DNA of 64,000 nt from an uncultured Spirochaetota bacterium (GTDB lineage: Bacteria > Spirochaetota > Spirochaetia > SZUA-6 > Fen-1364). Both the position numbers and the translations under genes were made by a program. The notes beneath the pieces were generated by a model, which did not search any database, had not been told where the DNA came from, and saw only the letters and a list, made by a program, of their open reading frames with translations. The stretch covers positions 3,040,001 to 3,104,000 of the forward strand of contig CAWGAA010000001.1 in NCBI GenBank assembly GCA_963820525.1, read 5' to 3'. Positions 1 through 64,000 of the stretch are shown one piece after another (positions within the stretch are counted from its first letter, which is position 1; the number at the start of each line of letters is the position of its first letter).

Positions 1-166
1 TTTTCCAAGCCACTGCCTCGGCGATGGGATGAACGCCCTTGCCGGCCCGCCGAGCCGGGGCTGCCGCAGTGCGGAAAGTATGGGAGCCTCTTTCGGAAAA
101 TTCCCGTTTCATTGAAACGGGCCGGGATGGATGATACACTTGTTTGCGGCGGAGGGACCGCGCGTA

Positions 167-1189
167 TCAGTCTGCCTCGGGCTTGAGCACGACCAGGTCT
201 CCTGTTTCATCGGATACGAAGAGCATCCCCTCTCCCCAGTCCATCCAGATGATGGACTTCAGCGAGAGCCTCAGAGGATCCGTCTCAAGGGGGTTGTTTC
301 GTTCTCCCGGCCCGGCACGGCGTCCGCCGGCTATCGTGGAGATTCTTCTCCGCTCGCCGTCTATCATGCGCACGGCGCCATTCTGCGTATCTGCGATGTA
401 GAGCGCGTTTCGATCGTCCAGGCAGAACGCCCAGGGCCCGTCGAAGCGGCCCGAGCGTCGGCCGCCGAAAGTCGCCTTCGCGGGGTCTCCGCCGTCACCC
501 GTGGACCCGGGCACACCCGTTCCCGCAACAAGTTTCGCCGTGTTTCGCTCGAAGTCGATGGCGCGTACGCGAAAGCGCGAGCCTTCAAGGATGTAGATCA
601 TGCCGTTGGTCGCCGAGCGGATATCGTAGACTTCGGCAAGGCGCATGTCCTCCAGCGGGCATTCGGGCGGCGCGGGAATGCGGCCCTCCGGATCGTCCTC
701 CCCCCGGCTGCCAAGCACGCGAAGAAGCTCCCCCCGGCGGGTGAATACCCACAGCCGCGCCTGGCCGGGATCGTTTACCCAGATGTTGCGCTTCGCATCG
801 AGCACGCAATTCGCGGGTGTGCTGATGCCGTGGGGCCGCAGGTCGATGAAGGGCTCGGCCGAGCCGCACTCGGGGTCCACCCTGAGTATCGAGCCGCGTC
901 CCGAGTTGCACACGAGGAAGGTCCCGTCACCGAAGCTGGAGATCCATGATGGGCGCTTGAGATCCGCCGTGATGGAGGACGGACCGCATTGTTTTGTCCT
1001 TGGCCCCAGTGACCAGGAAATCTCGCCGGTGCCCGCATCGACACAGAAGAGGCAATCGTGCTCCGGGCCGAGCGCGAAATAGCCGCCTCCACGCTCATGC
1101 AGCCCGAGAAAGGCGAAGCCGTTTCTGACGCACGGGCCCGCCTCCCGTTCCTCCCGCGAGAATCCGACGACACGGTGGACCGACCACAT
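167..1189 (-). CDS. NHL-repeat beta-propeller protein
   Basis: 340 aa ORF with NHL-like repeats (GPWAFCLDDRNALYIADTQNGAVRMID, VAGTGVPGSTGDGG). Confidence 0.7.
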   Translation of the reverse strand: MWSVHRVVGFSREEREAGPCVRNGFAFLGLHERGGGYFALGPEHDCLFCVDAGTGEISWSLGPRTKQCGPSSITADLKRPSWISSFGDGTFLVCNSGRGSILRVDPECGSAEPFIDLRPHGISTPANCVLDAKRNIWVNDPGQARLWVFTRRGELLRVLGSRGEDDPEGRIPAPPECPLEDMRLAEVYDIRSATNGMIYILEGSRFRVRAIDFERNTAKLVAGTGVPGSTGDGGDPAKATFGGRRSGRFDGPWAFCLDDRNALYIADTQNGAVRMIDGERRRISTIAGGRRAGPGERNNPLETDPLRLSLKSIIWMDWGEGMLFVSDETGDLVVLKPEAD

Positions 1190-1192
1190 CGA

Positions 1193-1996
1193 TTACCCCC
1201 GATGCTCTGCGCTCAAAAGCCTCCGGGCGTTCTCCACGAGTATCGCCCTCTCGAGTGTTTCGCCGAGGCTCAGGTTTCGAAGCAGGGTGATCGAAGCGGC
1301 CTGATCCGCCCAGGGAGAGTCTGATCCGTACAGGAGGCGGTCCGGCGGGAAGGAGAGGATGAGGCTGCGCGCCTTCTCCCGCGGGAGGAACTCGAGGGAA
1401 TAGGAGATATCGACAAAGAGCCTCTCTCCGGGGAGGCATTCAGCCACCAGGTCCCAATCCCGCCACGCTCCGAGGTGGGTGGCCACGAAGGTAAGGCCGG
1501 GAAAACGGTGCAGCACGTTCACGATCCGGGGAGGGTCCGCCACGCGCGTGAACGGGTAGGCGTGATCGAAGCCGGTGTGGGATACGCAGATCATGCCGAG
1601 CTTTTCCATCTCCCGGTAGAGGGGGAGCATCGCCTGTCCATCCAGCTCGAAGCCCTGGTAATAGGGATGGAACTTCATTCCCCTGAAGCCCTGCTCCCAG
1701 GCCATCCTGATCTTCGCGACAGCCTCGGGGTCCTCGGGATGCACCGAAAGGAAGGGCACGATGCGCTCGGAGGCGATGCCGAGAGACCATGCCCTAATGG
1801 ATTCGAATTGAGAGGGCTTGGTGGCGATCGAGAGCACGACGCTCGTGGCGATCCCCGCCGCATCCATAGATTCGATGAGCGCGGAGATCCGACCGTCGAG
1901 CACCGATTTGATTCCCGCCAGCCCCTCTATACGTGAGATGGCGCGGCCGGAGATTTCATCGGGGAAAGCGTGGGCGTGAAAGTCCACGGCATGCAC
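1193..1996 (-). CDS. Amidohydrolase family protein (Amidohydro_2)
   Basis: DFHAH, GMKFHP, HTG, HLG and YGSDSPW motifs; GTG start at 1996 chosen. Confidence 0.85.
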   Translation of the reverse strand: MHAVDFHAHAFPDEISGRAISRIEGLAGIKSVLDGRISALIESMDAAGIATSVVLSIATKPSQFESIRAWSLGIASERIVPFLSVHPEDPEAVAKIRMAWEQGFRGMKFHPYYQGFELDGQAMLPLYREMEKLGMICVSHTGFDHAYPFTRVADPPRIVNVLHRFPGLTFVATHLGAWRDWDLVAECLPGERLFVDISYSLEFLPREKARSLILSFPPDRLLYGSDSPWADQAASITLLRNLSLGETLERAILVENARRLLSAEHRG

Positions 1997-2033
1997 CCCG
2001 CCACGATACACGAAATGCGGCCGGCGCGTCAAA

Positions 2034-2105
2034 AGGGCGGTACGGTTGCCCCCCCGAGGGTCGGTGCAGCGGCCCGACCGAGGGGCGGTGCGGTTGCCCC
2101 CCCAG
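2034..2105. repeat. Three short GC-rich hairpin-like units (~24 bp) in tandem
   Basis: GGGCGGTACGGTTGCCCC / GGGTCGGTGCAGCGGCCCGACC / GGGGCGGTGCGGTTGCCCC, intergenic. Confidence 0.5.
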
Positions 2106-2126
2106 GGGCGTCGCAGTACCCAGCCC

Positions 2127-3616
2127 TCATGCCTTGGCTGTGACGAACTGCTTTCCGTCCTCTACGCAGAGCTGCTCTATCGCCACGCGCCCATCCTGCG
2201 CCACGCTGGGAATACCGGAGAAAGGCGCCGTCCACTGGCCGATCATGGAAAAGTTGGAGAGTCCGGGCAGCGTTTTCTCTATCTTGGCCCTCATCGTGCC
2301 GGCCGTCGGGCGCCAACCCTCATAGGAAGCGCGGTAGTTTCCGGTGTAGCGTACCGTGGTCATCGGGGTGGCTGCGTCGGACACCTCCACATCGGCGCTT
2401 ATTCCCGGGTAGATGGTCTCCAGCCATTCGAGAGTGTCCCGCTCGACCCGCTTTTTCTCCTCGTGGTATTTCGCCCGGTCTTTTGAGAGCTCTTGCCAGA
2501 GATCGAAAGGGCTCCAGAAGGCGACCGTGAGCGAAGTCCTGCCCGGGGGAGCTATCGTCGGGTCGAAGGCATAATTGTTGAGCAGGGCAAACGGCGCAGG
2601 GGAGCTTCCGAATCGCCTGGGTTGGGCGAATCCATAAACGGTGAGTCGAGGCTGATCGGACATGAGGCGCTTGACGCCGAACGAGACCTGCAGAAGGGGC
2701 GTGTAGAGGGGAAAGGTCTCGTATTGCCGCTTCAGCTTGCCGCTTATGTACTTGCCCTTGAGCATGCCGAAGATCGTCGAGCGTCCATCCGCCGCGCCGA
2801 TAACCTCATCCGCCGCGTGCTCGCTTCCGTCAGCCAGGCGAACCCCGACGGCGCGGCCGTTTTTCACGATGATTTCCTCCACCTTGGCGCCATAGCGGAT
2901 CGTGCCTCCAAGGCTCAGGTACCGTGCTTCGATCGCCTTCGAGAACGCCAGGGAGCCGCCCTGCGGCCACCCCGCCTGTTTCTTGTCCAGGATGGAGAGC
3001 AGCATGACGATGCTCATCGCGGGAATGCTGGGAAGGAAAACGATGAGCGGCATCGCCTCCCGGAGAACCGGGTTTTTGAACCCCGAGATGAACTGCTCCA
3101 TGCTCACGCCGTATCGCTTGAACAGGGGCAGGTAAGGCTTGATTTTCGACAGCATGCGAAGCTTCGCCAGCGGCCCTTGCCGCTTGGGCGCGCCGAGTGG
3201 ATGATTGAGCTTTCCGAAGAGCCTCACATCCTCGCGGAGCCGGTCCAGCATGGCGGCGTCCTCGGGCGCCAACTCCTTGAGGTGCTCCACGAACCTGGCG
3301 ATGTCGCTGTGCTGCACGACCCTCTTTCCCGACGAGGTGACGACATGGCAGAACTCCTCGTGGTCGATCACCTTCCTGCCCTCGATCACGCCGAGCTCCT
3401 CCCACATCGGGTACAGGGAGCTTTCCGGCGCGGAGCCGGTCAGCCAGTGCATGCAGCCGTCAAAGGTGTAGCCTTTTCGGACCCATCCCGTGCACACACC
3501 GCCCGGCGCGGTGTGTGCATCTCGAAGATCTCGGTTTCGTACCCGTTCATCCGGCCATAGCAGCCGGCCGACAATCCCGCGATCCCTCCGCCGATGATGG
3601 CGATTCTTCTTCCCAT
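2127..3616 (-). CDS. Phytoene desaturase-like NAD(P)/FAD oxidoreductase, frameshifted near 3510
   Basis: MGRRIAIIGGGIAGLSAG (GxGxxG) starts at 3616 in a different frame from the 456 aa body; two extra nt in the CACACAC run. Confidence 0.8.
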
Positions 3617-3621
3617 TTCTT

Positions 3622-4257
3622 CTACTCCTTTTTAGGGCTCACGGCTTTCAGCATGAGCTCGATATATCGATTGCGTTCGGCATCGTCGTGAAAATCGAGG
3701 CCGCTGATTCCGCGCAAGGATCCCATGATGAGAAAGGGGAACGCTATTCCGGAATAAAGGAGGAGGGCCAGGAGCTCATTCTCGCCTGTGCCGCCTCCAG
3801 GGCCGGCCTCACCGACTCCGGCTCCGGCCGCCACACTGTCCCTGATTTCCGCTAAGGCTTCAGAAATTGCGACGAGTATTCCTTTGAGAAAAACGGCGTA
3901 TGTATCGTTTCCATGCTCTTTCATGAGCAAGTTTCGAAATGCGGTCTTCGTTATTCCCTGATATGCGACGAGCCCTGCGGCGTAGCCTTCGAAGAATCTT
4001 CGAAGCCTCTCTGCCGGCGGCATAGACCTGTTTCTTAATAGCAGCATCCCCTGATCGAAGGCGGCCGATGCGGCCGAAAGGACCGCCTCGTCCACCAGAT
4101 TCTCCTTGGTCTGGAAATGGTAATTGATCGCCGCCACGTTTACCCCGGCCTGTCCGGCGATCTGCCTGGTTGTGATATCTTCAGGGTCTTTTTGGAAGAG
4201 GAGCTGAATCGTCACTGCCAAGATCTTTTTCTTGGTTGAGGTCTCTTCTTGGCTCAT
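3622..4257 (-). CDS. TetR/AcrR family transcriptional regulator
   Basis: HTH ITTRQIAGQAGVNVAAINYHFQTKENL. Confidence 0.9.
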   Translation of the reverse strand: MSQEETSTKKKILAVTIQLLFQKDPEDITTRQIAGQAGVNVAAINYHFQTKENLVDEAVLSAASAAFDQGMLLLRNRSMPPAERLRRFFEGYAAGLVAYQGITKTAFRNLLMKEHGNDTYAVFLKGILVAISEALAEIRDSVAAGAGVGEAGPGGGTGENELLALLLYSGIAFPFLIMGSLRGISGLDFHDDAERNRYIELMLKAVSPKKE

Positions 4258-4279
4258 CTTTGTCTCCTTGGGTTGGTCA

Positions 4280-4338
4280 TTGTTTAAAACATAGATTTAA
4301 ACAAAGATTGAATATCATCTTCCAAGGAAATCTGTCAA
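4280..4338 (-). promoter_or_regulatory. Probable TetR operator and sigma70 promoter
   Basis: Inverted repeat TTGTTTAAA-N7-TTTAAACAA at 4280-4304, just downstream of minus-strand TTGACA (4338-4333)-N16-GATATT. Confidence 0.65.
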
Positions 4339-4452
4339 GGGGATTCTTTTGCCGGGACGGGCCGACTCCTTATCGGCCGAGATCGCATAAGCCAAGGCAG
4401 GCTGGAAAGCCTCCTTTTATCCTAAAAAACTCTAATCGTGTATACTCCAGCC

Positions 4453-4737
4453 ATGGGGTTCAATGCTCAGGTTTTCTTCTCGACATTCGTCATAATCTTC
4501 CTCGCCGAGCTTGGGGATAAGACGCAGATCTCGACTTTCGCTTTCGCCTCGGAGAATCGGTCTGTCCTTTCCGTGTTCCTCGGCGCGGCGCTTGCCCTCA
4601 CATGCACTTCTCTCCTGGGAGTTGTCCTTGGAGGCGTGATGGGACGGTTCGTTCCGGCGAGGCTGTTGAAGTTCCTCGCGGCGGCCGTGTTCCTCGGTTT
4701 TGGGGTCTGGACGCTTGTCGAAGCGATTCAGGGCTGA
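4453..4737 (+). CDS. TMEM165/GDT1 (UPF0016) family single-domain membrane protein
   Basis: LAELGDKTQ motif, hydrophobic helices. Confidence 0.9.
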   Translation: MGFNAQVFFSTFVIIFLAELGDKTQISTFAFASENRSVLSVFLGAALALTCTSLLGVVLGGVMGRFVPARLLKFLAAAVFLGFGVWTLVEAIQG

Positions 4738-4740
4738 GAG

Positions 4741-5229
4741 ATGAAGAACGCTATCAGCAGATGGATCCTCTCGCGCGTCATCAAGAGCGCCCTCGTTTTC
4801 GAGGCAGAGGCCATCGAGCTTTACCGGGGCTTGCAGGAAAAGCTGGATGAGAGTCCCTTGCGGCATGGGCTGGAGCACCTGCTGGACGAGGAAAAGCTGC
4901 ACTGGAAGCTCTTGCGCGACACGGCGGACGGGAAACTCGATCCCGACGAGCTGGAGCGGGCTCTCCATGAGCACCTCTATGCTCGCCTGCCGGAGATCGC
5001 GCCGCTATCGGGAAAGGCTCTCTCCATCTGGGGAGACGAGCTTCGCGCGGCCCTTCACCGCGAGAAGGAAACCTTTATCTTCTACAGCAACCTGCGTCGG
5101 ATCAGCAAGATCCCCGCGGTAAAGAAGGCTTTCGAGGTGCTTTCCGACATGGAGAAAGAGCACGTGGAGATTCTCGCCCGGCTCCTGGGCGAAGCGGCGC
5201 CTCACTTCAAGCCTCTGGCCGGCCGATAG
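4741..5229 (+). CDS. Ferritin-like/rubrerythrin family protein
   Basis: Two ExxH-type motifs (EEKLH, MEKEH) and E-x6-Y helices. Confidence 0.75.
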   Translation: MKNAISRWILSRVIKSALVFEAEAIELYRGLQEKLDESPLRHGLEHLLDEEKLHWKLLRDTADGKLDPDELERALHEHLYARLPEIAPLSGKALSIWGDELRAALHREKETFIFYSNLRRISKIPAVKKAFEVLSDMEKEHVEILARLLGEAAPHFKPLAGR

Positions 5230-5361
5230 GCCGCTGAAAACGGCGCGGCTGACCCATATCCGGCCCTCTCCACTCCGCCGGACATCATCCTCGCTTGACA
5301 GCCCCCCCGCCGTTCAATTACCCTTCACATGAGATATTCCGACCTTCCGGCGAGGAGATAG

Positions 5362-6852
5362 ATGTCGAGCGAAATAGATCTGGTTCAGATAAAAAAAGCG
5401 GCGCATAATTCCACCCCACTGACATTCAAAACATACACGATGCCCCATGAGACCGAGATCTATCTCGACAAGATCCTCGAGGGTTTCCTCCAGGAGTTGG
5501 GACAGGATAAGCTCAAGGAGCCCCTCTCCTACTGCCTTCGCGAGCTGGCGGTGAACGCGAAGAAAGCGAACACCAAGAGGGTCTATTTTCTGGAAAAGGG
5601 TCTCGACCTGAACAACGACAAGGACTACGAGAACGGGATGAAGAATTTCAAGGTCGAGACCTTCGATAATATCCAGCATTATCTGCAGAAGCAGAAGGAG
5701 CTCGGCCTCTACGTCAAGGTGATCTTCCAGACCAAGGGCAAGACCCTCACCATCATGGTGAGGAACAACGCCGAGATCACCAAGAAGGAGCAGATCCGCG
5801 TCTTCGACCGGCTCGCCCGCTCGCGCGCCTTCACTTCGCTGGAAGAGGCCTTCGCAACCGTCCTGGACTCCAGCGAAGGGGCGGGCCTGGGAATCGTGAT
5901 CCTCATCTTGATGATGAAGAAGATCGGCCTCACGGAGGACTGCTTCGCCATCGACGCGGAAGACGGCGAGACGGTTGCCAGCCTCACAATCCCCTTCTCC
6001 GATGTGCACCTCGAGCAGCTGGAGACCCTCATGCAGACCCTCGTGAGGGAGATCGACACGCTGCCGCAGTTCCCCGACAACATCATGAACCTCCAGAGGC
6101 TCACCGCGGACCCGAACGCGGAGATTTCCGACATCGCCCGTGAGATCAGCGTCGACCCCTCGATGACGGCGGACCTCCTCAAGCTTGTAAACTCCGCCCA
6201 GTTCATGCTGCCCAAACGGGTGGACAACATCGTGGAGGCCGTCAAGCTGGTGGGAACAAAGGGCGTGAGAAACCTCCTGTTCTCCTACGGGACGCAGAAA
6301 GTCCTCGGAGAGAAATACAGCGAGATGCGCTCCCTGTGGCAGCATTCATACAGGTGCGCCTTCTATGCGTACATGTTGGCCAAGAGCTTCAAGAGGAGGA
6401 AGGAGATCCTCGACGACGTGTACGTCGGCGGCATCCTCCACGATCTGGGGCAGATCGTCATCGCCTCCCTGCACCCGGACCTGCTCGAGCGCATCACCAA
6501 GATCTGCCGCGAGAAGGGGATCCCCTCCAAGATGCTGGAGAATTTCTCCATTGGGCTCAACCACGCCGAGGTCGGCGCCCTGATAGCGAAAAAATGGAAC
6601 TTTCCCGAGCAGCTGGTGGCGGCCATCCGCTTCCACCACGAGCCCAGCCAGAGCTCCCCTGCCGCCAAGGACATCGTCTACAGCGTCTACCTCGCCAATG
6701 CCATCTGCGACATGGAGCGGGAGAAAATCGGGTTCGACACGATCTCGCTCTCCGCGCTGCGCGACTTCAATATCGAAACCGAGGAGCAGCTCAACAAGAT
6801 CCAGGAACGCCTCTCCAAGGCTTTTGAAGACCAGCGCCAGAAGTTCCAGTAG
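5362..6852 (+). CDS. HDOD domain protein with N-terminal HATPase-like region
   Basis: ELAVNA and EGAGLG in N-terminal half; LPQFP, DPSMTADLLKLVNSA, ILHDLG and HHEP in HDOD half. Confidence 0.85.
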   Translation: MSSEIDLVQIKKAAHNSTPLTFKTYTMPHETEIYLDKILEGFLQELGQDKLKEPLSYCLRELAVNAKKANTKRVYFLEKGLDLNNDKDYENGMKNFKVETFDNIQHYLQKQKELGLYVKVIFQTKGKTLTIMVRNNAEITKKEQIRVFDRLARSRAFTSLEEAFATVLDSSEGAGLGIVILILMMKKIGLTEDCFAIDAEDGETVASLTIPFSDVHLEQLETLMQTLVREIDTLPQFPDNIMNLQRLTADPNAEISDIAREISVDPSMTADLLKLVNSAQFMLPKRVDNIVEAVKLVGTKGVRNLLFSYGTQKVLGEKYSEMRSLWQHSYRCAFYAYMLAKSFKRRKEILDDVYVGGILHDLGQIVIASLHPDLLERITKICREKGIPSKMLENFSIGLNHAEVGALIAKKWNFPEQLVAAIRFHHEPSQSSPAAKDIVYSVYLANAICDMEREKIGFDTISLSALRDFNIETEEQLNKIQERLSKAFEDQRQKFQ

Positions 6853-6957
6853 CCGCCCTGGCGCGGCAGCCGGCGCTTGCCGCCCGACGCTGCCGAGCCC
6901 GTTCCGCCCAGAACCCGATCTTCGCCCGATCAGCTTGAAGCTGTACCGTTCCGCCTC

Positions 6958-6986
6958 TTGACAAAAGAAAGTCTATATAGTATTAT
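6958..6986 (+). promoter_or_regulatory. sigma70 promoter of glutaredoxin gene
   Basis: TTGACA-N17-TATTAT. Confidence 0.7.
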
Positions 6987-7011
6987 CAATATACAACAGA
7001 GGAGGGCTCCC

Positions 7012-7242
7012 ATGGCCGTAGCGATCTATACGACACCCACCTGCGGATTCTGCAAAGTAGCCAAGGAATTCTTTCGCAGCCAGCACATATCTTTTACCGA
7101 GTACAACGTGGCTTCAGATCAGCGCAAGGCGGAGGAAATGGTTCGAAAGTCAGGTCAGATGGGAGTTCCCGTCATCGACGTCAACGGCAGGATCATTGTC
7201 GGCTTCAACAAACCTGAAATCGAAAAAGCCCTGAAGAGATAG
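7012..7242 (+). CDS. Glutaredoxin-like (NrdH/YruB family) protein
   Basis: YTTPTCGFC, GQMGVPVI, IVGFN; GGAGG RBS. Confidence 0.9.
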   Translation: MAVAIYTTPTCGFCKVAKEFFRSQHISFTEYNVASDQRKAEEMVRKSGQMGVPVIDVNGRIIVGFNKPEIEKALKR

Positions 7243-7356
7243 GATCGGCGCGGCGCACGGCACGCGCCGCGATCTTGTTCAGCCTCTCCTTTTTCCCTTT
7301 TTGCGCAAGCGCTTTGAAATCCTCTCTTTCATTGTCTTTCGAGGAGGTCGAAAGAT

Positions 7357-7665
7357 ATGAAGGGAACCGTGTCCAGCGTCCACCCGGTGCTGCGCAATGA
7401 GCGGTTGAAGGTCGTTGCGCGCGTGAAGACGGAGAACGGGGATGAATGCGAGGCCTTCATGCCGGATCGGGAGGTCGCCGCGGTTCTTCCCCGGTCCATC
7501 CTCCTGGGCGGGGCCACAACCGCGCCTCCCGCCCTGTTGGAGACTTTTCAGCCCATCCTCCAGCGGATGACTGAGGGAAGGTCCGTGCGCCTCTGGAAAT
7601 ACGGGGAGAGGTTCTTCTTCTCGTTCCAGCCATGGAAATCTGTGCGTTTCGCTCGAGATCCTTGA
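7357..7665 (+). CDS. Hypothetical protein
   Basis: 102 aa ORF with AGGAGG RBS. Confidence 0.6.
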   Translation: MKGTVSSVHPVLRNERLKVVARVKTENGDECEAFMPDREVAAVLPRSILLGGATTAPPALLETFQPILQRMTEGRSVRLWKYGERFFFSFQPWKSVRFARDP

Positions 7666-7704
7666 GAAAGCCGGGCAGAGATGCCCTTTCAACGGGCGGA
7701 AACC

Positions 7705-8625
7705 TCAGGCGAAAGAATCGGGTGAACTGCCGACGGGCAAGCCGCCCGGGCCGGCGTCGCCCCCGCTCCCCGGCCGCATGCCGCGCCCCCCGCCGGCGGA
7801 AAGCGCGGAATGCCATCGGGAAAGCAGGACGCCGAAAGCCACGGCCACGTTGAGGGACCTCTTGGCGCCGGCGAGGGGAATGCTGACTCTCCCCAGGCTG
7901 GCGTCCGCAAGCGCAAGCGCCTCGGGACTCAGGCCCAGCTCTTCGGAGCCCACGAGCACGATCCCCCTGTCCGGGAAGCTGAACCGCTCGAGGGGGAGGC
8001 CTCCGAGCTCCAGGGCGAATACCCCCTGAGCCACGGGTATCTCGGAAAGCTCCCGCACTTCCCAGGGGAGAGCTTCCGCGGCCCCGCGGGCGGTCTTGCG
8101 CGCGCGGGGATGGGTGGGCAGGGGCGTTCGGGGCGAGAGGTAGACCCTCTCCATGCCGAACGCTTCGGCGGTTCGAAAGAGCGAGCCGACGTTGAACGGC
8201 GAGCGGATGTCTTCGAGGTAGGCCGCGATCGGATGCGTGCTCACGAGGCTTCTGTCGAGCGCACCCGTCTCAGGCGCCAGCAGGTCCCACTCCGAGGGCT
8301 CCTCGGCCATGGCGCGGAGCAGGGAGTTTCGCAGGGCATTCACGCCCCGAAGCGCGGCGGAGGGCAAGGGGCCGGCCGCCAGGGCCCGCGCTGTCGAGTC
8401 GGCAGCCCGGGTGATTTCTTCCGCTTCCCGGGCAGGGATTGCCCCGCCCGCTCCACGGGAAGCCGCCGTGAGGTCTTTGCCAAGGAATTCCAGAAGGCCC
8501 GTCAGGTAGCCGGCGTCGAAACCCTGCCCATGGAGAATGCCGACTTCCATCGCATGAAGGATTCGCGCGATTTTTCGCATGCGCGTTCTCGGGGAGAGCT
8601 CGCCCAGCTTTCTCAAGGGAAACAT
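7705..8625 (-). CDS. TrmH/SpoU family RNA methyltransferase
   Basis: DIRSPFNVGSLFRTAEAFG, VGSEELGLS, SLNVAVAFG. Confidence 0.9.
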   Translation of the reverse strand: MFPLRKLGELSPRTRMRKIARILHAMEVGILHGQGFDAGYLTGLLEFLGKDLTAASRGAGGAIPAREAEEITRAADSTARALAAGPLPSAALRGVNALRNSLLRAMAEEPSEWDLLAPETGALDRSLVSTHPIAAYLEDIRSPFNVGSLFRTAEAFGMERVYLSPRTPLPTHPRARKTARGAAEALPWEVRELSEIPVAQGVFALELGGLPLERFSFPDRGIVLVGSEELGLSPEALALADASLGRVSIPLAGAKRSLNVAVAFGVLLSRWHSALSAGGGRGMRPGSGGDAGPGGLPVGSSPDSFA

Positions 8626-8633
8626 GGCGGAGC

Positions 8634-9782
8634 CTAGAAAGCGGCCTTGATCAGCTCATAGACGTCTTCGGTTGAAACCACGCGAGGGAGGTAGTTCATC
8701 ATGTCGAAGGCACGCGCGGTCCCGGCGACCTCGATCATTTCATCGAGGCTGAGATCGAACTCTCGAAGGCGCGTGGGGAGGTTGAGGGATGCGATGATGC
8801 CGCGCATCGCCTCGATGGCCCGTACGGGGGCTTCCACCGGCGGCACTCCCGTCATGTCCTCGCCCAGAAGCCGGGCGATCTGGATGATGCGGTCGCCCCG
8901 CGCGTTGATGGCGAACTCCAGCACGTGGGGAAGCAGGATGGTCGATACCCAGGACTTGGGGGAGAGGAAGCGGGCATTGATGGCGAAGGAGAGGGCGGAG
9001 CCGATGCCGAGCTTTGTCGTGGCGAGCCCCAGGCCCAGGAGGAGCCCCGCGGCGCTGGCGTTCGAACGCATCCGCACGTCGTCGACGTTCTGCAGTCCCT
9101 CCTTGATGATCGCCGCGAGAGTCTCTATCGCTTTCATGAGGCAGGTGTCGGAGAGGAAGTTGGCCCTGTTGGACAGGAGGCCTTCGATGCAGCCCAGGAG
9201 CGTGTCCATGACGGTCGTGTAGGTGTACTTGGCGGGAAGGCCGAGGGACATCTTCGGATCGATCACCACCGCCTTGGTGATCCCCTTCTGGGTTCTGCCG
9301 ATCTTTCCGCTCCTGTCGCGCGCATCCACCATGAGATACTCGTCGAGGAACATGAAGGGGTTCCGGCAGGTGGTGGGAATCTCGATGTAGGCAAGGGGTT
9401 TTCCTTCGGGCTGGACGCCCGAGAGGAAGTCGTCGATCGAGTTTTTGGACGGCGAGGTCATTGCGATGCACTTGGCGATGGAGAGTGTCTTGATCCCGCC
9501 CAGGCCGATCACGATGTCGGCATGAGACCCCCGCGCCAGGGCCACGCCCTCCTCCACGGTCTTGCTGGTGGCGTTTGGGACCACCTCGTCGAAGACGATC
9601 GAGGGTATTCCCCTCTTTTCCAGCAGGTCCTGGACCCTGTTGATGACCTTCCCCTCGTAGAGGATGGCCTCGGTGACGAGGAAGGCCCTCTCGCCGTGCT
9701 CTGAAACGATCTGGCCGATACGGGTAACGGTATCCTGCCCGAAGATGATCCGCGTGGGTACATGGAAAAGCACGTCCGGCAT
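8634..9782 (-). CDS. Iron-containing alcohol dehydrogenase family protein
   Basis: PTRIIFGQD, IGLGGIKTLSIAK, IPTT, VIDP; start MPDVLFHVP. Confidence 0.85.
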   Translation of the reverse strand: MPDVLFHVPTRIIFGQDTVTRIGQIVSEHGERAFLVTEAILYEGKVINRVQDLLEKRGIPSIVFDEVVPNATSKTVEEGVALARGSHADIVIGLGGIKTLSIAKCIAMTSPSKNSIDDFLSGVQPEGKPLAYIEIPTTCRNPFMFLDEYLMVDARDRSGKIGRTQKGITKAVVIDPKMSLGLPAKYTYTTVMDTLLGCIEGLLSNRANFLSDTCLMKAIETLAAIIKEGLQNVDDVRMRSNASAAGLLLGLGLATTKLGIGSALSFAINARFLSPKSWVSTILLPHVLEFAINARGDRIIQIARLLGEDMTGVPPVEAPVRAIEAMRGIIASLNLPTRLREFDLSLDEMIEVAGTARAFDMMNYLPRVVSTEDVYELIKAAF

Positions 9783-9825
9783 GGGAAAGCTCCCTTTCAC
9801 GACGCCGCCTATCCGCGCCGCCGAT

Positions 9826-9862
9826 AAAAAAAGCGGAGAATCCGCCAAAGGATACCTCCGCT
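9826..9862 (-). terminator. Intrinsic terminator after flgM
   Basis: AGCGGAG...CTCCGCT stem followed by a T run on the minus strand. Confidence 0.7.
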
Positions 9863-9883
9863 CGTGACCCCTACGGTATCGCT

Positions 9884-10171
9884 CTACGAGATTCCGAACG
9901 CCTTGAGCACTCCATCGGCAACGGCCTCGATGACCTCCTGGGAGGGATAAGTGGGATCCTGGAGCTTGCGCTTCGCTTCCTCGACCTTGTCCGTGCGGAT
10001 ATCCGGCGCGAGCCGGGCCGCTTCCGCTGCCTTGAACACCTCCGACTTGGACTTTGCTTCTTCGGATACGTTGATGGCGTCGAGCTCTTCCTTGGACTGC
10101 AGCCGAGACGTCTTCTCCGTCTTCTTGATATTTGAGGCCGGATCCGGTGGACCAATTCTCTCGACCGTCAT
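9884..10171 (-). CDS. flgM: Flagellar anti-sigma-28 factor FlgM
   Basis: 95 aa; DAINVSEEAK...PDIRTDKVEEAKRKL...Y pattern; sigma28-like promoter upstream. Confidence 0.75.
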   Translation of the reverse strand: MTVERIGPPDPASNIKKTEKTSRLQSKEELDAINVSEEAKSKSEVFKAAEAARLAPDIRTDKVEEAKRKLQDPTYPSQEVIEAVADGVLKAFGIS

Positions 10172-10193
10172 TGGAGGTTCCTTTCACTTACCT

Positions 10194-10221
10194 ATATCGA
10201 CAGGCGTCATTGGCAACTTGA
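10194..10221 (-). promoter_or_regulatory. sigma28 (FliA)-type promoter
   Basis: TCAA-N16-GTCGATAT upstream of flgM. Confidence 0.6.
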
Positions 10222-10351
10222 ACCCTTTTCCAGGTTTATAGTCGTGTTCGACGCTGGAGTCAAGGGCTTCGACTGAGTTTTTCCCTCGCTCCGGCATTTT
10301 TGCCCGGTTTGGCGACGAACGCTCATCGATCATCGGCAATGCGCCTCCGAG

Positions 10352-10846
10352 TCATTCCAGCGTGACAAGCTCGATGGCCATATCGAGGGTATCGACCACC
10401 GCCACAGTGGCCCTGGGAGCTAGGTAACCGGAACAGGTCCCAGGATTGAGGAGCTTCTTTTCCGTTCCCTCGACTTTCGCCTGATGGTTGTGGCCGTACA
10501 CCACCAGGTCGAATGTTCCGGCGCGAAAGAGGTCCTCGGCGACATCGGGATAGTGCATCATCGCGATCCTTCGGCCGTCCAGGGTGAGCACGTATACGCC
10601 GTCCCTGAAAGTGCAAAAGCCCTCTCCCCGCTTCGTCAGCAGCACCCTGTCGCCATCGTTGTTGCCGAATATCGCGTGCATCTTCACGCCCTTTTCGGTG
10701 AGCGGGGCGAACTCGGGGAGCGTGAAGGGGGAGCAGAAATCCCCCCCATGGAGGATCACATCCACCCGCCGGGACGTGAAAGCGGCCACGGCCTTTCGGA
10801 TGTTGATGAGGTTGTCGTGCGTGTCTGAAATGACTCCGATCTTCAC
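10352..10846 (-). CDS. Metallophosphoesterase (YfcE/MJ0936 family)
   Basis: SDTHDN, HGGD, GNND, GHNH, NPG motifs. Confidence 0.9.
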   Translation of the reverse strand: MKIGVISDTHDNLINIRKAVAAFTSRRVDVILHGGDFCSPFTLPEFAPLTEKGVKMHAIFGNNDGDRVLLTKRGEGFCTFRDGVYVLTLDGRRIAMMHYPDVAEDLFRAGTFDLVVYGHNHQAKVEGTEKKLLNPGTCSGYLAPRATVAVVDTLDMAIELVTLE

Positions 10847-10926
10847 AGCGCTCTCCCGTCGATTCCTTATCGGCCTGCTCCACCTATAGTTTACTTACGA
10901 GCGAGGCCGATGGTACACTCCCCGCC

Positions 10927-11715
10927 ATGGAGAAGCTCGGGATCATCGGTTTCGGCGTCATGGGCGAGGCTTTCGCCGCCGGCCTCAGGCGGCAGGAGCC
11001 GGGGCTCCAGATCAGGGTTTTCGACGTCAAGGCGGAGAAGCTCGCCCCGGCACGAGCGCGGCTCGGGATCACTCCCGCGGGGAGCGCCTCGGAGGTGGTT
11101 CGGCAGAGCGATCTCACCATCCTCTGCGTGAAGCCCCAGGACCGTGCCGCCGTGCTTGCCGAGATCAAGGAAAGCTCGCGCGGCAGGCGGATCATTTCGA
11201 TCCTGGCGGGAACGGGAATCGCAGCCCTCGCTTCAGGTCTCGCCACCGAGCAGATCGCGCGCTTCATGCCCAATATCGCCGCCACCAAGGGCAAGGCCCT
11301 CATCGGGGTCTCCTTCCATTCCAGCGCCGTGAAGGAGTTTCGCGAGGAATGCCTCTCGATCGCCCGGGCCCTGGGCACCCCGATCGAGATCAAAGAGACT
11401 CTCATGGCGGCCATGACGGGAGTCTGCGGCTCGGGGATCGCATTCGTGCTTTCCTTCATCCATGCCATGGCCCAGGGAGGGGTGGCCGCTGGCTTCGACT
11501 ATGGAACGGCCCTCACGGTGGCGAGGGGGGCCGTGGAGGGCGCCGTGAGCCTTCTTGCAGACGGAGCCCACCCGATGGAGCTTGTCAGTCACGTAACCTC
11601 CCCCGCCGGCACCACTATCGCGGGGATACGGGCCCTGGAGAAAGCGGGATTCACGGCCGCCGTCATGGAAGCGGTGGAGGCGGCCAGCCGCAGAGCGCAG
11701 GAGCTCGAGGGGTAG
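10927..11715 (+). CDS. proC: Pyrroline-5-carboxylate reductase
   Basis: IGFGVMG, CVKPQ, RFMPN, GSG, VTSPAGTTIAG. Confidence 0.95.
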   Translation: MEKLGIIGFGVMGEAFAAGLRRQEPGLQIRVFDVKAEKLAPARARLGITPAGSASEVVRQSDLTILCVKPQDRAAVLAEIKESSRGRRIISILAGTGIAALASGLATEQIARFMPNIAATKGKALIGVSFHSSAVKEFREECLSIARALGTPIEIKETLMAAMTGVCGSGIAFVLSFIHAMAQGGVAAGFDYGTALTVARGAVEGAVSLLADGAHPMELVSHVTSPAGTTIAGIRALEKAGFTAAVMEAVEAASRRAQELEG

Positions 11716-11840
11716 GGCGCCGGGCAGCATGCCTGCACGCCAAGCAGCCTGCCACGGCCGCGCGCCGCGGCCGTGGCAGGCCTTCGTAAGGCCGTTCACT
11801 GCTGGACCGAGTCTCGTCTCTTAAGCTATATTCTTAAGCC

Positions 11841-13124
11841 ATGCTCGACCTGAAATTCATCCGCGACAACGTCGACGCGGTCCGGCAGAACGCGAGAAAC
11901 AGGCATGTTTCCGCGGACCCCGATCTCGTCGTCACGCTCTACGACCAGAGAAACGGCGTGCTCAAGGAGCTGGAGTCCACGCGCGCCGCCAGGAACGCCA
12001 ATGCCGACAAGATGAAGGGCAAGCTCTCCGCGGAGGAGCGCGCGGGGCAGATCGAAGAGGGAAAGCGCCTCAAGGAAGTCATTGCCCGTCTCGAGAAGAG
12101 CCACGAGGAGCTGGAGAAGAAGCTCACCGAAGAGGCCATGAAGATCCCCAACATGTCGCATCCGGACGCGCCGGTGGCGGAGGGGGAGGCCGGAAATCGA
12201 GAGCTTCGCACGTGGGGGACTGTCCCCTCCTTCGCTTTCGCCGCGCGGGATCACGTGGAGATCGGCCAGTCGCTCGATCTGATCGATTTTGAAACCGCCG
12301 CCAGGGTGACGGGGCAGAAGTTCTACTACCTGCGCAACGAGGCCGTCATCCTGGAGCTCGCCCTGGTGCGCTATGCCCTGGACACGCTGGCCGCCGCGGG
12401 CTTCACCCTCATGGCGACGCCGGACCTCGCCCGCGAGCAGATCGTGGCGGGACACGGGTTCAATCCGCGCGGACCGGAGAGCAACATGTATCTGGTTGAA
12501 GGGACGGACCTCTGTCTCATCGCAACGGCGGAGTTCACCCTCGGCGGGTACAATGCGGGAGCGCTTCTCGACCTGGAGGCCTTGCCGGTCAAGCTGGCCG
12601 GGGTCTCGCACTGTTTTCGAAGGGAAGCGGGAGCGGCGGGGCAATTCTCGAAAGGACTGTACCGGGTCCACCAGTTCACCAAGGTGGAGATGTTCGTCTA
12701 CAGCCACCCCGCGAAATCCGAGGAGATGCTGGAGCGGTTGATCGGTCTGGAAGAGAAGATCTTCCAGGGACTGGAGATCCCGTACCGGATCGTCGACACA
12801 TGCACGGGAGACCTCGGGGGTCCCGCCTATCGCAAGTTCGACATCGAGGCGTGGATGCCGGGGCGGGGAGAAAAGGGCAAGTGGGGCGAGATCACCAGCG
12901 CCTCCAACTGCACCGACTACCAGGCGCGCCGACTGGCGATCCGCTTCAAGGAGGAGGGGAAGAACAGGTTCGTGCACACGCTCAACGGCACGGCGCTCGC
13001 CGTTTCGCGAACGCTTATCGCGCTTCTTGAAAACTTCCAGCAAGCTGATGGATCGGTGCGCCTGCCTCAGAGGATCGCGGACTATGCGGGATTTGCCGAG
13101 CTGAAGGCGAAATCAGCGGGATAA
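11841..13124 (+). CDS. serS: Serine--tRNA ligase
   Basis: MLDLKFIR, LIATAE, CFRREAG, RVHQFTKVE, SASNCTDYQARR, HTLNGT. Confidence 0.97.
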   Translation: MLDLKFIRDNVDAVRQNARNRHVSADPDLVVTLYDQRNGVLKELESTRAARNANADKMKGKLSAEERAGQIEEGKRLKEVIARLEKSHEELEKKLTEEAMKIPNMSHPDAPVAEGEAGNRELRTWGTVPSFAFAARDHVEIGQSLDLIDFETAARVTGQKFYYLRNEAVILELALVRYALDTLAAAGFTLMATPDLAREQIVAGHGFNPRGPESNMYLVEGTDLCLIATAEFTLGGYNAGALLDLEALPVKLAGVSHCFRREAGAAGQFSKGLYRVHQFTKVEMFVYSHPAKSEEMLERLIGLEEKIFQGLEIPYRIVDTCTGDLGGPAYRKFDIEAWMPGRGEKGKWGEITSASNCTDYQARRLAIRFKEEGKNRFVHTLNGTALAVSRTLIALLENFQQADGSVRLPQRIADYAGFAELKAKSAG

Positions 13125-13145
13125 GCGCTTTCGCTGCCGTTCAAT

Positions 13146-13175
13146 CAAAGGGCGGCCTGCGGGCCGCCCTCTTTG
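13146..13175. terminator. Intrinsic terminator between convergent genes
   Basis: AGGGCGGCC-TGCG-GGCCGCCCT perfect stem with A/T flanks. Confidence 0.7.
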
Positions 13176-13202
13176 TTCATCGAGAAAAGTCTGGCTTTGC
13201 CT

Positions 13203-13421
13203 CTACCTGCTTCCCACCAGCTTGTGCAGGGTCTTGGCAAGGGTCTCCTGGTAATCCTTGAAGATCACCGTTTTTCCCGAGAAGGTAGCCTTTCTCATGG
13301 AGAGCCGGAGCTTCTCCTCGCAGGAGAGACAGAGATCCTTGTCCATAAACGTCACATAGTTGTAGTCTCTACGGGCGCCGGGAACCGGCTTCTTGCATGC
13401 ATCACAGATAATGTCCGTCAT
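13203..13421 (-). CDS. Small hypothetical protein with two CxxC motifs
   Basis: MTDIICDAC...LCLSC; AAGGAG RBS. Confidence 0.65.
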   Translation of the reverse strand: MTDIICDACKKPVPGARRDYNYVTFMDKDLCLSCEEKLRLSMRKATFSGKTVIFKDYQETLAKTLHKLVGSR

Positions 13422-13560
13422 GTCTCTCTCCTTCTTGTCTCTTGCCACTAGTGTAACCCATACAGCCCCGGTTGTCGAGCGCCTTTTTCGGATTCTCGGG
13501 GGGCGCGGTGGACGATATGACCCATTTCTGTGTAGTATATTTTCCCGAGAGGGGGACAAG

Positions 13561-14664
13561 ATGGGTGACGCTCTTGCACGCTTGAAAGCGGAAAAAATCC
13601 CCTTCCTTTACTGCAGCTATTCCTCCCTCGACCGGTTCTTCCGGGTCCGAGAAGCGGGGTCCACCTTCCTGGCAACGGATTCCTCCATTGTCTCCCTGGC
13701 GAAGGCCTTCGAAGGGCTGCAGTTCCCCGGGCTTCCCCTGGAGGATGCCGCCGTGCAGGAGAACGGGAGCCGCCTCATCTTCCGCTGCGTCGATTCCCTG
13801 GCGCTTCCCCCCGCCCAGCCCTTCACGGTGCTGACCCTGCTGTACGACTCGGAGCGCGATGCCTTTATCGACCGTTTCGGAGTCTACCCCGACCTTCGCG
13901 CCCTCCATCTCGCACCCGTGTCGGGAGACTACCCGCCGTGGCTCGTGCTCTCGGAGGCGGCCAAGCTCGTGTCCCGCTACCACTACGGCACCGAAGGGCT
14001 TGCCAGCGAATGGAGGGCGGGCGAGGCGCTGCCCCCTCTTTCATACCAGAAGGATTTCCTCGCATCCCTCATGATCTCCCGGTTCCCGGAGAAGGGACTC
14101 GGGCTGCTCTTCGCGGCAGGCTTCGTGGAGGAGGCCTGGCCGGAGCTCGCCGAGATGGCCAGAGTCAACCACGCCAAGGATTACCACCCCGAGGGGGACG
14201 TCTGGGCGCATACGCTGGAGACTCTGAAGTACAGGAAGCGCGCCGACTTGATTCTCTCCCTGTCGCTCCTCCTGCATGACTCGGGAAAGCCGGGAACCGA
14301 GGGCTCGGGAGAGAAGCGCTTCGACGGCCATGCCGAGCTGGGCTCCATCATCGCCACGCGGTTCCTCAAGCGCCTCGGATTCAGCGAATCGACCATTGGA
14401 GACGTGAGCTTCCTGGTGCGCTACCACATGATGCCGCTGGCCCTGAAGAAGCTCCCCCAGTACCGCACCGAGCCCATCCTCTCCTCGCCCCTTTTCCCGC
14501 AGCTTCTCGAGCTGTACCGCGCGGATCTTTCCTCCTCCTACGCCGACCCGGAGGGCTACTACGAGGCGTGCCGGATCTATAGGGCATTCCTCCGCGAGCG
14601 GGAAAACCCTTACCGAATGGTGAAGAAGCGGAGCCAGAGATCGTCGGGAGCCTTCAGGAAATAG
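13561..14664 (+). CDS. HD-domain protein resembling the C-terminal part of CCA-adding/poly(A) polymerase enzymes
   Basis: YHPEGDVWAHT, LLHDSGKP, FDGHAELG. Confidence 0.75.
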   Translation: MGDALARLKAEKIPFLYCSYSSLDRFFRVREAGSTFLATDSSIVSLAKAFEGLQFPGLPLEDAAVQENGSRLIFRCVDSLALPPAQPFTVLTLLYDSERDAFIDRFGVYPDLRALHLAPVSGDYPPWLVLSEAAKLVSRYHYGTEGLASEWRAGEALPPLSYQKDFLASLMISRFPEKGLGLLFAAGFVEEAWPELAEMARVNHAKDYHPEGDVWAHTLETLKYRKRADLILSLSLLLHDSGKPGTEGSGEKRFDGHAELGSIIATRFLKRLGFSESTIGDVSFLVRYHMMPLALKKLPQYRTEPILSSPLFPQLLELYRADLSSSYADPEGYYEACRIYRAFLRERENPYRMVKKRSQRSSGAFRK

Positions 14665-14678
14665 AGAGGGCGACCGGC

Positions 14679-16010
14679 TCAGCCGAAGCTGGAAAGAAGA
14701 AAGCGCGAAAGCTCGGGAAAGCCCGTGCCCACTTTTATAGAGCTCTTCGGCAGGGACAGGCATCGGGCGATCCTCTCGGGGATCTCGGGTGAGGCGCCCA
14801 CGGCATCTTCCACGATGTCGAGGAACTTGGCGGGATGCGCCGTTGCCAGAACCACCACCTGCTCTTCGCTCGGCCGCGACGCGAGCCACCGGCGGCCGGC
14901 CTTATAGCCTACCGCGGTGTGGGGATCCAGGAACACGCCGTGGCTCTCGTACGCTTCCCGCATCGTCCGGCGGGTCTCGTCATCCGTGACGGTGAGGCCG
15001 TGGATCGCCTCGCGGATGGAGCTCCAATCGCCATGGAAAACCTCCAGGAGGCGCTCGAAGTTGCTCGGATTTCCGACGTCCATCGCATTGGAGAGGGTCA
15101 CCTCTGAAGCCCGGGGTGCATAGATTCCGCTTGAAAGGTACCGGGGGACAACGTCGTTGACATTCGTGGCCGCGATGAATGAGAGCACGGGCAGTCCCCA
15201 GCGCCAGGCGTAGACGCCGGCGGTGAGGTTTCCGAAGTTGCCGCTGGGAACGCAGACCGTGGTCGGCCGCTCCCCCGGCCGCCCGGCGCCGGCCGTTCCG
15301 TGAAGCGCGGCTCGGTGGGTGAGGGCATGGATGTAGTAGAAGCACTGGGGAAGAAGCCTTCCTATATTGATGGAATTGGCCGAGGTCAGGCGGAGCCTCC
15401 GCCGCAGGGTTTCGTCCCGGAATGCTTCCTTTGCCAGGCGCTGACAATCGTCGAAGCTTCCCTCCACCTCCAGGGCGTGGACGTTTCCTCCCAGCGTGGT
15501 GAGCTGTTTTTCCTGGAGGTTGCTCACCCTGCCGGATGGATACAGTATCACCACGTCGATGTTATCCCTGCCGTGAAAGGCGTTGGCGACTGCGCTGCCC
15601 GTGTCGCCGGAGGTTGCCACGAGGATCTGGGTCCGCCGGCCCTCGCTTTTGAGGAAGTGTTCCATGCACGAGGCGAGAAACTGCGCCCCGAAATCCTTGA
15701 AAGCGCAGGTGGGGCCGCCAAAGAGCTCGAGGAGAAGCACCCGATCGTCGAGCCTGCGAAGCTCGGGCTGGAACGTGAAGGCGCGCAAGGCAATGCGCTC
15801 CGCGGTCTCGCGGTCGATCTCCGGAGAGAAGAGGGCCTCGGCGGTGGACGCGGCAAGGTCCGTGAACGAGGTCTCATCGCCGAAGGAGGTGAAAAGCCCC
15901 GCCAGATCGGGCCATTCGACGGGATGGAAGAGCCCTCCATCGGGAGCGAGCCCCTGGAACAGCGCCTCCCTGAAGCTCACGGTGCCGCCGCTTCTGCTCC
16001 TGAATCTCAT
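14679..16010 (-). CDS. thrC: Threonine synthase
   Basis: GLAPDGGL, PTCAFKDFG, ATSGDTG, NSINIGR, PSGNFGN, ATAHPAKF. Confidence 0.95.
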   Translation of the reverse strand: MRFRSRSGGTVSFREALFQGLAPDGGLFHPVEWPDLAGLFTSFGDETSFTDLAASTAEALFSPEIDRETAERIALRAFTFQPELRRLDDRVLLLELFGGPTCAFKDFGAQFLASCMEHFLKSEGRRTQILVATSGDTGSAVANAFHGRDNIDVVILYPSGRVSNLQEKQLTTLGGNVHALEVEGSFDDCQRLAKEAFRDETLRRRLRLTSANSINIGRLLPQCFYYIHALTHRAALHGTAGAGRPGERPTTVCVPSGNFGNLTAGVYAWRWGLPVLSFIAATNVNDVVPRYLSSGIYAPRASEVTLSNAMDVGNPSNFERLLEVFHGDWSSIREAIHGLTVTDDETRRTMREAYESHGVFLDPHTAVGYKAGRRWLASRPSEEQVVVLATAHPAKFLDIVEDAVGASPEIPERIARCLSLPKSSIKVGTGFPELSRFLLSSFG

Positions 16011-16960
16011 GACGACTCCTTGCTGGAAAGGACCACGGGTCCCCGGGTGTTGATCGAGGAGATATAGATATCGCTTGAAAGCCCTGCGCCGAGGAAAGCC
16101 TCCGCCATGGCGGCTCCCGCCGCCTCGGCGAGGGGCTGTGACGCGCAGAGCGCGAAGATGGAAGGGCCGGATCCCGAGATGGAGCAGCCCAGCGCGCCCG
16201 AGGAGAGGGCGGCCGCCTTCACCGCCGGGAAGCCTGGGATGAGGAGGGATCGCACGGGCTCGGCAACGACGTCCTGTAGCGACCTTCCCAAAAGGGCGAG
16301 ATCGCTTTCATAGAGCGCCGCCACGAGCGCGGCGAGGTTCCCCCACTGCCGGATTGCGGCGGCGAGGGGAATCTCCTTCTTGAGGATCTTCCTGGCGTCG
16401 GAGGTTTTCACCTCCGTATGCGGGTGGACGACGGCGCAGGCGAGACCCGGGGGAACGGGGAGCCTGATCACGTCGAGAGGCTCATAGCTTCTCACCAGGA
16501 CGAATCCCCCCAAGAGCGACGGCGCCACGTTGTCGGCATGGGCGCTGCCGCATGCCGCCTTCTCGGCTTCCAGGGTGAAGGGGATGAGATCCGCCGGGGA
16601 AAAGAGGCTTCCCGCCAGGAGGTTGGCGGCCCATGCCGCCGCCGCCGCGCTCGCGGCGGAGCTTCCCAGCCCCGAGCTGGAGGGCATGCGCTTTTCCAGG
16701 ATCACCTCGACTCCGAAGTCGGCGCCGATGTGCCGCAAGAGCGCCCCTGCCGCCACCGTCGCCGTGTTCTTGTCCGGATCGAGGGAAAGCTTCCCCTCGT
16801 CGCCCCGGATCTCCCGGATGACGACCTTCTTCTCCGCGAGGCGGGTGAGGGTAACGGCATCCCCCGGAGCCTCCAGAGCGAAGCCCAGAACGTCGAAGCC
16901 GGATGCGACATTGGCCACCGTAGCCGGAGCGAAGACGGTCACGGAATCGAGCCTTCCCAC
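16007..16960 (-). CDS. thrB: Homoserine kinase
   Basis: APATVANVASGFDVLG, GLGSSAAS, HADNVAP, ISGSGPS; GTG start estimated. Confidence 0.93.
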   Translation of the reverse strand: MGRLDSVTVFAPATVANVASGFDVLGFALEAPGDAVTLTRLAEKKVVIREIRGDEGKLSLDPDKNTATVAAGALLRHIGADFGVEVILEKRMPSSSGLGSSAASAAAAAWAANLLAGSLFSPADLIPFTLEAEKAACGSAHADNVAPSLLGGFVLVRSYEPLDVIRLPVPPGLACAVVHPHTEVKTSDARKILKKEIPLAAAIRQWGNLAALVAALYESDLALLGRSLQDVVAEPVRSLLIPGFPAVKAAALSSGALGCSISGSGPSIFALCASQPLAEAAGAAMAEAFLGAGLSSDIYISSINTRGPVVLSSKESS

Positions 16961-16971
16961 GGCCGCTGTCC

Positions 16972-18366
16972 TCAAGTCTTCTTGGCCGAGAGGAACGCCG
17001 AATGTATCGTGCGCAGGGCCAGGGTGCGGTTCTTCTCCTCGATGACGAACGAAATGTTCCGCTCCGAGGACCCCTGGGCGATGACCAGGATGTTGATCCC
17101 CGCCGCGCCCAAGGCGCTGAACAGGCGCCCCGCGATTCCGGGCGTGCCGCGCATGTTCTCCCCGATCACGGAGACAACCAGAAGATCGCGGATGAGATTG
17201 AAGTTCTGGATCCGCTTGGTCTCCAGCTCCAGGGCAAGCTCCCGGCCAAGGGCGGCGAGGGCGCGCTCGGCCTCCGGGGTCCTGAACACGAGGCAGATTG
17301 TATGCTCCGAGGATGCCTGGGAGATCATGATGATGTTGATCCCCTCGCGGGCCAGGGCTCCGAAGATCCGCGCGGCGATTCCGGGAATCCCGATCATGCC
17401 CCCACCCTCGATATTCACCAGGGAGACGCCCTCGATCGAGGCGATGCCCGTGATCGCCGGGCTCTTGCGCTCGCCCGGCGCGACGCCGATCATCGTGCCG
17501 GGAGCCGAGGGGTTGAAGGTGTTCTTGATCCGTATGGGAATGCCCTTCTCCACGGCGGGGATCATGCTGTAGGGGTGCACCACCTTCGCGCCGAAGAAGG
17601 AGAGCTCCATGGCCTCCTCGTAGCTGATCGCGGGCACGACGAAGGCGTCCGGCACGATGCGGGGATCCGCGGAGAGCACCCCGTCCACGTCGGTCCAGAT
17701 GTCGATGAGGTCCACCCCCGCCCCGGCGCCGATGATCGAGGCCGTATAGTCGGATCCATTCCTGCCCAGGGTCGTGGTGACGCCATTCTCCGTGGCGCCG
17801 ATGAAACCGGGAATGACCGCTATGCCGTCCACCGCGGACAGGCGCGCTTCGATGCGCGCGTACGTCTTGGGAAAGTTGACGGAGGCCGAGCCGAACCTGT
17901 CGTCGGTCACGATCATCTCCCGGGCGTCGACGTTCACCGCCTCCATTCCCCGGCTTCGCATGTAAGCGGTGACCAGGCTGCAGGAGAGCCGTTCGCCGAA
18001 GCTCATGGCGAGGTCCAGCGTGCGCGGCGAACATTCCTTGAGGAGCTCCACCCCGTGGAGGATCTCTTCCAGCTCGTTGAACATGAGCTGGAGGGGGGTG
18101 ATCACGGCCGCCTGATCGGCCGGCGCGAAAAGCTGCCGCACGGCGGTAAAGTGCTGGACGCGGATCTTCTCCATCGCCTCGCCGTGACCGCCGGAGCCCT
18201 CCTCGGCCCTCCGGGCCGCTTCGATCAAGAGGTCCGTGACCCCCTTCATTGCCGAGAGGACCACGGCGATCCTGTCCTCGCGCGCGGCCCGGGACACGAT
18301 CTCCACCACCGCCGTGATGCGCTGTGCATCCCCCACGGAGCTTCCGCCGAACTTGAGGACCTTCAT
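16972..18366 (-). CDS. Aspartate kinase with two ACT domains
   Basis: KFGGSS, TTLGRNGSDYTA, WTDVDG; no homoserine dehydrogenase domain. Confidence 0.93.
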   Translation of the reverse strand: MKVLKFGGSSVGDAQRITAVVEIVSRAAREDRIAVVLSAMKGVTDLLIEAARRAEEGSGGHGEAMEKIRVQHFTAVRQLFAPADQAAVITPLQLMFNELEEILHGVELLKECSPRTLDLAMSFGERLSCSLVTAYMRSRGMEAVNVDAREMIVTDDRFGSASVNFPKTYARIEARLSAVDGIAVIPGFIGATENGVTTTLGRNGSDYTASIIGAGAGVDLIDIWTDVDGVLSADPRIVPDAFVVPAISYEEAMELSFFGAKVVHPYSMIPAVEKGIPIRIKNTFNPSAPGTMIGVAPGERKSPAITGIASIEGVSLVNIEGGGMIGIPGIAARIFGALAREGINIIMISQASSEHTICLVFRTPEAERALAALGRELALELETKRIQNFNLIRDLLVVSVIGENMRGTPGIAGRLFSALGAAGINILVIAQGSSERNISFVIEEKNRTLALRTIHSAFLSAKKT

Positions 18367-18373
18367 GTCTTCC

Positions 18374-18787
18374 TCATTCCCCCATGACCTTGATGATGAG
18401 CCGCTTGGACCTCTGCCCGTCGAACTCCGCGTAGTACACCTGCTGCCAGGGCCCCAGGTCGAGCCTGCCGCCCGTGATGGGGAGGATCACCTCATGGCCG
18501 ATGAGGAGGTTCTTGAGGTGACTGTCCCCGTTTTTTTCCCCGGTGGCATGATGGCGGTAGTCGGAGCGGAACGGGGCCAGCGTATCCACCCACTGGTCGA
18601 TGTCCTGGATGAGCCCGTTCTCGGCGTCGTTCACATAGACCCCCGCGGTGATGTGCATCGCCGATACCAGCGCCATCCCCTCCCGGCACCCGCTCTTGGC
18701 GACCGCCTCGGCCACCCTGTCCGTGATATTGATGTACTCGCGGTGCTTGCGCGTGTTGAAGGTGAGATACTCCGTGTGGAACTTCAT
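18374..18787 (-). CDS. yjbQ: YjbQ family protein
   Basis: [26 protein letters not shown]. Confidence 0.88.
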
Positions 18788-18861
18788 GGGATTACCCCCG
18801 GGTGAGGTAGGAATATACACTTTTTCGCGAACCGAGGTCCAGATCAAGCCAAGGATGGCTG

Positions 18862-18998
18862 AAGGCGGCCGAGCACAGGGAAGTGCGGAAGGCCGCCTCA
18901 AGCCAGGCAAGGCGGCCGAGCACAGGGAGGTGCGGGAGGCCGCCTCAAGCCAGGCAAGGCGGCCGAGCACAGGGAGGTGCGGGAGGCCGCCTCAAGCC
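18862..18998. repeat. 47-bp palindromic tandem repeat, ~3 copies
   Basis: AAGGCGGCCGAGCACAGGGARGTGCGGRAGGCCGCCTCAAGCC(AGGC) units starting at 18862, 18909, 18956. Confidence 0.9.
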
Positions 18999-18999
18999 T

Positions 19000-19887
19000 C
19001 TACGCCGTCTTCATCTCCTGCCATTTCTTCCATTGGTACCATTGCTCCGGGTATTGGCGAACGTAGCTCTGCCACAACTCCAGCACGTTCCTCGAGGTGC
19101 TCTCCGGCTTCTTCTCTACAGACACGTCCTCGATAATCAGGTTGTAGTGGCCATTTCCGCACCTTTTCAGGAAAGCCGCGACGACCGGGGATTCGGAGCG
19201 GTGGGAGAGCACATCGATTGTATTGTCGAAGAACAGCTCCTTGCCGAAGAGCTGGATCGTGCTCCGCCGCCGCTTGTGCCACGCATCCACCTCGTCGCAT
19301 TGGGTCATGAGCACGCGGTTGGATTTCAGGGCCTGCATTGCGCGCATGAGAATCGAGCCGCCGAAGCACGAGGAGATGAGCTCGGTGCCGACCCGCCTCG
19401 TCCTTCCCAGGAGGCATCTGGCCAGGCGCGCGCTGGAGCATTCCATGATGATGCTCGCCGGGAAACCGAGGAGGAAGAGCATCCATGGGATGAACTCGAC
19501 TCCTCCCCAGTGGGCGGTGACCAGGATGCAGCCTTTCCCTTTTTGGAGGGCTTCCGCAATGAGCTCCTTGCCGCTGACCTGGAAATGCTCCCGCACGTAG
19601 CGCAAGACATTTTCGAAGTCGAAGAAGGCGGCGAACATCTTCTCGAAATAGTGGGTGAAGATGCCCCTGAAAGTCTCGTGGACGACCTTCTTGACGAAGC
19701 GTTCCTCCTGGCCCTCAAAGACATCCCATACGTTCCTCTCGATCAAACGCTTCTCCTTGCGGTTGAATAGCGCATAGAAGAGAGCCCCGATCTGTTGAAT
19801 GTATGCCTGAGCAGCCCTGGGGCTCAGATGACGGAAGAGAAAGACGTTCAAGGTCGATTGGAAGAATGTAGAAATGTTTATTTTCAT
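19000..19887 (-). CDS. Lysophospholipid/lipid A (LpxL-like) acyltransferase family protein
   Basis: GKGCILVTAHWGGVE, YPEQWYQW. Confidence 0.85.
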   Translation of the reverse strand: MKINISTFFQSTLNVFLFRHLSPRAAQAYIQQIGALFYALFNRKEKRLIERNVWDVFEGQEERFVKKVVHETFRGIFTHYFEKMFAAFFDFENVLRYVREHFQVSGKELIAEALQKGKGCILVTAHWGGVEFIPWMLFLLGFPASIIMECSSARLARCLLGRTRRVGTELISSCFGGSILMRAMQALKSNRVLMTQCDEVDAWHKRRRSTIQLFGKELFFDNTIDVLSHRSESPVVAAFLKRCGNGHYNLIIEDVSVEKKPESTSRNVLELWQSYVRQYPEQWYQWKKWQEMKTA

Positions 19888-19966
19888 ACAAACCTCCGAG
19901 GATAGAATTTTTGTGATTATATCACATCATTGAAATAATGGAGATGCAAGCGGTTATTTAGATATT

Positions 19967-21805
19967 TTATGTATCTCTTAAAAAGGACAGTTTTTCGAAA
20001 GATTGTGGGTCAGCCAGAACCTTGAGAAATGCTTCAGCCACGGTCGGCGAGAACTGGGTGCCGGATTCCTTCTTTATCTCTTGGGCGGCCTGCTGGACGG
20101 GGAGACGCTTGCGGTAAGGCCGGGAGGAGGTCATGGCGTCGAAGGCATCAGCCACGGCCACGATCTGGGCGCCGAGGGGGATCTGCTCTCCGCGGAGCCT
20201 GTCCGGGTAACCCTTCCCGTCGTAGCGCTCGTGGTGGTTTTTGATGAGGTAGAGGTGGTTCTTGATGAAGGAGATGGGCTGGAGGATCTCGACGCCTTTC
20301 AGGGTGTGGCGCTGGATGATCTTGGCCTCGGCGTCGGAGAGGGGCTTGGGGCTTTGAACGATGTATTCCGGAATGCCGATCTTTCCCACGTCATGGAGCA
20401 TGCTGCCGAAACTCAGGTATTCGATGTCTCGTTCGGGCAGGCCAAGGACGCGGGCAATCTCCACGGCTATGGCAGCCACCCGCACCGAATGGCCGCGGGT
20501 GTAGGTGTCTTTCTCCTCGATGGCCTGAACCAGGGCCCTCACGGAGCTCGTGTAGCTGGACTTCAGCTCCTCGTCAAGGCGCGCGCGCTGGATCACGGTG
20601 GCAAGCGAGTTTGCCAGGATGGAGAGGAACTCCAGATCGTCATCCGTGACGCGGGAACCGCCCTCTCCCCTGTCGGCTCCCAGGAGGCCGATGGTCTTGT
20701 CTTGGGCAACCAGGGGACAGATGATGAACGATGTGGGATTGAAGTCCGCCAGGATGAGGTTGGCGGGATTCAGGCCGAAGGCCTTCACGTCGTCGACGAT
20801 GACGGGTTTTTTCTGTTTCAGCACGCGCACCATGAGGTTCTGCTCGCGGCTGAGGGGAACCCGGTATCCAATGAGCTTTTCCATGGCCTGCCGCGATTCC
20901 CCGACTCCGCAGCGGTATTCCAGGTTTTCGCCGTTTTCGTCGGTCAGCATGACGAGCGCCCGGCTGAAGCCCAGCACGTCCACGATGGGCTGCATCGTCT
21001 TCTGGAGTATCTTCTGCGTATCCACTTCCGACACCAGCGTCCAGGTGGCGCTGTTGATCGCCTTCAGGAGCCGGACCTTCTCATTGAGCGCCCGGTTGGC
21101 CACGTTCAGCTGGTCGAACTGCTCCCGGAGAATGTTTTTATCCTTTTCGATCTCCTCCAGGGCGTTGAACAGGCGCGATCTGCGCGTCAGCGTCCTCATC
21201 ACGATGTTCCTCATCCAGCCCTTGGTGAGGCTCCAGGGCAGGACGATCTCGCAGTACGGCCCTCCGGTAAAATAGCAGATGTTTTCAACGATCTGGCATG
21301 GCTCAAATCCCCAAAGGGTGGGGATGGCGCTGTAAATCCCCTTGTTGTAGGAGCAGGTATCCTTGGAGCATTGCGCGTCCTGCCTCCAGTGCCACCGCAC
21401 AACGAATCGCCCCGGAGCGTCATAGACGGTCTCTATGATCTTCGTCGTGTTGAACTTGGTGTTGATCTGGTTCAGCCGTTTGATGATTCTCTTGGGTGTG
21501 GAGAAGATGGTGAGGAAAAGCCGCTGGATGTAGCCGAACTCGCGGTGAGTGATCGATTCGAAGCCGATATCGAAGGCCACATTGGGGTTGCCCGTGATGC
21601 GCTGGGCGTTGCTCATGAGCAGGGTGAAGAGGCTGGAAGGCACCCAGTTGTTTTCTTCGCAAAGAAAGGACTCGAGATTGTCGTACCCGCTGTAGGGGGC
21701 GGGAACGCCTGAAAAAAGCTCCTGCAGAGCTTCAGGCTTCCTTCGCCGGATGTACTGTATTATCGCCCTGCTGTTGAGGCAGCTGACGTCGTTCGCTTCC
21801 CGCAA
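19967..21805 (-). CDS. GAF + HD-GYP cyclic-dinucleotide phosphodiesterase with V4R-like N-terminus
   Basis: KDTYTRGHS, LHDVGKIG, HHERYDGKGYP, VADAFDAM; N-terminal C-x-Y...E-x2-C...G-x2-YCE. Confidence 0.88.
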   Translation of the reverse strand: MREANDVSCLNSRAIIQYIRRRKPEALQELFSGVPAPYSGYDNLESFLCEENNWVPSSLFTLLMSNAQRITGNPNVAFDIGFESITHREFGYIQRLFLTIFSTPKRIIKRLNQINTKFNTTKIIETVYDAPGRFVVRWHWRQDAQCSKDTCSYNKGIYSAIPTLWGFEPCQIVENICYFTGGPYCEIVLPWSLTKGWMRNIVMRTLTRRSRLFNALEEIEKDKNILREQFDQLNVANRALNEKVRLLKAINSATWTLVSEVDTQKILQKTMQPIVDVLGFSRALVMLTDENGENLEYRCGVGESRQAMEKLIGYRVPLSREQNLMVRVLKQKKPVIVDDVKAFGLNPANLILADFNPTSFIICPLVAQDKTIGLLGADRGEGGSRVTDDDLEFLSILANSLATVIQRARLDEELKSSYTSSVRALVQAIEEKDTYTRGHSVRVAAIAVEIARVLGLPERDIEYLSFGSMLHDVGKIGIPEYIVQSPKPLSDAEAKIIQRHTLKGVEILQPISFIKNHLYLIKNHHERYDGKGYPDRLRGEQIPLGAQIVAVADAFDAMTSSRPYRKRLPVQQAAQEIKKESGTQFSPTVAEAFLKVLADPQSFEKLSFLRDT

Positions 21806-21883
21806 GACAGACCCCTCGTCGAGATGATTATGCTGTCAATGAAATTCTCGGCAAAACGGTGGAGAAACTTACCCTGTTGTGTC

Positions 21884-23029
21884 TTACAGGCAGTCATCCG
21901 CCGAGATGCTGAGGCGCTCGAGCCTTTCAATGTCAACCGAAAAACCTATCCCTTTCGACCTGATCACAGGGGCGCCGCCCCTGCGACCGAATCCGAAGTT
22001 TTCGCGCGTTATGTTCTCCGAGAGCAAAAGCTCGTCGTACGATCCGTCCACGTAGAGGGGATCGGGAAGCAGGGCGGCGGCGGCGCGGCCGAGGCCGGAG
22101 AGGATTCCCGTTTCGCCCACATGGCAGCCGAGCTGGTACTTCAAACCGAGCTCTTCCGCTTTTTCGGCGAGCTTCAGCGTGCGAAGCAGTCCCCCGTTTT
22201 TCGAGAGGCGGAGATTCACCATGAAGCAGTGCGACGGCCTGAGAGCGAGCAGGTCTTCTTCCGTGACGGCGGACTCGTCGGCCGCGAACGTGAAGCCCTT
22301 CTCTGTTGCACGGCGGAGAGTCTCCGCGTGGTCCTTCCATGGCCCATCGAACGGTTGCTCGATCATGCGCACCCCCTGCTCTGCGCACACGGCCAGCTGT
22401 TCTTCGAAGGCATTCTCGTTCCACGCGCCGTTCACGTCCACCCTGATGTCGAATTGCCGTCCCAGGGCACCGCGGGCTGTTTTCAGGATCGCCTTGTTGT
22501 AGGCGCGGTCGCTTCCCAGCTTCACGCGCACAGCTGTGAGGCCCAACCGATGGTAGAGCGCCAGGATCTGCCCGGCCAACTCGGGGCTCGCGAAGGGGAG
22601 GATGCCGCCGTAGTGAATCATGGAGCGGACCGGTTCCCTTCCCAGAAGCGCGAAAATGTCCTTCTCTTCCCTGCGGCAGAGGAGATCCAGCACGGCCGTC
22701 TCGACCGCGCACAACAGGGGAAGCTCCTCCTTGCCGCAGCTGATGCTTTCCAGGGCACCGAGGAGGAGCTCCGCGGCCGGATCGCCCTCGCGCAAGGGGG
22801 CGAGGAGCCCCCGCACGATCGACGTGCATCGCGCGCGGACCTCCCCCTCCGTGCCGCCCAGCGCTCCCGTCACATACTCCCTGATCACGGCCTCCCCGAA
22901 GCCGCGGCCGTCCCGCGAGCGAAGCATCAAGACGAGGGAATCCGAGAACGTCCGGTTCGCCTTGGCATGGCTGAAGCCTATTCTGAAGGGGATGTTGAGC
23001 GTGAAGAGGCGCGCTTCTTCAATACACAT
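21884..23029 (-). CDS. Enolase superfamily (mandelate racemase/dipeptide epimerase-like) protein
   Basis: RVDVNGAW, IEQP, ADES, NLRLSKNGG, GCHVGET. Confidence 0.85.
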   Translation of the reverse strand: MCIEEARLFTLNIPFRIGFSHAKANRTFSDSLVLMLRSRDGRGFGEAVIREYVTGALGGTEGEVRARCTSIVRGLLAPLREGDPAAELLLGALESISCGKEELPLLCAVETAVLDLLCRREEKDIFALLGREPVRSMIHYGGILPFASPELAGQILALYHRLGLTAVRVKLGSDRAYNKAILKTARGALGRQFDIRVDVNGAWNENAFEEQLAVCAEQGVRMIEQPFDGPWKDHAETLRRATEKGFTFAADESAVTEEDLLALRPSHCFMVNLRLSKNGGLLRTLKLAEKAEELGLKYQLGCHVGETGILSGLGRAAAALLPDPLYVDGSYDELLLSENITRENFGFGRRGGAPVIRSKGIGFSVDIERLERLSISADDCL

Positions 23030-23083
23030 TCGAGCCCACCCGGCGGCCGGGCCTTTCCATGATACGGCTTTGCGCCCGCCGAT

Positions 23084-23683
23084 TCAAGCTTCCGGCCCCC
23101 GAAACCCGCACCCCACAAAATAGATCTCCATCGAATTGCTGCGGCTCGCCTTGGGCTTGAAGGCCCGTGCCGTAGAGAAGACGCCTTTCATTCCCTGGAG
23201 GATTTCCCGCTCTTCGCCGCCCTGGAAGATCTTCACCGCCATGTTACCGCCGGCGGAAAGAGCCCGGCGGCATATCAGGAGAACTTGGCGGCCGATCTCA
23301 AGCGAGCGCGCCGTGTCTGAGGTCCTGGTGCCCGAGGTGGAAGGAGCCGCGTCGGAAAGGACCACGTCGAAAGGGCCGGCCCGCTGGATCTCCTCAAGCA
23401 CTTGGGGATCGAAGAAGTCGCCCTGGATGAAGCGGAAGCCCCTGCGCGAGAGAAGCTTGCCGTCCGGAGCATCGAGGTCCACCCCCGTCACGCTTCCGCT
23501 CCCGGCCAGGATATCCAGGATGTAGAGGCTCCAGCTGCCCGGGGAAGAGCCCAGATCCAGCACGCGGCAGGAAGGCTTTATCAGCCTGAACTTCTCCTGC
23601 ATCTCCTCCAGCTTGTAGACGGAGCGGGCGGGGTACCCCTGCTCCTTGGACTTTCGCCAGTAGTAATCGGGCCTTCCCTTCAT
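23084..23683 (-). CDS. rlmE: 23S rRNA Um2552 2'-O-methyltransferase
   Basis: GYPARSVYKL, DLGSSPGSWS, SDAAP, KPKASR. Confidence 0.92.
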   Translation of the reverse strand: MKGRPDYYWRKSKEQGYPARSVYKLEEMQEKFRLIKPSCRVLDLGSSPGSWSLYILDILAGSGSVTGVDLDAPDGKLLSRRGFRFIQGDFFDPQVLEEIQRAGPFDVVLSDAAPSTSGTRTSDTARSLEIGRQVLLICRRALSAGGNMAVKIFQGGEEREILQGMKGVFSTARAFKPKASRSNSMEIYFVGCGFRGPEA

Positions 23684-23885
23684 GGCCGCTTTACGGTAGC
23701 GGAGAACCGCCGCCGGATCAAGCGAACCGCGAAAGGTTCGGCCGTCGAGCGCCCGCATCACGTGCGGCGCAACAGGTTTGGCCTTCGCGCGCCCAGTTCA
23801 CGCGAGCCGCGAAGGCGCCGGCAGGACGCGGCCTGGCGCTCCACCGCCTGTTGACTTGCTCGGCGGCGAATCGTAATTTGATGCC

Positions 23886-24527
23886 ATGGCGACCATGAAG
23901 TTTCTCCGTCGGCCGCTTCGCTACAGCTACTACAACGCAACGATCATTCTCATCGCCCTCAATGTCCTCGCCTTCTTCATCGAGCTCCTGGATCGCGGCG
24001 GCGGCTTCGCCAACGCCCTCGCGCTGACTCCCGTGGAGGTGGTCCAGGGCGGCGACTGGTGGGAGATCGTCACCTACATGTTCATCCATGCCAACTTTTG
24101 GCACATCTTCTTCAACATGCTCACCCTGTTCCTCTTCGGTGTGCAGCTCGAGCAGCGGATGGGGAGCACGGAGTTTCTGCTCTATTACTTCGTCTGCGGG
24201 ATCGGCGCGGGCCTGGGGACCCTTCTGATCAACTATTACTCCGGACAGGGCGGCATCGGGGTGGTTGGGGCCTCGGGGGCGATCTTCGGCCTGCTCCTCG
24301 CCTTCGCAACGTTCTTTCCCGACGCGCGGATATTCATCTTCGGCATCCTTCCCCTGCGGGCGCCCATTGCGGTCTTGATTTTCGCCGGCATCAACCTGTT
24401 CAACCAGTTCACCAACCCCGGCTCCGGCGTTGCCTACCTCACCCACCTCGTCGGCCTGGTATTCGGATACCTCTATATCCTGGTCCGCTACGGGATAAAC
24501 CCCATCAAGGTCTTTTTCCGCCGGTAA
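23886..24527 (+). CDS. Rhomboid family intramembrane serine protease
   Basis: HIFFNM, GASGA, HLVG. Confidence 0.92.
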   Translation: MATMKFLRRPLRYSYYNATIILIALNVLAFFIELLDRGGGFANALALTPVEVVQGGDWWEIVTYMFIHANFWHIFFNMLTLFLFGVQLEQRMGSTEFLLYYFVCGIGAGLGTLLINYYSGQGGIGVVGASGAIFGLLLAFATFFPDARIFIFGILPLRAPIAVLIFAGINLFNQFTNPGSGVAYLTHLVGLVFGYLYILVRYGINPIKVFFRR

Positions 24528-24550
24528 AGCCTCCCGATACTTGATGTAGA

Positions 24551-25219
24551 GTGAAAAGGCTCTCCGCCGTCGTTCTTCTTCTCCTGCTCGCATCAGCACT
24601 CCGCGTCGCGGCCCAATCGGAGAGGCTCTTCGTCCGTCCCTGGTGCGATCTGGAGCCCTTTGTCCGCGTGGGAGTAGACGAATACCCCCTCTCCCGGGAG
24701 ACGGCGGCGCGGCGCATTCTGGAGGAAGGGCGCATCCTTTTCTCGAGCATGGTATACGGCTACTCCTTCACGTATGTCCCCTCCGACGCCGCCCGCAAAG
24801 TCGCCGAGACCTTCACGCTCACGCCGGTTGCCGAGATCCCCTGGGGGTCGCGGGGCGTCGAAATCCTTGAAACCACCGTGGAAGACAAGCGGTTGTACGC
24901 CCGGATCGCCTATACCCTCACGGATGCCGAGGCAAAGCGCCGCGAGGCATGGGATTCGAGCGCCGTGGCAATGTCCACCGGGAGCGGGAAGGGGAGCCTT
25001 TTCAAAGGCTCTCCGGACAAGATCACGGCCTTGAACAATGCCATGAAGGACGCCATCCGAAGCTACCTCAGGAGCCGTGTGCTCAACAAGCCTCGGGAGG
25101 TCCGGGGCGAGATCGTGTTGTGGGAAGATCCCCAGACGGTGGAGCGCGCCGGCGAATACATCGCCACCGCCAAGGTGAGACTGAGGGTGACCGAGCTCGT
25201 TCCCTATAGAATTTTCTAG
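24551..25219 (+). CDS. Exported hypothetical protein
   Basis: Signal-peptide-like N-terminus; co-oriented in operon. Confidence 0.65.
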   Translation: MKRLSAVVLLLLLASALRVAAQSERLFVRPWCDLEPFVRVGVDEYPLSRETAARRILEEGRILFSSMVYGYSFTYVPSDAARKVAETFTLTPVAEIPWGSRGVEILETTVEDKRLYARIAYTLTDAEAKRREAWDSSAVAMSTGSGKGSLFKGSPDKITALNNAMKDAIRSYLRSRVLNKPREVRGEIVLWEDPQTVERAGEYIATAKVRLRVTELVPYRIF

Positions 25220-25242
25220 GGGGAATCGTTATCTTCTTTTCC

Positions 25243-26829
25243 ATGCTGAGAACGCTTCGCTTCCTCCTGGTCTTTGCCATCGCGCTCATTCCTCTTTCCG
25301 CGTTCAGCGCCGAGGAAGCCTCCCCGCCCAAGGATTTCATCGCGGTTTTCAGCCCCAAGAAGTTCAGCCTCGACCCGCTGCACACCTTCACGGCCTTCGA
25401 ATCCCAGTTTTACACGGCCATCTACGAGGGCCTCGTGGTGAACAACCCCTTCACCCTCGAGCCAATACCGGGCATGGCGGAGCGCTGGGACCTGAGTGAT
25501 GGCGGGCGGATCTACCGCTTCACGATCCGGCAGAACGCGGTCTACTCCGACGGCACCCCGTTGCGAGCCCAGGATTTCGTGGATTCCTGGATGAGGATGA
25601 TAGACCCCGCGTCCAAAGCCGAGTACTCGTTCCTTTTCGACCCGATCAAGGGCGCCCGGGCTTACAGGACGGGGGTGGAGAAGGACCCGAAAAAGGTGGG
25701 CATCCGCGCCGTCGGCGATCGGACCCTCGAGGTAGAGCTGGAGAAGCCCGCCGCGTACTTCCTGAAGGTACTCGCCCACATCAGCTTTCTGCCCATCTAC
25801 CCCGCATATCTGAAGAACAAGAGCTGGGGCGACGCCAAGAGCGCGATCGGAAACGGCCCCTATATCATCACGCAGCGAAACAATGCCGAGCTCCTCCTGG
25901 AAAAGAACAAGCTGTACTGGGACGCGGATCATGTGGCGCTGGACCGCATCCGCATCCGGTTCACGGATGACGATGCCAAGGCCACCACGGATTTCCTGGC
26001 GGGCAAGATCGACTGGTCCACCGTCTTCCAGGCGGACAGGCTGAAGGACACCAAGGATGTGGTGGTCTTCCCCATGTTCGCGACGCTGTACCTGTACTTC
26101 GTCAGCGACCAGGCGCCGTGGAACGACCCGAGGGTGCGCCGCGGCCTCTCGCTGCTCCTGCCCTGGGACCAGATCCGATCCACCAAGCAGTACATCTTTC
26201 CCGACAGCCACCTGATCCCGTCCATCCCCTCGTACCCCGAGGTCAAATCGATCGACTCAACCCAGACCGACGAGGGGCTGAAGCTCCTGGCCGAGGCGGG
26301 ATTCCCCGGGGGCAAGGGGCTGCCCACTTTCGTGATCAAGGTGGCCGATACGGGAAGCCAGGATCTGGTAAAGCAGCTTGCCGACGCCTGGAAGAGCGCC
26401 ATCGGCCTTTCCGTGGACGTGCGCGCGGTGCCCCAGGATGAATACCTTTCCCAGCTCAAGGTCCCGGACTTCACCATGGGGATCTCCACGTGGATCGGAG
26501 ACTATGCGGACCCCCTGTCGTTCCTGCAGCTGTGGACGTCGGACTCCAACCTCAACGACGCGCGCTACTCGGATACGGCGTACGACAAGGCCGTGATGGA
26601 CTCCATCTCCATCCAGGATCCCGCGGCGCGCTACAAAAAGCTGGCCCAGGCGGAAGAGATGCTCCTGAACGACGCCGTGATCCTTCCCCTTGCCCATTCG
26701 CCGGCCGTGCACCTCATCGACCTCGACCGCGTCGATGGATGGTTCCCCAATCCCCTCGACATCCACCCCTTCAAGTTCATCGGCTTCAAGGAACACAAGG
26801 CGCCCTCCGGGGTCGCGATGCTGAGATAG
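25243..26829 (+). CDS. Peptide ABC transporter substrate-binding protein (OppA-like)
   Basis: SLDP, IYEGL, GNGPY, KNKLYWD, WIGDYADP. Confidence 0.92.
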   Translation: MLRTLRFLLVFAIALIPLSAFSAEEASPPKDFIAVFSPKKFSLDPLHTFTAFESQFYTAIYEGLVVNNPFTLEPIPGMAERWDLSDGGRIYRFTIRQNAVYSDGTPLRAQDFVDSWMRMIDPASKAEYSFLFDPIKGARAYRTGVEKDPKKVGIRAVGDRTLEVELEKPAAYFLKVLAHISFLPIYPAYLKNKSWGDAKSAIGNGPYIITQRNNAELLLEKNKLYWDADHVALDRIRIRFTDDDAKATTDFLAGKIDWSTVFQADRLKDTKDVVVFPMFATLYLYFVSDQAPWNDPRVRRGLSLLLPWDQIRSTKQYIFPDSHLIPSIPSYPEVKSIDSTQTDEGLKLLAEAGFPGGKGLPTFVIKVADTGSQDLVKQLADAWKSAIGLSVDVRAVPQDEYLSQLKVPDFTMGISTWIGDYADPLSFLQLWTSDSNLNDARYSDTAYDKAVMDSISIQDPAARYKKLAQAEEMLLNDAVILPLAHSPAVHLIDLDRVDGWFPNPLDIHPFKFIGFKEHKAPSGVAMLR

Positions 26830-26863
26830 AGCGCGGAAAAACCTCGCGAAAGGAGGACACGAA

Positions 26864-28065
26864 ATGCCGTCTCTGGAAATTCGTCCCGATGTGTTCTGGA
26901 TCGGGCTCAACGACAGGACCACGGACCTCTTCGAGGGGATCTGGCCCGTATCCGCTGAAGGGGTCACGTACAACTCCTACCTCATCAGGGACGAGAAGAA
27001 GGTCCTCATCGACCTTGCCAAGGGCTTCAAGACCGACGAATACATCGAGCGAATCGACGATCTCGTTCCCCTGGCCGAAATAGACTACCTGGTGATCAAC
27101 CACATGGAGCCCGACCACACGGGAGCCATCCGCGCATTCTCGCGCATCCCCAAGAACCTCACCATCCTGGCCACCGAGAAGGCCCGCGAGATGCTCGCTT
27201 CCTTCTATGGAATTACCGCCAACGTGAAGGTCGTGGCCGACGGCGAGGAGCTGGCCATCGGCAAGCGGACGCTGAAGTTCGTGCACGTGCCCTTCGTCCA
27301 CTGGCCGGAGACCATGGTCACGTATGACGAGCATGACCGGATCCTGTTCTCCTGCGACGCCTTCGGCGGCTACGGCGCTCTTCCCGGCGCGATCTTCGAC
27401 GATCAGAGCACCGACTTGAAGTTCTACGAGAGGGAAGCCCTCCGCTACTACGTGAACATCGTGGCCAAGTTCTCGGGGCCCACCCTGAAGGCCATCGAGA
27501 AGCTTTCCGGCGTGCCGATCGAGGTGATCGCTCCATCCCACGGCCTGGTCTGGAGGAAGGACCCGGGCAAGATCGTGGAGCTGTACAGGAAGTGGGCCGA
27601 GCTTGCCAAGGGCGGAGGCGAGGAAGGGGTGACCCTGGTGTACGGCTCAATGTACGGCAACACGGAAAAGATGATGAACGCGGTGGCCCATGGCATCGCC
27701 CACCAGGGGGTTCGGGTGGATATTTTCGACGCGGCCCGCACCCACTCCAGCTACATCCTGCCCTCCCTCTGGACCTACCGGGGAGTGGTGGTTGGCGCCC
27801 CCACCTACGAGGGAACCCTTTTTCCCCCGTCTCCCAGGCGATCGAGATGGCGGTGCTCAAGCGCGTGATGAACAAGAAGGCGGCCATCTTCGGCAGCTAC
27901 GGCTGGAGCAAGGGCGCCGTGGCCTCGTTCCAGAAGATGGTGGAACCCCTGAAGTGGGAGGTGACCGAGGTGTTCGAGTTCCGCGGGGGACCGACGGCGG
28001 AGCTTCTCAAGAAGGGGGAGGAGTTCGGCGAGCGCTTCGCCGCTGCAATCAAGGAGAAGGCTTAA
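26864..28065 (+). CDS. fprA: FprA family flavodiiron protein, frameshifted at 27819-27828
   Basis: HMEPDH, HWPE, SCDAFG, PSHG, YGSMYGNT; C-terminus (FGSYGWS) in another frame after the TTTTTCCCCC run. Confidence 0.88.
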
Positions 28066-28775
28066 GACCCCTTCGAATCGCGCCCCGCGCCCGAGATCCT
28101 CTCGATCCACCCCTCGATCCTGCCTCGAAAGAGATATCCAACGCCGAAGAGCAGGAGGGCAAGGCCCAGGATGATCCCGGCCAGGATCCACTTCTGGCCT
28201 GCGGCGGCGTTTCCGATGATAACGCTTCCCAGGATTCCCGGCAGTCTCCCGATGAAGGAGATGGCGATGAAAAAGGCGAACCTCATGGGGGAGAGTCCAG
28301 CGACGTAGCAGAGGATGTCCTTGGGAATGCCCGGAATGACGAAGAGCAGGAAGAACGCCACCTTGGATCTGGGAGAATCGAGAAACTTCTCCACCCGCTC
28401 GACCTGCCGCTTGGGAAAGAGGGCGTGAACGAAGGGCACCCCGAGAAGCCGGGCAAGAAAGAAGCTCACCAGCGAGCCGATGAGGATTCCCGCTATCGAT
28501 AGAAGGGCCCCCTTCCATATGCCGAAGAGGTAGCCCCCCGCGATCTGGGGGACTTCTCCCGGGATCATGAAGAGGATCACCTGGATCGCCTGGATGGCCA
28601 TGAACGCCAGCGGCGCAACGACACCCCGCTGGGAGACCCAATCCCGGAGAGCCCGCGCCGAGGAGAAGAAATCCCAGATCTCCCTTCGAAATATCACCAC
28701 CGGCACGAAAATGGCGGCGATCAAGAGGGGAAACCCGACGATTGCAAGGATGCGCCTGGTCTTCGATTCGGCCAT
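28062..28775 (-). CDS. TVP38/TMEM64 (VTT/DedA) family membrane protein
   Basis: IPGE...GGYLFG, PGIPKDILCYVAGLS, GRLPG. Confidence 0.88.
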   Translation of the reverse strand: MAESKTRRILAIVGFPLLIAAIFVPVVIFRREIWDFFSSARALRDWVSQRGVVAPLAFMAIQAIQVILFMIPGEVPQIAGGYLFGIWKGALLSIAGILIGSLVSFFLARLLGVPFVHALFPKRQVERVEKFLDSPRSKVAFFLLFVIPGIPKDILCYVAGLSPMRFAFFIAISFIGRLPGILGSVIIGNAAAGQKWILAGIILGLALLLFGVGYLFRGRIEGWIERISGAGRDSKGS

Positions 28776-28852
28776 TGCCCTTCACTATAGTGGGACGCAC
28801 CTCGCGGGGCAACCCGCTGAACGGCAACTGACGTTCCCTTTCTTCGACAGAT

Positions 28853-28881
28853 TTGACCATACGGCAAAACTGCGATACAAT
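28853..28881 (+). promoter_or_regulatory. sigma70 promoter of carD-ispDF operon
   Basis: TTGACC-N17-TACAAT. Confidence 0.65.
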
Positions 28882-28889
28882 GATTGGGT

Positions 28890-29411
28890 ATGAAATCTTC
28901 CAGGCAGCGGCACGCCCCGACCAAATACAAGGTCGGTCAGGAGATCGTCTATCCTCTCCAGGGCGTCGGTCATATCGGAGCTATTGAAGAACGGCCCTTT
29001 CGCGACAGGAAGCTCCTCTACTACATCGTGTACCTCGAGGTTTCCGACATGACGATCATGGTGCCCACGGACAAGGCGGATGCCCTGGGGATCCGCTCGA
29101 TCGTGGGGAAGAAGGAATCCCAGAAGGCTCTGAAGCTCATCGCGGAGGAATACGAGCCCATACCCACGGACTGGAAGCTCCGCTACCAGATGAACCTGGA
29201 CCTGTTGAAGAAGGGGAGCGTGCTGGACATCGCCAACGTGGTGCGCGCCCTCTATCACAGGAGCCGGATCAAGGAGCTGCCCATTCTGGAGAGGAAGCTC
29301 TATGACAGCGCGCTCAAGCTCCTTATTGACGAAATCTCCTTCTCGCTGGGCAAGAGCAAGGACGACGTCGAGGAGCTCGTCTTCAGCAAGCTCAGGCTCA
29401 ACGTGAAGTGA
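28890..29411 (+). CDS. carD: CarD family transcriptional regulator
   Basis: YKVGQEIVYPLQGVG, IMVPT, WKLRY. Confidence 0.9.
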   Translation: MKSSRQRHAPTKYKVGQEIVYPLQGVGHIGAIEERPFRDRKLLYYIVYLEVSDMTIMVPTDKADALGIRSIVGKKESQKALKLIAEEYEPIPTDWKLRYQMNLDLLKKGSVLDIANVVRALYHRSRIKELPILERKLYDSALKLLIDEISFSLGKSKDDVEELVFSKLRLNVK

Positions 29412-30124
29412 CCCCTCCCCCCTCGGCACCGAACGACGGGCAGGCGGCGCGCCGCGCGGCCATCGTGACCGCAGCCGGCTCAAGCCGGAGAATGGGGGAA
29501 GACGAAAAAAAGGAGTACAGATTACTCGCCGGGGTTCCCGTGCTGGCCCGCGCCGTCCTGCCTTTCATCGAATCAGCCAGATTCGCTTGCATCCTGATCA
29601 CCGTGCCGCCGGGCCACGTCTCCCGAGTCTCGAGCCTGCTCTCCGGCCACGTGCCCCTGGAAGGGATCCTGTTCGAGGAAGGCGGACCCACGAGGCAGGT
29701 CTCCGTTTTCCGCGGGCTTGCCGCCCTCGCCGCGGACCCTCCCTCGGTGGTCCTCATCCACGACGGTGCGCGCCCCTGGATTTCCCCGGAGCTGATCGAG
29801 CGCGTGCTCCGGGAGACCGAGCGCTTCGGCGCGTGCGTTCCCGTTGTGGAGGCGAATGAAGCCGTGAAGCAGACCGGGGATTCGGGCATCATCGAGCGGC
29901 ACTTCAGCAGGCACGCGATGCGGCTGGCCCAGACCCCCCAGGGCTTCCTCTTCGACAGGATCCTCGCCGCCCACAGGCAGGCGGCCGACGCGGGCGTGCA
30001 GTGCTCGGACGACGCGGAGATCTATGGCCTGTTTGCCGGCCAGGTCTCTTCGGTTGCCGGGGACATCGCTAATCGCAAGATCACCTATCCATTCGACCTT
30101 GAGGAGGGTTCAGGAATATCATGA
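29408..30124 (+). CDS. ispD: 2-C-methyl-D-erythritol 4-phosphate cytidylyltransferase
   Basis: AAGSSRRM, IHDGARP, QTPQ, NRKITYPFD. Confidence 0.93.
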   Translation: MTPPPSAPNDGQAARRAAIVTAAGSSRRMGEDEKKEYRLLAGVPVLARAVLPFIESARFACILITVPPGHVSRVSSLLSGHVPLEGILFEEGGPTRQVSVFRGLAALAADPPSVVLIHDGARPWISPELIERVLRETERFGACVPVVEANEAVKQTGDSGIIERHFSRHAMRLAQTPQGFLFDRILAAHRQAADAGVQCSDDAEIYGLFAGQVSSVAGDIANRKITYPFDLEEGSGIS

Positions 30125-30600
30125 AAGTCGGCTTCGGTTACGATATCCATCGCCTGGCGAAAGAAAGGAAACTCCTTCTCGGCGGGGTGGAAATCCCGTT
30201 CCCCCTGGGAGAAGAGGGGTATTCAGATGGAGATGTCCTCATCCACGCGATCATAGACGCGATCCTCGGGCCCGCGGGGCTGGGCGACATCGGCTCCAAC
30301 TTTCCCCCGGGCAATGAAGAGTTCGCCGGGATCTCCAGCCGCATCCTCCTGGAGCGAACGCGGCGTATGGTGGAGTCTCAAGGCTTCTCCATCGTGAACC
30401 TGGACTGCACGGTTGTCCTGGAGGAACCCAAGATCCTGCCCTATGTGCGGGAGATCCGCGAGGCCATCGCTTCGGTCCTGGCAATTCCCCCCGAGCGGGT
30501 ATCCGTGAAGGGAAAGACCAAGGAAGGGGTCGACGCGGCGGGGGAAGGCAGGGCGGTGGAAGCCTACGCCGTGGTCCTCCTGCAGGAGCGCCGTCTGTGA
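30121..30600 (+). CDS. ispF: 2-C-methyl-D-erythritol 2,4-cyclodiphosphate synthase
   Basis: GFGYDIH, SDGDVLIHAIIDA, DIG, VKGKT. Confidence 0.95.
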   Translation: MKVGFGYDIHRLAKERKLLLGGVEIPFPLGEEGYSDGDVLIHAIIDAILGPAGLGDIGSNFPPGNEEFAGISSRILLERTRRMVESQGFSIVNLDCTVVLEEPKILPYVREIREAIASVLAIPPERVSVKGKTKEGVDAAGEGRAVEAYAVVLLQERRL

Positions 30601-31316
30601 AAGGGCCCGCCCGGCGTGTCGGCCGCCCCCGGGCTTCGCGCCCGGGAAAGCGGCGCATCGGCTGGGCCCGGCAGATACACGCGATCAGCGGCCACCTCGA
30701 AGCCCATCACGCCGGTCTTCCCCTTCCCTCCGTCTCCGAGGTGGCCCGAAACGACAACGACCCTTTCCGCGTCCTGATCGCAACGATGATCAGCCTCCGC
30801 ACCAAGGACGAGGTCACTGCGCGATCCGCCGCCCGGCTCCTGGCCGCCGCCGCCACGCCGCGGGCCCTGGTGGATCTGCCGGAAGCGCGGATCGCCCGGC
30901 TGATCTACCCCGCAGGCTTTTTCAGGGTCAAGGCCAGGAGCCTGCGCGCGACGGCCCGGATCATCGTGGAGCGTCACGCCGGCACGGTGCCGAGCCGGAT
31001 GGAGGAGCTTCTCGCCCTCCCGGGGGTCGGCAGGAAGACGGCGAATCTCGTCAGAAACCTGGGCTTCGGCCTTCCCGGGATCTGCGTGGACACCCACGTT
31101 CACCGGGTCTCAAACCGCATGGGATGGGTTTCCACCAGGACTCCGGAGCAGACGGAGAAAGCCCTCAGGGAACGGCTCCCCCGGAGGTTCTGGATACCGA
31201 TCAACGAGCTTCTGGTGAGGTTCGGGCAGGCCGTCTGCACTCCGCTCTCGCCGTGGTGCGGCGAATGCCCCGTCGGCAGGTGGTGCCCGCGGGTCGGGGT
31301 GGTGAGGAGCAGGTGA
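30597..31316 (+). CDS. nth: Endonuclease III
   Basis: LPGVGRKTAN, VDTHVHR, C-x6-C-x2-C-x5-C. Confidence 0.92.
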   Translation: MKGPARRVGRPRASRPGKRRIGWARQIHAISGHLEAHHAGLPLPSVSEVARNDNDPFRVLIATMISLRTKDEVTARSAARLLAAAATPRALVDLPEARIARLIYPAGFFRVKARSLRATARIIVERHAGTVPSRMEELLALPGVGRKTANLVRNLGFGLPGICVDTHVHRVSNRMGWVSTRTPEQTEKALRERLPRRFWIPINELLVRFGQAVCTPLSPWCGECPVGRWCPRVGVVRSR

Positions 31317-31693
31317 TGCAGCGAGTGACGGCCGCGATCATTGAAGAGGGCGGAAAGGTCTTCATCGCCCGCAGACGGGAGGGAAAGAACCTGGCGGGCA
31401 AGTGGGAGTTCCCCGGCGGCAAGATCGAGCCCGGAGAGACGCCCGAGGAGTCACTGGCGCGCGAGCTGGCCGAGGAGCTGGACCTTCGCGTGAGCGTGGG
31501 GGAGCTTCTCTGCCGCGTGTTCTTCGAAAGCGGCCAGATCAGCCTCGAGCTCCTCACGTACCGGGTGAAGCGCCTGTCCGGCGAGCCGGTGCTGCGCGAG
31601 CACGACGATGCGCGCTGGGTGGAGCCCACGGAACTGGGTTCTTACGATCTTGCGGATTCGGACAGGAGGGTCGTCGACGAGGTGTTCGGCTGA
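31316..31693 (+). CDS. MutT-like NUDIX hydrolase
   Basis: WEFPGGKIEPGETPEESLARELAEEL Nudix box; ATG overlaps nth stop. Confidence 0.9.
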   Translation: MQRVTAAIIEEGGKVFIARRREGKNLAGKWEFPGGKIEPGETPEESLARELAEELDLRVSVGELLCRVFFESGQISLELLTYRVKRLSGEPVLREHDDARWVEPTELGSYDLADSDRRVVDEVFG

Positions 31694-31730
31694 CGGAGGG
31701 GAGAGGACGCGCCCCTCCCCTCCGGCGTCG

Positions 31731-32087
31731 CTACTTCTTCACCTTCGCCTTCAGCGCCGACTCCTTGAAGGTCTTGCTGAAGGTGAAGCGGGGAACCTTG
31801 GTCGCGGGCTTGGCCGCTATCGTGATGTTCTCTCCCGTGAGGGGGTTCCTGCCCTGTCGGGCCTTGCGGGCGGGGCGGATGCGGATGAACGCCTTGCCCA
31901 TCTTGCCCATAGCCACGCGTTCGCCCCTCATCACGCCGGCGGCCAGGAGCTCGAAGAGGTCTTCCACCAGCTGCTTCACGTCCTTCTTCGGGAGCCCGTT
32001 CTTGTCGGCGAGATAGCCCACCATGGAGGTGCCGGTGAGCTTGTCAGGAAGTTTCGCGTTCGCCTTTTTCGCCTGTGTCTTTGCCAC
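31731..32087 (-). CDS. HU family DNA-binding protein
   Basis: ARQGRNPLTGENITIAAK. Confidence 0.92.
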   Translation of the reverse strand: MAKTQAKKANAKLPDKLTGTSMVGYLADKNGLPKKDVKQLVEDLFELLAAGVMRGERVAMGKMGKAFIRIRPARKARQGRNPLTGENITIAAKPATKVPRFTFSKTFKESALKAKVKK

Positions 32088-32298
32088 TGCTCTTCCTCGT
32101 TTATCCCAGATTGTTCCAGCGACCTACGGTCGCGTTCGTATGTTTCCTCGAAGATATACCGAAGCGATATCACTTGTCCAGGGGTTCCCCCCCCCTTGAG
32201 TTTTTCCCGCCCATCACGAGGTTCTGCGCCGCGCCGATACTCAGAAGAAGGGGGTGGTTTTCATCCCCGTATTGACAGGTGAGCGCGAGGTCGATAGC

Positions 32299-32808
32299 AT
32301 GACGCGTAACAAGATAATGGTTGTCCACCATTGCTTCGAAGGCGGCACCGTTGTTTTCCGGCTTGAGAGCACGGATAAATACGCGGCGCTCGGAGAGCTC
32401 ATTCGCAAGGCCCCCGTCTTCCGGGAGGTGAGAGATCTTCCCTCGTTCGAAGAGTCCGTGTTCAGCCGCGAGAAGATGCAGAGCACCGGCCTCGGCCACG
32501 GCGTGGCTGTGGCCCACGGAAGGATCGACGGCGTGAAGCGCGTGATCATCGCGTTGGGGCTTTCCCATCAGGGAATTCCCTTCGACGCGCCCGACGGTGA
32601 GCCGGTGCGCCTCCTTTTCCTCATCGCCTCCCCGATGCACACCACGATCGACTACCTCCAGGCCCTTTCCACTCTCGTTCGCGTCCTGCGCGACTGCTCC
32701 ATGCGCGAAACACTCCTCTCCTGCGCCGATGCCGAGCTGATCGAGAAGACAATCCGCTCCGCGTTCTCCCTCTCTCTGGGGCGCTTCGCCTGCAGCCCCG
32801 CCACCTGA
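32299..32808 (+). CDS. PTS IIA domain protein
   Basis: REKMQSTGLGHGVAVAH, FDAPDGEPV. Confidence 0.88.
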   Translation: MTRNKIMVVHHCFEGGTVVFRLESTDKYAALGELIRKAPVFREVRDLPSFEESVFSREKMQSTGLGHGVAVAHGRIDGVKRVIIALGLSHQGIPFDAPDGEPVRLLFLIASPMHTTIDYLQALSTLVRVLRDCSMRETLLSCADAELIEKTIRSAFSLSLGRFACSPAT

Positions 32809-32813
32809 AAGCA

Positions 32814-33557
32814 ATGCTCATCGTCCCCGCGATCGACCTGTATGGGGGCCGCTGCGTGCGCCTCCTGCAGGGGAGCTTCTCCAATACGACCCGCTATGAC
32901 GACGATCCGGCGGCCCGGGCCGCCGGATTCGTTGATGCGGGAGCGCGCATGATTCACATCGTAGACCTGGACGCTGCCGCGGGAAAGGGAGCGGACAACC
33001 GGAAGGTGATCGCCGCGATCCGCTCCGCCGTGCCCTGCCTTCTCCAAGCAGGCGGTGGCGTCAGGAGCGAGGCGGACGCCCGCGCGCTGGTGGACCTCGG
33101 CGTGGACAGGATCGTCGTGGGAACGGCCCTGGTCCGCTCTCCCGGCGAGGTGGCCCGCTGGATCTCCCTTTTGGGCCCGCGATTCATCGGCGGCATCGAC
33201 GCACGGGATGGGCGCGTGAAGGTCTCGGGCTGGGCGGAGGATGCGGAGCTCCAGGACGAGGATGCGGCGGGGCGCCTGGGCGGGCTCGGGCTTTCAGGTC
33301 TGGTTTATACAAACATCAGCAGGGACGGCACCCTGGGCGGGCCCGATATCGAGCGGACCTCCCGGGCCGCGCTCGCCTCGGGGCTTCCCACCATCCTCTC
33401 CGGCGGCATCGGATCGGACGCCGATGTCGAAGCGGTCTTCGCTTTCGCGGATCCCCTGATTCGGGGAGTCATCGTGGGCAAGGCGCTCTACGAAGGCGCC
33501 GTGGATCTATCGGATCTGGTCAGGCGTTTCGATCGTGACCCCGAGGTCCGCTGGTAG
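32814..33557 (+). CDS. hisA: ProFAR isomerase
   Basis: PAIDL..GRCVRLLQG, HIVDLDAA, GGGVRS, RDGTLGG. Confidence 0.92.
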   Translation: MLIVPAIDLYGGRCVRLLQGSFSNTTRYDDDPAARAAGFVDAGARMIHIVDLDAAAGKGADNRKVIAAIRSAVPCLLQAGGGVRSEADARALVDLGVDRIVVGTALVRSPGEVARWISLLGPRFIGGIDARDGRVKVSGWAEDAELQDEDAAGRLGGLGLSGLVYTNISRDGTLGGPDIERTSRAALASGLPTILSGGIGSDADVEAVFAFADPLIRGVIVGKALYEGAVDLSDLVRRFDRDPEVRW

Positions 33558-34059
33558 CCGCCATCTCCGCAATCATCTCGTCGACGATCTCTTCAGGGCT
33601 CTTCCCCTCGACGCTCACCAATCGTCCGACAGCCTCGTAGACGGGCAGGCGGGACCGGAACATCCTCTGCAGGGCTTCCGGCTCCTGGCCGAGCAGGGGG
33701 CGGGAAGGGCCCGGGCCCGTGCGGGCCAGAGCAGTTTCCAGCGTGACCTCGAGGTAGAACGTGAAAGCTCTGCGCAGGAAGAAGAGGCGGTTTTCCTCGC
33801 GAAGCGGCGCTCCTCCTCCGGCCGCCACGACGATTTGACTTGCCTCCTCGAGGGATTTCAGGCATTGCGACTCCAGGGCGCGGAAAGAATCTTCCCCTTG
33901 CCCGCGGAAGATTTCCGCGATCTTTTTTCCGGCCTGCTCCTCGATCAGGTCGTCGAGGTCCACGAAGCGATATCCGATCCTTTCGGCAAGCAGCCGGCCG
34001 ACGGTCGTCTTGCCGCATCCCATGAAGCCGACGAGGGCGATGCGGAGGGGCGGGCTCAT
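33520..34059 (-). CDS. aroK: Shikimate kinase
   Basis: GFMGCGKTTVG, FVDLD, GGG, RPLL. Confidence 0.92.
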   Translation of the reverse strand: MSPPLRIALVGFMGCGKTTVGRLLAERIGYRFVDLDDLIEEQAGKKIAEIFRGQGEDSFRALESQCLKSLEEASQIVVAAGGGAPLREENRLFFLRRAFTFYLEVTLETALARTGPGPSRPLLGQEPEALQRMFRSRLPVYEAVGRLVSVEGKSPEEIVDEMIAEMAATSGPRGHDRNA

Positions 34060-34928
34060 TGGCGGGCTCCGCCTGGGTTCCGCCTGGCTAGCGCGGCGTC
34101 GATGGCCGCGTCGAGGGCCGGCTTCAGCTCGGGTGAGCTTTCGGCGTAGCGGATGATGGCGTCGATGTATCCCGCAGGCTCTCCCGTGTCCAGCCGCTCG
34201 CCTTCCATGCGCTTGTAGACCAGGCGTCCCCTCTTTGCGAGGGCCTGGAGCGCGGGAGCGTGCCAGAACTCGCCCGGCGCGTCGTCGCGTTTTTCCCACT
34301 CGCGCTCGAGCTGATCGAGGAAGTCGGGGGCATAGAGGTACCTCCCGATGGAAGCCTCGCGGCTGGGCTCCCGGCCCTTGGGAGGCTTCTCCACGATATC
34401 CGTGACGTGAAGGTTGTCGGCCCCGATGGAGATTATCCCGTAGCGGTTGATGTCCGGCGGGTCATGGATCGTCGCCATGACCGAGCAGCCCGTTTCCTCG
34501 TAGAGGTCCATCAGCTGGCGCGCCAGCGGCTTTTCTCCCCTGTGAAGGTCGTCGGCGTAGGCGACGACGAAAGGCTCGGAGCCGACGAAGGGACGCGCCA
34601 GGAGCAGGGCGTGGCCAGTGCCGCGCATTTCCCTCTGCCGCACGAAGAAGAGCTTCGCCTTGGAAGGCTGGATGCGCTCCAGCCTGGCCGTCTCTCCCCG
34701 CACGCGGAAGAAACCCTCCAGCTCAATCTCACGGTCGAAATAATCCTCCAGCGCCTTCTTGCGGCGCGATGTGACGAAGAGGATCTCCGTGATCCCCGAG
34801 GCAAGGAACTCCTCCACGATGAGATCTATGGAAGGCCGGTTGACGAGGGGGAGCATTTCCTTGGGGATTGTTTTTGTCGCGGGCAGGAACCGAACGCCAT
34901 ACCCGGCGGCGACCACGACGCCTTTCAT
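34056..34928 (-). CDS. galU: UTP--glucose-1-phosphate uridylyltransferase
   Basis: AAGYGVRFLPATKTIPKEMLP, VEKP. Confidence 0.9.
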   Translation of the reverse strand: MKGVVVAAGYGVRFLPATKTIPKEMLPLVNRPSIDLIVEEFLASGITEILFVTSRRKKALEDYFDREIELEGFFRVRGETARLERIQPSKAKLFFVRQREMRGTGHALLLARPFVGSEPFVVAYADDLHRGEKPLARQLMDLYEETGCSVMATIHDPPDINRYGIISIGADNLHVTDIVEKPPKGREPSREASIGRYLYAPDFLDQLEREWEKRDDAPGEFWHAPALQALAKRGRLVYKRMEGERLDTGEPAGYIDAIIRYAESSPELKPALDAAIDAALARRNPGGARQ

Positions 34929-35061
34929 ACGATCGAATATACCCGAAGGCGTCCGCATTGCTCAATCAGCAGCCCCGGGAAAGCCGCTTTTATTGACTTA
35001 AGCCGCGCGGAATGGTTTACTCTGGATCAAAATCGAGCATCTCGTCGGCCGTGGGAGGAAT

Positions 35062-36282
35062 ATGAAGATCTGGATCAAGCTTCTCGTGGGCTCTCTGGTG
35101 GGCTTGGTGGTGGGGCTGCTCATTCCGCAGGCGGCGGATGCCGCCCTCGCCTCGATTTCCTCCTTCCTGATCGGGATCGGCCGCTACGTGATATTCCCCT
35201 TCGTCTTCTTCTCCCTGGGCATCGGCACCTCGGAGCTGCGGCAGGAGCGGAGGCTGGGCCGCGTGTACCTTTCCTCGTTCAAGTACCTCGCCCTCTCCAC
35301 CCTGCTCCTGATCGTCATCGGAACCGTATCGGTGCTGGTGTTCCCCCCCGAGCGAATCCCCATCACGGTGGAGGCGGACAAGGCCTTCCAGCCCGTGAGC
35401 ATCATCGGGGGGCTCACCGCCATCTTTCCCCGCAACCTGTTCTCCGTGTTCATCACCAGCGGCGATTTTCTCTTTCCCCTCATGGTCCTCGCGTTCTTCC
35501 TCGGCGCCAACATGGATTTCGACAGGCAGCTCACGCGCCCCATCGTGCAGATTTTCGACTCCCTCTCCCGCATCTTCTACCACCTGAACTCGCTGATCGT
35601 GGAGCTTTTCGGTCTGGCCATGATCGCCATCACCGCGGCCTTCATGGTGAGCATCTCGCATTCGGATCTCGGGATGTACAAGCAGATCCTCATCATCCTG
35701 GCCGTCGACGTGGTGATTGTCGTGTTCGGCGTGTTTCCCGGCTGCCTCTACCTCCTGGGCGTGAAGTCCAATCCCTACCGCTGGCTGTACGCCAGCATCG
35801 GCCCGGCCATCGCGGGGTTGTTCACGGGAGACCAATACATCGCGCTGGGGGTGCTCACAAAGCACGGCAAGGAGAACCTCGGCGTGCCGCGGATGATCGG
35901 CTCCGCCGTCTATCCCCTGTTCGCCACCCTGGGGCGCGCGGGGACAGCCATGATCTCCTCGGTCTCCTTCATCCTGATCCTCCGCTCCTATTCCAGCCTG
36001 GAGATCACCTTCTTCCAGGTGCTCTGGGTCCTCGCCTTCTCCTTCGGCATCTCCTTTGTCCTGGGGGCCGTTCCGGGAAGCGGCACGTTCTTCGCGATCT
36101 TCATGTTGTGCAATCTCTATGGGAAGGGGCTTCAGGAGGGGTATCTGATCCTCAAAGGCATCGCTCCGCTCCTGGTGAGCTTTGGGGCCTTTATCGATGT
36201 GCTCGCCTCCGCGTTTACGTCGCTTCTGATCGCGCGCGAAGAGAACATCTGGAGCGAGGTGGAAACGGAGAACTTCATCTAG
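35062..36282 (+). CDS. Dicarboxylate/amino acid:cation symporter (DAACS family)
   Basis: Multi-TM protein; IFPRNLF, PLFATLGRAGTA, GAVPGSG. Confidence 0.8.
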   Translation: MKIWIKLLVGSLVGLVVGLLIPQAADAALASISSFLIGIGRYVIFPFVFFSLGIGTSELRQERRLGRVYLSSFKYLALSTLLLIVIGTVSVLVFPPERIPITVEADKAFQPVSIIGGLTAIFPRNLFSVFITSGDFLFPLMVLAFFLGANMDFDRQLTRPIVQIFDSLSRIFYHLNSLIVELFGLAMIAITAAFMVSISHSDLGMYKQILIILAVDVVIVVFGVFPGCLYLLGVKSNPYRWLYASIGPAIAGLFTGDQYIALGVLTKHGKENLGVPRMIGSAVYPLFATLGRAGTAMISSVSFILILRSYSSLEITFFQVLWVLAFSFGISFVLGAVPGSGTFFAIFMLCNLYGKGLQEGYLILKGIAPLLVSFGAFIDVLASAFTSLLIAREENIWSEVETENFI

Positions 36283-36314
36283 GGATCCGTGACGCGGCCG
36301 CCTGTGGCGCGCCG

Positions 36315-36980
36315 TCACGGTTTTGCGGGTGCTTCTCCAAGCCGGATTGCGAAGCCGATCGTCCCCGACAGCATGAGCTGATCCAGAAACGGGAGGCCTT
36401 CGCCGTCCCAGAGGTGGAACACGGGATAGAAGGCCCGAAGAGAAAAGATCAAACCGAGGAAATCCAGGGCCTGCCACTTCAGGAAGATCCGCGTCTCGGG
36501 ATAGAAGAACCTCCCGGAGCCGAAAAAGTACGCCAGGGCGGGGTCCCTTCCCGCGACGCTCGCCGCGCTCGTGTTCACAAGCTCCAGGGGAAAACGCAGG
36601 AGGCAGTCCAGGCCAAGGGATCCCCCGATCTCGAGGGCCTCGGCGATGGGGAACCGCAGCGTGGCGTGGAGGCTGACGAGCGCGGCGATGGTGAAGAAGC
36701 CCGCGTTCGATTCGATTTCCGTGGGAACGGCGCGGGAGCCCGTGTACATGTAATCGAGGCCGTAGAACTCGAGCCCCGGCTCCAGGTAGAAAGGCGCCGC
36801 GATTTCGATGGGAAGAGAAGCGCCGAACATCGGCACGAGGGGGGACGGAGCGGCCTGCGGATCCGTGGCCCCGATGAACAGGAGGCCGGCGTTGATGTCC
36901 AGCTCGCCCAGCGACAGGCAGAAGGCAGGGGAGGCCGCGACGGCGGAGAGAAGAACCGCGACGAGCACTTTTCTCTTCAT
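36315..36980 (-). CDS. Exported protein, possible outer-membrane beta-barrel
   Basis: Signal peptide, alternating amphipathic strands. Confidence 0.55.
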   Translation of the reverse strand: MKRKVLVAVLLSAVAASPAFCLSLGELDINAGLLFIGATDPQAAPSPLVPMFGASLPIEIAAPFYLEPGLEFYGLDYMYTGSRAVPTEIESNAGFFTIAALVSLHATLRFPIAEALEIGGSLGLDCLLRFPLELVNTSAASVAGRDPALAYFFGSGRFFYPETRIFLKWQALDFLGLIFSLRAFYPVFHLWDGEGLPFLDQLMLSGTIGFAIRLGEAPAKP

Positions 36981-37043
36981 GAAAAAAAGTATAGCACATG
37001 CAAAAGAAAACGCATATCGTGGCGAATGGGGAAGGGAGCACAG

Positions 37044-38192
37044 ATGACATCGATCCGCGCTTTTTCGATCCGCTTTTTATTCGTCCTCGCGGCCGTTTTC
37101 TCCACGGCGGTGGGGCGGGGGGAGGCGGCCGGGCAGGAGGGGCGCTTTCCATTCGTCTTCGACATCGTGCCCGTGATCTGGGGATGCGACGTGGGCATCG
37201 GCTACCGGGGTTGGAGCGCCCTTTCCGGCCTCGACACGATCCTCTGGGTGTACGCCGGCGGCGGCTACGAGCAGATGACCTATCAGCGGCTGCCCGACGG
37301 CACGCTCATCACGGGCAAGGCGCCGGCGTGGGTGGCTCCCGGCACGGACCCGTTCTACAACCGCTGGAGCGGGCGCTGGCAGCTCGGTATTGCCCAGGGG
37401 ATCTCGTGGAACCCCCGCATCGAGGCGAATCTCCTGGAAACGTTTCTCTTCTATCGCGGGCGGCTGGATTCCAATCAACAGAGCGGCGCAAGCCAGCTCC
37501 TGTTCCTCTCCACGATCCCCGACAGGAACGGGATTTTCCAGAACGCCCTGCTCGCCGGGCTGAAGCTCAACGATCTCTCCCTGGACCCTCGAACCAAGAT
37601 GAAAAAGGGCGTTCTGGCCGAGCTTTCCCTGGAGTGGGGGCCCGCGTTCTTCCTCAACAGCTTCCTCGGCACTTCCGATTACGCGCGCGCCAACCTGACA
37701 GGCCGCGTGTTTCTTCCCCTGTTCGACGTCGATCCGTCCGGCCAAATGAACCTCTTTGCCGTCTCTCTTTCCGAGTTTTTCGCGGCGGACTACGCGTTCG
37801 GCGCAAACGTCCCCCTGAACATCCGCCAGACCTTCGGCGGGCTGGATCCCCGGGTGGGCCTGGGCCTTGCCATGCGGGGGGTCGATATGGGGAGCATGGA
37901 CACGAACCTGAAGCTGGTGAACAACCTCGAGCTGCGCGCCACACTGCCGGCCCTGTGGATGCGGGACCTGGTGCCGGGCGTGGTGGCGTATTTCGATGCG
38001 GGATACTTCAATCAGATCGGCGAAGGGTTCCCCTCTCCGGCGAGCGGATTCCTCTGTTCAACCGGCGCCGGCGCGTTCATCGACGTTTTCGATATCACGT
38101 CCCTCACGGGATACGTGAACTATCGCCTCACCGGCGTCAACGGGGACGGGAGCCGGCTCACCTTCAGCTTCGAGTTCGACGTGAAGTTCTAA
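37044..38192 (+). CDS. Outer-membrane beta-barrel protein (Omp85-like C-terminus)
   Basis: Signal peptide, MRG and NNLELR motifs, FDAG, C-terminal Phe. Confidence 0.6.
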   Translation: MTSIRAFSIRFLFVLAAVFSTAVGRGEAAGQEGRFPFVFDIVPVIWGCDVGIGYRGWSALSGLDTILWVYAGGGYEQMTYQRLPDGTLITGKAPAWVAPGTDPFYNRWSGRWQLGIAQGISWNPRIEANLLETFLFYRGRLDSNQQSGASQLLFLSTIPDRNGIFQNALLAGLKLNDLSLDPRTKMKKGVLAELSLEWGPAFFLNSFLGTSDYARANLTGRVFLPLFDVDPSGQMNLFAVSLSEFFAADYAFGANVPLNIRQTFGGLDPRVGLGLAMRGVDMGSMDTNLKLVNNLELRATLPALWMRDLVPGVVAYFDAGYFNQIGEGFPSPASGFLCSTGAGAFIDVFDITSLTGYVNYRLTGVNGDGSRLTFSFEFDVKF

Positions 38193-38223
38193 CAAGGACT
38201 TTCCGTAGACCTCGTGATGTCGG

Positions 38224-38514
38224 CTATTTGAACCTCGTGGTTGCCGATTTGACCGCCTGGCCGAGAGCCTCCCACGACTTTTCGACGCCGGTCTTCAAAT
38301 CCTCCCAGGCGCCCTCGCCGGCATGAAGGAGGGCGTCCAGCTTTTGCTGCGCCTCTGCGCGTTGTGCGCGCAGTTTTTCGATCTGCATGGCGTATTCCAC
38401 TTTCCCCTCGGCCTTGACCAGATTGGCCCGCGCTTCCAGCTTGCCGATCTCCACGTTCCACACGTCGATTCTGCTTTTCAGCTTGTTCACAAAGGCGTCT
38501 CGCTTTTCGCTCAT
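38224..38514 (-). CDS. Coiled-coil protein (sll1863-like)
   Basis: KRDAFVNKLKSRIDVW...AWEDLKTGVEKSW. Confidence 0.75.
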   Translation of the reverse strand: MSEKRDAFVNKLKSRIDVWNVEIGKLEARANLVKAEGKVEYAMQIEKLRAQRAEAQQKLDALLHAGEGAWEDLKTGVEKSWEALGQAVKSATTRFK

Positions 38515-38569
38515 CGCAATTTCCCCCTATATATATATTGTACAGAAATTCCCTTCGCGCAAGGATCAT

Positions 38570-38692
38570 AGGAATGAAAAAAGCAGCAGCATCATATGGA
38601 TCGTCTCCGCGAAACGGCCCGAGACCAGGGAAAAGCGGGCAAAGGAGGCTGCGCGCCTGCTTGAAAAGAATCAGAAGTTCGGATTGAAATAA
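38570..38692 (+). pseudogene. C-terminal remnant of a YdeI/OmpD-associated family gene
   Basis: WIVSAKRPETREKRAKEAARLLEKNQKFGLK with no plausible N-terminus. Confidence 0.6.
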
Positions 38693-38730
38693 AGCATCAA
38701 AACCAATACCATTCGGGCGGAGGGGGGCAT

Positions 38731-38913
38731 ATGGCGGAGAGAATCGGCGATTTCTTGCTCAGGATCGGCGCGATAGAAGCGAAGCAGCTCGAGGAAGTGC
38801 TGCGGATCCAGAAGTCGGGGGATTCGAGGCCTTTCGGCGTCATCGCAGTCGAGTCGGGCTACGTTGCGGAAAGCGCAATCGAGCAGTTCGCCACCGCCCA
38901 GAAGACGAAATAG
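38731..38913 (+). CDS. Stand-alone MshEN-type (c-di-GMP-binding motif) small protein
   Basis: RIGDFLLRIGAIEAKQLEEVLRIQ plus second repeat PFGVIAVESGYV; GGAGG RBS. Confidence 0.7.
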   Translation: MAERIGDFLLRIGAIEAKQLEEVLRIQKSGDSRPFGVIAVESGYVAESAIEQFATAQKTK

Positions 38914-39084
38914 CCCTCGATACGCCTGTGGTGCTGACCCGGCAGTTGACGGTCATCGCGTCACATCGGGCACCACCGTTGCGTTCCACAGAAATCGCCA
39001 CAGACCCCCAATGGCGCACGACACGCAGCCTGCCTTGACTCTTTTACGGAATGAATTCCATCTTTAATAGTGGATGGAAATGCA

Positions 39085-40092
39085 ATGCCAGGACTCGCGC
39101 GTCTCAAGCTCATCTTGTTCGCCATTATTTTTCCGTTTTACCTTGGCTGCGTCGATCTCGTCCCCATTGAAGTCACCATGCCGGGTGAAATCGACATGAC
39201 GGGATTGCGCAGGATTGCCGTGGTTCCATTTGCCCCGCCCGCGAAGGACAATGGCAATCCTACGGTCGAATCGAGTATCAAGTACGCTGCGGATCTGGCC
39301 TTGGGCCGTCCCCGCAGCAGCCCGAAGGAACAGGAAGCGGTTGCCCGCGACGTGACCGATCATGTCACCAGTCTCTTGTCGGACACGGGCTTCTTCACGG
39401 TTGTCGATTCTGAAGCCGTTCTGGCCGAGCTGGCAAAAGAAGATGATACCGCCGTCAGCCCCCAGCAATTGGGCCAGGCCATTGGAGTCGATGCCCTCAT
39501 CACGGGGAACCTCACGCGCATGAACATCATGGTGCAGGAACAATCGATCGAGAAGCCAAATGGGATGAGCGACAGCACCGTGTTTTTGAAGAGGGCTGAA
39601 ATCCAGGTCACGTATCGCGTTCTGGATGTCAAGACGAACCAGCTTGTCGTGCAGCGAAGCTTCAATGGAGACGATGCCTTCATAGGCTACGGCGGAAGTC
39701 CCGTTCTCCCTTCGGACCTCGAGATGTTCCAGAAATTATCCGCCCGGATTCTTTCCCCCATTCCCCATCAGCTTGCCCCCTACGTCGTGGTTGAAAACCG
39801 TCCGCTTCTGGCCGACAACACGGATCCTGAAATGAAAGGTTTGAAGCAGCTCGTCGACAAGAAGATGTATCCTGAGGCGCTTGAGGGGTATCAGAAAATA
39901 TGGCAGTCCACGGGCAACCGCGTTGCCGGATATAACGCCGCTATCTTGAAAGAGAAATTGGGCGACATTGACGGGGCCATCTCCGTCATGAGAGAAGTCG
40001 CCGCAGCCACCAAGGACAGCAGAGCGGCCGCCGAGCTCCAAAGAATGATGAACGCGAAAGGAGAGATGGAGGCGGCAGCGGCGGAGATGTGA
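39085..40092 (+). CDS. Lipoprotein with CsgG-like and TPR-like regions
   Basis: Lipobox YLGC, RRIAVVPF, GVDALITG, helical C-terminus. Confidence 0.6.
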   Translation: MPGLARLKLILFAIIFPFYLGCVDLVPIEVTMPGEIDMTGLRRIAVVPFAPPAKDNGNPTVESSIKYAADLALGRPRSSPKEQEAVARDVTDHVTSLLSDTGFFTVVDSEAVLAELAKEDDTAVSPQQLGQAIGVDALITGNLTRMNIMVQEQSIEKPNGMSDSTVFLKRAEIQVTYRVLDVKTNQLVVQRSFNGDDAFIGYGGSPVLPSDLEMFQKLSARILSPIPHQLAPYVVVENRPLLADNTDPEMKGLKQLVDKKMYPEALEGYQKIWQSTGNRVAGYNAAILKEKLGDIDGAISVMREVAAATKDSRAAAELQRMMNAKGEMEAAAAEM

Positions 40093-40199
40093 AGAGCTGC
40101 CGCGAGTCACCAGCGTAGAGCGTTGAAGCAGACATGCGCAGCTAGCCAAACATCTTATCATGCCAATCAACTCTCGATATCGCTAGCTATGCTATCTGT

Positions 40200-40478
40200 G
40201 GACTTGTGACCGGTGGAGAGCATGCAACTTATCCTGTGAAATAATTCTATTATCTACGCAAAAATCAATCTATCTATTATTTTCTGGGAATATAAATCAA
40301 ATTCATCTTTATCAATAGATGTCTTTTGCAGCGAAATAGCTTGGTTTAATAGTCTCCTCCATTGTTTTAGATCTGTGAAAAACTTTGTTCGTATATCTTC
40401 TTGAAGTGGATAGTAAATAGGATCGTCATCCCAAATACCTTTTATCTTTGCCAAATAAGATTTTTGAAGTTTATCTAG
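40200..40478 (-). pseudogene. Internal fragment of a type IIG-like restriction-modification gene
   Basis: FFTDLKQWRRLL...QKIIDRLIF then frameshift to CVDNRII; resembles the helical linker of Eco57I-like enzymes; no start. Confidence 0.5.
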
Positions 40479-40493
40479 CAGGGTGTTGAAAAA
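40479..40493. mobile_element. Solitary IS-end-like sequence
   Basis: CTAG followed by CAGGGTGTTGAAAAA exactly where the R-M fragment is cut; no partner end found. Confidence 0.35.
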
Positions 40494-40616
40494 GTTTGTT
40501 TTTCATTGAGCAAAGGCCAATATTAGCTTAATACCATCCTATCACATTAGCGCAAGAGGGGGCGACAATGCGAGGCCGTTGCGCCATTCTATGCCAATCA
40601 TTCATCACTATCTAGA

Positions 40617-42540
40617 CCAATCTTCGACAGTTTGGCCCCCTTAAAAAGTGCATTCCCCTCGAATTTGCGGGGAATTTGAAGGTTTTTTTACAACTGGACC
40701 ACTTTATGTAGTGCCACGGAATTGGCAGTTTATGAAGAAAATGCTTGCACAGATGGCCTCTTCATGGTAGTATCCGTAGAGGGGGAGGCAGGCAATGTTC
40801 GTCCGCATCAAGAACTCGCACGGATACAAGTACCTTCAGATCGTTGAAAGCAAGCGTGAGGGCAAAAAGGTCAAACAACGTGTCCTCACCACCCTCGGCC
40901 AACTGGATGCACTCACCGCATCAGGCAAGATCGATGACCTCACCCGATCGCTGGCGAAGTTCTCCTCGATTCGAACGATCATCGATGCTCACCGCGAGGG
41001 CACCATCCAAGCGCACCGCACACTGTCCATCGGTCCCGCCCTTCTCTTCGACCGATTGTGGCAGCAGTTGGGGATCAAAGAGGCGATAAAGGGCCAAGTG
41101 GCCGCTCGCCCATGGCGCTTCTCCCTGGAACGGGCGATCTTCCTCACCGTCCTGCACCGCCTCTTCGATCCGGGAAGCGACCGCGCGGCAGAGCGCTGGA
41201 AGGAGGATTTCCAGATCAGCGGGACAGAGGGAATCGAGCTTCATCACCTCTACCGCGCCATGGGCTGGCTGGGAGAACAGAGCATCCAGCTCGGCCATGA
41301 TGCGCGAAGCCTGCGCTGCCGAAAGGACCTCATCGAAGAGGAGCTTTTTCGCCGTAACCGCGATCTGTTCAGCGAGTTGGAGCTGGTGTTCTTCGACACC
41401 ACGAGCCTGTACTTCGAGGGGCAAGGGGGAGAAAGCCTGGGACAGTACGGGCACAGCAAGGACCACAGACCCGACCTGAAACAGATGGTGGTCGGCGCGG
41501 TGCTGGACGGCACTGGGCGGCCGATCTGCTGCGAGCTGTGGCCAGGGAACCTCACCGATGTCACCTCCCTTATCCCGGTGGTCCAACGACTGAAGAGCCG
41601 CTTCGCAATCGCTTCGGTGTGCGTGGTGGCAGACCGCGGGATGATAAGCGCAGAGACGATCGAGAAACTTGAAACTGATGAGCTTGGCATGTCCTACATC
41701 CTTGGAGCGCGCATGCGCAAGGACAAGACGGTGCGCGATGAAGTGCTTCCTTCCTCTGAGAAGTTCCAAGTAGTCACAGGAGAGAAGAAGAAGCCTGGGG
41801 ATCCCTCCCCCCTATCGGTGCGGGAGCAGTGGGTGGGGGAGAAGCGTTACGTGGTCTGTTACAACGACGATCAGGCCCGAAAGGATGCCGCGGACAGAAA
41901 GGCCATCGTGGAGTCTTTGAAAGAGAAGCTCAAAAGCGGGGACAAGAGCCTCGTGGGCAATAAGGGCTACAGGCGATACCTGAAGTCCGCGGGAAAGGAG
42001 CACTTCACCGTCGACGAGGCCAAGCTCGCGAAGGAGCAGCTGTTCGACGGCATGTGGGTGCTGCGCACCAATACCGCGTTTGCCGCCGCGGATGTGGCAC
42101 TGAAGTACAAGCAGCTATGGATGGTGGAATCGATATTCCGTTCGGCCAAGAGTCTTCTGGAGACCCGCCCTATCTATCACAAAGTTGACGACACTATCCG
42201 GGGGCATGTGTTCTGCAGTTTCCTCGCGCTTGTTCTACGAAAAGAGCTGGAAACGAGACTTGAGAAGCACGGGGCCAAGCTGGAGTGGGCGGATATCAAT
42301 AGGGACCTTCGAGCACTGCAGGAAGTGGAAGTGGAAATGCATGGCAAGAAGCTGTATCTGCGCACCGACCTTCGGGGGGTATGCCACACGGTATTGCAGG
42401 CTGCGGGTGTCGCGGTGCCGCAGACGGTTCGCGAATGATCGCCATGCTAGGGGAAGTCGCGCTGTAGTGCCAAAGAAATTCCGTCGGCTTCTAATTCCTT
42501 ACGGGGCAAGTACTTCATTTTTCAAACTGTCGAAGATGGG
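40617..42540 (+). mobile_element. IS1634 family insertion sequence (1924 bp)
   Basis: TIRs CCAATCTTCGACAGTTTG / CAAACTGTCGAAGATGGG (17/18); CTAGA duplicated at 40612-40616 and 42541-42545. Confidence 0.92.
40795..42438 (+). CDS. IS1634 family DDE transposase
   Basis: FFDTTSLYFEG, GHSKDHRPDLKQ, VADRGM, VESIFR, RPIYH, IRGHVFCSFLA. Confidence 0.93.
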   Translation: MFVRIKNSHGYKYLQIVESKREGKKVKQRVLTTLGQLDALTASGKIDDLTRSLAKFSSIRTIIDAHREGTIQAHRTLSIGPALLFDRLWQQLGIKEAIKGQVAARPWRFSLERAIFLTVLHRLFDPGSDRAAERWKEDFQISGTEGIELHHLYRAMGWLGEQSIQLGHDARSLRCRKDLIEEELFRRNRDLFSELELVFFDTTSLYFEGQGGESLGQYGHSKDHRPDLKQMVVGAVLDGTGRPICCELWPGNLTDVTSLIPVVQRLKSRFAIASVCVVADRGMISAETIEKLETDELGMSYILGARMRKDKTVRDEVLPSSEKFQVVTGEKKKPGDPSPLSVREQWVGEKRYVVCYNDDQARKDAADRKAIVESLKEKLKSGDKSLVGNKGYRRYLKSAGKEHFTVDEAKLAKEQLFDGMWVLRTNTAFAAADVALKYKQLWMVESIFRSAKSLLETRPIYHKVDDTIRGHVFCSFLALVLRKELETRLEKHGAKLEWADINRDLRALQEVEVEMHGKKLYLRTDLRGVCHTVLQAAGVAVPQTVRE

Positions 42541-42615
42541 CTAGAGATTTTCTTCGACGCATGCCATCCGTCACAATTGCATTCTTGCTAATTAGCTCTG
42601 GCTAGCAAACTGACC

Positions 42616-43224
42616 TTATTGTTGGGGCTTGTAGATGAAGGGTCCATCACTATCTTTATATATTTTGGTAAATTCAGGACCAATAGGAATGAGATATTTC
42701 TTGCTTTTCCTATACTCTGTCTTGGACGCAGTTTCTCTACAAACGAGTTGGGCAATTCTTGTTCCAGGATAAAGTGCGATAGGAACATTTGAGATATTCG
42801 CGAGTTCAAGAGTAATGCATCCCTTGAAACCTGGTTCAATAGTGACGGCTGTTGCAATTACTAGACCTATGCGCGCTATCGAAGATCTCCCTTCGATGGA
42901 AGCTTCGATATTTGCTGGGAGCCCTATATATTCAAACGTTGAGCCAAGCACCATTGTTTGCGGGTGGAGGTAGAACGGCGTTCCAAAAGGAACGACGACC
43001 TCTGTTTGTATAGACTTGATCTTTTCTTTGTCATGCATAAGAGATTTCGGATCAATTGCATTAATGTTTTCAATTCGAAATATAATGAATTGATTGGAGA
43101 GACGAAGATCAATTCCTATTTGATTGATCTGGAGATCACGGTCAAGCAATGGAGTTACTACGAGTTTACTCACATCGGACCGGTTAAGATATTCAATCAA
43201 TTCATTCTTAGACAAGGTGCTCAT
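42616..43224 (-). CDS. dcd: dCTP deaminase (trimeric dUTPase fold), accessory AT-rich copy
   Basis: IDLRL, EGRSSIARIGL, IEPGFKGCITLELAN, LYPGTRIAQL. Confidence 0.9.
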   Translation of the reverse strand: MSTLSKNELIEYLNRSDVSKLVVTPLLDRDLQINQIGIDLRLSNQFIIFRIENINAIDPKSLMHDKEKIKSIQTEVVVPFGTPFYLHPQTMVLGSTFEYIGLPANIEASIEGRSSIARIGLVIATAVTIEPGFKGCITLELANISNVPIALYPGTRIAQLVCRETASKTEYRKSKKYLIPIGPEFTKIYKDSDGPFIYKPQQ

Positions 43225-44530
43225 CAGCTGGACCTTTCGAATTCTGATACTCCGAGTCTACATAACTTGAAAAGAGAGACTTAAGAAGTAGACGCATTAG
43301 TATTTGATAATTCGTGATAAACTCATCACCTTTCGATATTTGATCGATCTTTTGGTAATATATCCATCCGGCAAGAATAATATCCGCCATTCCCACAGGT
43401 TTGCCGTGCAATTCATTAGCCGGAATGATATCGTCAAGCTTCAGGTACAATTCGTCGATTTGATTAGGATTGAGATAGTACTTTGGGACTTGGCTCTGAG
43501 CATAGGATATAATATCGGGAAGAGATGCCTTAAAAAGCTTGATCTCCTCTGCAATATCAGTCAGAGCTTTTTGATCCTCATTATCAGAAAGGTACTGCTC
43601 GATGTCCTGCAGATATCTTTTATAGTACTTTGAGCATTCGGACTTAGAGGTAGCTACGGGGGCCATCCTTCCGTCAATCTTTAAAATCTCTTCATATAGT
43701 ACTCTTATACGATACTTGATTGGCGGATAATAATTAGTAAATCTGCTGGGTAATTCTATTTTGCCTTCAAATATGGATATAAAATCTAAAGCAAATAGCA
43801 TCGAAGGGCCAAAGATAAGATATCCACAAATGTCTGAAAGAATCTCACGATACATACCTTCAAGTATCTTCATGCCTTCTATGGTCTTTTCATATGGACG
43901 GAATAGATCAGCGGGAAACTTCTTTCGGTAGTAGGTGCTCAGATGAACGTTCTGATCTAAAATCAGTTTCTTTGCTTCAGGTGTTTCTTTCCATCTATTA
44001 TGGTAGAAATGACCCAATTCATGACCGATCACCGAATAGAGAAGAACATTGGTCTTCTCGAGATAAGGAAACGAAAAGACATGAATTTTCTGAGTGGAAA
44101 ATAGGCTGCTAATCTCTTGTGCTCGAGTCGGGAATATGGTAAGTAGCACATTGCTTAAGGGTCTGATAAGATCGTCTGTCATAACGGAATAGTTAAAATG
44201 CCATTGCGGCCTGAATAAGAGTAGATAGTCGGTTCCAAATTGCTCCTTAAGCATGCGATCAAGATATGGAATAACACTCCATGGAATATTTGCAGTTGAT
44301 GCCCGTTCTATATAGCGAACACTAGGTATGAATCTGGTCGAAATGAATATGAACAAAACCTTGTATGTTGATTCCTCAATCTCACCAAAGTGATCAACAA
44401 AATACTGGATGAACTTCTTGTAGCTGTCTATTGCAAGCACACAGGATTGGTTATAAAAATCAACGGTCTTGATTTCATCGAGATAGTTTCTAGCGCTAAT
44501 GAGCTTTCTATATAGCTTATTCTCAATCAT
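43208..44530 (-). CDS. Putative zincin metallopeptidase (HExxH), 440 aa
   Basis: IGHELGH, downstream REILSD, GP and YPPIKYRI; stop overlaps dcd start. Confidence 0.65.
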   Translation of the reverse strand: MIENKLYRKLISARNYLDEIKTVDFYNQSCVLAIDSYKKFIQYFVDHFGEIEESTYKVLFIFISTRFIPSVRYIERASTANIPWSVIPYLDRMLKEQFGTDYLLLFRPQWHFNYSVMTDDLIRPLSNVLLTIFPTRAQEISSLFSTQKIHVFSFPYLEKTNVLLYSVIGHELGHFYHNRWKETPEAKKLILDQNVHLSTYYRKKFPADLFRPYEKTIEGMKILEGMYREILSDICGYLIFGPSMLFALDFISIFEGKIELPSRFTNYYPPIKYRIRVLYEEILKIDGRMAPVATSKSECSKYYKRYLQDIEQYLSDNEDQKALTDIAEEIKLFKASLPDIISYAQSQVPKYYLNPNQIDELYLKLDDIIPANELHGKPVGMADIILAGWIYYQKIDQISKGDEFITNYQILMRLLLKSLFSSYVDSEYQNSKGPADEHLV

Positions 44531-44547
44531 TTGTTGCGCGTGATTCT

Positions 44548-45004
44548 TTACGCATACTGAAGGGAAGATTGGCTATGCGAAAGTACGTTATAGTTTTCTG
44601 AGTAGATTTTGCTGATCTTCTCAAAGAAATCTTGGAGGTCTGTCGAGGCCTGCCCCTTGTAAAATTTGCCTAGGATTGAGATCAAAATCAGCGAGTTGCT
44701 CTCTAATCTGCGTAAAGTAGTTTTTGAGGGAATTGAGCTTTTCTCTGTTTAGCGGAGTTGTCAGGCTTTCCGTAATCTCAATGACGTCTTTGAGATTTGG
44801 GACGAATTGAAAAACACCCGTAATATCAGATTGATATATATCGACGCCAAGTGTGTCCAGTGATCTAATTAGCTGATCTAAGAATGCTAAACCTTCTTTT
44901 AAGTAGGCTTTAGAGGTTGGAGATAGTGGCGTTTTTGAAGTTATAAGGGTGTGTCGAATGTTATCAAAAATAACCTGAAGTCGAAATTCTTCAAGATTTT
45001 CCAT
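44548..45004 (-). CDS. Hypothetical helical protein (~151 aa), apparent +1 frameshift near 44668
   Basis: GGAGG RBS and ATG 45004; alternative frame continues KFYKGQASTDLQDFFEKISK to TAA at 44548, 17 nt before the next ATG. Confidence 0.6.
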
Positions 45005-45072
45005 GATCTGCCCCTCCCCTAATATATGTCCATTTATACCACTTCGGAGCACTCACTGCAAATACTTTTTTC

Positions 45073-45115
45073 GCATAACATTGTATTAAACTGCATAGGA
45101 CTCTGGCGCAATGGC
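45073..45115 (-). other. Remnant 3' half of an attC (R' GTTATGC) marking start of the last cassette
   Basis: Minus strand GCAGTTTAATACAAT-GTTATGC, no matching R''. Confidence 0.45.
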
Positions 45116-45249
45116 CTATAGCGTCCTGCAAATATGTGACGCGGCCCTGAGGCCAACAAGGCCGAAGGGCCGTGTGGCGGAGCGGCGCGCTGCAGCGCCG
45201 CGGAACCCAAGGCGCCTACTGGCGCCGATGCACATATTTGCTGTTATGT
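45116..45249 (-). other. attC site with degenerate R' core (GCTATAG)
   Basis: R'' ACATAAC contains the gene's TAA; GCAAATATGTG/CACATATTTGC arms; homologous to the other attCs. Confidence 0.8.
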
Positions 45250-46149
45250 GGAGCCCTGCGGTTGCGTGCGCCTTGATCGTATCTTTGTAACTCTATCTAA
45301 TTCTTTTGTGTATTCGGGCCAACTTGTATTGAAAGGTTTACTCTCATCCTTATTTGAAATGAAAGGATAGTGCAACTGACCCATTGTGGAGTTGATGTAC
45401 TCTTCAAGGTACTCCAGCAGTGTTACCTCACTCTGCGGAGTCGTGCCAGCCAACTCCATTTCTAGTTCGTTCAGTTTGTTATGCAGGTCGATCCAGATGA
45501 CTGGGTATTCCTTGTTTCCCAAGACGCCTTTCAAAACGACTTTGTTCTGACAAAAAAGTCGAATGTCATTTCTTCGAAGGGTCAGGAAGTTGTCCCTCAT
45601 CAAAAGTATGGCAAGCTCGACGGATATCACGAATTTACCAATTTCCGCAAATTTGGAGATTCTAAATCCGATGTCAATGGATTTTCCGATGAACTCTGTT
45701 CTTTCACTCTCTACTCTGGAGTTGTCAACAGGAGTATTCCCGGTCCACGCAGTTCCCTTTATCTTGAGCTCACTGGTCTCATTGAATCTCGCGATTGCCT
45801 TCCTAAATACATTGATGTACCACAGTATCAACGAATATTGGCTATCTTCAGCAGGCTTCACTTCTCGGAACGATTCAATGATGCTTATGAAAAACAGCAG
45901 CTCGTCACCATTGATTTTCCATTGAGAAGGAACGGGCAGCGTGAGTTCTCTCTTTTTGCCTGCATTGACCCTTATAGCAGCTCGACTGCATTCTTCTTTC
46001 AGTATTTGAGAAAATTCGCTGTAGAAGTCGCTAAGTGATACAGTCCAATCGCGATCCTGGTATTTTCGCTGAGTCGAATCAATTACGTCAACGCTCAGGA
46101 AGAGGAAAAAATCCTCTTTATTGACTTCTACAGGTTCATGTGGGCGCAT
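45244..46149 (-). CDS. Divergent class III nucleotide cyclase-like protein (cassette gene)
   Basis: FLSVDVIDST, WKINGDE, FIGKSIDIGFRISKFA...VIS, LKG; AGGAGG RBS. Confidence 0.6.
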   Translation of the reverse strand: MRPHEPVEVNKEDFFLFLSVDVIDSTQRKYQDRDWTVSLSDFYSEFSQILKEECSRAAIRVNAGKKRELTLPVPSQWKINGDELLFFISIIESFREVKPAEDSQYSLILWYINVFRKAIARFNETSELKIKGTAWTGNTPVDNSRVESERTEFIGKSIDIGFRISKFAEIGKFVISVELAILLMRDNFLTLRRNDIRLFCQNKVVLKGVLGNKEYPVIWIDLHNKLNELEMELAGTTPQSEVTLLEYLEEYINSTMGQLHYPFISNKDESKPFNTSWPEYTKELDRVTKIRSRRTQPQGST

Positions 46150-46177
46150 CCATAGACCTCCTAGATCGCAGGGTTCC

Positions 46178-46307
46178 ACATAACGTCCCGCAAGTATACG
46201 ACTTGGCCCGAGGCCAACATGGCCGAGGGCCATGTGGTGGAGCGGCGCGCTGCAGCGCCGCGGAGCCCAAGCCGCCCGCCAGGGCGGCGAAGCACATATT
46301 TGCTGTT
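46178..46307 (-). other. attC site; its original R'' box is displaced to 48025-48031 by IS1182
   Basis: ACATAAC...CATATTTGCTGTT, near-identical internal sequence to attC 45116-45249. Confidence 0.85.
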
Positions 46308-48024
46308 GATTCTGTAGGAAAAGCCACGCGCCTACTTTACGCTATTTGATATCCAGCGCACAATAGCTTCATGGCGCGGTATAAGGATCATAATCAGGAT
46401 CAAGGCGAGTTTATTGTCGTCCAGTTCAGCGAGCAACTGCTTATGGATACCTTCGAATACACGCTCAATCACCTGATCAACGAGAAAATAGATTTATCAG
46501 CGCTCGATTCAAAGTATAAGAACGATCTTACCGGTGCTCCTGCATATGATCCTCGGGTTTTACTGAAAATCATTCTTTTCGCCTACTCCAGAGGCATATT
46601 TTCATCACGACGGATCATGGAGCTTTGCGAGACGAATATCATAGCCAAAGCGCTTTCGGCAAACTCCATCCCGCATTTCACGGTCATAGCGGATTTCATC
46701 TCATCGATGAAGGATGAAATCGCCGGCATATTTCTGAAAATCCTCATGGTGTGCCAGGAAATGGAGCTCATCGGCGGAAAGCTGTTTGCGATTGACGGAT
46801 GCAAGCTGCCGTCCAACGCGTCCAAAGAATCGAGCGGCACCTTCAGGGATCTCAAAAGGAGAAAAGAAAAACTTGAAAGAACGGTAAAACTGCTCATTCA
46901 AAAGCATACTGTAACCGACAGAGCTGAAACCGCATCAGGATCCGAAGTTTCGCCAAAGAAGAAAGCCATTGATAGGATCGACTCAAAGATCAAGCACATC
47001 GAGGACTTCCTTAAAACAGAAACGCCGAAACAGGGCAACCGTGGCAAGGAAATACAGTCGAATATCACGGATAACGATAGCGCAAAGATCAAGACTTCTC
47101 ACGGAATGATCCAGGGGTATAACGGGATCGCCCTCGCGGATGAACAAAACCAGGTCATTATAGCCACCGAAGCCTATGGGAAAGGGCAAGAACATGGGAC
47201 ATTCAAGCCCGTTCTTGAAATGGCGGAAGAGAATCTGAAAGCCATCACCGACAAGGAAGAACCTCTTTCAGGAAAGACCGTACTTGCGGACACGAATTAC
47301 TTCTGTGAAGAAAACCTAAAAACAGCCGCGGATAAGAAAATCGAGGCGATCATCCCGGACTACAACTTTCGAAAACGAGACGAGCGCTTCGTGGACAGGA
47401 AAGATCATTCGGGTATCGAGTATAAGTTTGGATTTCAAAATTTCACATATGATGAGAAAACAAACACGTATACATGTCCCAACGGGAAAACACTGAAACA
47501 TAGAGGACATGCAATACTTCATGGATCTTCGGGGCATCGTTATCAATCCAAAGCGTCCGACTTTAAGGGGTGTCGGTTTACAAATAAATGCTTTCATCGC
47601 AAAAAGAATAGCAGCGGCAAGCGGACACTCTTTATAGATGACAAGGATAATTCCACCAATTATTCGGCACAAATGATCCAGAAGATCGACCGGCCGGAGG
47701 TCAGGGATTTATATTCAAGACGGATGGCAATCATCGAACCAGTGTTTGCGAATATCACATTCCATAAGAGACTGAACAGATTCACTCTGAGAACGAAAGC
47801 GAAAGTGAATATTCAATGGCTGTTATATTGCATGGTTCATAATATAGGAAAGATTTCAAAGGCGATGTCTGGAGCGAATGCATGATGGAAAAGAAAATGC
47901 ACACCGATTGTCCGATGATCTATATCGATAGAGTAGTTTTCGCTTTCTGATCATTCATAAATCGTTTTTGAATCGAGTTTGAAGGAGAACTGTTGTCTTT
48001 TGGGCTATATTTTCCTACAGACTC
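46308..48024 (+). mobile_element. IS1182 family insertion sequence (1717 bp)
   Basis: TIRs GATTCTGTAGGAAAA / TTTTCCTACAGACTC (14/15); GTT on both flanks. Confidence 0.9.
46371..47885 (+). CDS. IS1182 family transposase
   Basis: GAPAYDPRVLLKIILFAY..G..SSRRI, IDGCKL, TDNDS, LADTNY, CPNG, IEPVFANI, HNIGK. Confidence 0.93.
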   Translation: MARYKDHNQDQGEFIVVQFSEQLLMDTFEYTLNHLINEKIDLSALDSKYKNDLTGAPAYDPRVLLKIILFAYSRGIFSSRRIMELCETNIIAKALSANSIPHFTVIADFISSMKDEIAGIFLKILMVCQEMELIGGKLFAIDGCKLPSNASKESSGTFRDLKRRKEKLERTVKLLIQKHTVTDRAETASGSEVSPKKKAIDRIDSKIKHIEDFLKTETPKQGNRGKEIQSNITDNDSAKIKTSHGMIQGYNGIALADEQNQVIIATEAYGKGQEHGTFKPVLEMAEENLKAITDKEEPLSGKTVLADTNYFCEENLKTAADKKIEAIIPDYNFRKRDERFVDRKDHSGIEYKFGFQNFTYDEKTNTYTCPNGKTLKHRGHAILHGSSGHRYQSKASDFKGCRFTNKCFHRKKNSSGKRTLFIDDKDNSTNYSAQMIQKIDRPEVRDLYSRRMAIIEPVFANITFHKRLNRFTLRTKAKVNIQWLLYCMVHNIGKISKAMSGANA

Positions 48025-48049
48025 GTTAGGTGAAGGGCAGAACAGCAAA

Positions 48050-48547
48050 TTACCGATATGATTTTGCCATTTTATCCCTTTTCTGCAAAAATTCAGGTTC
48101 CAAATGTTTGGCTAATATTTTAACTATTAAAGATATAGCCTTATCTATATCTTTATAAATATCTGACTCCCAAATGCGAATGACATTCCAGCCGCTATGT
48201 ATTAATGATTTTGTGTTCTTAATATCTCTATCAATATTATTTTCGATCTTAGCAATCCAATATTTACTATTATAGCCCTTTATCAATTTCTTTCTTCTAA
48301 GATGCCAGTCTTTTCCATGCCAAAAATCTCCATCTACAAATACTACACATTTTTCTTTAGTAAATACTATATCAGGTATACCTGGCATAGTCCTCACATT
48401 TTTCCTATAGCGTAAACCGATTTTCCATAAATAATGACGAAGTAGTACTTCTGGCTTAGTATCCTTTTTCTTACTCGCTCCGCGTGCTTTAGCTGAGGCA
48501 TTTTCTGACTTTGGATATAATCCTTTAAATGATGCATTTTTATGCAT
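48050..48547 (-). CDS. vsr: Very short patch repair endonuclease
   Basis: DTKPE, PGIPDIVF, FVDGDFWHG, YWIAKIENNIDRD, GWNVIRIWE. Confidence 0.93.
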   Translation of the reverse strand: MHKNASFKGLYPKSENASAKARGASKKKDTKPEVLLRHYLWKIGLRYRKNVRTMPGIPDIVFTKEKCVVFVDGDFWHGKDWHLRRKKLIKGYNSKYWIAKIENNIDRDIKNTKSLIHSGWNVIRIWESDIYKDIDKAISLIVKILAKHLEPEFLQKRDKMAKSYR

Positions 48548-48550
48548 GAT

Positions 48551-49540
48551 TTATCCAAATATCGCCTTATATAATCCCCCTAATTCTACAATCTCCATTT
48601 TTGATAATGGTAGAATATCAGTTAATTCTGACTTAAATCTAACATCGCTGACTTCTGCAGGAATGTTAGACGTAATTTGGGGAATTTCGATTGCATCATA
48701 TATACTAATAGTATTTAGAGCATTTGAGGAATCAAATCTTATGCGTATAGCATCTCTCCAATCTCTGCCTAAGCTCATCGTGATTATTTGTGAAATTCTT
48801 TCTTTTAATCTTTCTGATATATCCATACGCGAGGTTATTTTTTCCCAAAGATCTATGATGGAAAGGCCATTTGCTTTTTCATCTATCAGGAAAGAAACAA
48901 TCAGTATTCTATTGTTTTTCTTAGGAATTAATTGATCAAGATTGAAATTATGAATACGTATAGGACCTTTAGTCGATTTAACTTCTAATTGTTGTTCTCC
49001 ATTGACAAAGTCAAATAATTCATTCGGATCAGCGTGCCAAGCAGTTGCAGCTAAGTTAATATCGTGCGCATTAGCAATGAGAAATAGTTCACACCAAATG
49101 CCCTCAATAGAGCTTAATGGAGGAGCCTCCATTGATCTAAACAACTCAATTAGATTAGATATTATTAATAAAATGTCTATGTCTTTAGATTCCAAAGGCA
49201 TCAGTGAAATAATCCCAGATAACGCCCGCAAAAAGTATTCTCTTAATATCTGATCTGCTTTTGAGCATTTAATCATCGTGAGCCTTTCTGAAGCGATTGT
49301 TCCATCATTATTAATAATTTGGCACATACAACTGGGACGAAATGAAAAATATTTGAATTCTCTTGGAGGAATAGAAAGCTCGTTTGAATGGCTTTTAGTT
49401 GAGAATAAGAGAGCGGGATTTCCATAAGAATCTTTTGCAATATGAATATTGGGATGCCCAGGCAATACAAGTGCTGAATAGAATTCTCCAGAATCTTTAA
49501 TTTCTTTTAGATTAAGAAATAGTGAAAACAAGTCAATCAT
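48551..49540 (-). CDS. PD-(D/E)XK motif protein (DUF4420-like)
   Basis: GIWCEL, W...FDF...LEVKST; follows Z1 gene with overlap. Confidence 0.75.
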   Translation of the reverse strand: MIDLFSLFLNLKEIKDSGEFYSALVLPGHPNIHIAKDSYGNPALLFSTKSHSNELSIPPREFKYFSFRPSCMCQIINNDGTIASERLTMIKCSKADQILREYFLRALSGIISLMPLESKDIDILLIISNLIELFRSMEAPPLSSIEGIWCELFLIANAHDINLAATAWHADPNELFDFVNGEQQLEVKSTKGPIRIHNFNLDQLIPKKNNRILIVSFLIDEKANGLSIIDLWEKITSRMDISERLKERISQIITMSLGRDWRDAIRIRFDSSNALNTISIYDAIEIPQITSNIPAEVSDVRFKSELTDILPLSKMEIVELGGLYKAIFG

Positions 49541-51692
49541 TATTGTTCTCAGTATGTATAAGAATATCATCTTGCTGAGTAAGCCTTATAGCTACTGCGG
49601 GTACATTTTCATAATAATGATTATCATCTTCGATACGAAAAAAATGTATCTGAATCGTTGGCAAATCTTTCTGGAAAAATGCGCGATCGCCAGGATAAGA
49701 ATCAGCTCCAGAGCTTGAACGGCCTTGAAAAAGCTGCGGGATTATTCCTTTTGAAAGACGCCGCGTTCGCTTTAGGCCATAATGCATGAAATAGACTAAA
49801 CATTTCAAATTATTATCGAGATCAAGCATTGATTTTAGATTGCAATTAACATAGCAAAGGCCTATTGCATCTTCTTCATCGAGATATGATAGAGGTGCCA
49901 GTACATTCTCGAAAACTTCATTTAGAAAAGTGAAAGCCAATTTGTGTTGTGGAAACCTAGCATTTTCTTTGAATTGCATGTTTTCAAGAAGCTTTATAAG
50001 CTTAGCGTTGTGAAGACCTTCGCTGGGCGAATTATGCGGAGCTCGCGGTGCAAACCAATTATCCCCCAAATGTGGCCTTAGATAAGGTGTTGATAATATA
50101 TTATATCTTGTGGGTGCTAAGCTATGATCAAGATAAAAAAGTCTTCGCCATTCTTTTAAAGGGCGACCCCGATGAGCTTCTAACCGATTTCGCATATCTT
50201 GTTCATGCCTAACATAAGCTATATATGCGTACTTTACATCTGGGTGTAAATAAACTCTGCAAAAACCAAAATGTCCGCTATGATATCCAAAAAATCGCGC
50301 ACGTTGTTGTATCGTATCTGCTGTCCAACCACCTGGACCTCTAGGCATATAAGTTACAGTTAAACCTTTTACAGTATATCCACGACCTAGTTTCTCGCCA
50401 CCTACAAGAATATGTGAATATGAGTTTTGCCATTGAACTTCACGCCCTTCTATAGAATTAACTAAGGTTACAGTAGTTTGATTTATAGCTACAGGTAATT
50501 TGCCCTCAATTTGATTGAATGGCGGCAATGAAGAACAGGTACGACTTAAATCATCATAAGCGGTTCTAAAATCAGCCATTAATTCAATACGATCTGGTTC
50601 ATTCATAGCTTGTAATATTCTATGCCAGTTGTGCTTTATGGCTTCTATCCAATCATAATAATGACGATGTATAGCTATTTTTTTTGAAGCATGAACTAGC
50701 ATTGATCGATGCTCTTCAGAGTGAGAAATACGTCCAGCTGCTACGCCAATAAAATAAACTTGTAGCGCATGTAATAAAGACTCTGGAGGCTCTTCTGGCA
50801 TATGCTCATCATCAAAAAGATATGCTTGTGCAATTGTTTCAACATATATGCTGTTTTCAGCAAAAAACAGATCCCCACCTATGTATCCTTCACCAGGTGA
50901 AACAAGCTCTGCAAAATCTGCTGATAATGAATCTATTCTAGTAATTAGCAATGGAGCTTGCGGAGTTGCAGTGTATTGCAAGAAGGTATGAGATGGGAGG
51001 GCTTTTCTAAGCCCATCAATACTGACATAAGTTGCACTAGCATTTGGCTCATTCGGGCGTGTGTTCAAACTGGCCTGATCCGCTTCATCATCGAATATAA
51101 TAGAAGGTATTCCACCCAGATCGATTGAGCTTAGCAACTGTGTCAAATTATTTAAATGCCTGTAATTCTTCATTACAGTAATGAAAAGTGTTCGTCGGTC
51201 TTCATCAACATATTGATTACTTCGCCATTCTTCAATTAATGCTACGATAGCAGGTAATTCATTATCTTTTCGTGGGTTTTTTAACATATGCCACGTCCAA
51301 TCAGGCGATGCTGAACGCAAATGAGATTCCATTCTTTCACTATTTTGTGTTACGAGATTAGTTGTTATTCCAGCGATTAGAATAATAATTCTATAGCCAT
51401 TATCTTTTGCTAAAGCAGAAATAGCAGTCATCGATGCAGTTTTGCCACTTTGAACATACCCACATACAAGTCCAATCCCGGGATTCTCAGATGAAGTCGG
51501 TGGATTGCATTTAGATAGAATACGATGTGCCTCATCAATTAAGCGGTTTGCATCTTCCCCTGAGGGTAGAATCCCTTGAGTTATGAAATAATTCCTAAGT
51601 GAGTTTGTGACATTCCCAATTATTGGAACCCAATTACCATTCGAATCATGAATATTTATGATTTTAATAATTTCATTAGAGTTAATAGCCAT
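49533..51692 (-). CDS. Z1 domain-containing SF2 helicase-like protein
   Basis: GYVQSGKT, DDEAD, YTATP, SMLVH, GLTVTY, DTIQQRARFFGY. Confidence 0.88.
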   Translation of the reverse strand: MAINSNEIIKIINIHDSNGNWVPIIGNVTNSLRNYFITQGILPSGEDANRLIDEAHRILSKCNPPTSSENPGIGLVCGYVQSGKTASMTAISALAKDNGYRIIILIAGITTNLVTQNSERMESHLRSASPDWTWHMLKNPRKDNELPAIVALIEEWRSNQYVDEDRRTLFITVMKNYRHLNNLTQLLSSIDLGGIPSIIFDDEADQASLNTRPNEPNASATYVSIDGLRKALPSHTFLQYTATPQAPLLITRIDSLSADFAELVSPGEGYIGGDLFFAENSIYVETIAQAYLFDDEHMPEEPPESLLHALQVYFIGVAAGRISHSEEHRSMLVHASKKIAIHRHYYDWIEAIKHNWHRILQAMNEPDRIELMADFRTAYDDLSRTCSSLPPFNQIEGKLPVAINQTTVTLVNSIEGREVQWQNSYSHILVGGEKLGRGYTVKGLTVTYMPRGPGGWTADTIQQRARFFGYHSGHFGFCRVYLHPDVKYAYIAYVRHEQDMRNRLEAHRGRPLKEWRRLFYLDHSLAPTRYNILSTPYLRPHLGDNWFAPRAPHNSPSEGLHNAKLIKLLENMQFKENARFPQHKLAFTFLNEVFENVLAPLSYLDEEDAIGLCYVNCNLKSMLDLDNNLKCLVYFMHYGLKRTRRLSKGIIPQLFQGRSSSGADSYPGDRAFFQKDLPTIQIHFFRIEDDNHYYENVPAVAIRLTQQDDILIHTENNND

Positions 51693-53221
51693 TATTTTCC
51701 GCTTTTTTTAATAGGCCCAGATAAAGACCTTAGAATCTGATTTAAGTTTCTACGTATCGTTCCTGCTTGCCTAACGCCTGCTTCTCTTGCTGTAATTTCT
51801 GCGATTGCCAGGCCTGCAGCTAGCCGAGTAAATGGTATTATTTCATCTCCATCTGGCGAAACGAAACGGTCCATGAAGGGATGTGCTAGATTCATACGAA
51901 TATGAACTTCAATTTCTGATTTCTGCTTGTTATTTTGAGATAGCTCATACCATTCTTCATGCGATATATCATCAATAAGCTCAATTGTTATAGACCAATG
52001 CTTAAGTGCGTGATTTACTTCAATTTTAACAGATGTACTCTTAGCTTTTTCGTCTTTAGATTTTTCAAGCCTTGTAGCTAGTGGCTCATCTTTAGGCTTA
52101 TTATTTAATTGTTCTTCTATTATCGGAGATAGGTGCTGTGCAATTATATGAGTTGCATCTTCGGGTGCTTCGCTAATAACTTCCTGTATCATGTTGCTAT
52201 GAGCCCGATAATTTGCTGCTTGATCAAGTAATGGAATTGGTTTTGTATTTAACTCCGATTTTAGCCATTTTAATATATCATCTTCCCAATCTTCCCACTG
52301 AATACCATCTTTAGTATGACTAACAGAAAATCCCTGAACTTCAAGCTCTCCAATAAGTCGCTGATAAACAAATTTATTAGCTTTTCCAAAAATATATTCT
52401 GGACGGTAAGCTTCGCCACAACTGCCCTGTATTAATCTCCTTCGCCTAAATAATGCAAAGCCAGCATTTGTAACACTTCCACGTGCAAGAATTCCTGCCC
52501 ATCCTTTAACGCTATGATCATTATTAAAAACCATATTAAAATTCTTTTGCCAAATTATTGGTTTATTGTCAGGAGTTGAATGATACGGTGCTTCAAGGAA
52601 AACAGGTGGTTCATAAATCAATGGAGTCCCATCTACTTTTATCTCTAATAAATTATCTCTGATAAACAAGCGATAAATGCTACCAAGATGATCCTTTATT
52701 TTGTCTAGCGTCCGTCCTTTTGGTTTAACCAGCAAATTACTAAGAGTTATTACAGTAAAGTGCTTCTGTTCATTAACTCGATTCTCTGTTGGCTGCAATT
52801 TTTCGATATTATTCTTAACTATCATTGGTATGTCAAATACTATTGACCTCTCTACATTTTCACCAATCGCTTTTGTTCTTACTATCCAAGTTCTCGCGAA
52901 CCAGCTAGCGGCTGCTTTCATGCCAAGACCAAATTCAGACAATCCAGAAGTATCTGGCGGGATTGCAGCTGGAAGAAAGGCTCTTGCATAATCACTTATG
53001 GCTATACCAGCTGCATTATCGCGAATCTCAATATAATCATCATGCAATTCTATCTCAACTAATAGCTTATAATACTTACCATCCAATTTTCTTAGGGCAG
53101 TAATATTTGAACAGCCACTTTGTAGGGAATTATCGACAAATTCTGCTAGCGCAAACCACGGCTTGTAATTCAGTCTTGCAAATGAAGCATACATAGCTAC
53201 TTCAGGTCTGATTATTATCAA
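51692..53221 (-). CDS. GHKL (MORC/MutL-like) ATPase
   Basis: AEFVDNS, IRDNAAGI, GLSEFGLGMKAA. Confidence 0.88.
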   Translation of the reverse strand: MIIIRPEVAMYASFARLNYKPWFALAEFVDNSLQSGCSNITALRKLDGKYYKLLVEIELHDDYIEIRDNAAGIAISDYARAFLPAAIPPDTSGLSEFGLGMKAAASWFARTWIVRTKAIGENVERSIVFDIPMIVKNNIEKLQPTENRVNEQKHFTVITLSNLLVKPKGRTLDKIKDHLGSIYRLFIRDNLLEIKVDGTPLIYEPPVFLEAPYHSTPDNKPIIWQKNFNMVFNNDHSVKGWAGILARGSVTNAGFALFRRRRLIQGSCGEAYRPEYIFGKANKFVYQRLIGELEVQGFSVSHTKDGIQWEDWEDDILKWLKSELNTKPIPLLDQAANYRAHSNMIQEVISEAPEDATHIIAQHLSPIIEEQLNNKPKDEPLATRLEKSKDEKAKSTSVKIEVNHALKHWSITIELIDDISHEEWYELSQNNKQKSEIEVHIRMNLAHPFMDRFVSPDGDEIIPFTRLAAGLAIAEITAREAGVRQAGTIRRNLNQILRSLSGPIKKSGK

Positions 53222-54501
53222 ATCATATTCTCCTTAGCATGGCTTTTAGAAGGATATAAATTTTGCACAGTACTCCTTGGGCCGCGTCCGACACCAGGAT
53301 GATCAGAGTGATTTCCTTTAAGATAAAGGTATTTCTTTATGACCGGATAGCAACGAGAAGGAGGTGGACAATCCTCTCTATGAGGCGGCATTAATCGTAA
53401 AGTTAGTGGGATGCAATTTTCATTTAATAATTGCCTTCTTATTTCGAGGCCAAATAATTCTCCAATTAAGCAAGGCACTGCATTTCCTACTTGACGATGT
53501 GCTGAAGACCTATTTCCATAAATTTCATATCCATCAGGAAAAGTTTGTAAACGTGAGATTTCTTTGATACTTAGCAAGCGATTTCGCCAATGAAATGGAC
53601 CAGAAGCTGGTCCAGGACTAGCTTGTATGGTCCAAGACGGATACCTTTTTGATAATTTGAGTAGAAATGACCAGTACTTTGTCCTCCAGCCAAAAAGGGG
53701 GGTCCCATTACCACGATGAGTGTGCCATAGATAATTTTTTCCCTCAGGGATGCTTTTAATCAAATCTTTCCATTTTCCCCTAATTTGAAGGTCAGCAGAC
53801 CATTCATTTGTATCAAGATCACCAATTGCATCCCAGGAATTCCTATAAGGTTCAAGGCCGTCAGCATATCCACATATGGGAGAAGGCATATCGAGCATTT
53901 TTCCATTAATATCAGCGACAATAAAAATCCGTTTCCGTATTTGTGGAACACCATAATCTGCAGAGTTTATATAAAAGTCTTGTAGCTTATATTCAGTTCC
54001 TTTCTTTCTATTTATTCTTTCAATACCATCTTTAATTAATTCCAATCCAGATCTCTGCCTTCCATAAGCATTCCAAGATATCCCTTTTACGTTCTCGAGT
54101 AATATTACTCTTGGTAACGCTACCTCAACCACATTAAGAAAAGCTTGAAGTGTTTTTGTTCTCGGGTCACGTAAGCCAGCAGAGGTGCCATTAAACCAAT
54201 AGGTCGACTTTGAGAAAGGCTGACAAGGTGGTCCGCAAGAAAGTAGTGCGGTTTCTCCAGGTTGCAGGCCAACTTGTGATAATAGCTCAGAAGGATGAAT
54301 TCTAAAAATATCACCTGGATTGGTTAGAGTCCAAGAAGGATTATTCTTTGTTAATGTTTTTCTTGAGTCATCGTCAGCTTCGATACAGCCCTTAATACAA
54401 AATCCGGCATATTCTAGACCTAAATCCAAACCACCTGCTCCAGTGAATAATGATAAAACTAAATGTTCTGGTTTTTTTTTCTGCTTTAATCGTTTATTCA
54501 T
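53218..54501 (-). CDS. dcm: DNA (cytosine-5) methyltransferase
   Basis: LFTGAGG, GPPCQPFS, LENV, YGVPQIRKR, RLQTFPD, QVGNAV. Confidence 0.95.
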   Translation of the reverse strand: MNKRLKQKKKPEHLVLSLFTGAGGLDLGLEYAGFCIKGCIEADDDSRKTLTKNNPSWTLTNPGDIFRIHPSELLSQVGLQPGETALLSCGPPCQPFSKSTYWFNGTSAGLRDPRTKTLQAFLNVVEVALPRVILLENVKGISWNAYGRQRSGLELIKDGIERINRKKGTEYKLQDFYINSADYGVPQIRKRIFIVADINGKMLDMPSPICGYADGLEPYRNSWDAIGDLDTNEWSADLQIRGKWKDLIKSIPEGKNYLWHTHRGNGTPLFGWRTKYWSFLLKLSKRYPSWTIQASPGPASGPFHWRNRLLSIKEISRLQTFPDGYEIYGNRSSAHRQVGNAVPCLIGELFGLEIRRQLLNENCIPLTLRLMPPHREDCPPPSRCYPVIKKYLYLKGNHSDHPGVGRGPRSTVQNLYPSKSHAKENMI

Positions 54502-54896
54502 AATAAAAATGAATGGCTTCAATGGGTTTTTCAACGACCGCGGCCATGTACATATTGGATAAGACTTCAGCTATTGATATAGATTTAACGCTTGAATATT
54601 CCTTTAATGTCACCATATTGTCTTCAATAATCACCTTGATCACGGCATCGGTTTCAGTTGATTTGCGTTTACAGTTACCAGGATCGTGATCTATTCCCTC
54701 CTCTAGTTATGTAATATATCAGATCTTGACTATCATTGTACATTGTAAATTTTGGTCAATAGAAATCGGGACAATCACAAATCTCTACTGAGTTTATTAC
54801 TTAGCCTTGCAAGGATGTTTTTCATTATTGGGTAGAGCAAGAAACTGTCGTTGGTGACTGTTACATATGATACACACAAGTAGTGTTCTGCCTTTC

Positions 54897-55007
54897 ACCT
54901 AACGTTTCGAGCGTACACGACGTGGCCCGAGGCTAACAAGGCCGAGGGCCATGTGGCGGAGCCCGAGCCGCCCGCCATGGCGGCGAAGCGTGTACGCTCC
55001 GTTAGCT
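54897..55007 (-). other. attC site (111 bp)
   Basis: R'' AGCTAAC and R' GTTAGGT on minus strand; GAGCGTACACG/CGTGTACGCTC arms; 8 nt after cassette gene stop. Confidence 0.9.
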
Positions 55008-55015
55008 GAAGTGGA

Positions 55016-55536
55016 CTACGATCTTTTAAATCTTGTGGCATAAACTCTGCGTGGAAAATCGCCTTCTGCATACTCGGTTTTACTCGCATCTTTTACAATA
55101 TCTTCATTTGCGTACGCCTCTATTACTTCACCTATAAAAAGATTTTTATCTCCTGTTTCTATTTCTTGTTTAACTTTGCATTCAATATGAGCTACACACT
55201 CGGCAATAATAGGAGCTCTTACTTTTCGCGCTGGTTGTTGAGTTAATCCCGTTTCTCTAAATTTATCAAATTGATATCCTGAGTGCAAACCGCAATAATA
55301 TATTTTTGCTTTTAGCTGAGCGGGAGGAATATTTACAATAAATTCTTTATTACTTTTGATTAACTCATATGAAAAGGATTTGTTCCCTATGGCACAGGCT
55401 ATAAGTGGGGTCCCTTTGAGACAGGCATACAAAAGCTAACTGCGATGATATTTGATTTTATTTTTATCTCCCCGCAGGTTATTAAGAAATGTCTCATCGG
55501 CCACATAAATTCTAGATATTCGACATCAATATTCAT
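55016..55536 (-). CDS. Flavin reductase (DIM6/NTAB) family protein, frameshifted near 55407-55410
   Basis: EFIVNIP, DKF, APIIAECVAHIEC, GDKNLFIGEV; N-terminus MNIDVEY...MPVSK in another frame. Confidence 0.8.
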
Positions 55537-55562
55537 TTTATCTAATCTCCCTTGTCCATTTC

Positions 55563-55757
55563 AGCTAACGTAAAGGGTTTACGACATGCCCCGTCCCGAA
55601 GGGCTGGCACAGGGGTTGCCCCGCAAAACATAGAAAAGAGTGTACCACACATCTTAGAGGACCGTAAGAAGATTTGATCTGCAAGCCCTGTGCCAGAGGG
55701 GCATGTGGCGAAGCCCGGAGCGACCGGAGGGAGCGGAGCGTAAACCCTATGTTGAAC
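55563..55757 (-). other. Long attC site (195 bp)
   Basis: R'' GTTCAAC, R' GTTAGCT; nested arms AGGGTTTACG/CGTAAACCCT, ACATGCCCC/GGGGCATGT, CTGGCACAGGG/CCCTGTGCCAG. Confidence 0.8.
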
Positions 55758-55787
55758 GAAGTCGCTCCGCCCGCGCTATGGGTTTTA

Positions 55788-56990
55788 TTACGCGCTGTTC
55801 CAATAACTTTCAGCGGTATTTTCCGGCGGGAGCTCAATAATCTGAATATTCGCGCTCTTGCAGCGGGGACATCTTTTTTCGATAGTCTCAGGCGCTTCCA
55901 AGAAAAAATCATACGATCGCTGTTGAGATTCTAGATCGATGCATAACAAACGACGGATGTATTTCAGATTCTCATTTTTGTGCCCGTTGCTCAAGAGGCC
56001 GTAAAATCGTATACGCTTGAATCCTTCCGGCAGCACATGCAGGAGAAATCTTCTCATGAACTCGGAGGCGCCAAGTGTCATTACCTTTTTCCGGTTTCTA
56101 TTCCTGTAGTCCTTCCATATAAAGCTCACGTTTCCGCCGGTGAAATTCAATATCCGTTTGTTGCTGATCGCTACCCGATGCGTATAGTGCCCTATATATT
56201 TCAGTACGCGTAACGGATTGGAAAACGGCTTTTTGGCGTAGACGATCCATTTTTTCGCATAACATTCATCCAACACCTTTGCAAACCCGGCTGTCTCTGC
56301 TGTCTTGCGTAACTTACCAAAGAAACTCAACTCTTTTGCTGCATATGCCTGTTTCAAATAATGCAGGTATTTACCTCTGAACAATCGATTGAGAATGTGT
56401 ATCGAGATAAAGAAGTTGTTCCTGCTTTCAATCCATGCGGATTTATCCCGGCTCAATCCCCCTCCGGTAACAATGCAGTGCAGATGTGGATGGTCAAGTA
56501 GGTTTTGGCTCCAGGTGTGGAGAATGGCGATAAATCCGATCTTCGCGCCGAGATTCTTCGGGTTTCCCGCGGCTTCTTGAAGAGTCTCGTTTGCGGCGTG
56601 AAAGAGAATGTCGTAGAGCACTCTTTTATTCTGGAGAATAAGGGAATTCAATACCGCCGGGACGGTGAAGACGATATGGAAATATTTTATGGGCAGAAGC
56701 TCTTGTGTCCGCTCGTAAACCCATTGCGCCTGCTTGCTCGCCTGGCATTTGGGGCAATGCCGGTTCCTGCATGAATTATAGGATATCTGTTCATACCCGC
56801 ATTCATGGCAAACAAGTTTATGGCCGCCCAATTTCGGACCGCGGCAGTTTATGATTGCGTTTACGACTTTCCAATGATCATAACTGATGCCTTTCAGTAA
56901 CTGGGTGCTTTGTCTGAAAACATCGGCGACTTCGAATTTGGGTCTTGGAAAAACCGTTGCCGCTTCAATATAGCCCATGCTGTATAACAA
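55788..56990 (-). CDS. IS91 family rolling-circle (HUH, Y2) transposase
   Basis: SCRNRHCPKCQ Zn domain, HIVFTVP, HTW...HPHLHC, YIGHY, FLLHVLP, RFYGLL; start uncertain. Confidence 0.93.
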   Translation of the reverse strand: MLYSMGYIEAATVFPRPKFEVADVFRQSTQLLKGISYDHWKVVNAIINCRGPKLGGHKLVCHECGYEQISYNSCRNRHCPKCQASKQAQWVYERTQELLPIKYFHIVFTVPAVLNSLILQNKRVLYDILFHAANETLQEAAGNPKNLGAKIGFIAILHTWSQNLLDHPHLHCIVTGGGLSRDKSAWIESRNNFFISIHILNRLFRGKYLHYLKQAYAAKELSFFGKLRKTAETAGFAKVLDECYAKKWIVYAKKPFSNPLRVLKYIGHYTHRVAISNKRILNFTGGNVSFIWKDYRNRNRKKVMTLGASEFMRRFLLHVLPEGFKRIRFYGLLSNGHKNENLKYIRRLLCIDLESQQRSYDFFLEAPETIEKRCPRCKSANIQIIELPPENTAESYWNSA

Positions 56991-57066
56991 GCGGGAAACA
57001 TCTGTCTTGCTTTCATGGCGGCGAATGAAGACTAAGGCTTGATGAAAGCCATCGCGGAGCGATTTT

Positions 57067-57132
57067 GTTCAACTCGTTGAGTGTGAATTTCACCTTTCCA
57101 TTTCATTATAATCCTTCTTCCCCAATCATCAA
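57067..57132 (-). promoter_or_regulatory. Candidate attI core and Pc-like promoter
   Basis: First cassette begins at GTTGAAC (57073) with no attC upstream; minus-strand TTGATG-N16-TATAAT at 57132-57105 points into the array. Confidence 0.55.
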
Positions 57133-57174
57133 GCACATCTCGGTCGTATAGATAGGCATGGGAGTGCGCATTTC

Positions 57175-57267
57175 ATGAACTATTATCTCGAGGCGTTCCT
57201 TCGGGAATCGAGGAATCGAGGGTATGTCACGGAGAAAACCGCCGCTAAAATCAAGAGCCCGCTTTGA
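57175..57267 (+). pseudogene. Internally deleted tyrosine recombinase (putative intI relic)
   Basis: MNYYLEAFLRESRNRGY fused to VTEKTAAKIKSPL; GGGAG upstream; divergent from cassettes. Confidence 0.55.
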
Positions 57268-57476
57268 GAATATCGTGAAATTCACGATACCAGCGCCATG
57301 CAGTCATTACGGGGAATTTCACCTTTGAGTATTTGAAGGACTTCAAAAATCTCGCCCGATGCGATTACGATCATCTTGGAGGACGGACGCGAGGGTGCGC
57401 GGCGCAGGCTTCCGGCAGACGCGGTTCAAGGAATAGACGGCCTCTTGTGACTTCAATGAATGAAGCCCTCCGCGAG

Positions 57477-58040
57477 TCAAACAATCCCGGCGCTGTCTCC
57501 AGGACCGGTGAGGAACAGTCGCCTTACCTCCTCGGATTCGATCATGCTGCTAAGCCAGTTTTTCATATCGGGGGCCCGCCAGAAAGGCTGGTTCTGAAAA
57601 ACCGAATTGAATGTGTGGAAGTGCGTATTCAAGAAGACCTTCACCCTTCCAGCCACCATTTCCTTGATTTGATGGTCAAAGGGCAGGTTTTTGTATATCA
57701 ATTTCTCCGGATTACGGTAGCCAAGCCGTATGAGCTCGGTCACTTTCAAGCGGCACCGGCATCGGGCTTTCCTGGTGACCAGACCGCAATTCTCGCTCAT
57801 GAACTTCTTCAGCTTGTTTCTCCGCCCCTAATGGAGACGGGACGTTGAAAATAACCCCGAGCACAATCACGATCCTCTGTTTTCGGTTAAGACAGATCAG
57901 CGTCGCCAATACGCAGCTCGTCATCGTGTCGATTACGGTTTCCCGGATGGACGGGGAATCCTCTGGCTCACGATCACCGACAATATCCATTCTGGCGTAA
58001 TAATTGTCGAAATCATATGCGAATGTGGGCCAAATCCTTT
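57477..58040 (-). pseudogene. Degraded ECF-type RNA polymerase sigma factor gene
   Basis: CVLATLICL..KQRIVIVLGVIF then frameshift to FMSENCGLV...CRC; no intact N-terminus. Confidence 0.5.
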
Positions 58041-58067
58041 CGTTTCGATTATCACGCCGGAGCGGGC

Positions 58068-58430
58068 TTATTTCGCTTGTTCTGCCGGGGCCAGGGCTTT
58101 CTTGACCGTGCTGATGAACAGATTGCGCGCCCATGTGGCTCCGCTGACCGAGTCTACCCTGTCCAGGCTTTGGGTTTCCACAGGCATCAGGGGGTACTTC
58201 TGCAGCCATTTCCAATTTTCCCTGCACTGTTGGACGTACATGTCATTTCCTGCGTAGTTTTTTTCATAGTATTGATCGAATATCTGGTTCTTAAGGACGT
58301 CCATGATCTTGAAATCGAGAGCGCTAATCCTGCCGTTTTTGATCGCGATCTTGACCTGTCCCCAGAATGGCTCGCTCGTGTAGCCGGCCTGGGATTTCCC
58401 TTCATACACCCCGTCCGCGTATGTGAGACA
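58068..58430 (-). CDS. FMN-binding domain protein, possibly 5'-truncated
   Basis: YADGVYEG, IKNGRI, VDSVSGAT; in-frame stop upstream, no signal peptide; 5' boundary approximate. Confidence 0.65.
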   Translation of the reverse strand, partial: CLTYADGVYEGKSQAGYTSEPFWGQVKIAIKNGRISALDFKIMDVLKNQIFDQYYEKNYAGNDMYVQQCRENWKWLQKYPLMPVETQSLDRVDSVSGATWARNLFISTVKKALAPAEQAK

Positions 58431-58539
58431 TTCCCCCTTTTCTGCGGCAACCGCCGTTTTCCCTTTACCATTGATACACGGCTTTTCTCAGGGTGTGACA
58501 GAGGGAGAAAACATTTTTATCCGTCTGAGCCAGGGGCCG

Positions 58540-58728
58540 CTATCGTACCCTGAGATAGTTCTTGACGGTGCGGTCATAGCTGCGCTCGGCCTCTTTCGAG
58601 AAATAGCAGGCCGGGAGCTCTCCGGCCTTCCGGTGATAGGCGACGCACTCGCAGCATATTCCCTTCCTGTCGCAAGGATACGTGCAGTTGCATGCCGTCT
58701 TGTTCGATTCTACCGTGCAGGATCTCAT
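58540..58728 (-). CDS. Small Cys-rich protein (DUF6485-like)
   Basis: CNCTYPCDRKGICCECVAYH...LPACYF. Confidence 0.75.
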   Translation of the reverse strand: MRSCTVESNKTACNCTYPCDRKGICCECVAYHRKAGELPACYFSKEAERSYDRTVKNYLRVR

Positions 58729-58745
58729 ATTCTTCCTCGTTCCTG

Positions 58746-60077
58746 TTACAATATGTTGGACGCCAGCTCGGCCAGCCTCGAGCGCTCTCCCTTCTCCAGG
58801 GTCACATGGGCGTAGAGCGACTCTCCCTTCATCTTGTCGATCAGGATGGTGAGGCCGTTGGAGCGCGAGTCCAGGTAGGGCGTGTCGATCTGGTAGGGGT
58901 CTCCCGTGAAGACGACCTTGGTGCCTTCTCCGGCGCGGGTGATGATGGTCTTCACCTCGTGCGGCGTGAGGTTCTGCGCCTCGTCGATGATGAAGAAAAT
59001 CTTCGACAGGTGCCTGCCGCGGATGTAGGCGAGGGGCGTGATGACCAGCTTCCCGTTGTCCACCAGGTCGTGGATCCTCTTGAAATCCGAGGACGCCTCG
59101 TCGAACTGGTTCTGGATCACGGAGAGGTTGTCGAAGAGCGGCTGCATGAAGGGGTCGAGCTTGCTCTTGATGTCCCCGGGAAGGAAGCCGATGTCGCGGT
59201 TGGACAGGGGAACGATGGGCCGGGCAAGGTAGATCTGCTTGTAGCTCGATCTCTTCTCCAGGGCCGCGGCGAGCGCCATCAGGGTCTTGCCGGTTCCCGC
59301 CTTTCCCGCCAGGGTCACCAGGGAGATGGAATCGTTGAACAGCGCGTCCAGGGAAAAAGTCTGCTCGGCGTTTCGCGGCTCGATGCCGTACGCCCTCTTC
59401 TTCACGACGTGGCGGAAGGACTTGGTCTCGGAATTGTAGGAGGCCAGGATGCTCTTGTTCTGGCCCCGGATGATGAAGTACTCGTTGGGAAGCGGATCGC
59501 GCTCCAGGGTGACCTTTTCCCGCGGGGCGGATCCCTGCTCGAAAATTTCGTCGACAAGGCTTCCGTCCACGTTCTCCACGATGTCCTTGCCCTTGTACAG
59601 CTCGTCGATGTTGCGGACCTTGCCCGTCTCGTAGTCTTCCGCCCGGATGCCAAGACCCTTTGCCTTCATCCTGATGTTGAGGTCCTTGGAGACGAGGATC
59701 ACGCGGTCCTTGCCGTATTCCTTGGTAAGATTGTAGGCGACGGAGATGATGCGGTGGTCCGGCTTGTCTTCCCAGAAGATCTCGCTCAGGTACGGGTCGC
59801 GCTTGATGTCGGTATTCACCACAACCATTCCGCCGGAATCCAGCCGGATCCCCTCATTGAGCAGCTTGTCTCCCCTCATCGCGTCGAGCTTGCGCGAGAA
59901 TTCGCGGGCGTTGAAGTTGATGATCTCGTTGCCTCTTTTGAACTTGTCGATCTCCTCCAGGACGGTGATCGGGATGACGACGTTGTGCTCCTGGAAGGAG
60001 TAGATGCTGTTGTGATCGTAGAGGATGACGTTGGTATCCAGGACAAAGATCTTGTTCTGACCGTTGAAAACTGCCAT
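58746..60077 (-). CDS. PIN-PhoH family protein
   Basis: FVLDTNV PIN domain, GKAGTGKT, GFLPGD, YIRGR, IIDEAQN. Confidence 0.93.
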   Translation of the reverse strand: MAVFNGQNKIFVLDTNVILYDHNSIYSFQEHNVVIPITVLEEIDKFKRGNEIINFNAREFSRKLDAMRGDKLLNEGIRLDSGGMVVVNTDIKRDPYLSEIFWEDKPDHRIISVAYNLTKEYGKDRVILVSKDLNIRMKAKGLGIRAEDYETGKVRNIDELYKGKDIVENVDGSLVDEIFEQGSAPREKVTLERDPLPNEYFIIRGQNKSILASYNSETKSFRHVVKKRAYGIEPRNAEQTFSLDALFNDSISLVTLAGKAGTGKTLMALAAALEKRSSYKQIYLARPIVPLSNRDIGFLPGDIKSKLDPFMQPLFDNLSVIQNQFDEASSDFKRIHDLVDNGKLVITPLAYIRGRHLSKIFFIIDEAQNLTPHEVKTIITRAGEGTKVVFTGDPYQIDTPYLDSRSNGLTILIDKMKGESLYAHVTLEKGERSRLAELASNIL

Positions 60078-60131
60078 GCCGGTAGTGTAGAGGGGGGATG
60101 CCCCGCAATCAAGAGTAGGCGGGCGAGCCTT

Positions 60132-61253
60132 TTAAGGAGCGGCGGGGGGCTGCGCGGCTGGTGTGGCGGAAGGCTGCGCGCCAGGCACGACGGCGGGGGC
60201 GGCTGCCGCGGGGGCGGAAGCGGGTGCGGCAGGCTTTTCGGCGGGCATCCTGACCGGCGGCTTGGGAAGGAGTGCGGCGCTCATGGCATCCGCCGTCTTG
60301 AAAGACAGCGGTATCCCCTGCCGGCTCGACACGGCCGAGAGCGTGGCGTCCATCCTCGCGGGATCCATGTATCCGATGCCCCGAAGCCGGTAGACCGGGG
60401 TATTGAAGAGGGGCGTGAGATCGGCGAGCTCGTCGGAGAGCTGAAGCGCCTCGTCGTGCTGGATGGGCCTGAAGCTCCCCAGGGCGGCCACGGCCTGGTC
60501 GGGGTTTCGCAGGCTGAACTCCCAGGACTTGAAGGCCGCGGAGAGGAAGGCGCGGATCGCGCCCGGCTTGCTTCCAAGAGAGTCGCGCCGGACGAAAAGA
60601 CACGTTCCGTACAGATCGAAGCCGAAATCCGCCCAGAGAAGCCTGCCCAACTGCTGCCGGCCGAATGCCCTGCCGAGGACCTGATTCTGCTGGAGGGTGC
60701 CGAAGACGGCGTCGGCGGTGCCGGTGGCCAGCGCCTCTATCCTTTGGGGAAAGCTCATGGTCAGGAAGGTGACGTCCCCCGTGCGCAGCCCGTTGGCCTC
60801 GGCGAAGAGGGGGAAAAAGACTGCCTGCCCGTCGAACGGATCCACGGCGATCTTCTTGCCGGCCAGGTCCTGGGGGGCGGCGATCTTCGAGGCGGAGAGG
60901 AAGTATGCGCAGCTTGAGCTCTTGTCTCCCAGAGACGCGATGATCACGAGGGGCATGCCCCGCGATCTGTATGCGAGCACGGCCGCCGCGTCGGCAATTC
61001 CGATATCGGCCTTTCCCGCGTTCACGGCCGCGATTGCAGAGGCCTGATCCGTCCCCGCCAGCAGGCGGGCCTCCACGCCCGCGGACCTGAACCAGCCCTT
61101 GGTGACCGCGAGGAAGAAGGGAGCCTGTGAAGCGGACAGGGGGGAGTCGAATTGAAGCGAGACGCGGACCGGCGCCGTCCAGGCCTCAAGCGCGATGAGG
61201 GCGAGGATGCCCGCCGCGAGCGCGGCCTTCATGTGGCGCGAAACCAGCTTCAT
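60132..61253 (-). CDS. ABC transporter substrate-binding protein (NMT1/SsuA family)
   Basis: Signal peptide, APFFLAVTKGWF, PQDLAGKKIA. Confidence 0.8.
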   Translation of the reverse strand: MKLVSRHMKAALAAGILALIALEAWTAPVRVSLQFDSPLSASQAPFFLAVTKGWFRSAGVEARLLAGTDQASAIAAVNAGKADIGIADAAAVLAYRSRGMPLVIIASLGDKSSSCAYFLSASKIAAPQDLAGKKIAVDPFDGQAVFFPLFAEANGLRTGDVTFLTMSFPQRIEALATGTADAVFGTLQQNQVLGRAFGRQQLGRLLWADFGFDLYGTCLFVRRDSLGSKPGAIRAFLSAAFKSWEFSLRNPDQAVAALGSFRPIQHDEALQLSDELADLTPLFNTPVYRLRGIGYMDPARMDATLSAVSSRQGIPLSFKTADAMSAALLPKPPVRMPAEKPAAPASAPAAAAPAVVPGAQPSATPAAQPPAAP

Positions 61254-61346
61254 GATCGTGTCCGTGAGAGAGGATAGTATGAGAGGGGCGCTTTGTCCAT
61301 TGACACGGGCGGGCGGCTGCGTCTACCTTTGGGAATCGGAGGAAGT

Positions 61347-61565
61347 ATGGCCAAACTCGGGTGGCTTCGTGGGGTTCTTTCGGTGATCGTCGGCTTGCTC
61401 ATCGGGGTAGTGATCACCGCCCTGGTCAATCTCTTCATACCGACGCCTTCAGGCCTGGTCTGGACGGTGCTGCTCGCGGTCTGCGCCTCATCGGTCATCT
61501 CGTCTCTGGTCGGGTACCTGTTGGGCGCCCGCCGGAAAAAGGAAGTACAAGAGACCCCGCATTGA
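61347..61565 (+). CDS. Small two-TM membrane protein
   Basis: GGAGG RBS, two hydrophobic helices. Confidence 0.6.
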   Translation: MAKLGWLRGVLSVIVGLLIGVVITALVNLFIPTPSGLVWTVLLAVCASSVISSLVGYLLGARRKKEVQETPH

Positions 61566-61903
61566 CGGGCGCGAGCGCCCGCCTCAGACGCGAGTCCAGG
61601 ACCCTGCGGGCAATGGTCGAGCTTTTCTGCAGGAGCGCGCATCGGACAAGGAGCGGACTGTGCCGCGATTGTCAGGCGCTGTTGAGCTACGCGCTTCGAA
61701 GGCTCGAGCGGTGCAGGTTCGGCGAGGGGAAGCCGACGTGCGCGCGATGTCCCGTTCACTGCTATCGACCCGACATGCGCGAGGCGATCAGGGGCGTGAT
61801 GCGGCGGTCGGGACCCAGAATGGTTTACACTCATCCCCTCCTGGCGGTTTTTCATCTCATTGACGGCCGGCGCGGCATCCAACCGGCAAAGGAGCATGTA
61901 TGA
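61562..61903 (+). CDS. YgbA/nitrous oxide-stimulated promoter family protein
   Basis: LCRDC..L..YA..RL..C.F...KPTCARCPVHCY, SGPRM...HP. Confidence 0.85.
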   Translation: MTGASARLRRESRTLRAMVELFCRSAHRTRSGLCRDCQALLSYALRRLERCRFGEGKPTCARCPVHCYRPDMREAIRGVMRRSGPRMVYTHPLLAVFHLIDGRRGIQPAKEHV

Positions 61904-62344
61904 CGAGCAGGGCTGAAAACGCTGTCACGTGTTTCAACGGCGGATTCAACTGCGCGCAGGCCGTGTTTTCAACGTACGCCCCCCTCCTGGGGATCGAAGC
62001 GGAGAAGGCGCTTGCGATCGCGCGGGTTCGGGGCGGGTATGGGACGCACCCAGGAAGTCTGCGGTGCCGTTACGGGGGCGTTCATGCTGATCGGGCTGGC
62101 GAAGGGCATGCCCGAGAAGAACGACTCCGCCGCCAAGGAAGAAACCTACAGGCTCGTGCAGGAGTTTTCATCCCGGTTCGCCCAGGCGAACGGCTCCACG
62201 CTCTGCAAGACCCTCCTGGGATGCAACCTTCTCACGGAAGAGGGGCAGAGGTTCTTCAAGGAGAAGGACCTCCACAACCTGAAATGCGTGAAGTACGTCC
62301 AGGACTGCGCCCGAATGGTGGAGGAAAGCCTTTTTCCCGCGTAA
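61900..62344 (+). CDS. C-GCAxxG-C-C family protein, frameshifted near 62020
   Basis: GFNCAQAV in one frame, GFGAGMG...CGAVTG...C...C in another. Confidence 0.8.
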
Positions 62345-62356
62345 GCGGCTGAGGAG

Positions 62357-62866
62357 ATGCTCAACTACGACCTCGTGACGAGCACGGCCGCCTATAGAAT
62401 CCTCAAGAGGAGGGATGTCGGCACCTTTCTCGAGATGGCCGCACGGTTCCGCGGAGAGCTTGGAAAGACCGCCGCCTTGAGCGACGCCTTGCTTAATACT
62501 TTCGAAGAGCTCACGCGTGACGAGAGGAAAGGCACGATCTTCCTCATCGAAAAGGGCGAAAGCTTCATCGGATACTGCGTCATTGTAAACCTCTGGAACG
62601 CCGAGCTCGGCGGGAACGTCCTGTGCATGGAAGAGTTGTTCGTCGATCCCGAATGGCGCAGGCGGGGGATCGCGCAGGATTTCATCACCCTGCTTGGAAA
62701 GATCGCGCCGCTGGACTCCGTCGCCATCCGGCTTGAGGTGGATCCATCGAACAAGAAAGCGGCGGCTTTGTGCCGCAAGCTCGGATTCGCCGAATCGAAG
62801 CAGAAAATTCTCTCGAAGGGCATCCAGCGGGAGAGGCCGGCAGACGCCTTGCACCATCAGCGATAA
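62357..62866 (+). CDS. GNAT family N-acetyltransferase
   Basis: ELFVDPEWRRRGIA, LEVDPSN, KLGF. Confidence 0.85.
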   Translation: MLNYDLVTSTAAYRILKRRDVGTFLEMAARFRGELGKTAALSDALLNTFEELTRDERKGTIFLIEKGESFIGYCVIVNLWNAELGGNVLCMEELFVDPEWRRRGIAQDFITLLGKIAPLDSVAIRLEVDPSNKKAAALCRKLGFAESKQKILSKGIQRERPADALHHQR

Positions 62867-62897
62867 TCGGCTTCACTCTCCTGCCGGAGGGTTCTCT

Positions 62898-63962
62898 GTG
62901 ACGAATACCGATGATTCGCTCTACGAAGCGCTGGCCGAGGCCCTCGACAGGCTTCCCAACGGGTTTCCGCGAACGCCATCCGCCCTCGAGATTCCCCTGC
63001 TCAAAAAGATATTCTCCCCAGAAGAGGCGCAGGTCGCCGGCGTCATGGGGAGGGACGCGGAATCCGGCGAGGCGATAGGGCGCCGGGTCGGGCTCTCCGC
63101 CAACTCCGCGCGAAAGCGGCTCGCGGACATGGCCAGGCGCGGGCTGGTCTGGGTATCCAAGGGGAAGGGCGGGCTTGCCTTCCGTCTGGCGCCTTTCATC
63201 GTGGGGATATTCGAAGCTCAAGGCGGCGCAATGGACCATGAGCTTGCCCACCTCATGGACGCCTACATGGCTGACGGCGGGTCCGCGGGCATCATGGGGC
63301 CACAACCGGCCGTTCACCGGGTGGTGGCTGCCCAGGGCGCCGTCAAATCCGAGTGGATCCTCCCGTACGACGATGTGAAGGGGTTCCTGCTCAACTCGAA
63401 AGCCTTCGCGGCGAGCGACTGCATCTGCCGCGTGCAGGAAGACCGCCTTGGGCGCAGAAAGTGCGCGTTTCCGCTCCATAACTGCATGAGCTTCTCGGCA
63501 GTGGAACGCCCACGTCGGGATGGCGACATCGGCCTGGAGGAGGCGCTTGCCCTCCTGGACGAGACGGAAGAGCTGGGCCTGGTGCACACGGTGAGCAATG
63601 TCGCTGAAGGGGTTTTCTACATCTGCAACTGCTGCGGCTGCTGCTGTGCGATACTGAGGGGCATAACGGAGCTGGGCATCAAGGGCTCCGTGGCCAAGGC
63701 GAACTACAGGGCCGGAATCGACACGTCGCTCTGCACGGGATGCGGGGCGTGCATCGAGCGCTGCCAGATCGGCGCGATCGGGAATGAAGGCGGAGAGGTC
63801 GTCATTCATCGTGATCGCTGCATTGGCTGCGGACTGTGCGTCTCGGGGTGCGCGGCAAGCGCGGTTTCGCTTGCCAAGCGTCCCGACGCCGAGATCCTTC
63901 ACCCTCCAGCCGATTTTGCCGCCTGGGAGAGGGAGAGGTTGAAGAACCGCGGCCTCGCGTGA
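62898..63962 (+). CDS. 4Fe-4S dicluster domain protein
   Basis: CICR, ICNCCGCCC, two CxxCxxCxxxC motifs; GGAGG before GTG. Confidence 0.88.
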   Translation: MTNTDDSLYEALAEALDRLPNGFPRTPSALEIPLLKKIFSPEEAQVAGVMGRDAESGEAIGRRVGLSANSARKRLADMARRGLVWVSKGKGGLAFRLAPFIVGIFEAQGGAMDHELAHLMDAYMADGGSAGIMGPQPAVHRVVAAQGAVKSEWILPYDDVKGFLLNSKAFAASDCICRVQEDRLGRRKCAFPLHNCMSFSAVERPRRDGDIGLEEALALLDETEELGLVHTVSNVAEGVFYICNCCGCCCAILRGITELGIKGSVAKANYRAGIDTSLCTGCGACIERCQIGAIGNEGGEVVIHRDRCIGCGLCVSGCAASAVSLAKRPDAEILHPPADFAAWERERLKNRGLA

Positions 63963-64000
63963 GGAGAAGGAGAGGCGGGAAATGCCGGAAAACAAGGAAG

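What the first reader, a model, noticed from the sequence alone, without database searches (positions are those of the whole stretch)
42616..45079. Candidate undescribed defence operon: small protein + HExxH zincin + dUTPase-fold dCTP deaminase
Seen: three tightly coupled AT-rich genes (17-nt gap, then 17-nt overlap) beginning right after an attC-type GTTATGC core. The middle protein has HELGH, a downstream EILSD and YPPxxxR, the layout of gluzincin/M48-like proteases. The third is a complete Dcd. Established: dCTP depletion is an antiphage strategy, but the characterised defensive enzymes (AvcD-type) use the Zn cytidine-deaminase fold rather than the dUTPase fold, and integron arrays are rich in defence genes. 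Inference: a protease-gated nucleotide-depletion system, with the small protein as sensor, substrate or inhibitor. I recognise no named system with this gene set.
Basis: partly seen in the sequence, partly recalled or inferred. Interest (0 to 1): 0.85.

Follow-up and report, generated by a model that had tools for sequence, protein, structure and literature searches.

The report
Conserved zincin–dCTP deaminase three-gene module
A small helical protein, an unclassified zinc-protease-like protein and a special dCTP deaminase form a three-gene unit that is rare but found across many bacterial phyla; it looks like an undescribed mobile module, possibly anti-phage, but its function is untested.

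Summary
On the minus strand lie a small gene (44548-45004), a 440-aa HExxH protein (43208-44530) and a 202-aa Dcd (42616-43224), with a 17-nt gap and a 17-nt overlap, in an AT-rich cassette bounded by attC-like elements.

The pairing is real and conserved. In 32 of 43 related loci a Dcd follows the zincin, and the 11 others run out of contig. Four natural zincin-Dcd fusions exist. The two proteins co-diverge (Mantel r 0.86). A 144-185-aa ORF precedes the zincin in 12 of 15 long loci.

The zincin family (535 clusters) has no Pfam, NCBIfam, PHROG or PADLOC match. HExxH, E229 and D233 are invariant, and the core fold is nearest M48 peptidases, weakly (Z 7.9). A complex model places the small protein on the zincin (0.68; best control 0.00).

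The host has a separate housekeeping Dcd. The module was not found in 24 family relatives.

The defence reading is plausible but weak. Only the window and 2 of 15 other loci have clear defence neighbours, and many loci sit among housekeeping genes.

The frameshift in the small gene is probably an assembly error: one short-read contig lacks the extra base.

I found no named system. Interest is moderate to high.

The parts
44548..45004 (-). Small gene, about 151 aa if read through. Helical, no family. Broken in the assembly by one extra base in the run CAAATTTTAC (about 44662-44669).
   Evidence: ORFs 44621-45052 and 44548-44685. Internal ATG at 45004 with RBS AGGGGAGGGG. Homologues in L001, L002, L011, L012 and L015, and the alignment joins both frames. 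One X2 contig lacks a base at 44669. Same-place ORFs of 144-185 aa in 12 of 15 long loci. Modelled on the zincin: 0.68, best control 0.00.
43208..44530 (-). 440-aa zincin-like protein of an unclassified family. N-terminal helices, gluzincin-like core (about residues 78-296) and a C-terminal helical domain.
   Evidence: No Pfam, NCBIfam, PHROG or PADLOC hit. 535 clusters with E<=0.001. AlphaFold model pLDDT 96. Core model's best matches are ZMPSTE24 Z 7.9, Ste24p 6.7 and BepA 5.9, then M13, M1 and M4 zincins.
44009..44023 (-). HELGH (H170, E171, G173, H174): putative zinc-binding catalytic motif.
   Evidence: Invariant in 82 diverse members. Position.
43832..43846 (-). E229-I-L-S-D233: putative third zinc ligand helix (Glu, with Asp four residues on).
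   Evidence: E229 and D233 are invariant in 82 members.
42616..43224 (-). 202-aa dUTPase-fold dCTP deaminase of a module-specific subfamily. Start overlaps the zincin stop by 17 nt.
   Evidence: PF22769 116 bits, TIGR02274 139.8 bits. Nearest solved structure is the M. tuberculosis dCTP deaminase 2qxx, E 3.6e-26. Module Dcds share the IATA motif, an insertion and a distinct C-terminal tail.
42805..42807 (-). Codon of Glu140 in TLELAN, the position of the catalytic Glu of Dcd enzymes (the residue's role is recalled).
   Evidence: S114, R118, T138, L139, E140 and N143 are invariant in 15 module Dcds. Position.
45066..45256 (+). attC-like GC-rich element bounding the cassette on its 5' side. Its left core is GCATAAC (GTTATGC on the minus strand).
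   Evidence: Aligned with copies at 46170-46318, 54888-55016 and 55556-55766. Core found 4 times against 0.05 expected. The copy at 54893-55012 folds as a long imperfect hairpin pairing CCTAAC with GTTAG, z -7.0.

Best explanation
This is a horizontally moving three-protein module, probably acting in conflict with phages or other mobile elements. Its effector is a dedicated dUTPase-fold dCTP deaminase, which works together with an M48-like zinc metallopeptidase and a small helical partner.

Proposed working:
- The small protein sits on the zincin as a regulatory or sensing subunit.
- The zincin is physically coupled to the Dcd. In some lineages they are one polypeptide.
- On a trigger, the zincin proteolytically switches the Dcd on, most likely through the Dcd's family-specific C-terminal lid, or through an inhibitory contact.
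- The Dcd then converts dCTP to dUTP or dUMP. This starves DNA replication of dCTP and raises deoxyuridine nucleotides, which stops phage or cell replication.

Shown here: the gene unit, its conservation, the fusions, the co-divergence, intact catalytic motifs in both enzymes, a predicted small-protein-zincin contact, sporadic distribution, and a separate housekeeping Dcd in the host.

Inferred: peptidase activity, what is cleaved, the trigger, and the anti-phage role.
For: Linkage:
- A Dcd follows the zincin in 32 of 43 related loci. The 11 without have at most 328 bases left after the match.
- The loci come from Treponema, Croceivirga, Aminicenantes, Scalindua, Zixibacteria, Thermoanaerobaculia and Verrucomicrobiia MAGs.

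Fusions and co-divergence:
- Zincin-Dcd fusions: the L008 ORF of 746 aa, and P0084, P0106 and P0107 (3 of 9 long proteins scanned).
- Pairwise identities of zincins and Dcds correlate (Mantel r 0.86, 0 of 2000 permutations reach it, 25 loci).
- Module Dcds are closer to each other (median 43%) than to three non-module Dcds (at most 36%).

Catalytic motifs:
- H170, E171, H174, E229 and D233 are invariant in 82 zincins.
- S114, R118 and E140 are invariant in 15 Dcds.
- The zincin core's 12 best structural matches are all zinc peptidases or putative zinc hydrolases, led by M48 (Z 7.9, rmsd 7.5, 161 aligned).

Small protein:
- In the complex model it scores ipSAE 0.68 (median of 3 runs) against a best control of 0.00.
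- Runs agree in at least 48% of contacts and the partner's pLDDT is at least 71.
- That mark was reached by 116 of 157 solved complexes and 2 of 215 mismatched pairs. The counts hold only roughly, because my own alignments and three chains were used.

Accessory nature:
- The host has a second, better-scoring Dcd (159 bits) and a Dut-like gene.
- The zincin was found in 0 of 24 other genomes of the family, 1 of 400 others of the phylum, weakly, and 0 of 200 in the family of carrier G002.

Context in the window:
- AT-rich cassette array with attC-like elements and IS copies.
- Next to a Dcm / HATPase / Z1 / DUF4420 / Vsr restriction-type cassette.
- L028 lies beside a type I S subunit, a PtuA-like ATPase and an integrase. 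L005 lies beside a RAMA/PDC-S14 protein.
Against: - None of the three proteins matches PADLOC-DB 2.0.0.
- Of 15 other long loci, only 2 have clear defence neighbours within about 6 kb.
- Most are flanked by housekeeping genes: D-Ala-D-Ala ligase, LptF/G, def/fmt/rsmB, pantoate ligase. Some are flanked by nucleotide-metabolism genes: ribonucleotide reductase directly upstream in L002, deoxynucleoside kinase in L008, cytidylate kinase in L035.
- In 3 of 5 other carrier genomes the module's Dcd was the only full-length DCD-family match (G001, G002, G003). These are MAGs whose completeness was not given.
- Structural similarity to zincins is weak (all Z below 8, high rmsd). Foldseek found nothing with E<=0.001.
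- The Pfam M48 match is below threshold: 11.9 bits against a cut-off of 20.3, and 17 of 82 members at E<=1.
- The complex model lists no small-protein contacts at the HExxH site and none with the Dcd.
- No relative was found in 72,556 plasmids, 50,697 phage records or IMG/VR, so movement on known vehicles is not shown.
- There are no expression or phenotype data.
Confidence: 0.4

Rival explanations
1. An accessory nucleotide-metabolism module. The Dcd supplies dUMP/dTTP precursors, as ordinary Dcd does. The zincin and the small protein adjust its level or activity (for example by turnover under starvation or DNA damage), with no role against phages.
For: Ribonucleotide reductase lies directly upstream in L002, deoxynucleoside kinase in L008 and cytidylate kinase in L035. 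In G001, G002 and G003 the module Dcd was the only full-length DCD-family match. Most loci lack defence neighbours. The Dcd passes the equivalog model TIGR02274.
Against: Distribution is extremely sporadic: 0 of 24, 1 of 400 and 0 of 200 relatives. The window's host has its own better-scoring Dcd. In the window it lies in an AT-rich, IS-ridden cassette array. Module Dcds form their own group with an altered C-terminal lid.
Confidence: 0.2
2. A selfish toxin-antitoxin-like addiction or stress module. The Dcd is a growth-arresting toxin through dCTP loss and dUTP excess. The zincin and the small protein act as the neutralising or controlling part, stabilising the mobile element that carries them.
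For: Tight three-gene operon with translational coupling. Carried in an integron-like cassette, and cassettes with their own control often hold such pairs (established knowledge, recalled). Co-divergence and fusions. Sporadic spread.
Against: Antitoxins are usually small and labile, whereas here the conserved partner is a 440-aa enzyme with an invariant active site. Fusion of a toxin to its neutraliser in four cases is unusual. Many loci are not on recognisable mobile elements.
Confidence: 0.15
3. The roles are reversed. The Dcd-like protein senses or destroys a phage-specific cytosine nucleotide (such as a 5-substituted dCTP), and the zincin is the killing effector that cleaves an essential host or phage protein, as the Lit peptidase does.
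For: Module Dcds differ from ordinary ones around the base-binding segment (IATA in place of the His-containing segment) and in the lid. The Asp of the DPGF motif is not kept in all members (E, G, A, N or S in some). The nearest named clusters in the protein atlas include Peptidase_U49 and M48, at 0.78, which is a lead only.
Against: The catalytic Ser, Arg and Glu of the Dcd are invariant, which points to turnover of a substrate rather than mere binding. There was no Pfam U49 match for the window protein at E<=1. Nothing here bears on substrate specificity.
Confidence: 0.1

Closest known systems
AvcD / DCTPdeaminase-type defence (dCTP depletion; Tal et al. preprint 10.1101/2021.04.26.441389, passages read; Hsueh et al. 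recalled)
   Same: The proposed outcome is the same: deamination of dCTP to deprive a replicating phage of a DNA precursor.
   Different: AvcD-type enzymes are single proteins with a zinc cytidine-deaminase-fold domain plus a kinase-like domain (recalled). Here the enzyme has the dUTPase fold (PF22769), gave no PADLOC match and always comes with a zincin and a small protein.
Housekeeping Dcd and bifunctional dCTP deaminase-dUTPase (E. coli 1xs1, M. tuberculosis 2qxx, M. jannaschii 1ogh)
   Same: Same fold and family (TIGR02274 139.8 bits; 2qxx E 3.6e-26). The Ser, Arg and Glu catalytic positions are kept.
   Different: It is only 33% identical to the host's own Dcd. It lacks the His-containing segment before the TA motif. 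It has a roughly 10-residue insertion and a different C-terminal tail (Y-x-G-x-Y-x-x-P-x-G-P-x-F in place of Y-x-G-K-Y-Q-x-Q). It is sporadic rather than core.
Peptidase family M48 (Ste24/ZMPSTE24, HtpX, BepA)
   Same: HExxH with a downstream Glu, followed four residues later by Asp (the M48 'ExxAD' pattern is recalled). M48 gives the best structural matches to the core (Z 7.9, 6.7, 5.9) and the weak Pfam hits.
   Different: The Pfam score is below the family cut-off. The zincin has no membrane domain but has its own N- and C-terminal helical domains. Its partners are different.
Protease-relayed immune modules (Lit/U49 cleaving EF-Tu; CalpL-CalpT-CalpS; Craspase-Csx30) - all recalled
   Same: The logic is the same: a protease converts a sensing event into an effector state. 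The small partner protein bound to the protease resembles CalpT or Csx30 in role.
   Different: There is no sequence or detected fold relation. Here the coupled effector would be a nucleotide-converting enzyme, which none of those systems uses.
Integron gene cassettes / clusters of attC sites without an integrase (CALIN; recalled term)
   Same: Repeated imperfect-palindrome elements with RYYYAAC/GTTRRRY-like ends lie between AT-rich, same-strand gene units.
   Different: There is no tyrosine recombinase in the window. The operon's own 3' element is missing and an IS lies there instead. IntegronFinder was not run.

Membership tests
dCTP deaminase, dUTPase fold (PF22769 / TIGR02274) | Score above the curated cut-offs of the family models | tested here: met
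   PF22769: 116 bits, cut-off 27. TIGR02274: 139.8 bits, cut-off 92.8.
dCTP deaminase, dUTPase fold (PF22769 / TIGR02274) | Catalytic Ser, Arg and Glu (GxSS...R and TLE motifs; the residue roles are recalled) | tested here: met
   GRSS at 112-115 and Glu140 in TLELAN. S114, R118 and E140 are invariant in 15 module Dcds. They align with the same motifs of 2qxx.
dCTP deaminase, dUTPase fold (PF22769 / TIGR02274) | Canonical C-terminal lid (Y-x-G-K-Y-Q-x-Q-type) and dCTP deaminase activity | tested here: inconclusive
   The tail differs from that of the three non-module Dcds aligned. Activity cannot be tested here.
AvcD-type defensive dCTP deaminase | Match to the defence models of that system (cytidine-deaminase fold) | tested here: not met
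   No PADLOC family at E<=0.01 for the Dcd. Pfam shows only dUTPase-fold families.
Gluzincin metallopeptidases (HExxH plus Glu) | Conserved HExxH and a downstream Glu on a following helix | tested here: met
   H170, E171, H174 and E229 are invariant in 82 members. Both lie on helices (162-181 and 211-240) in the model.
Gluzincin metallopeptidases (HExxH plus Glu) | Zincin fold of the catalytic core | tested here: inconclusive
   The 12 best VIA-align matches are zinc peptidases or putative zinc hydrolases, but Z is at most 7.9 with rmsd 4-7.5. Foldseek found no match with E<=0.001.
Peptidase M48 (PF01435) | Score above Pfam's gathering cut-off | tested here: not met
   11.9 bits against 20.3 for the window protein. 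17 of 82 members hit at E<=1, best 0.0035.
Any system in PADLOC-DB 2.0.0 | Match of any of the three proteins to a defence model | tested here: not met
   0 families for all three, and for the neighbouring 329-aa protein.
Integron cassette array | Repeated attC-type imperfect hairpins with inverse core sites at cassette borders | tested here: met
   4 copies against 0.05 expected. Alignment. Hairpin with paired CCTAAC/GTTAG ends, z -7.0 and -6.0 on the two strands.
Integron cassette array | Integron integrase (IntI) and attI next to the array | tested here: not met
   12 Phage_integrase matches in the genome, none within window coordinates 3040001-3104000.

The most novel reading that the evidence does not exclude
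This would be a widespread but unrecognised three-component immune system. An M48-like zincin, held by a small four-helix sensor subunit, proteolytically licenses a dedicated dUTPase-fold dCTP deaminase. It would be the first defensive use of the Dcd fold and the first metalloprotease-gated nucleotide-pool effector. It may poison replication with dUTP as well as starving it of dCTP.
Probability: 0.3. Interest if true: 0.85.

Novelty: new variant of a known kind. Interest (0 to 1): 0.62.

Why it matters
Nucleotide depletion is an established antiviral strategy. The known bacterial dCTP deaminase effectors are single proteins of another fold.

This module is conserved and co-evolving, and it couples the housekeeping-type Dcd fold to a peptidase-like enzyme of an undescribed family (535 sequence clusters, no Pfam entry). 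If it is defensive, it would add a new effector fold and a new control principle, proteolytic licensing of a metabolic enzyme. It would also give a function to a sizeable orphan family.

If it is metabolic instead, it would be a new way of regulating dCTP/dTTP supply.

Either way, the three proteins form a compact, testable unit.

Tried and rejected
- Whole-protein fold searches gave only helical-bundle noise: Foldseek against PDB, VIA-align wide, BFVD (best E 0.027). Only the isolated core gave a coherent zincin list.
- A profile of 23 zincins against PDB sequences gave nothing below E 0.2.
- Small protein: no Pfam match below E 0.0046, and none above any cut-off. The atlas gave no usable feature hit. 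Its best structural row was a hemerythrin-like bundle at TM 0.60, under the tool's bar.
- No zincin relative was found in plasmids, phage records or IMG/VR.
- Literature: searches found no paper linking a dUTPase-fold Dcd to a zincin or to defence. The 'DCD' hits refer to an unrelated PUA-like domain. The library holds open-access papers and bioRxiv only.
- Sequencing runs: no RNA holder was listed, so nothing can be said on expression. The contigs laid cover only parts of 44300-45150.
- Promoter and terminator scan of 42400-45300 gave 6 promoter-like sites against 6.9 expected and 1 terminator-like site against 2.3 expected, so it was not informative.
- PADLOC hits of flanking ABC ATPases and an RsmB-type methyltransferase to mad2, mad3 and AriA models (L017, L028:9736-10953, L037) were set aside as generic. 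Pfam names them as transporters or an rRNA methylase.
- The complex model says nothing on zincin-Dcd contact, because only the small protein was scored.
Full report
**The observation.** All three genes lie on the minus strand.
- The Dcd gene is 42616-43224 (202 aa) and the HExxH gene is 43208-44530 (440 aa), so they overlap by 17 nt.
- The small gene ends at 44548, 17 nt before the zincin start.
- HELGH (170-174), EILSD (229-233) and YPPIKYR (268-274) are present.
- The Dcd passes PF22769 (116 bits, cut-off 27) and the equivalog model TIGR02274 (139.8 bits, cut-off 92.8).
- The region has GC 0.31-0.44, against about 0.6 in the flanks.

**The small gene and its frameshift.** The small gene most likely starts at the ATG at 45004, behind AGGGGAGGGG. 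In the assembly it changes frame in the run CAAATTTTAC at about 44662-44669. The alignment with intact homologues joins the two frames there. A short-read contig of public run X2 (depth 3.3) lacks one base at 44669, which would give a continuous 151-aa product. I therefore read the frameshift as a probable assembly error or minor variant. The evidence is a single low-depth contig.

**Surroundings in the window.**
- The operon lies between an IS transposase gene (40795-42438) and a ~180-nt GC-rich element (45066-45256).
- Copies of that element lie at about 46170, 54890 and 55560. Its core occurs 4 times, where 0.05 is expected.
- The copy at 54893-55012 folds as a long imperfect hairpin whose ends, CCTAAC and GTTAG, pair (z -7.0). 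That is the attC pattern.
- The units between the elements are, in order: a 329-aa gene of unknown function (phrog_18024); an IS1182-like insertion; a Vsr / DUF4420 / Z1 / HATPase_c_3 / Dcm cassette; and a flavin-reductase gene.
- No tyrosine recombinase lies in the window, so this is an attC cluster without a visible integrase.
- The operon's own 3' element is missing.

**The module is real.** The 440-aa protein has 40 near relatives and 535 clusters with E<=0.001 in the 50%-identity library. None has a name or a Pfam domain.

I fetched 43 loci that encode relatives.
- In 32 of them a Dcd homologue follows at once on the same strand. The 11 without have at most 328 bases left after the match.
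- Five pairs of loci are duplicates or near-duplicates: L004/L020, L009/L026, L024/L025, L036/L037 and L030/L031.
- The linkage holds down to 21-30% zincin identity and across MAGs labelled Treponema, Croceivirga, Aminicenantes, Scalindua, Zixibacteria, Thermoanaerobaculia and Verrucomicrobiia.

Further support:
- Four natural fusions carry the zincin and then a DCD domain: L008, 746 aa, and P0084, P0106 and P0107 (3 of 9 long proteins scanned).
- Across 25 loci, the pairwise identities of zincins and Dcds correlate (Mantel r 0.86; 0 of 2000 permutations reach it). Relatedness of the loci inflates this figure, but it fits inheritance as one unit.
- In 12 of 15 long loci a 144-185-aa ORF lies directly upstream. 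L028 has a 294-aa ORF there, and L009 and L017 begin at a contig edge.
- These small proteins are barely alignable (mean column identity 25-26%). tblastn finds the window's type only in L001, L002, L011, L012 and L015.

**The zincin.**
- In 82 diverse members, P83, P155, H170, E171, G173, H174, E229, D233, P269 and R274 are invariant.
- The AlphaFold model is very confident (pLDDT 96). It has N-terminal helices, a small sheet, the HExxH helix (162-181), the Glu helix (211-240) and a C-terminal helical domain.
- Whole-model searches were uninformative.
- The core alone (residues 78-296, pLDDT 84) gave ZMPSTE24 (Z 7.9, rmsd 7.5, 161 aligned), Ste24p (6.7) and BepA (5.9). Neprilysin, Zmp1, PepO, ECE-1, a putative Zn peptidase (3c37), DPP III and LTA4 hydrolase followed.
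- All Z values are below the level that the tool's notes call safe, and Foldseek found nothing with E<=0.001. The fold assignment therefore rests on the coherence of the list together with the invariant motif.
- Pfam M48 is hit weakly by 17 of 82 members (best E 0.0035). The window protein scores 11.9 bits against a cut-off of 20.3.
- I call it an M48-like gluzincin of a new family, not a member of M48.

**The Dcd.**
- The nearest solved relatives are the M. tuberculosis dCTP deaminase (2qxx, E 3.6e-26) and E. coli Dcd.
- The Ser, Arg and Glu positions are invariant in 15 module Dcds.
- Module Dcds share features that three non-module Dcds lack: an IATA segment, an insertion of about 10 residues, and a tail Y-x-G-x-Y-x-x-P-x-G-P-x-F.
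- The Asp of DPGF is not kept in all of them.
- The host genome has a second, better-scoring Dcd (159 bits; 184 aa; 33% identical) and a Dut-like gene. The refutation 'only housekeeping dcd' therefore fails for this genome.
- In G001, G002 and G003, however, the module's Dcd was the only full-length DCD-family match. G004 and G005 have a second one.

**The small protein.** A three-chain model of the L001 proteins scored the small protein at 0.68 (median of three runs: 0.51, 0.68, 0.68), against 0.00 for the best of three controls.
- The runs agree in at least 48% of contacts, and the partner's pLDDT is at least 71.
- That mark was reached by 116 of 157 solved complexes and 2 of 215 mismatched pairs. 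These counts hold only roughly, because my own alignments and three chains were used.
- The contacts are with zincin residues 53-69, 127-139 and 193-219, not with the HExxH site or the Dcd.
- This supports binding but does not show it. It fits a subunit better than a substrate.

**Distribution.**
- The zincin was found in 0 of 24 other genomes of the host's family.
- It was found in 1 of 400 others of the phylum, as a weak partial hit.
- It was found in 0 of 200 others in the family of carrier G002.
- There were no hits in plasmid or phage records or in IMG/VR.
- This is a rare, patchy, cross-phylum accessory module.

**Is it defence?**
- For: the cassette array and the restriction-type neighbour in the window; L028 (type I specificity subunit, PtuA-like ATPase, PDC-M01B-like protein, integrase); L005 (RAMA/PDC-S14); the patchy spread; and the extra Dcd.
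- Against: 13 of 15 other long loci have no clear defence neighbour and lie among housekeeping or nucleotide-metabolism genes, and there is no PADLOC match.
- I put the defence mechanism at 0.4, a metabolic-regulation reading at 0.2, an addiction or stress module at 0.15, and a reversed sensor-effector reading at 0.1.

**Comparison with the known.**
- It works, if at all, like AvcD-type dCTP depletion. It is not a member of that family, having another fold and no model match.
- The Dcd is a member of the Dcd family, as a distinct subfamily.
- The zincin resembles M48 but fails its family threshold.
- My searches of the open-access library found no description of this gene set.

Noticed in passing
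window 45066-45256, 46170-46318, 54888-55016, 55556-55766: Four attC-like GC-rich imperfect hairpins separate AT-rich, minus-strand gene units. This is an integron-type cassette array with no integrase in the window, interrupted by three IS copies (40795-42438, 46371-47885, 55788-56990).
   Followed up: partly
window 48050-54534 (-): One cassette carries Dcm-type C5 methylase, HATPase_c_3, Z1, DUF4420 (PD-(D/E)XK) and Vsr genes. PADLOC reads them as MTase_II, Helicase_II/MzaC-like and Vsr, so this is a methylase-linked restriction-type system.
   Followed up: partly
window 45244-46233 (-): A single-gene cassette next to the operon encodes a 329-aa protein. Its only match is phrog_18024 (unknown function, E 4.9e-29), with no Pfam or PADLOC hit.
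   Followed up: no
L039:5887-7559: Beside one distant module copy lie a 420-aa protein with nucleoside 2-deoxyribosyltransferase-like and DCD domains (both weak matches; the deoxyribosyltransferase one is below Pfam's cut-off), a DUF7768 protein and a radical SAM protein, near an IS110 transposase. This may be a second nucleotide-directed unit.
   Followed up: no
L002:1933-4998 and L008:3917-5098: Ribonucleotide reductase genes (Croceivirga MAG) and a deoxynucleoside kinase gene (Thermoanaerobaculia MAG) lie directly upstream of the module. This could be chance or a link to dNTP supply.
   Followed up: no
window 44662-44669: The assembly has one base more than a short-read contig of run X2 in an A3T4 run. 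Homopolymer errors may affect other genes of this assembly.
   Followed up: partly

Follow-up and report, generated by a model that had tools for sequence, protein, structure and literature searches.

The window, the whole 64,000-nt stretch of spirochaetal DNA analyzed here, carries an array of attC-like sites that is read on the minus strand, and all cassette open reading frames (ORFs) in the window lie on that strand. From right to left, the array consists of a recombinase remnant, a unit with an IS91-family transposase, a cassette with a flavin-reductase-like ORF, a unit of five genes that we read as a single cassette, a one-ORF cassette and a degenerate terminal unit. The five-gene cassette runs from 54902 to 46184 on the minus strand, with a start that directly follows the G of a GTTAGGT core, and measures 8,719 nt at present and 6,999 nt without an inserted IS1182-family element. 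The earlier note had placed it at 48025–54903, a span that holds the cargo and both arms but not the whole cassette, whose attC extends beyond the inserted element to 46184. The features are, in array order:

57175–57270, plus strand: internally deleted remnant of a 265-aa IntI-like tyrosine recombinase, divergent from the cassettes
55571–57073, minus strand: first array unit, with an IS91-family transposase (55788–56990) and its own attC-like site
55016–55432, minus strand: flavin-reductase-like ORF of the preceding cassette
54903–55022, minus strand: attC of the preceding cassette, intact; its R' box gives the upstream crossover point
54884–54903, minus strand: 5' arm (R' side), complementary to 48025–48044, with the inferred crossover between 54903 and 54902
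54502–54883, minus strand: AT-rich leader; a 40-codon ORF (54494–54616) overlaps the dcm start
53218–54501, minus strand: Dcm, a C5 cytosine DNA methyltransferase (ORF to 54534; Pfam DNA_methylase, 132 bits; NCBIfam dcm, 118 against a cut-off of 101)
51692–53221, minus strand: GHKL (MORC/paraMORC-like) ATPase (Pfam HATPase_c_3, 47 bits)
49533–51692, minus strand: DEAD-Z1 SF2 helicase-like motor (Pfam Z1, 126 bits; Walker A (SGKT) and DEAD present)
48551–49570, minus strand: DUF4420 protein of the PD-(D/E)XK nuclease fold (Pfam DUF4420, 85.5 bits)
48050–48547, minus strand: Vsr-family very-short-patch repair endonuclease (Pfam Vsr, 85 bits; NCBIfam vsr, 127 against 98)
48025–48044, minus strand: 3' arm (R'' side of the cassette's own attC), 5 nt after the vsr stop
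46308–48024, plus strand: IS1182-family insertion sequence (transposase 46371–47885), inserted at the attC GTT, with GTT duplicated
46184–46307, minus strand: rest of the cassette attC, comprising the L'' box, the GC-rich variable part of the host family, the L' box, a spacer of 5 nt and the final base ahead of the next crossover
45122–46183, minus strand: next cassette, with an ORF of ~300 aa without a family match, arms of its own that match at 15 bases, and an attC (45099–45266)

The five genes form one co-directional operon. In the order dcm to vsr, the first three junctions are overlaps of 4, 1 and 38 nt and the fourth is a gap of 3 nt, and the Pfam and NCBIfam scores of all five components exceed the curated cut-offs, in agreement with the tightly packed set of Dcm, GHKL, Z1, PD-(D/E)XK and Vsr genes first described. 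The translation of Dcm, whose start is probably the ATG at 54501, contains the motifs PCQ, ENV, QxRxR and GNAVP. The Z1 protein also matches the PADLOC model “Type II helicase domain protein” (198 bits); searches of solved structures gave no sequence match for either the Z1 or the GHKL protein. By comparison with homologues the cargo is full-length, and its motifs look intact. In the leader, the 40-codon ORF has no Pfam match, and promoter-like hexamers are not above chance (21 found; 26.0 ± 5.2 expected). Cargo bins have 33–40% G+C, compared with roughly 55–67% in most of the window outside the island, and this contrast argues that the cargo is of foreign origin.

Operons of the same five protein families have been described as a neighborhood type predicted to act in restriction–modification (RM; Iyer, Abhiman & Aravind 2008, PMC2292703) and as a candidate defence system, “type I” (Miller et al. 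2022, PMC9523054). As far as these descriptions extend, nothing essential differs in the window copy, apart from its low G+C content and a Z1 protein whose identity to the homologues found does not exceed 63% (7,799 of 8,000 scored candidates match at E ≤ 1e-20). Among the 92 related loci with enough flanking sequence, 33 contain all five genes, in the same compact operon, 42 contain the four without Vsr and 17 contain fewer, so that the four core genes are present in 75 of 92. The order dcm-GHKL-Z1-DUF4420-vsr was seen in the loci L017, L018, L049 and L073, and the synteny extends across phyla. AIPR was found neither among the five window proteins (Pfam) nor among the ORFs downstream of DUF4420 in relatives (0 of 25). 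The lack of AIPR and the presence of Vsr had been pointed out in the earlier note, correctly according to the Pfam and NCBIfam searches of the five proteins; the “variant architecture” derived from them is, in contrast, the ordinary form in this branch.

Two better-known systems share parts of this gene set. Mza (mzaABCDE) has the GHKL, Z1 and PD-(D/E)XK triad in common with the window unit, which is devoid of AIPR (MzaE) and MzaA and instead contains Dcm and Vsr. Scores against Mza models are 103.6 for MzaC (cut-off 1500) and 22.9 for MzaD (cut-off 420) with NCBIfam, and 14 bits for MzaB with PADLOC; judged by its sequence, the window unit is not Mza. The CglI and NgoAVII R2H2 enzymes (PMC5861437, PMC4267653) are described as likewise combining a DEAD-Z1 motor with a C5 methyltransferase, and theirs is the only biochemically studied Z1 motor found in the sources consulted; the CglI H subunit is an ATP-driven dsDNA translocase (PMC5861437). 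The nuclease of CglI is the PLD-B3 R subunit, whereas the candidate in the window is DUF4420, accompanied by a GHKL ATPase. Pfam searches gave no PLD or B3 domain among the five window proteins, which sets the unit apart from the CglI/NgoAVII type.

The cargo is an ordinary member of a widespread predicted RM family. Based on the domains and on the CglI H subunit, it would perform methylation-sensitive, NTP-dependent cleavage: Dcm would mark host DNA with 5-methylcytosine; the Z1 motor, by analogy with the CglI H subunit, would translocate on unmarked DNA with ATP; the GHKL ATPase would serve as a clamp or loop former; DUF4420 would cut the DNA; and Vsr would repair T:G mismatches arising from deaminated methylated cytosines. 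The literature searched reports no bench test of the Dcm-linked form.

The arms of the unit lie exactly at the cores. The proposal that the boundaries are reverse complements over 19 of 20 nt was upheld by an inverted-repeat search, which returned a pair of 21 nt at 48024–48044 and 54884–54904 with 95% complementarity (20/21). Among the 25 longest of the 54 pairs in 47900–55100, no other is as complementary: a pair of 15 nt comes next with 93%, followed by values of 88% or less. The cassette start can thus pair with the outer arm of the cassette’s own attC, as predicted for crossover inside the core; of 27 adjacent site pairs in the arrays of this genome, 12 follow the same rule, with arm sequences that vary by cassette. 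With the arms joined in the way that excision to a circle would join them, the folded site is closed by a stem of 21 bp and has an energy of −56.0 kcal/mol, compared with −29.3 ± 3.1 kcal/mol for shuffled sequences.

attC sites are imperfect hairpins with outer R boxes (core consensus RYYYAAC/GTTRRRY), L boxes further in and a variable central part. The cassette attC has the corresponding structure, with visible cores (ACCTAAC/GTTATGT) and 11-nt L boxes. In an alignment of the family, 8 of the 11 pairs of the L-box helix show compensatory changes, and 95.5% of cells are paired, compared with 30–47% when the partner is slid by 1–3 columns. By eye, the cassette’s own L boxes pair imperfectly, with two mismatches and one G-T in 11 pairs. 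Structural cues for the strand are mixed: no more than 5 of the 12 sites have a one-base bulge on the 3' arm, and a bulge of 4 nt separating the R from the L box is on the 5' arm. These bulge positions differ from those of canonical attC sites. A plus-strand reading, in which the five genes would own an attC at 54893–55012 and be inverted, was rejected because of the gene orientation, the array on contig 3 and the recombinase remnant; the unit measures ~7.0 kb under either orientation. On contig 3, a sister array of 63 kb has its sites in the same orientation relative to the recombinase, and of its 61 ORFs with 90 aa or more, 45 are directed away from the latter; in the window, the remnant stands at the right end of the array, divergent from the cassettes, which fits the minus-strand reading. 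The better folding of the window’s plus strand in 10 of the 12 sites also fits this orientation. The first units of the two arrays, those with the IS91-family transposase, are 98.3% identical. We also considered whether this unit is an insertion sequence inserted at a core, and rejected it in view of the unit’s ends, which fit the cassette rule. PADLOC matched none of five proteins from neighboring cassettes.

The earlier note had spoken of an integron. attC-like sites are present; the neighboring gene, however, is the remnant (31 codons) of a recombinase without the IntI-specific segment carried by both true IntIs of the genome. The full-length 265-aa recombinase, which heads the contig 3 array, scores 191 bits against the TIGR02249 cut-off of 265. 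The two true IntI genes lie on contig 1 at 0.68 and 1.95 Mb, more than 1 Mb from the array, and a search for tyrosine recombinases within the window gave no match. With no IntI adjacent to it, the array falls outside the canonical integrons. A close counterpart is the CALIN class of IntegronFinder, in which two or more attC sites share a strand, with gaps below 4 kb and without an integron integrase (PMC4889954); the CALINs of Cury et al. 2016 (PMC4889954) are alike in having attC-like sites without a nearby integrase, a recombinase pseudogene beside them and insertion sequences in the array. The array here differs in having an 8.7-kb gap, above the 4-kb default, so that IntegronFinder clustering would split it. 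The site pairs at ~45.1/46.2 kb and ~54.9/55.7 kb, as defined by the host-family model, each fit CALIN spacing.

The IS1182-family element (1,717 nt) parts the R'' arm from the rest of the cassette attC. All three copies in the genome sit at the same attC GTT, with GTT on either side, and the element therefore targets this attC position and entered it by simple insertion. Since the attC is split, the cassette is probably immobile at present. Together with the deletion of the local recombinase gene, the split attC suggests that the unit is most likely a frozen cassette that was formerly mobile.

Taken together, we think it likely that the five genes are the cargo of one gene cassette in a minus-strand, integron-like array. 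Homologues that are never bounded by such cores had been named in the earlier note as evidence to the contrary, and the comparison comes close to that outcome: comparable flanking repeats are present in only one of 109 homologous loci, outside any array, and the other 108 score at most 15, compared with 18 here. The closest homologues also lie outside cassette arrays. The cassette reading survives because cassette-borne defence genes have been reported to have attC-less homologues outside integrons (Kieffer et al., bioRxiv 10.1101/2024.07.02.601719). Comparison of the leader and tail with 160 loci (blastn-short) gave only two 15-nt chance matches, and a single-protein search of genome contigs found no close relatives. 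In a sample of the phylum, a Z1 search at E ≤ 1e-50 matched 5 of 401 genomes (the window’s own among them); identity reaches 42% at best, which leaves no close copy for comparison.

The closest homologue with the same gene order (L017; Z1 62% identical) lies between housekeeping genes and has on its flanks a perfect inverted repeat of 24 nt, starting with TTAGG as do the window arms. In its genome, neither the attC model nor a search for integron integrases gave a match (above the cut-off for the latter), and for this reason the arms might belong to the module rather than to attC: the five genes would then be mobile in their own right, with terminal inverted repeats of ~20–24 nt, and would have landed at a GTT/AAC core between attC sites, where the arms mimic R boxes. 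By eye, the window arms have ~45% G+C, similar to the cargo and different from the GC-rich attC middle, and RM operons of this kind are described as acting like mobile elements that insert in hotspots (Iyer 2008, PMC2292703). On the other hand, removal of such a module would leave two abutting attC sites, an arrangement absent among the 27 site pairs examined; the arms match the register of other cassettes to the L boxes (5 nt and 1 nt) and make proper cores; the unit contains no transposase or recombinase gene; and such repeats occur in only one of the 109 homologous loci. On balance, we consider self-mobility of the module unlikely.

Could the attC sites be two unrelated clusters flanking a restriction island that was acquired by horizontal transfer, was brought into this arrangement by IS-mediated rearrangement and never was a cassette? 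The array has three IS or IS-like elements in or around it, the IS1182-family and IS91-family elements and an IS4-like element at ~40603–42549; the local recombinase is deleted; and the flanking sites are 8.7 kb apart. The IS1182 junctions and the GTT duplication are, however, the same as in the other two copies, so that no rearrangement is needed, and a 19/20 complementarity between arms 6.8 kb apart is not expected by chance, as the scores of the 108 loci illustrate. Such an origin is therefore very unlikely.

The single-cassette reading also agrees with the search for internal recombination sites, and the absence of attC inside the five-gene stretch stated at the outset was supported by each approach taken. 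With a covariance model built on 12 attC sites of the host family (filters off, 42000–58500), we obtained strong matches at 45099–45266, 46161–46327 and 54881–55024 (122–143 bits) and a weaker one at 55573–55759 (29 bits), and inside 48045–54880 nothing above 7.4 bits (E 0.84). A genome-wide nhmmer search gave no site of the family within the five-gene unit. Both searches represent one attC family only, and the canonical integrons of the genome use other sites, which the family model does not match. A family-independent scan for hairpins with R and L boxes returned one chance-level candidate in the unit, at 49910–49986 within the Z1 coding sequence (score 20; the real site scores 22). The same scan gave seven comparable non-attC matches elsewhere in the window. 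Finally, as the gene ends overlap or lie 3 nt apart, there is no room for an intergenic attC. A division into at least two cassettes by a divergent site, which models from one family that leave the canonical integron sites unmatched might miss, is the least probable of the explanations and hardly credible, given the spacing of all gene junctions, the synteny of the same five genes outside arrays in many phyla and the position of the sole scan candidate in the conserved Z1 coding sequence.

Words of the stretch occur in 11 sequencing runs from seven studies. Of four runs examined, two that belong to a single study cover the five genes, with low depth, and two wetland runs cover only attC, IS1182 and IS91 parts. 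Contigs from the four runs contained no 54902/46184 junction, circle or empty site, and joints occurred only within repeated attC sequences. Joints such as 54962 to 46239 were rejected as circle junctions and not counted because they lie inside the part common to attC family members, with a shorter side of 56 letters. None of the pieces listed extends over the entire stretch, and the cassette was seen once.

What remains unusual is the size, as the earlier note had emphasized: without the insertion sequence, the cassette is about three times the largest size reported, ~2 kb in the integron literature consulted. The cargo adds nothing new, being of a common predicted Dcm-linked GHKL/Z1/DUF4420 type. 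Defence systems in RefSeq integrons are reported to have at most two components and to be smaller than elsewhere (Darracq et al., bioRxiv 10.1101/2024.07.02.601686). BRiCs, described in mobile integrons by Kieffer et al. and in sedentary chromosomal integrons by Darracq et al., are alike in having defence-type cargo between attC-type sites in co-oriented cassettes; the window unit differs in having five genes in 7.0 kb, no IntI and an associated recombinase without the IntI-specific domain. A complete, five-gene, 7-kb restriction-type operon with cassette-specific arms is a counter-example to the view of cassettes as small and of their defence systems as limited to one or two genes, a view that the standard detection tool builds in with its 4-kb clustering. 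If the unit used to be mobile, complete multi-protein defence systems can travel by way of capture arrays, and surveys at default settings would undercount them. The case is weakened by the single occurrence, the decayed array and the non-canonical recombinase.

We raise tentatively, as a somewhat doubtful extension, that a second capture system of integron-like kind may exist in spirochaete genomes, with a short IntI-related recombinase devoid of the IntI-specific domain, attC sites of ~150 nt, 20-bp closing arms and operon-sized cassettes. If so, the “small cassette” rule would in part be a product of the 4-kb threshold and of Vibrio-dominated data, the cargo-like arms and the arm-only homologue L017 would show a free module gaining an attC, and the genesis of cassettes would become a directly testable question. 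The sister array on contig 3 holds a verified two-gene cassette of 4.2 kb.

The genome comprises 5.05 Mb in four contigs, with the window at 3,040,001–3,104,000 of contig 1. G+C content is ~55–67% across most of the window outside an island at ~42.5 to 58 kb, where it falls to 33–50%, and this low-GC part contains five ORFs in close succession on the minus strand. The two 20-nt sequences that the earlier note had placed at the ends of this five-gene unit are both present: an inverted-repeat search returned them as a 21-nt pair of 95% complementarity, the most complementary of the 25 longest among 54 repeat pairs in the region. Related GC-rich elements of ~140–165 nt are located at 45099–45266, 46161–46327 and 54881–55024, and two further arrays contain the same site family, one on contig 3 (63 kb, 828–891 kb; hereafter the sister array) and a short one on contig 1 (2.07–2.10 Mb). 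The attC-like sites are built from the following parts:

Parts of the attC-like site
Outer box: one side ends AAC, the other begins GTT
Inner boxes: paired, 11 nt
Spacers: 5 nt and 1 nt
Middle: conserved, GC-rich

In an alignment of 12 sites, the predicted helices have 95.5% of cells paired, versus 30–47% with the partner slid by 1–3 columns, and compensatory changes are present in 8 of the 11 inner-box pairs. The outer arms reach ~16–20 nt, and their sequences vary from cassette to cassette. Complementarity between the start of a cassette and the outer arm of its own attC (the arm rule), the signature expected from crossover within the core, is observed in 12 of 27 adjacent site pairs; the remaining 15 include partial matches and IS-interrupted sites, among them the five-gene unit, which has 19/20 arm complementarity. 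As judged by these comparisons, the repeats appear to be the arms of host-specific attC-like sites.

The site structure is near-palindromic, and the strand is therefore not fixed by sequence alone. We read the cassette on the minus strand because of four observations: (i) all cassette ORFs of the window are on the minus strand; (ii) the left end of the sister array carries a tyrosine recombinase gene on its minus strand, 45 of the 61 ORFs there that reach 90 aa are directed away from this gene, and the sites have a sense opposite to the window plus strand; (iii) the window retains a remnant of this recombinase, and 55566–57226 matches the first part of the sister array at 98.3% identity; and (iv) 10 of 12 sites fold more stably on the window plus strand, which hints weakly at the strand that recombines.

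Features of the five-gene cassette and of the linked array (window coordinates unless a contig is named)
54902 down to 46184, minus: whole cassette, in the order 5′ arm, leader, five genes, 3′ arm, IS, rest of attC
Between 5′ arm and genes: leader, 400 nt, AT-rich
54501–53218, minus: C5 cytosine methyltransferase (Pfam 132 bits; TIGR00675 118 versus cut-off 101)
53221–51692, minus: GHKL ATPase (HATPase_c_3, 47 bits)
51692–49533, minus: DEAD-Z1 protein (Z1 126 bits; PADLOC ‘Type II helicase domain protein’ 198 bits)
49570–48551, minus: DUF4420 PD-(D/E)XK protein (85.5 bits)
48547–48050, minus: Vsr (TIGR00632 127 versus cut-off 98)
48044–48025, minus: 3′ arm, 5 nt past the vsr stop
46308–48024: IS1182-family element (DDE), 1,717 nt (NF033551 278 bits versus cut-off 270)
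46307–46184, minus: rest of attC, beyond the inserted IS
57175–57270, plus: recombinase remnant, a 31-codon fusion of the first ~17 and last ~13 residues
Contig 3, 825826–826623, minus: 265-aa IntI-like tyrosine recombinase, heading the 63-kb array
Contig 3, ~860865–862613 and 873596–875343: other IS1182-family copies

Within the five-gene unit, no site was found by the covariance model with filters off (best 7.4 bits, E 0.84) or by nhmmer. A family-independent hairpin scan yielded a single chance-level candidate, in the Z1 coding sequence, and the junctions between the five genes leave no space for a site. The proposal that the unit contains no internal attC is upheld.

The IS1182-family element lies between the 3′ arm and the inner boxes. 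Each of its three genomic copies is inserted at the same GTT of an attC outer box, in one orientation and with GTT duplicated on both sides, and this common position and duplication therefore point to simple, site-specific insertion. Without the IS the cassette measures 6,999 nt, and the arms, when joined as in an excised circle, form a 21-bp closing stem (−56.0 kcal/mol versus −29.3 ± 3.1 for shuffles). Because its arm is displaced by the IS, the unit is probably immobile in its present state. In a wetland sequencing run, an end of the IS1182-family element is joined to a family-type arm. Targeting of attC is a habit of IS110-type elements, and the element described here looks like an attC-targeting IS from another family.

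The catalytic motifs are visible as expected in the translations of the five proteins. Of 8,000 candidates scored for the Z1 protein, 7,799 are relatives at E ≤ 1e-20 (best 63% identity), and among 160 loci retrieved from a wide range of phyla the same neighbor genes recur. The cargo had previously been likened to Mza/MORC-Z1 systems and regarded as a variant architecture that lacks AIPR and includes Vsr. The comparison supports neither membership of Mza nor a variant architecture: Mza equivalog scores are far under the cut-off, all five genes are present in 33 of the 92 loci with enough flank (four without Vsr in 42, fewer in 17), and AIPR is absent among the ORFs downstream of DUF4420 in relatives (0/25). 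Iyer et al. 2008 (PMC2292703) predicted restriction–modification systems that combine MORC/paraMORC GHKL ATPases with SFII helicases, RE-fold nucleases, cytosine methylases and Vsr, and Miller et al. 2022 (PMC9523054) described a candidate system of Z1, PD-(D/E)XK and C5-methylase, the ‘type I’ of which is accompanied by repair endonucleases. The only biochemistry for Z1-type systems found in the literature searched is that of the CglI H subunit, whose DEAD-Z1 module translocates along dsDNA, driven by ATP, and licenses cleavage (PMC5861437). Based on these predictions and on the CglI data, we infer that the components could provide a methyl mark, a motor, a clamp, a nuclease and Vsr repair. 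Judged from its sequence, the cargo is a further member of an already predicted family, ordinary in kind and with a predicted function. Promoter-like and terminator-like sites within the unit are not above chance. The cassette leader contains a 40-codon ORF (54494–54616, minus), whose terminal ATGA overlaps the dcm start; it has no match in Pfam and may encode a small regulator.

The integron reading holds in part: the sites are attC-like, but the window has no tyrosine recombinase match, and the linked recombinase lacks the IntI-specific segment. The remnant at 57175–57270 is, from its fused residues, an internally deleted copy of the 265-aa recombinase. The latter scores 191 bits on TIGR02249 (cut-off 265), best matches the XerA/‘integron integrase’ model (202 bits, cut-off 220) and is 33–39% identical to the two proteins of the genome that exceed the integron-integrase cut-off (449 and 411 bits; contig 1 at 0.68 and 1.95 Mb), with ~40 residues missing exactly at the IntI-specific segment of both. 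No sites of this attC family were found near these two IntI genes. We consider the array an integron in part only; in IntegronFinder terms (PMC4889954), the window would count as a CALIN with an adjacent recombinase pseudogene.

Size is where the unit departs from published cassettes. Loot et al. 2017 (PMC5371416) report medians of 575 and 362 bp for the CDS length of cassettes, and the synthetic cassettes in that study were assayed up to ~3 kb only. In the Darracq et al. preprint, the defence systems in RefSeq integron cassettes number 783; they ‘never exceed 2 components’, and long loci are absent. Compared with both, the five-gene unit is a 7.0-kb outlier, in line with the suggestion of an unusually large cassette, and it would escape detection at default settings. 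The second-largest unit of the genome verified by the arm rule has 4,224 nt and two ORFs, and a limited literature search found no larger or multi-gene cassettes.

The five-gene unit is known from one occurrence, the sequencing runs covering the five genes come from one study only, and neither a circle nor an empty-site joint was found in the runs examined. The closest homologues (57–63% identity) are outside arrays; one close homologue adjoins a gene end that, by eye, resembles an island-type integrase. The alternative that the arms belong to the five-gene module itself is kept alive by L017, the closest same-order homologous locus, from a Spirochaetota MAG and outside any array. There, the module is placed between housekeeping genes and flanked by a perfect 24-nt inverted repeat (4571–4594 and 11107–11130) that begins TTAGG, as the window arms do; in that genome the attC model had no match, an integron integrase above cut-off was not found, and the repeat has no further copies. 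Flanking inverted repeats at the level of the window occur in 1 of 109 homologous loci, namely L017. For the vehicle, we favor a cassette of unusual size within an integron-like array that is decayed and non-canonical. The observation in the earlier note stands, and its interpretation is partly supported, with a cargo that is ordinary and an array that is non-canonical.

Other mobile elements surround the unit. An IS91-family transposase unit (55571–57073; transposase 55788–56990, minus), with six full-length genome copies, obeys the cassette rule (start TTGAAC, own site opening GTTCAA|C) and is the first unit in both the window array and the sister array. The array end is broken by an IS4-like element (~40603–42549; DDE_Tnp_1 transposase 40795–42438) with terminal inverted repeats of ~20 nt, directly past which a cassette boundary persists as an arm-like remnant (40566–40590). 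The terminal array unit (42616–45121, minus) has a mutated upstream core (GCT for GTT) and three minus-strand genes, encoding a dCTP-deaminase-like protein (TIGR02274, 140 bits) and proteins of 440 aa and 143 aa without family or PADLOC match; this unit is possibly a further defence module. Within the host portion of the window, a 47-nt GC-rich unit is present as three tandem copies (18862–19002, 87–100% identical), and a PIN–PhoH fusion (PIN_4 + PhoH; 58746–60077, minus) is located immediately beyond the low-GC island.
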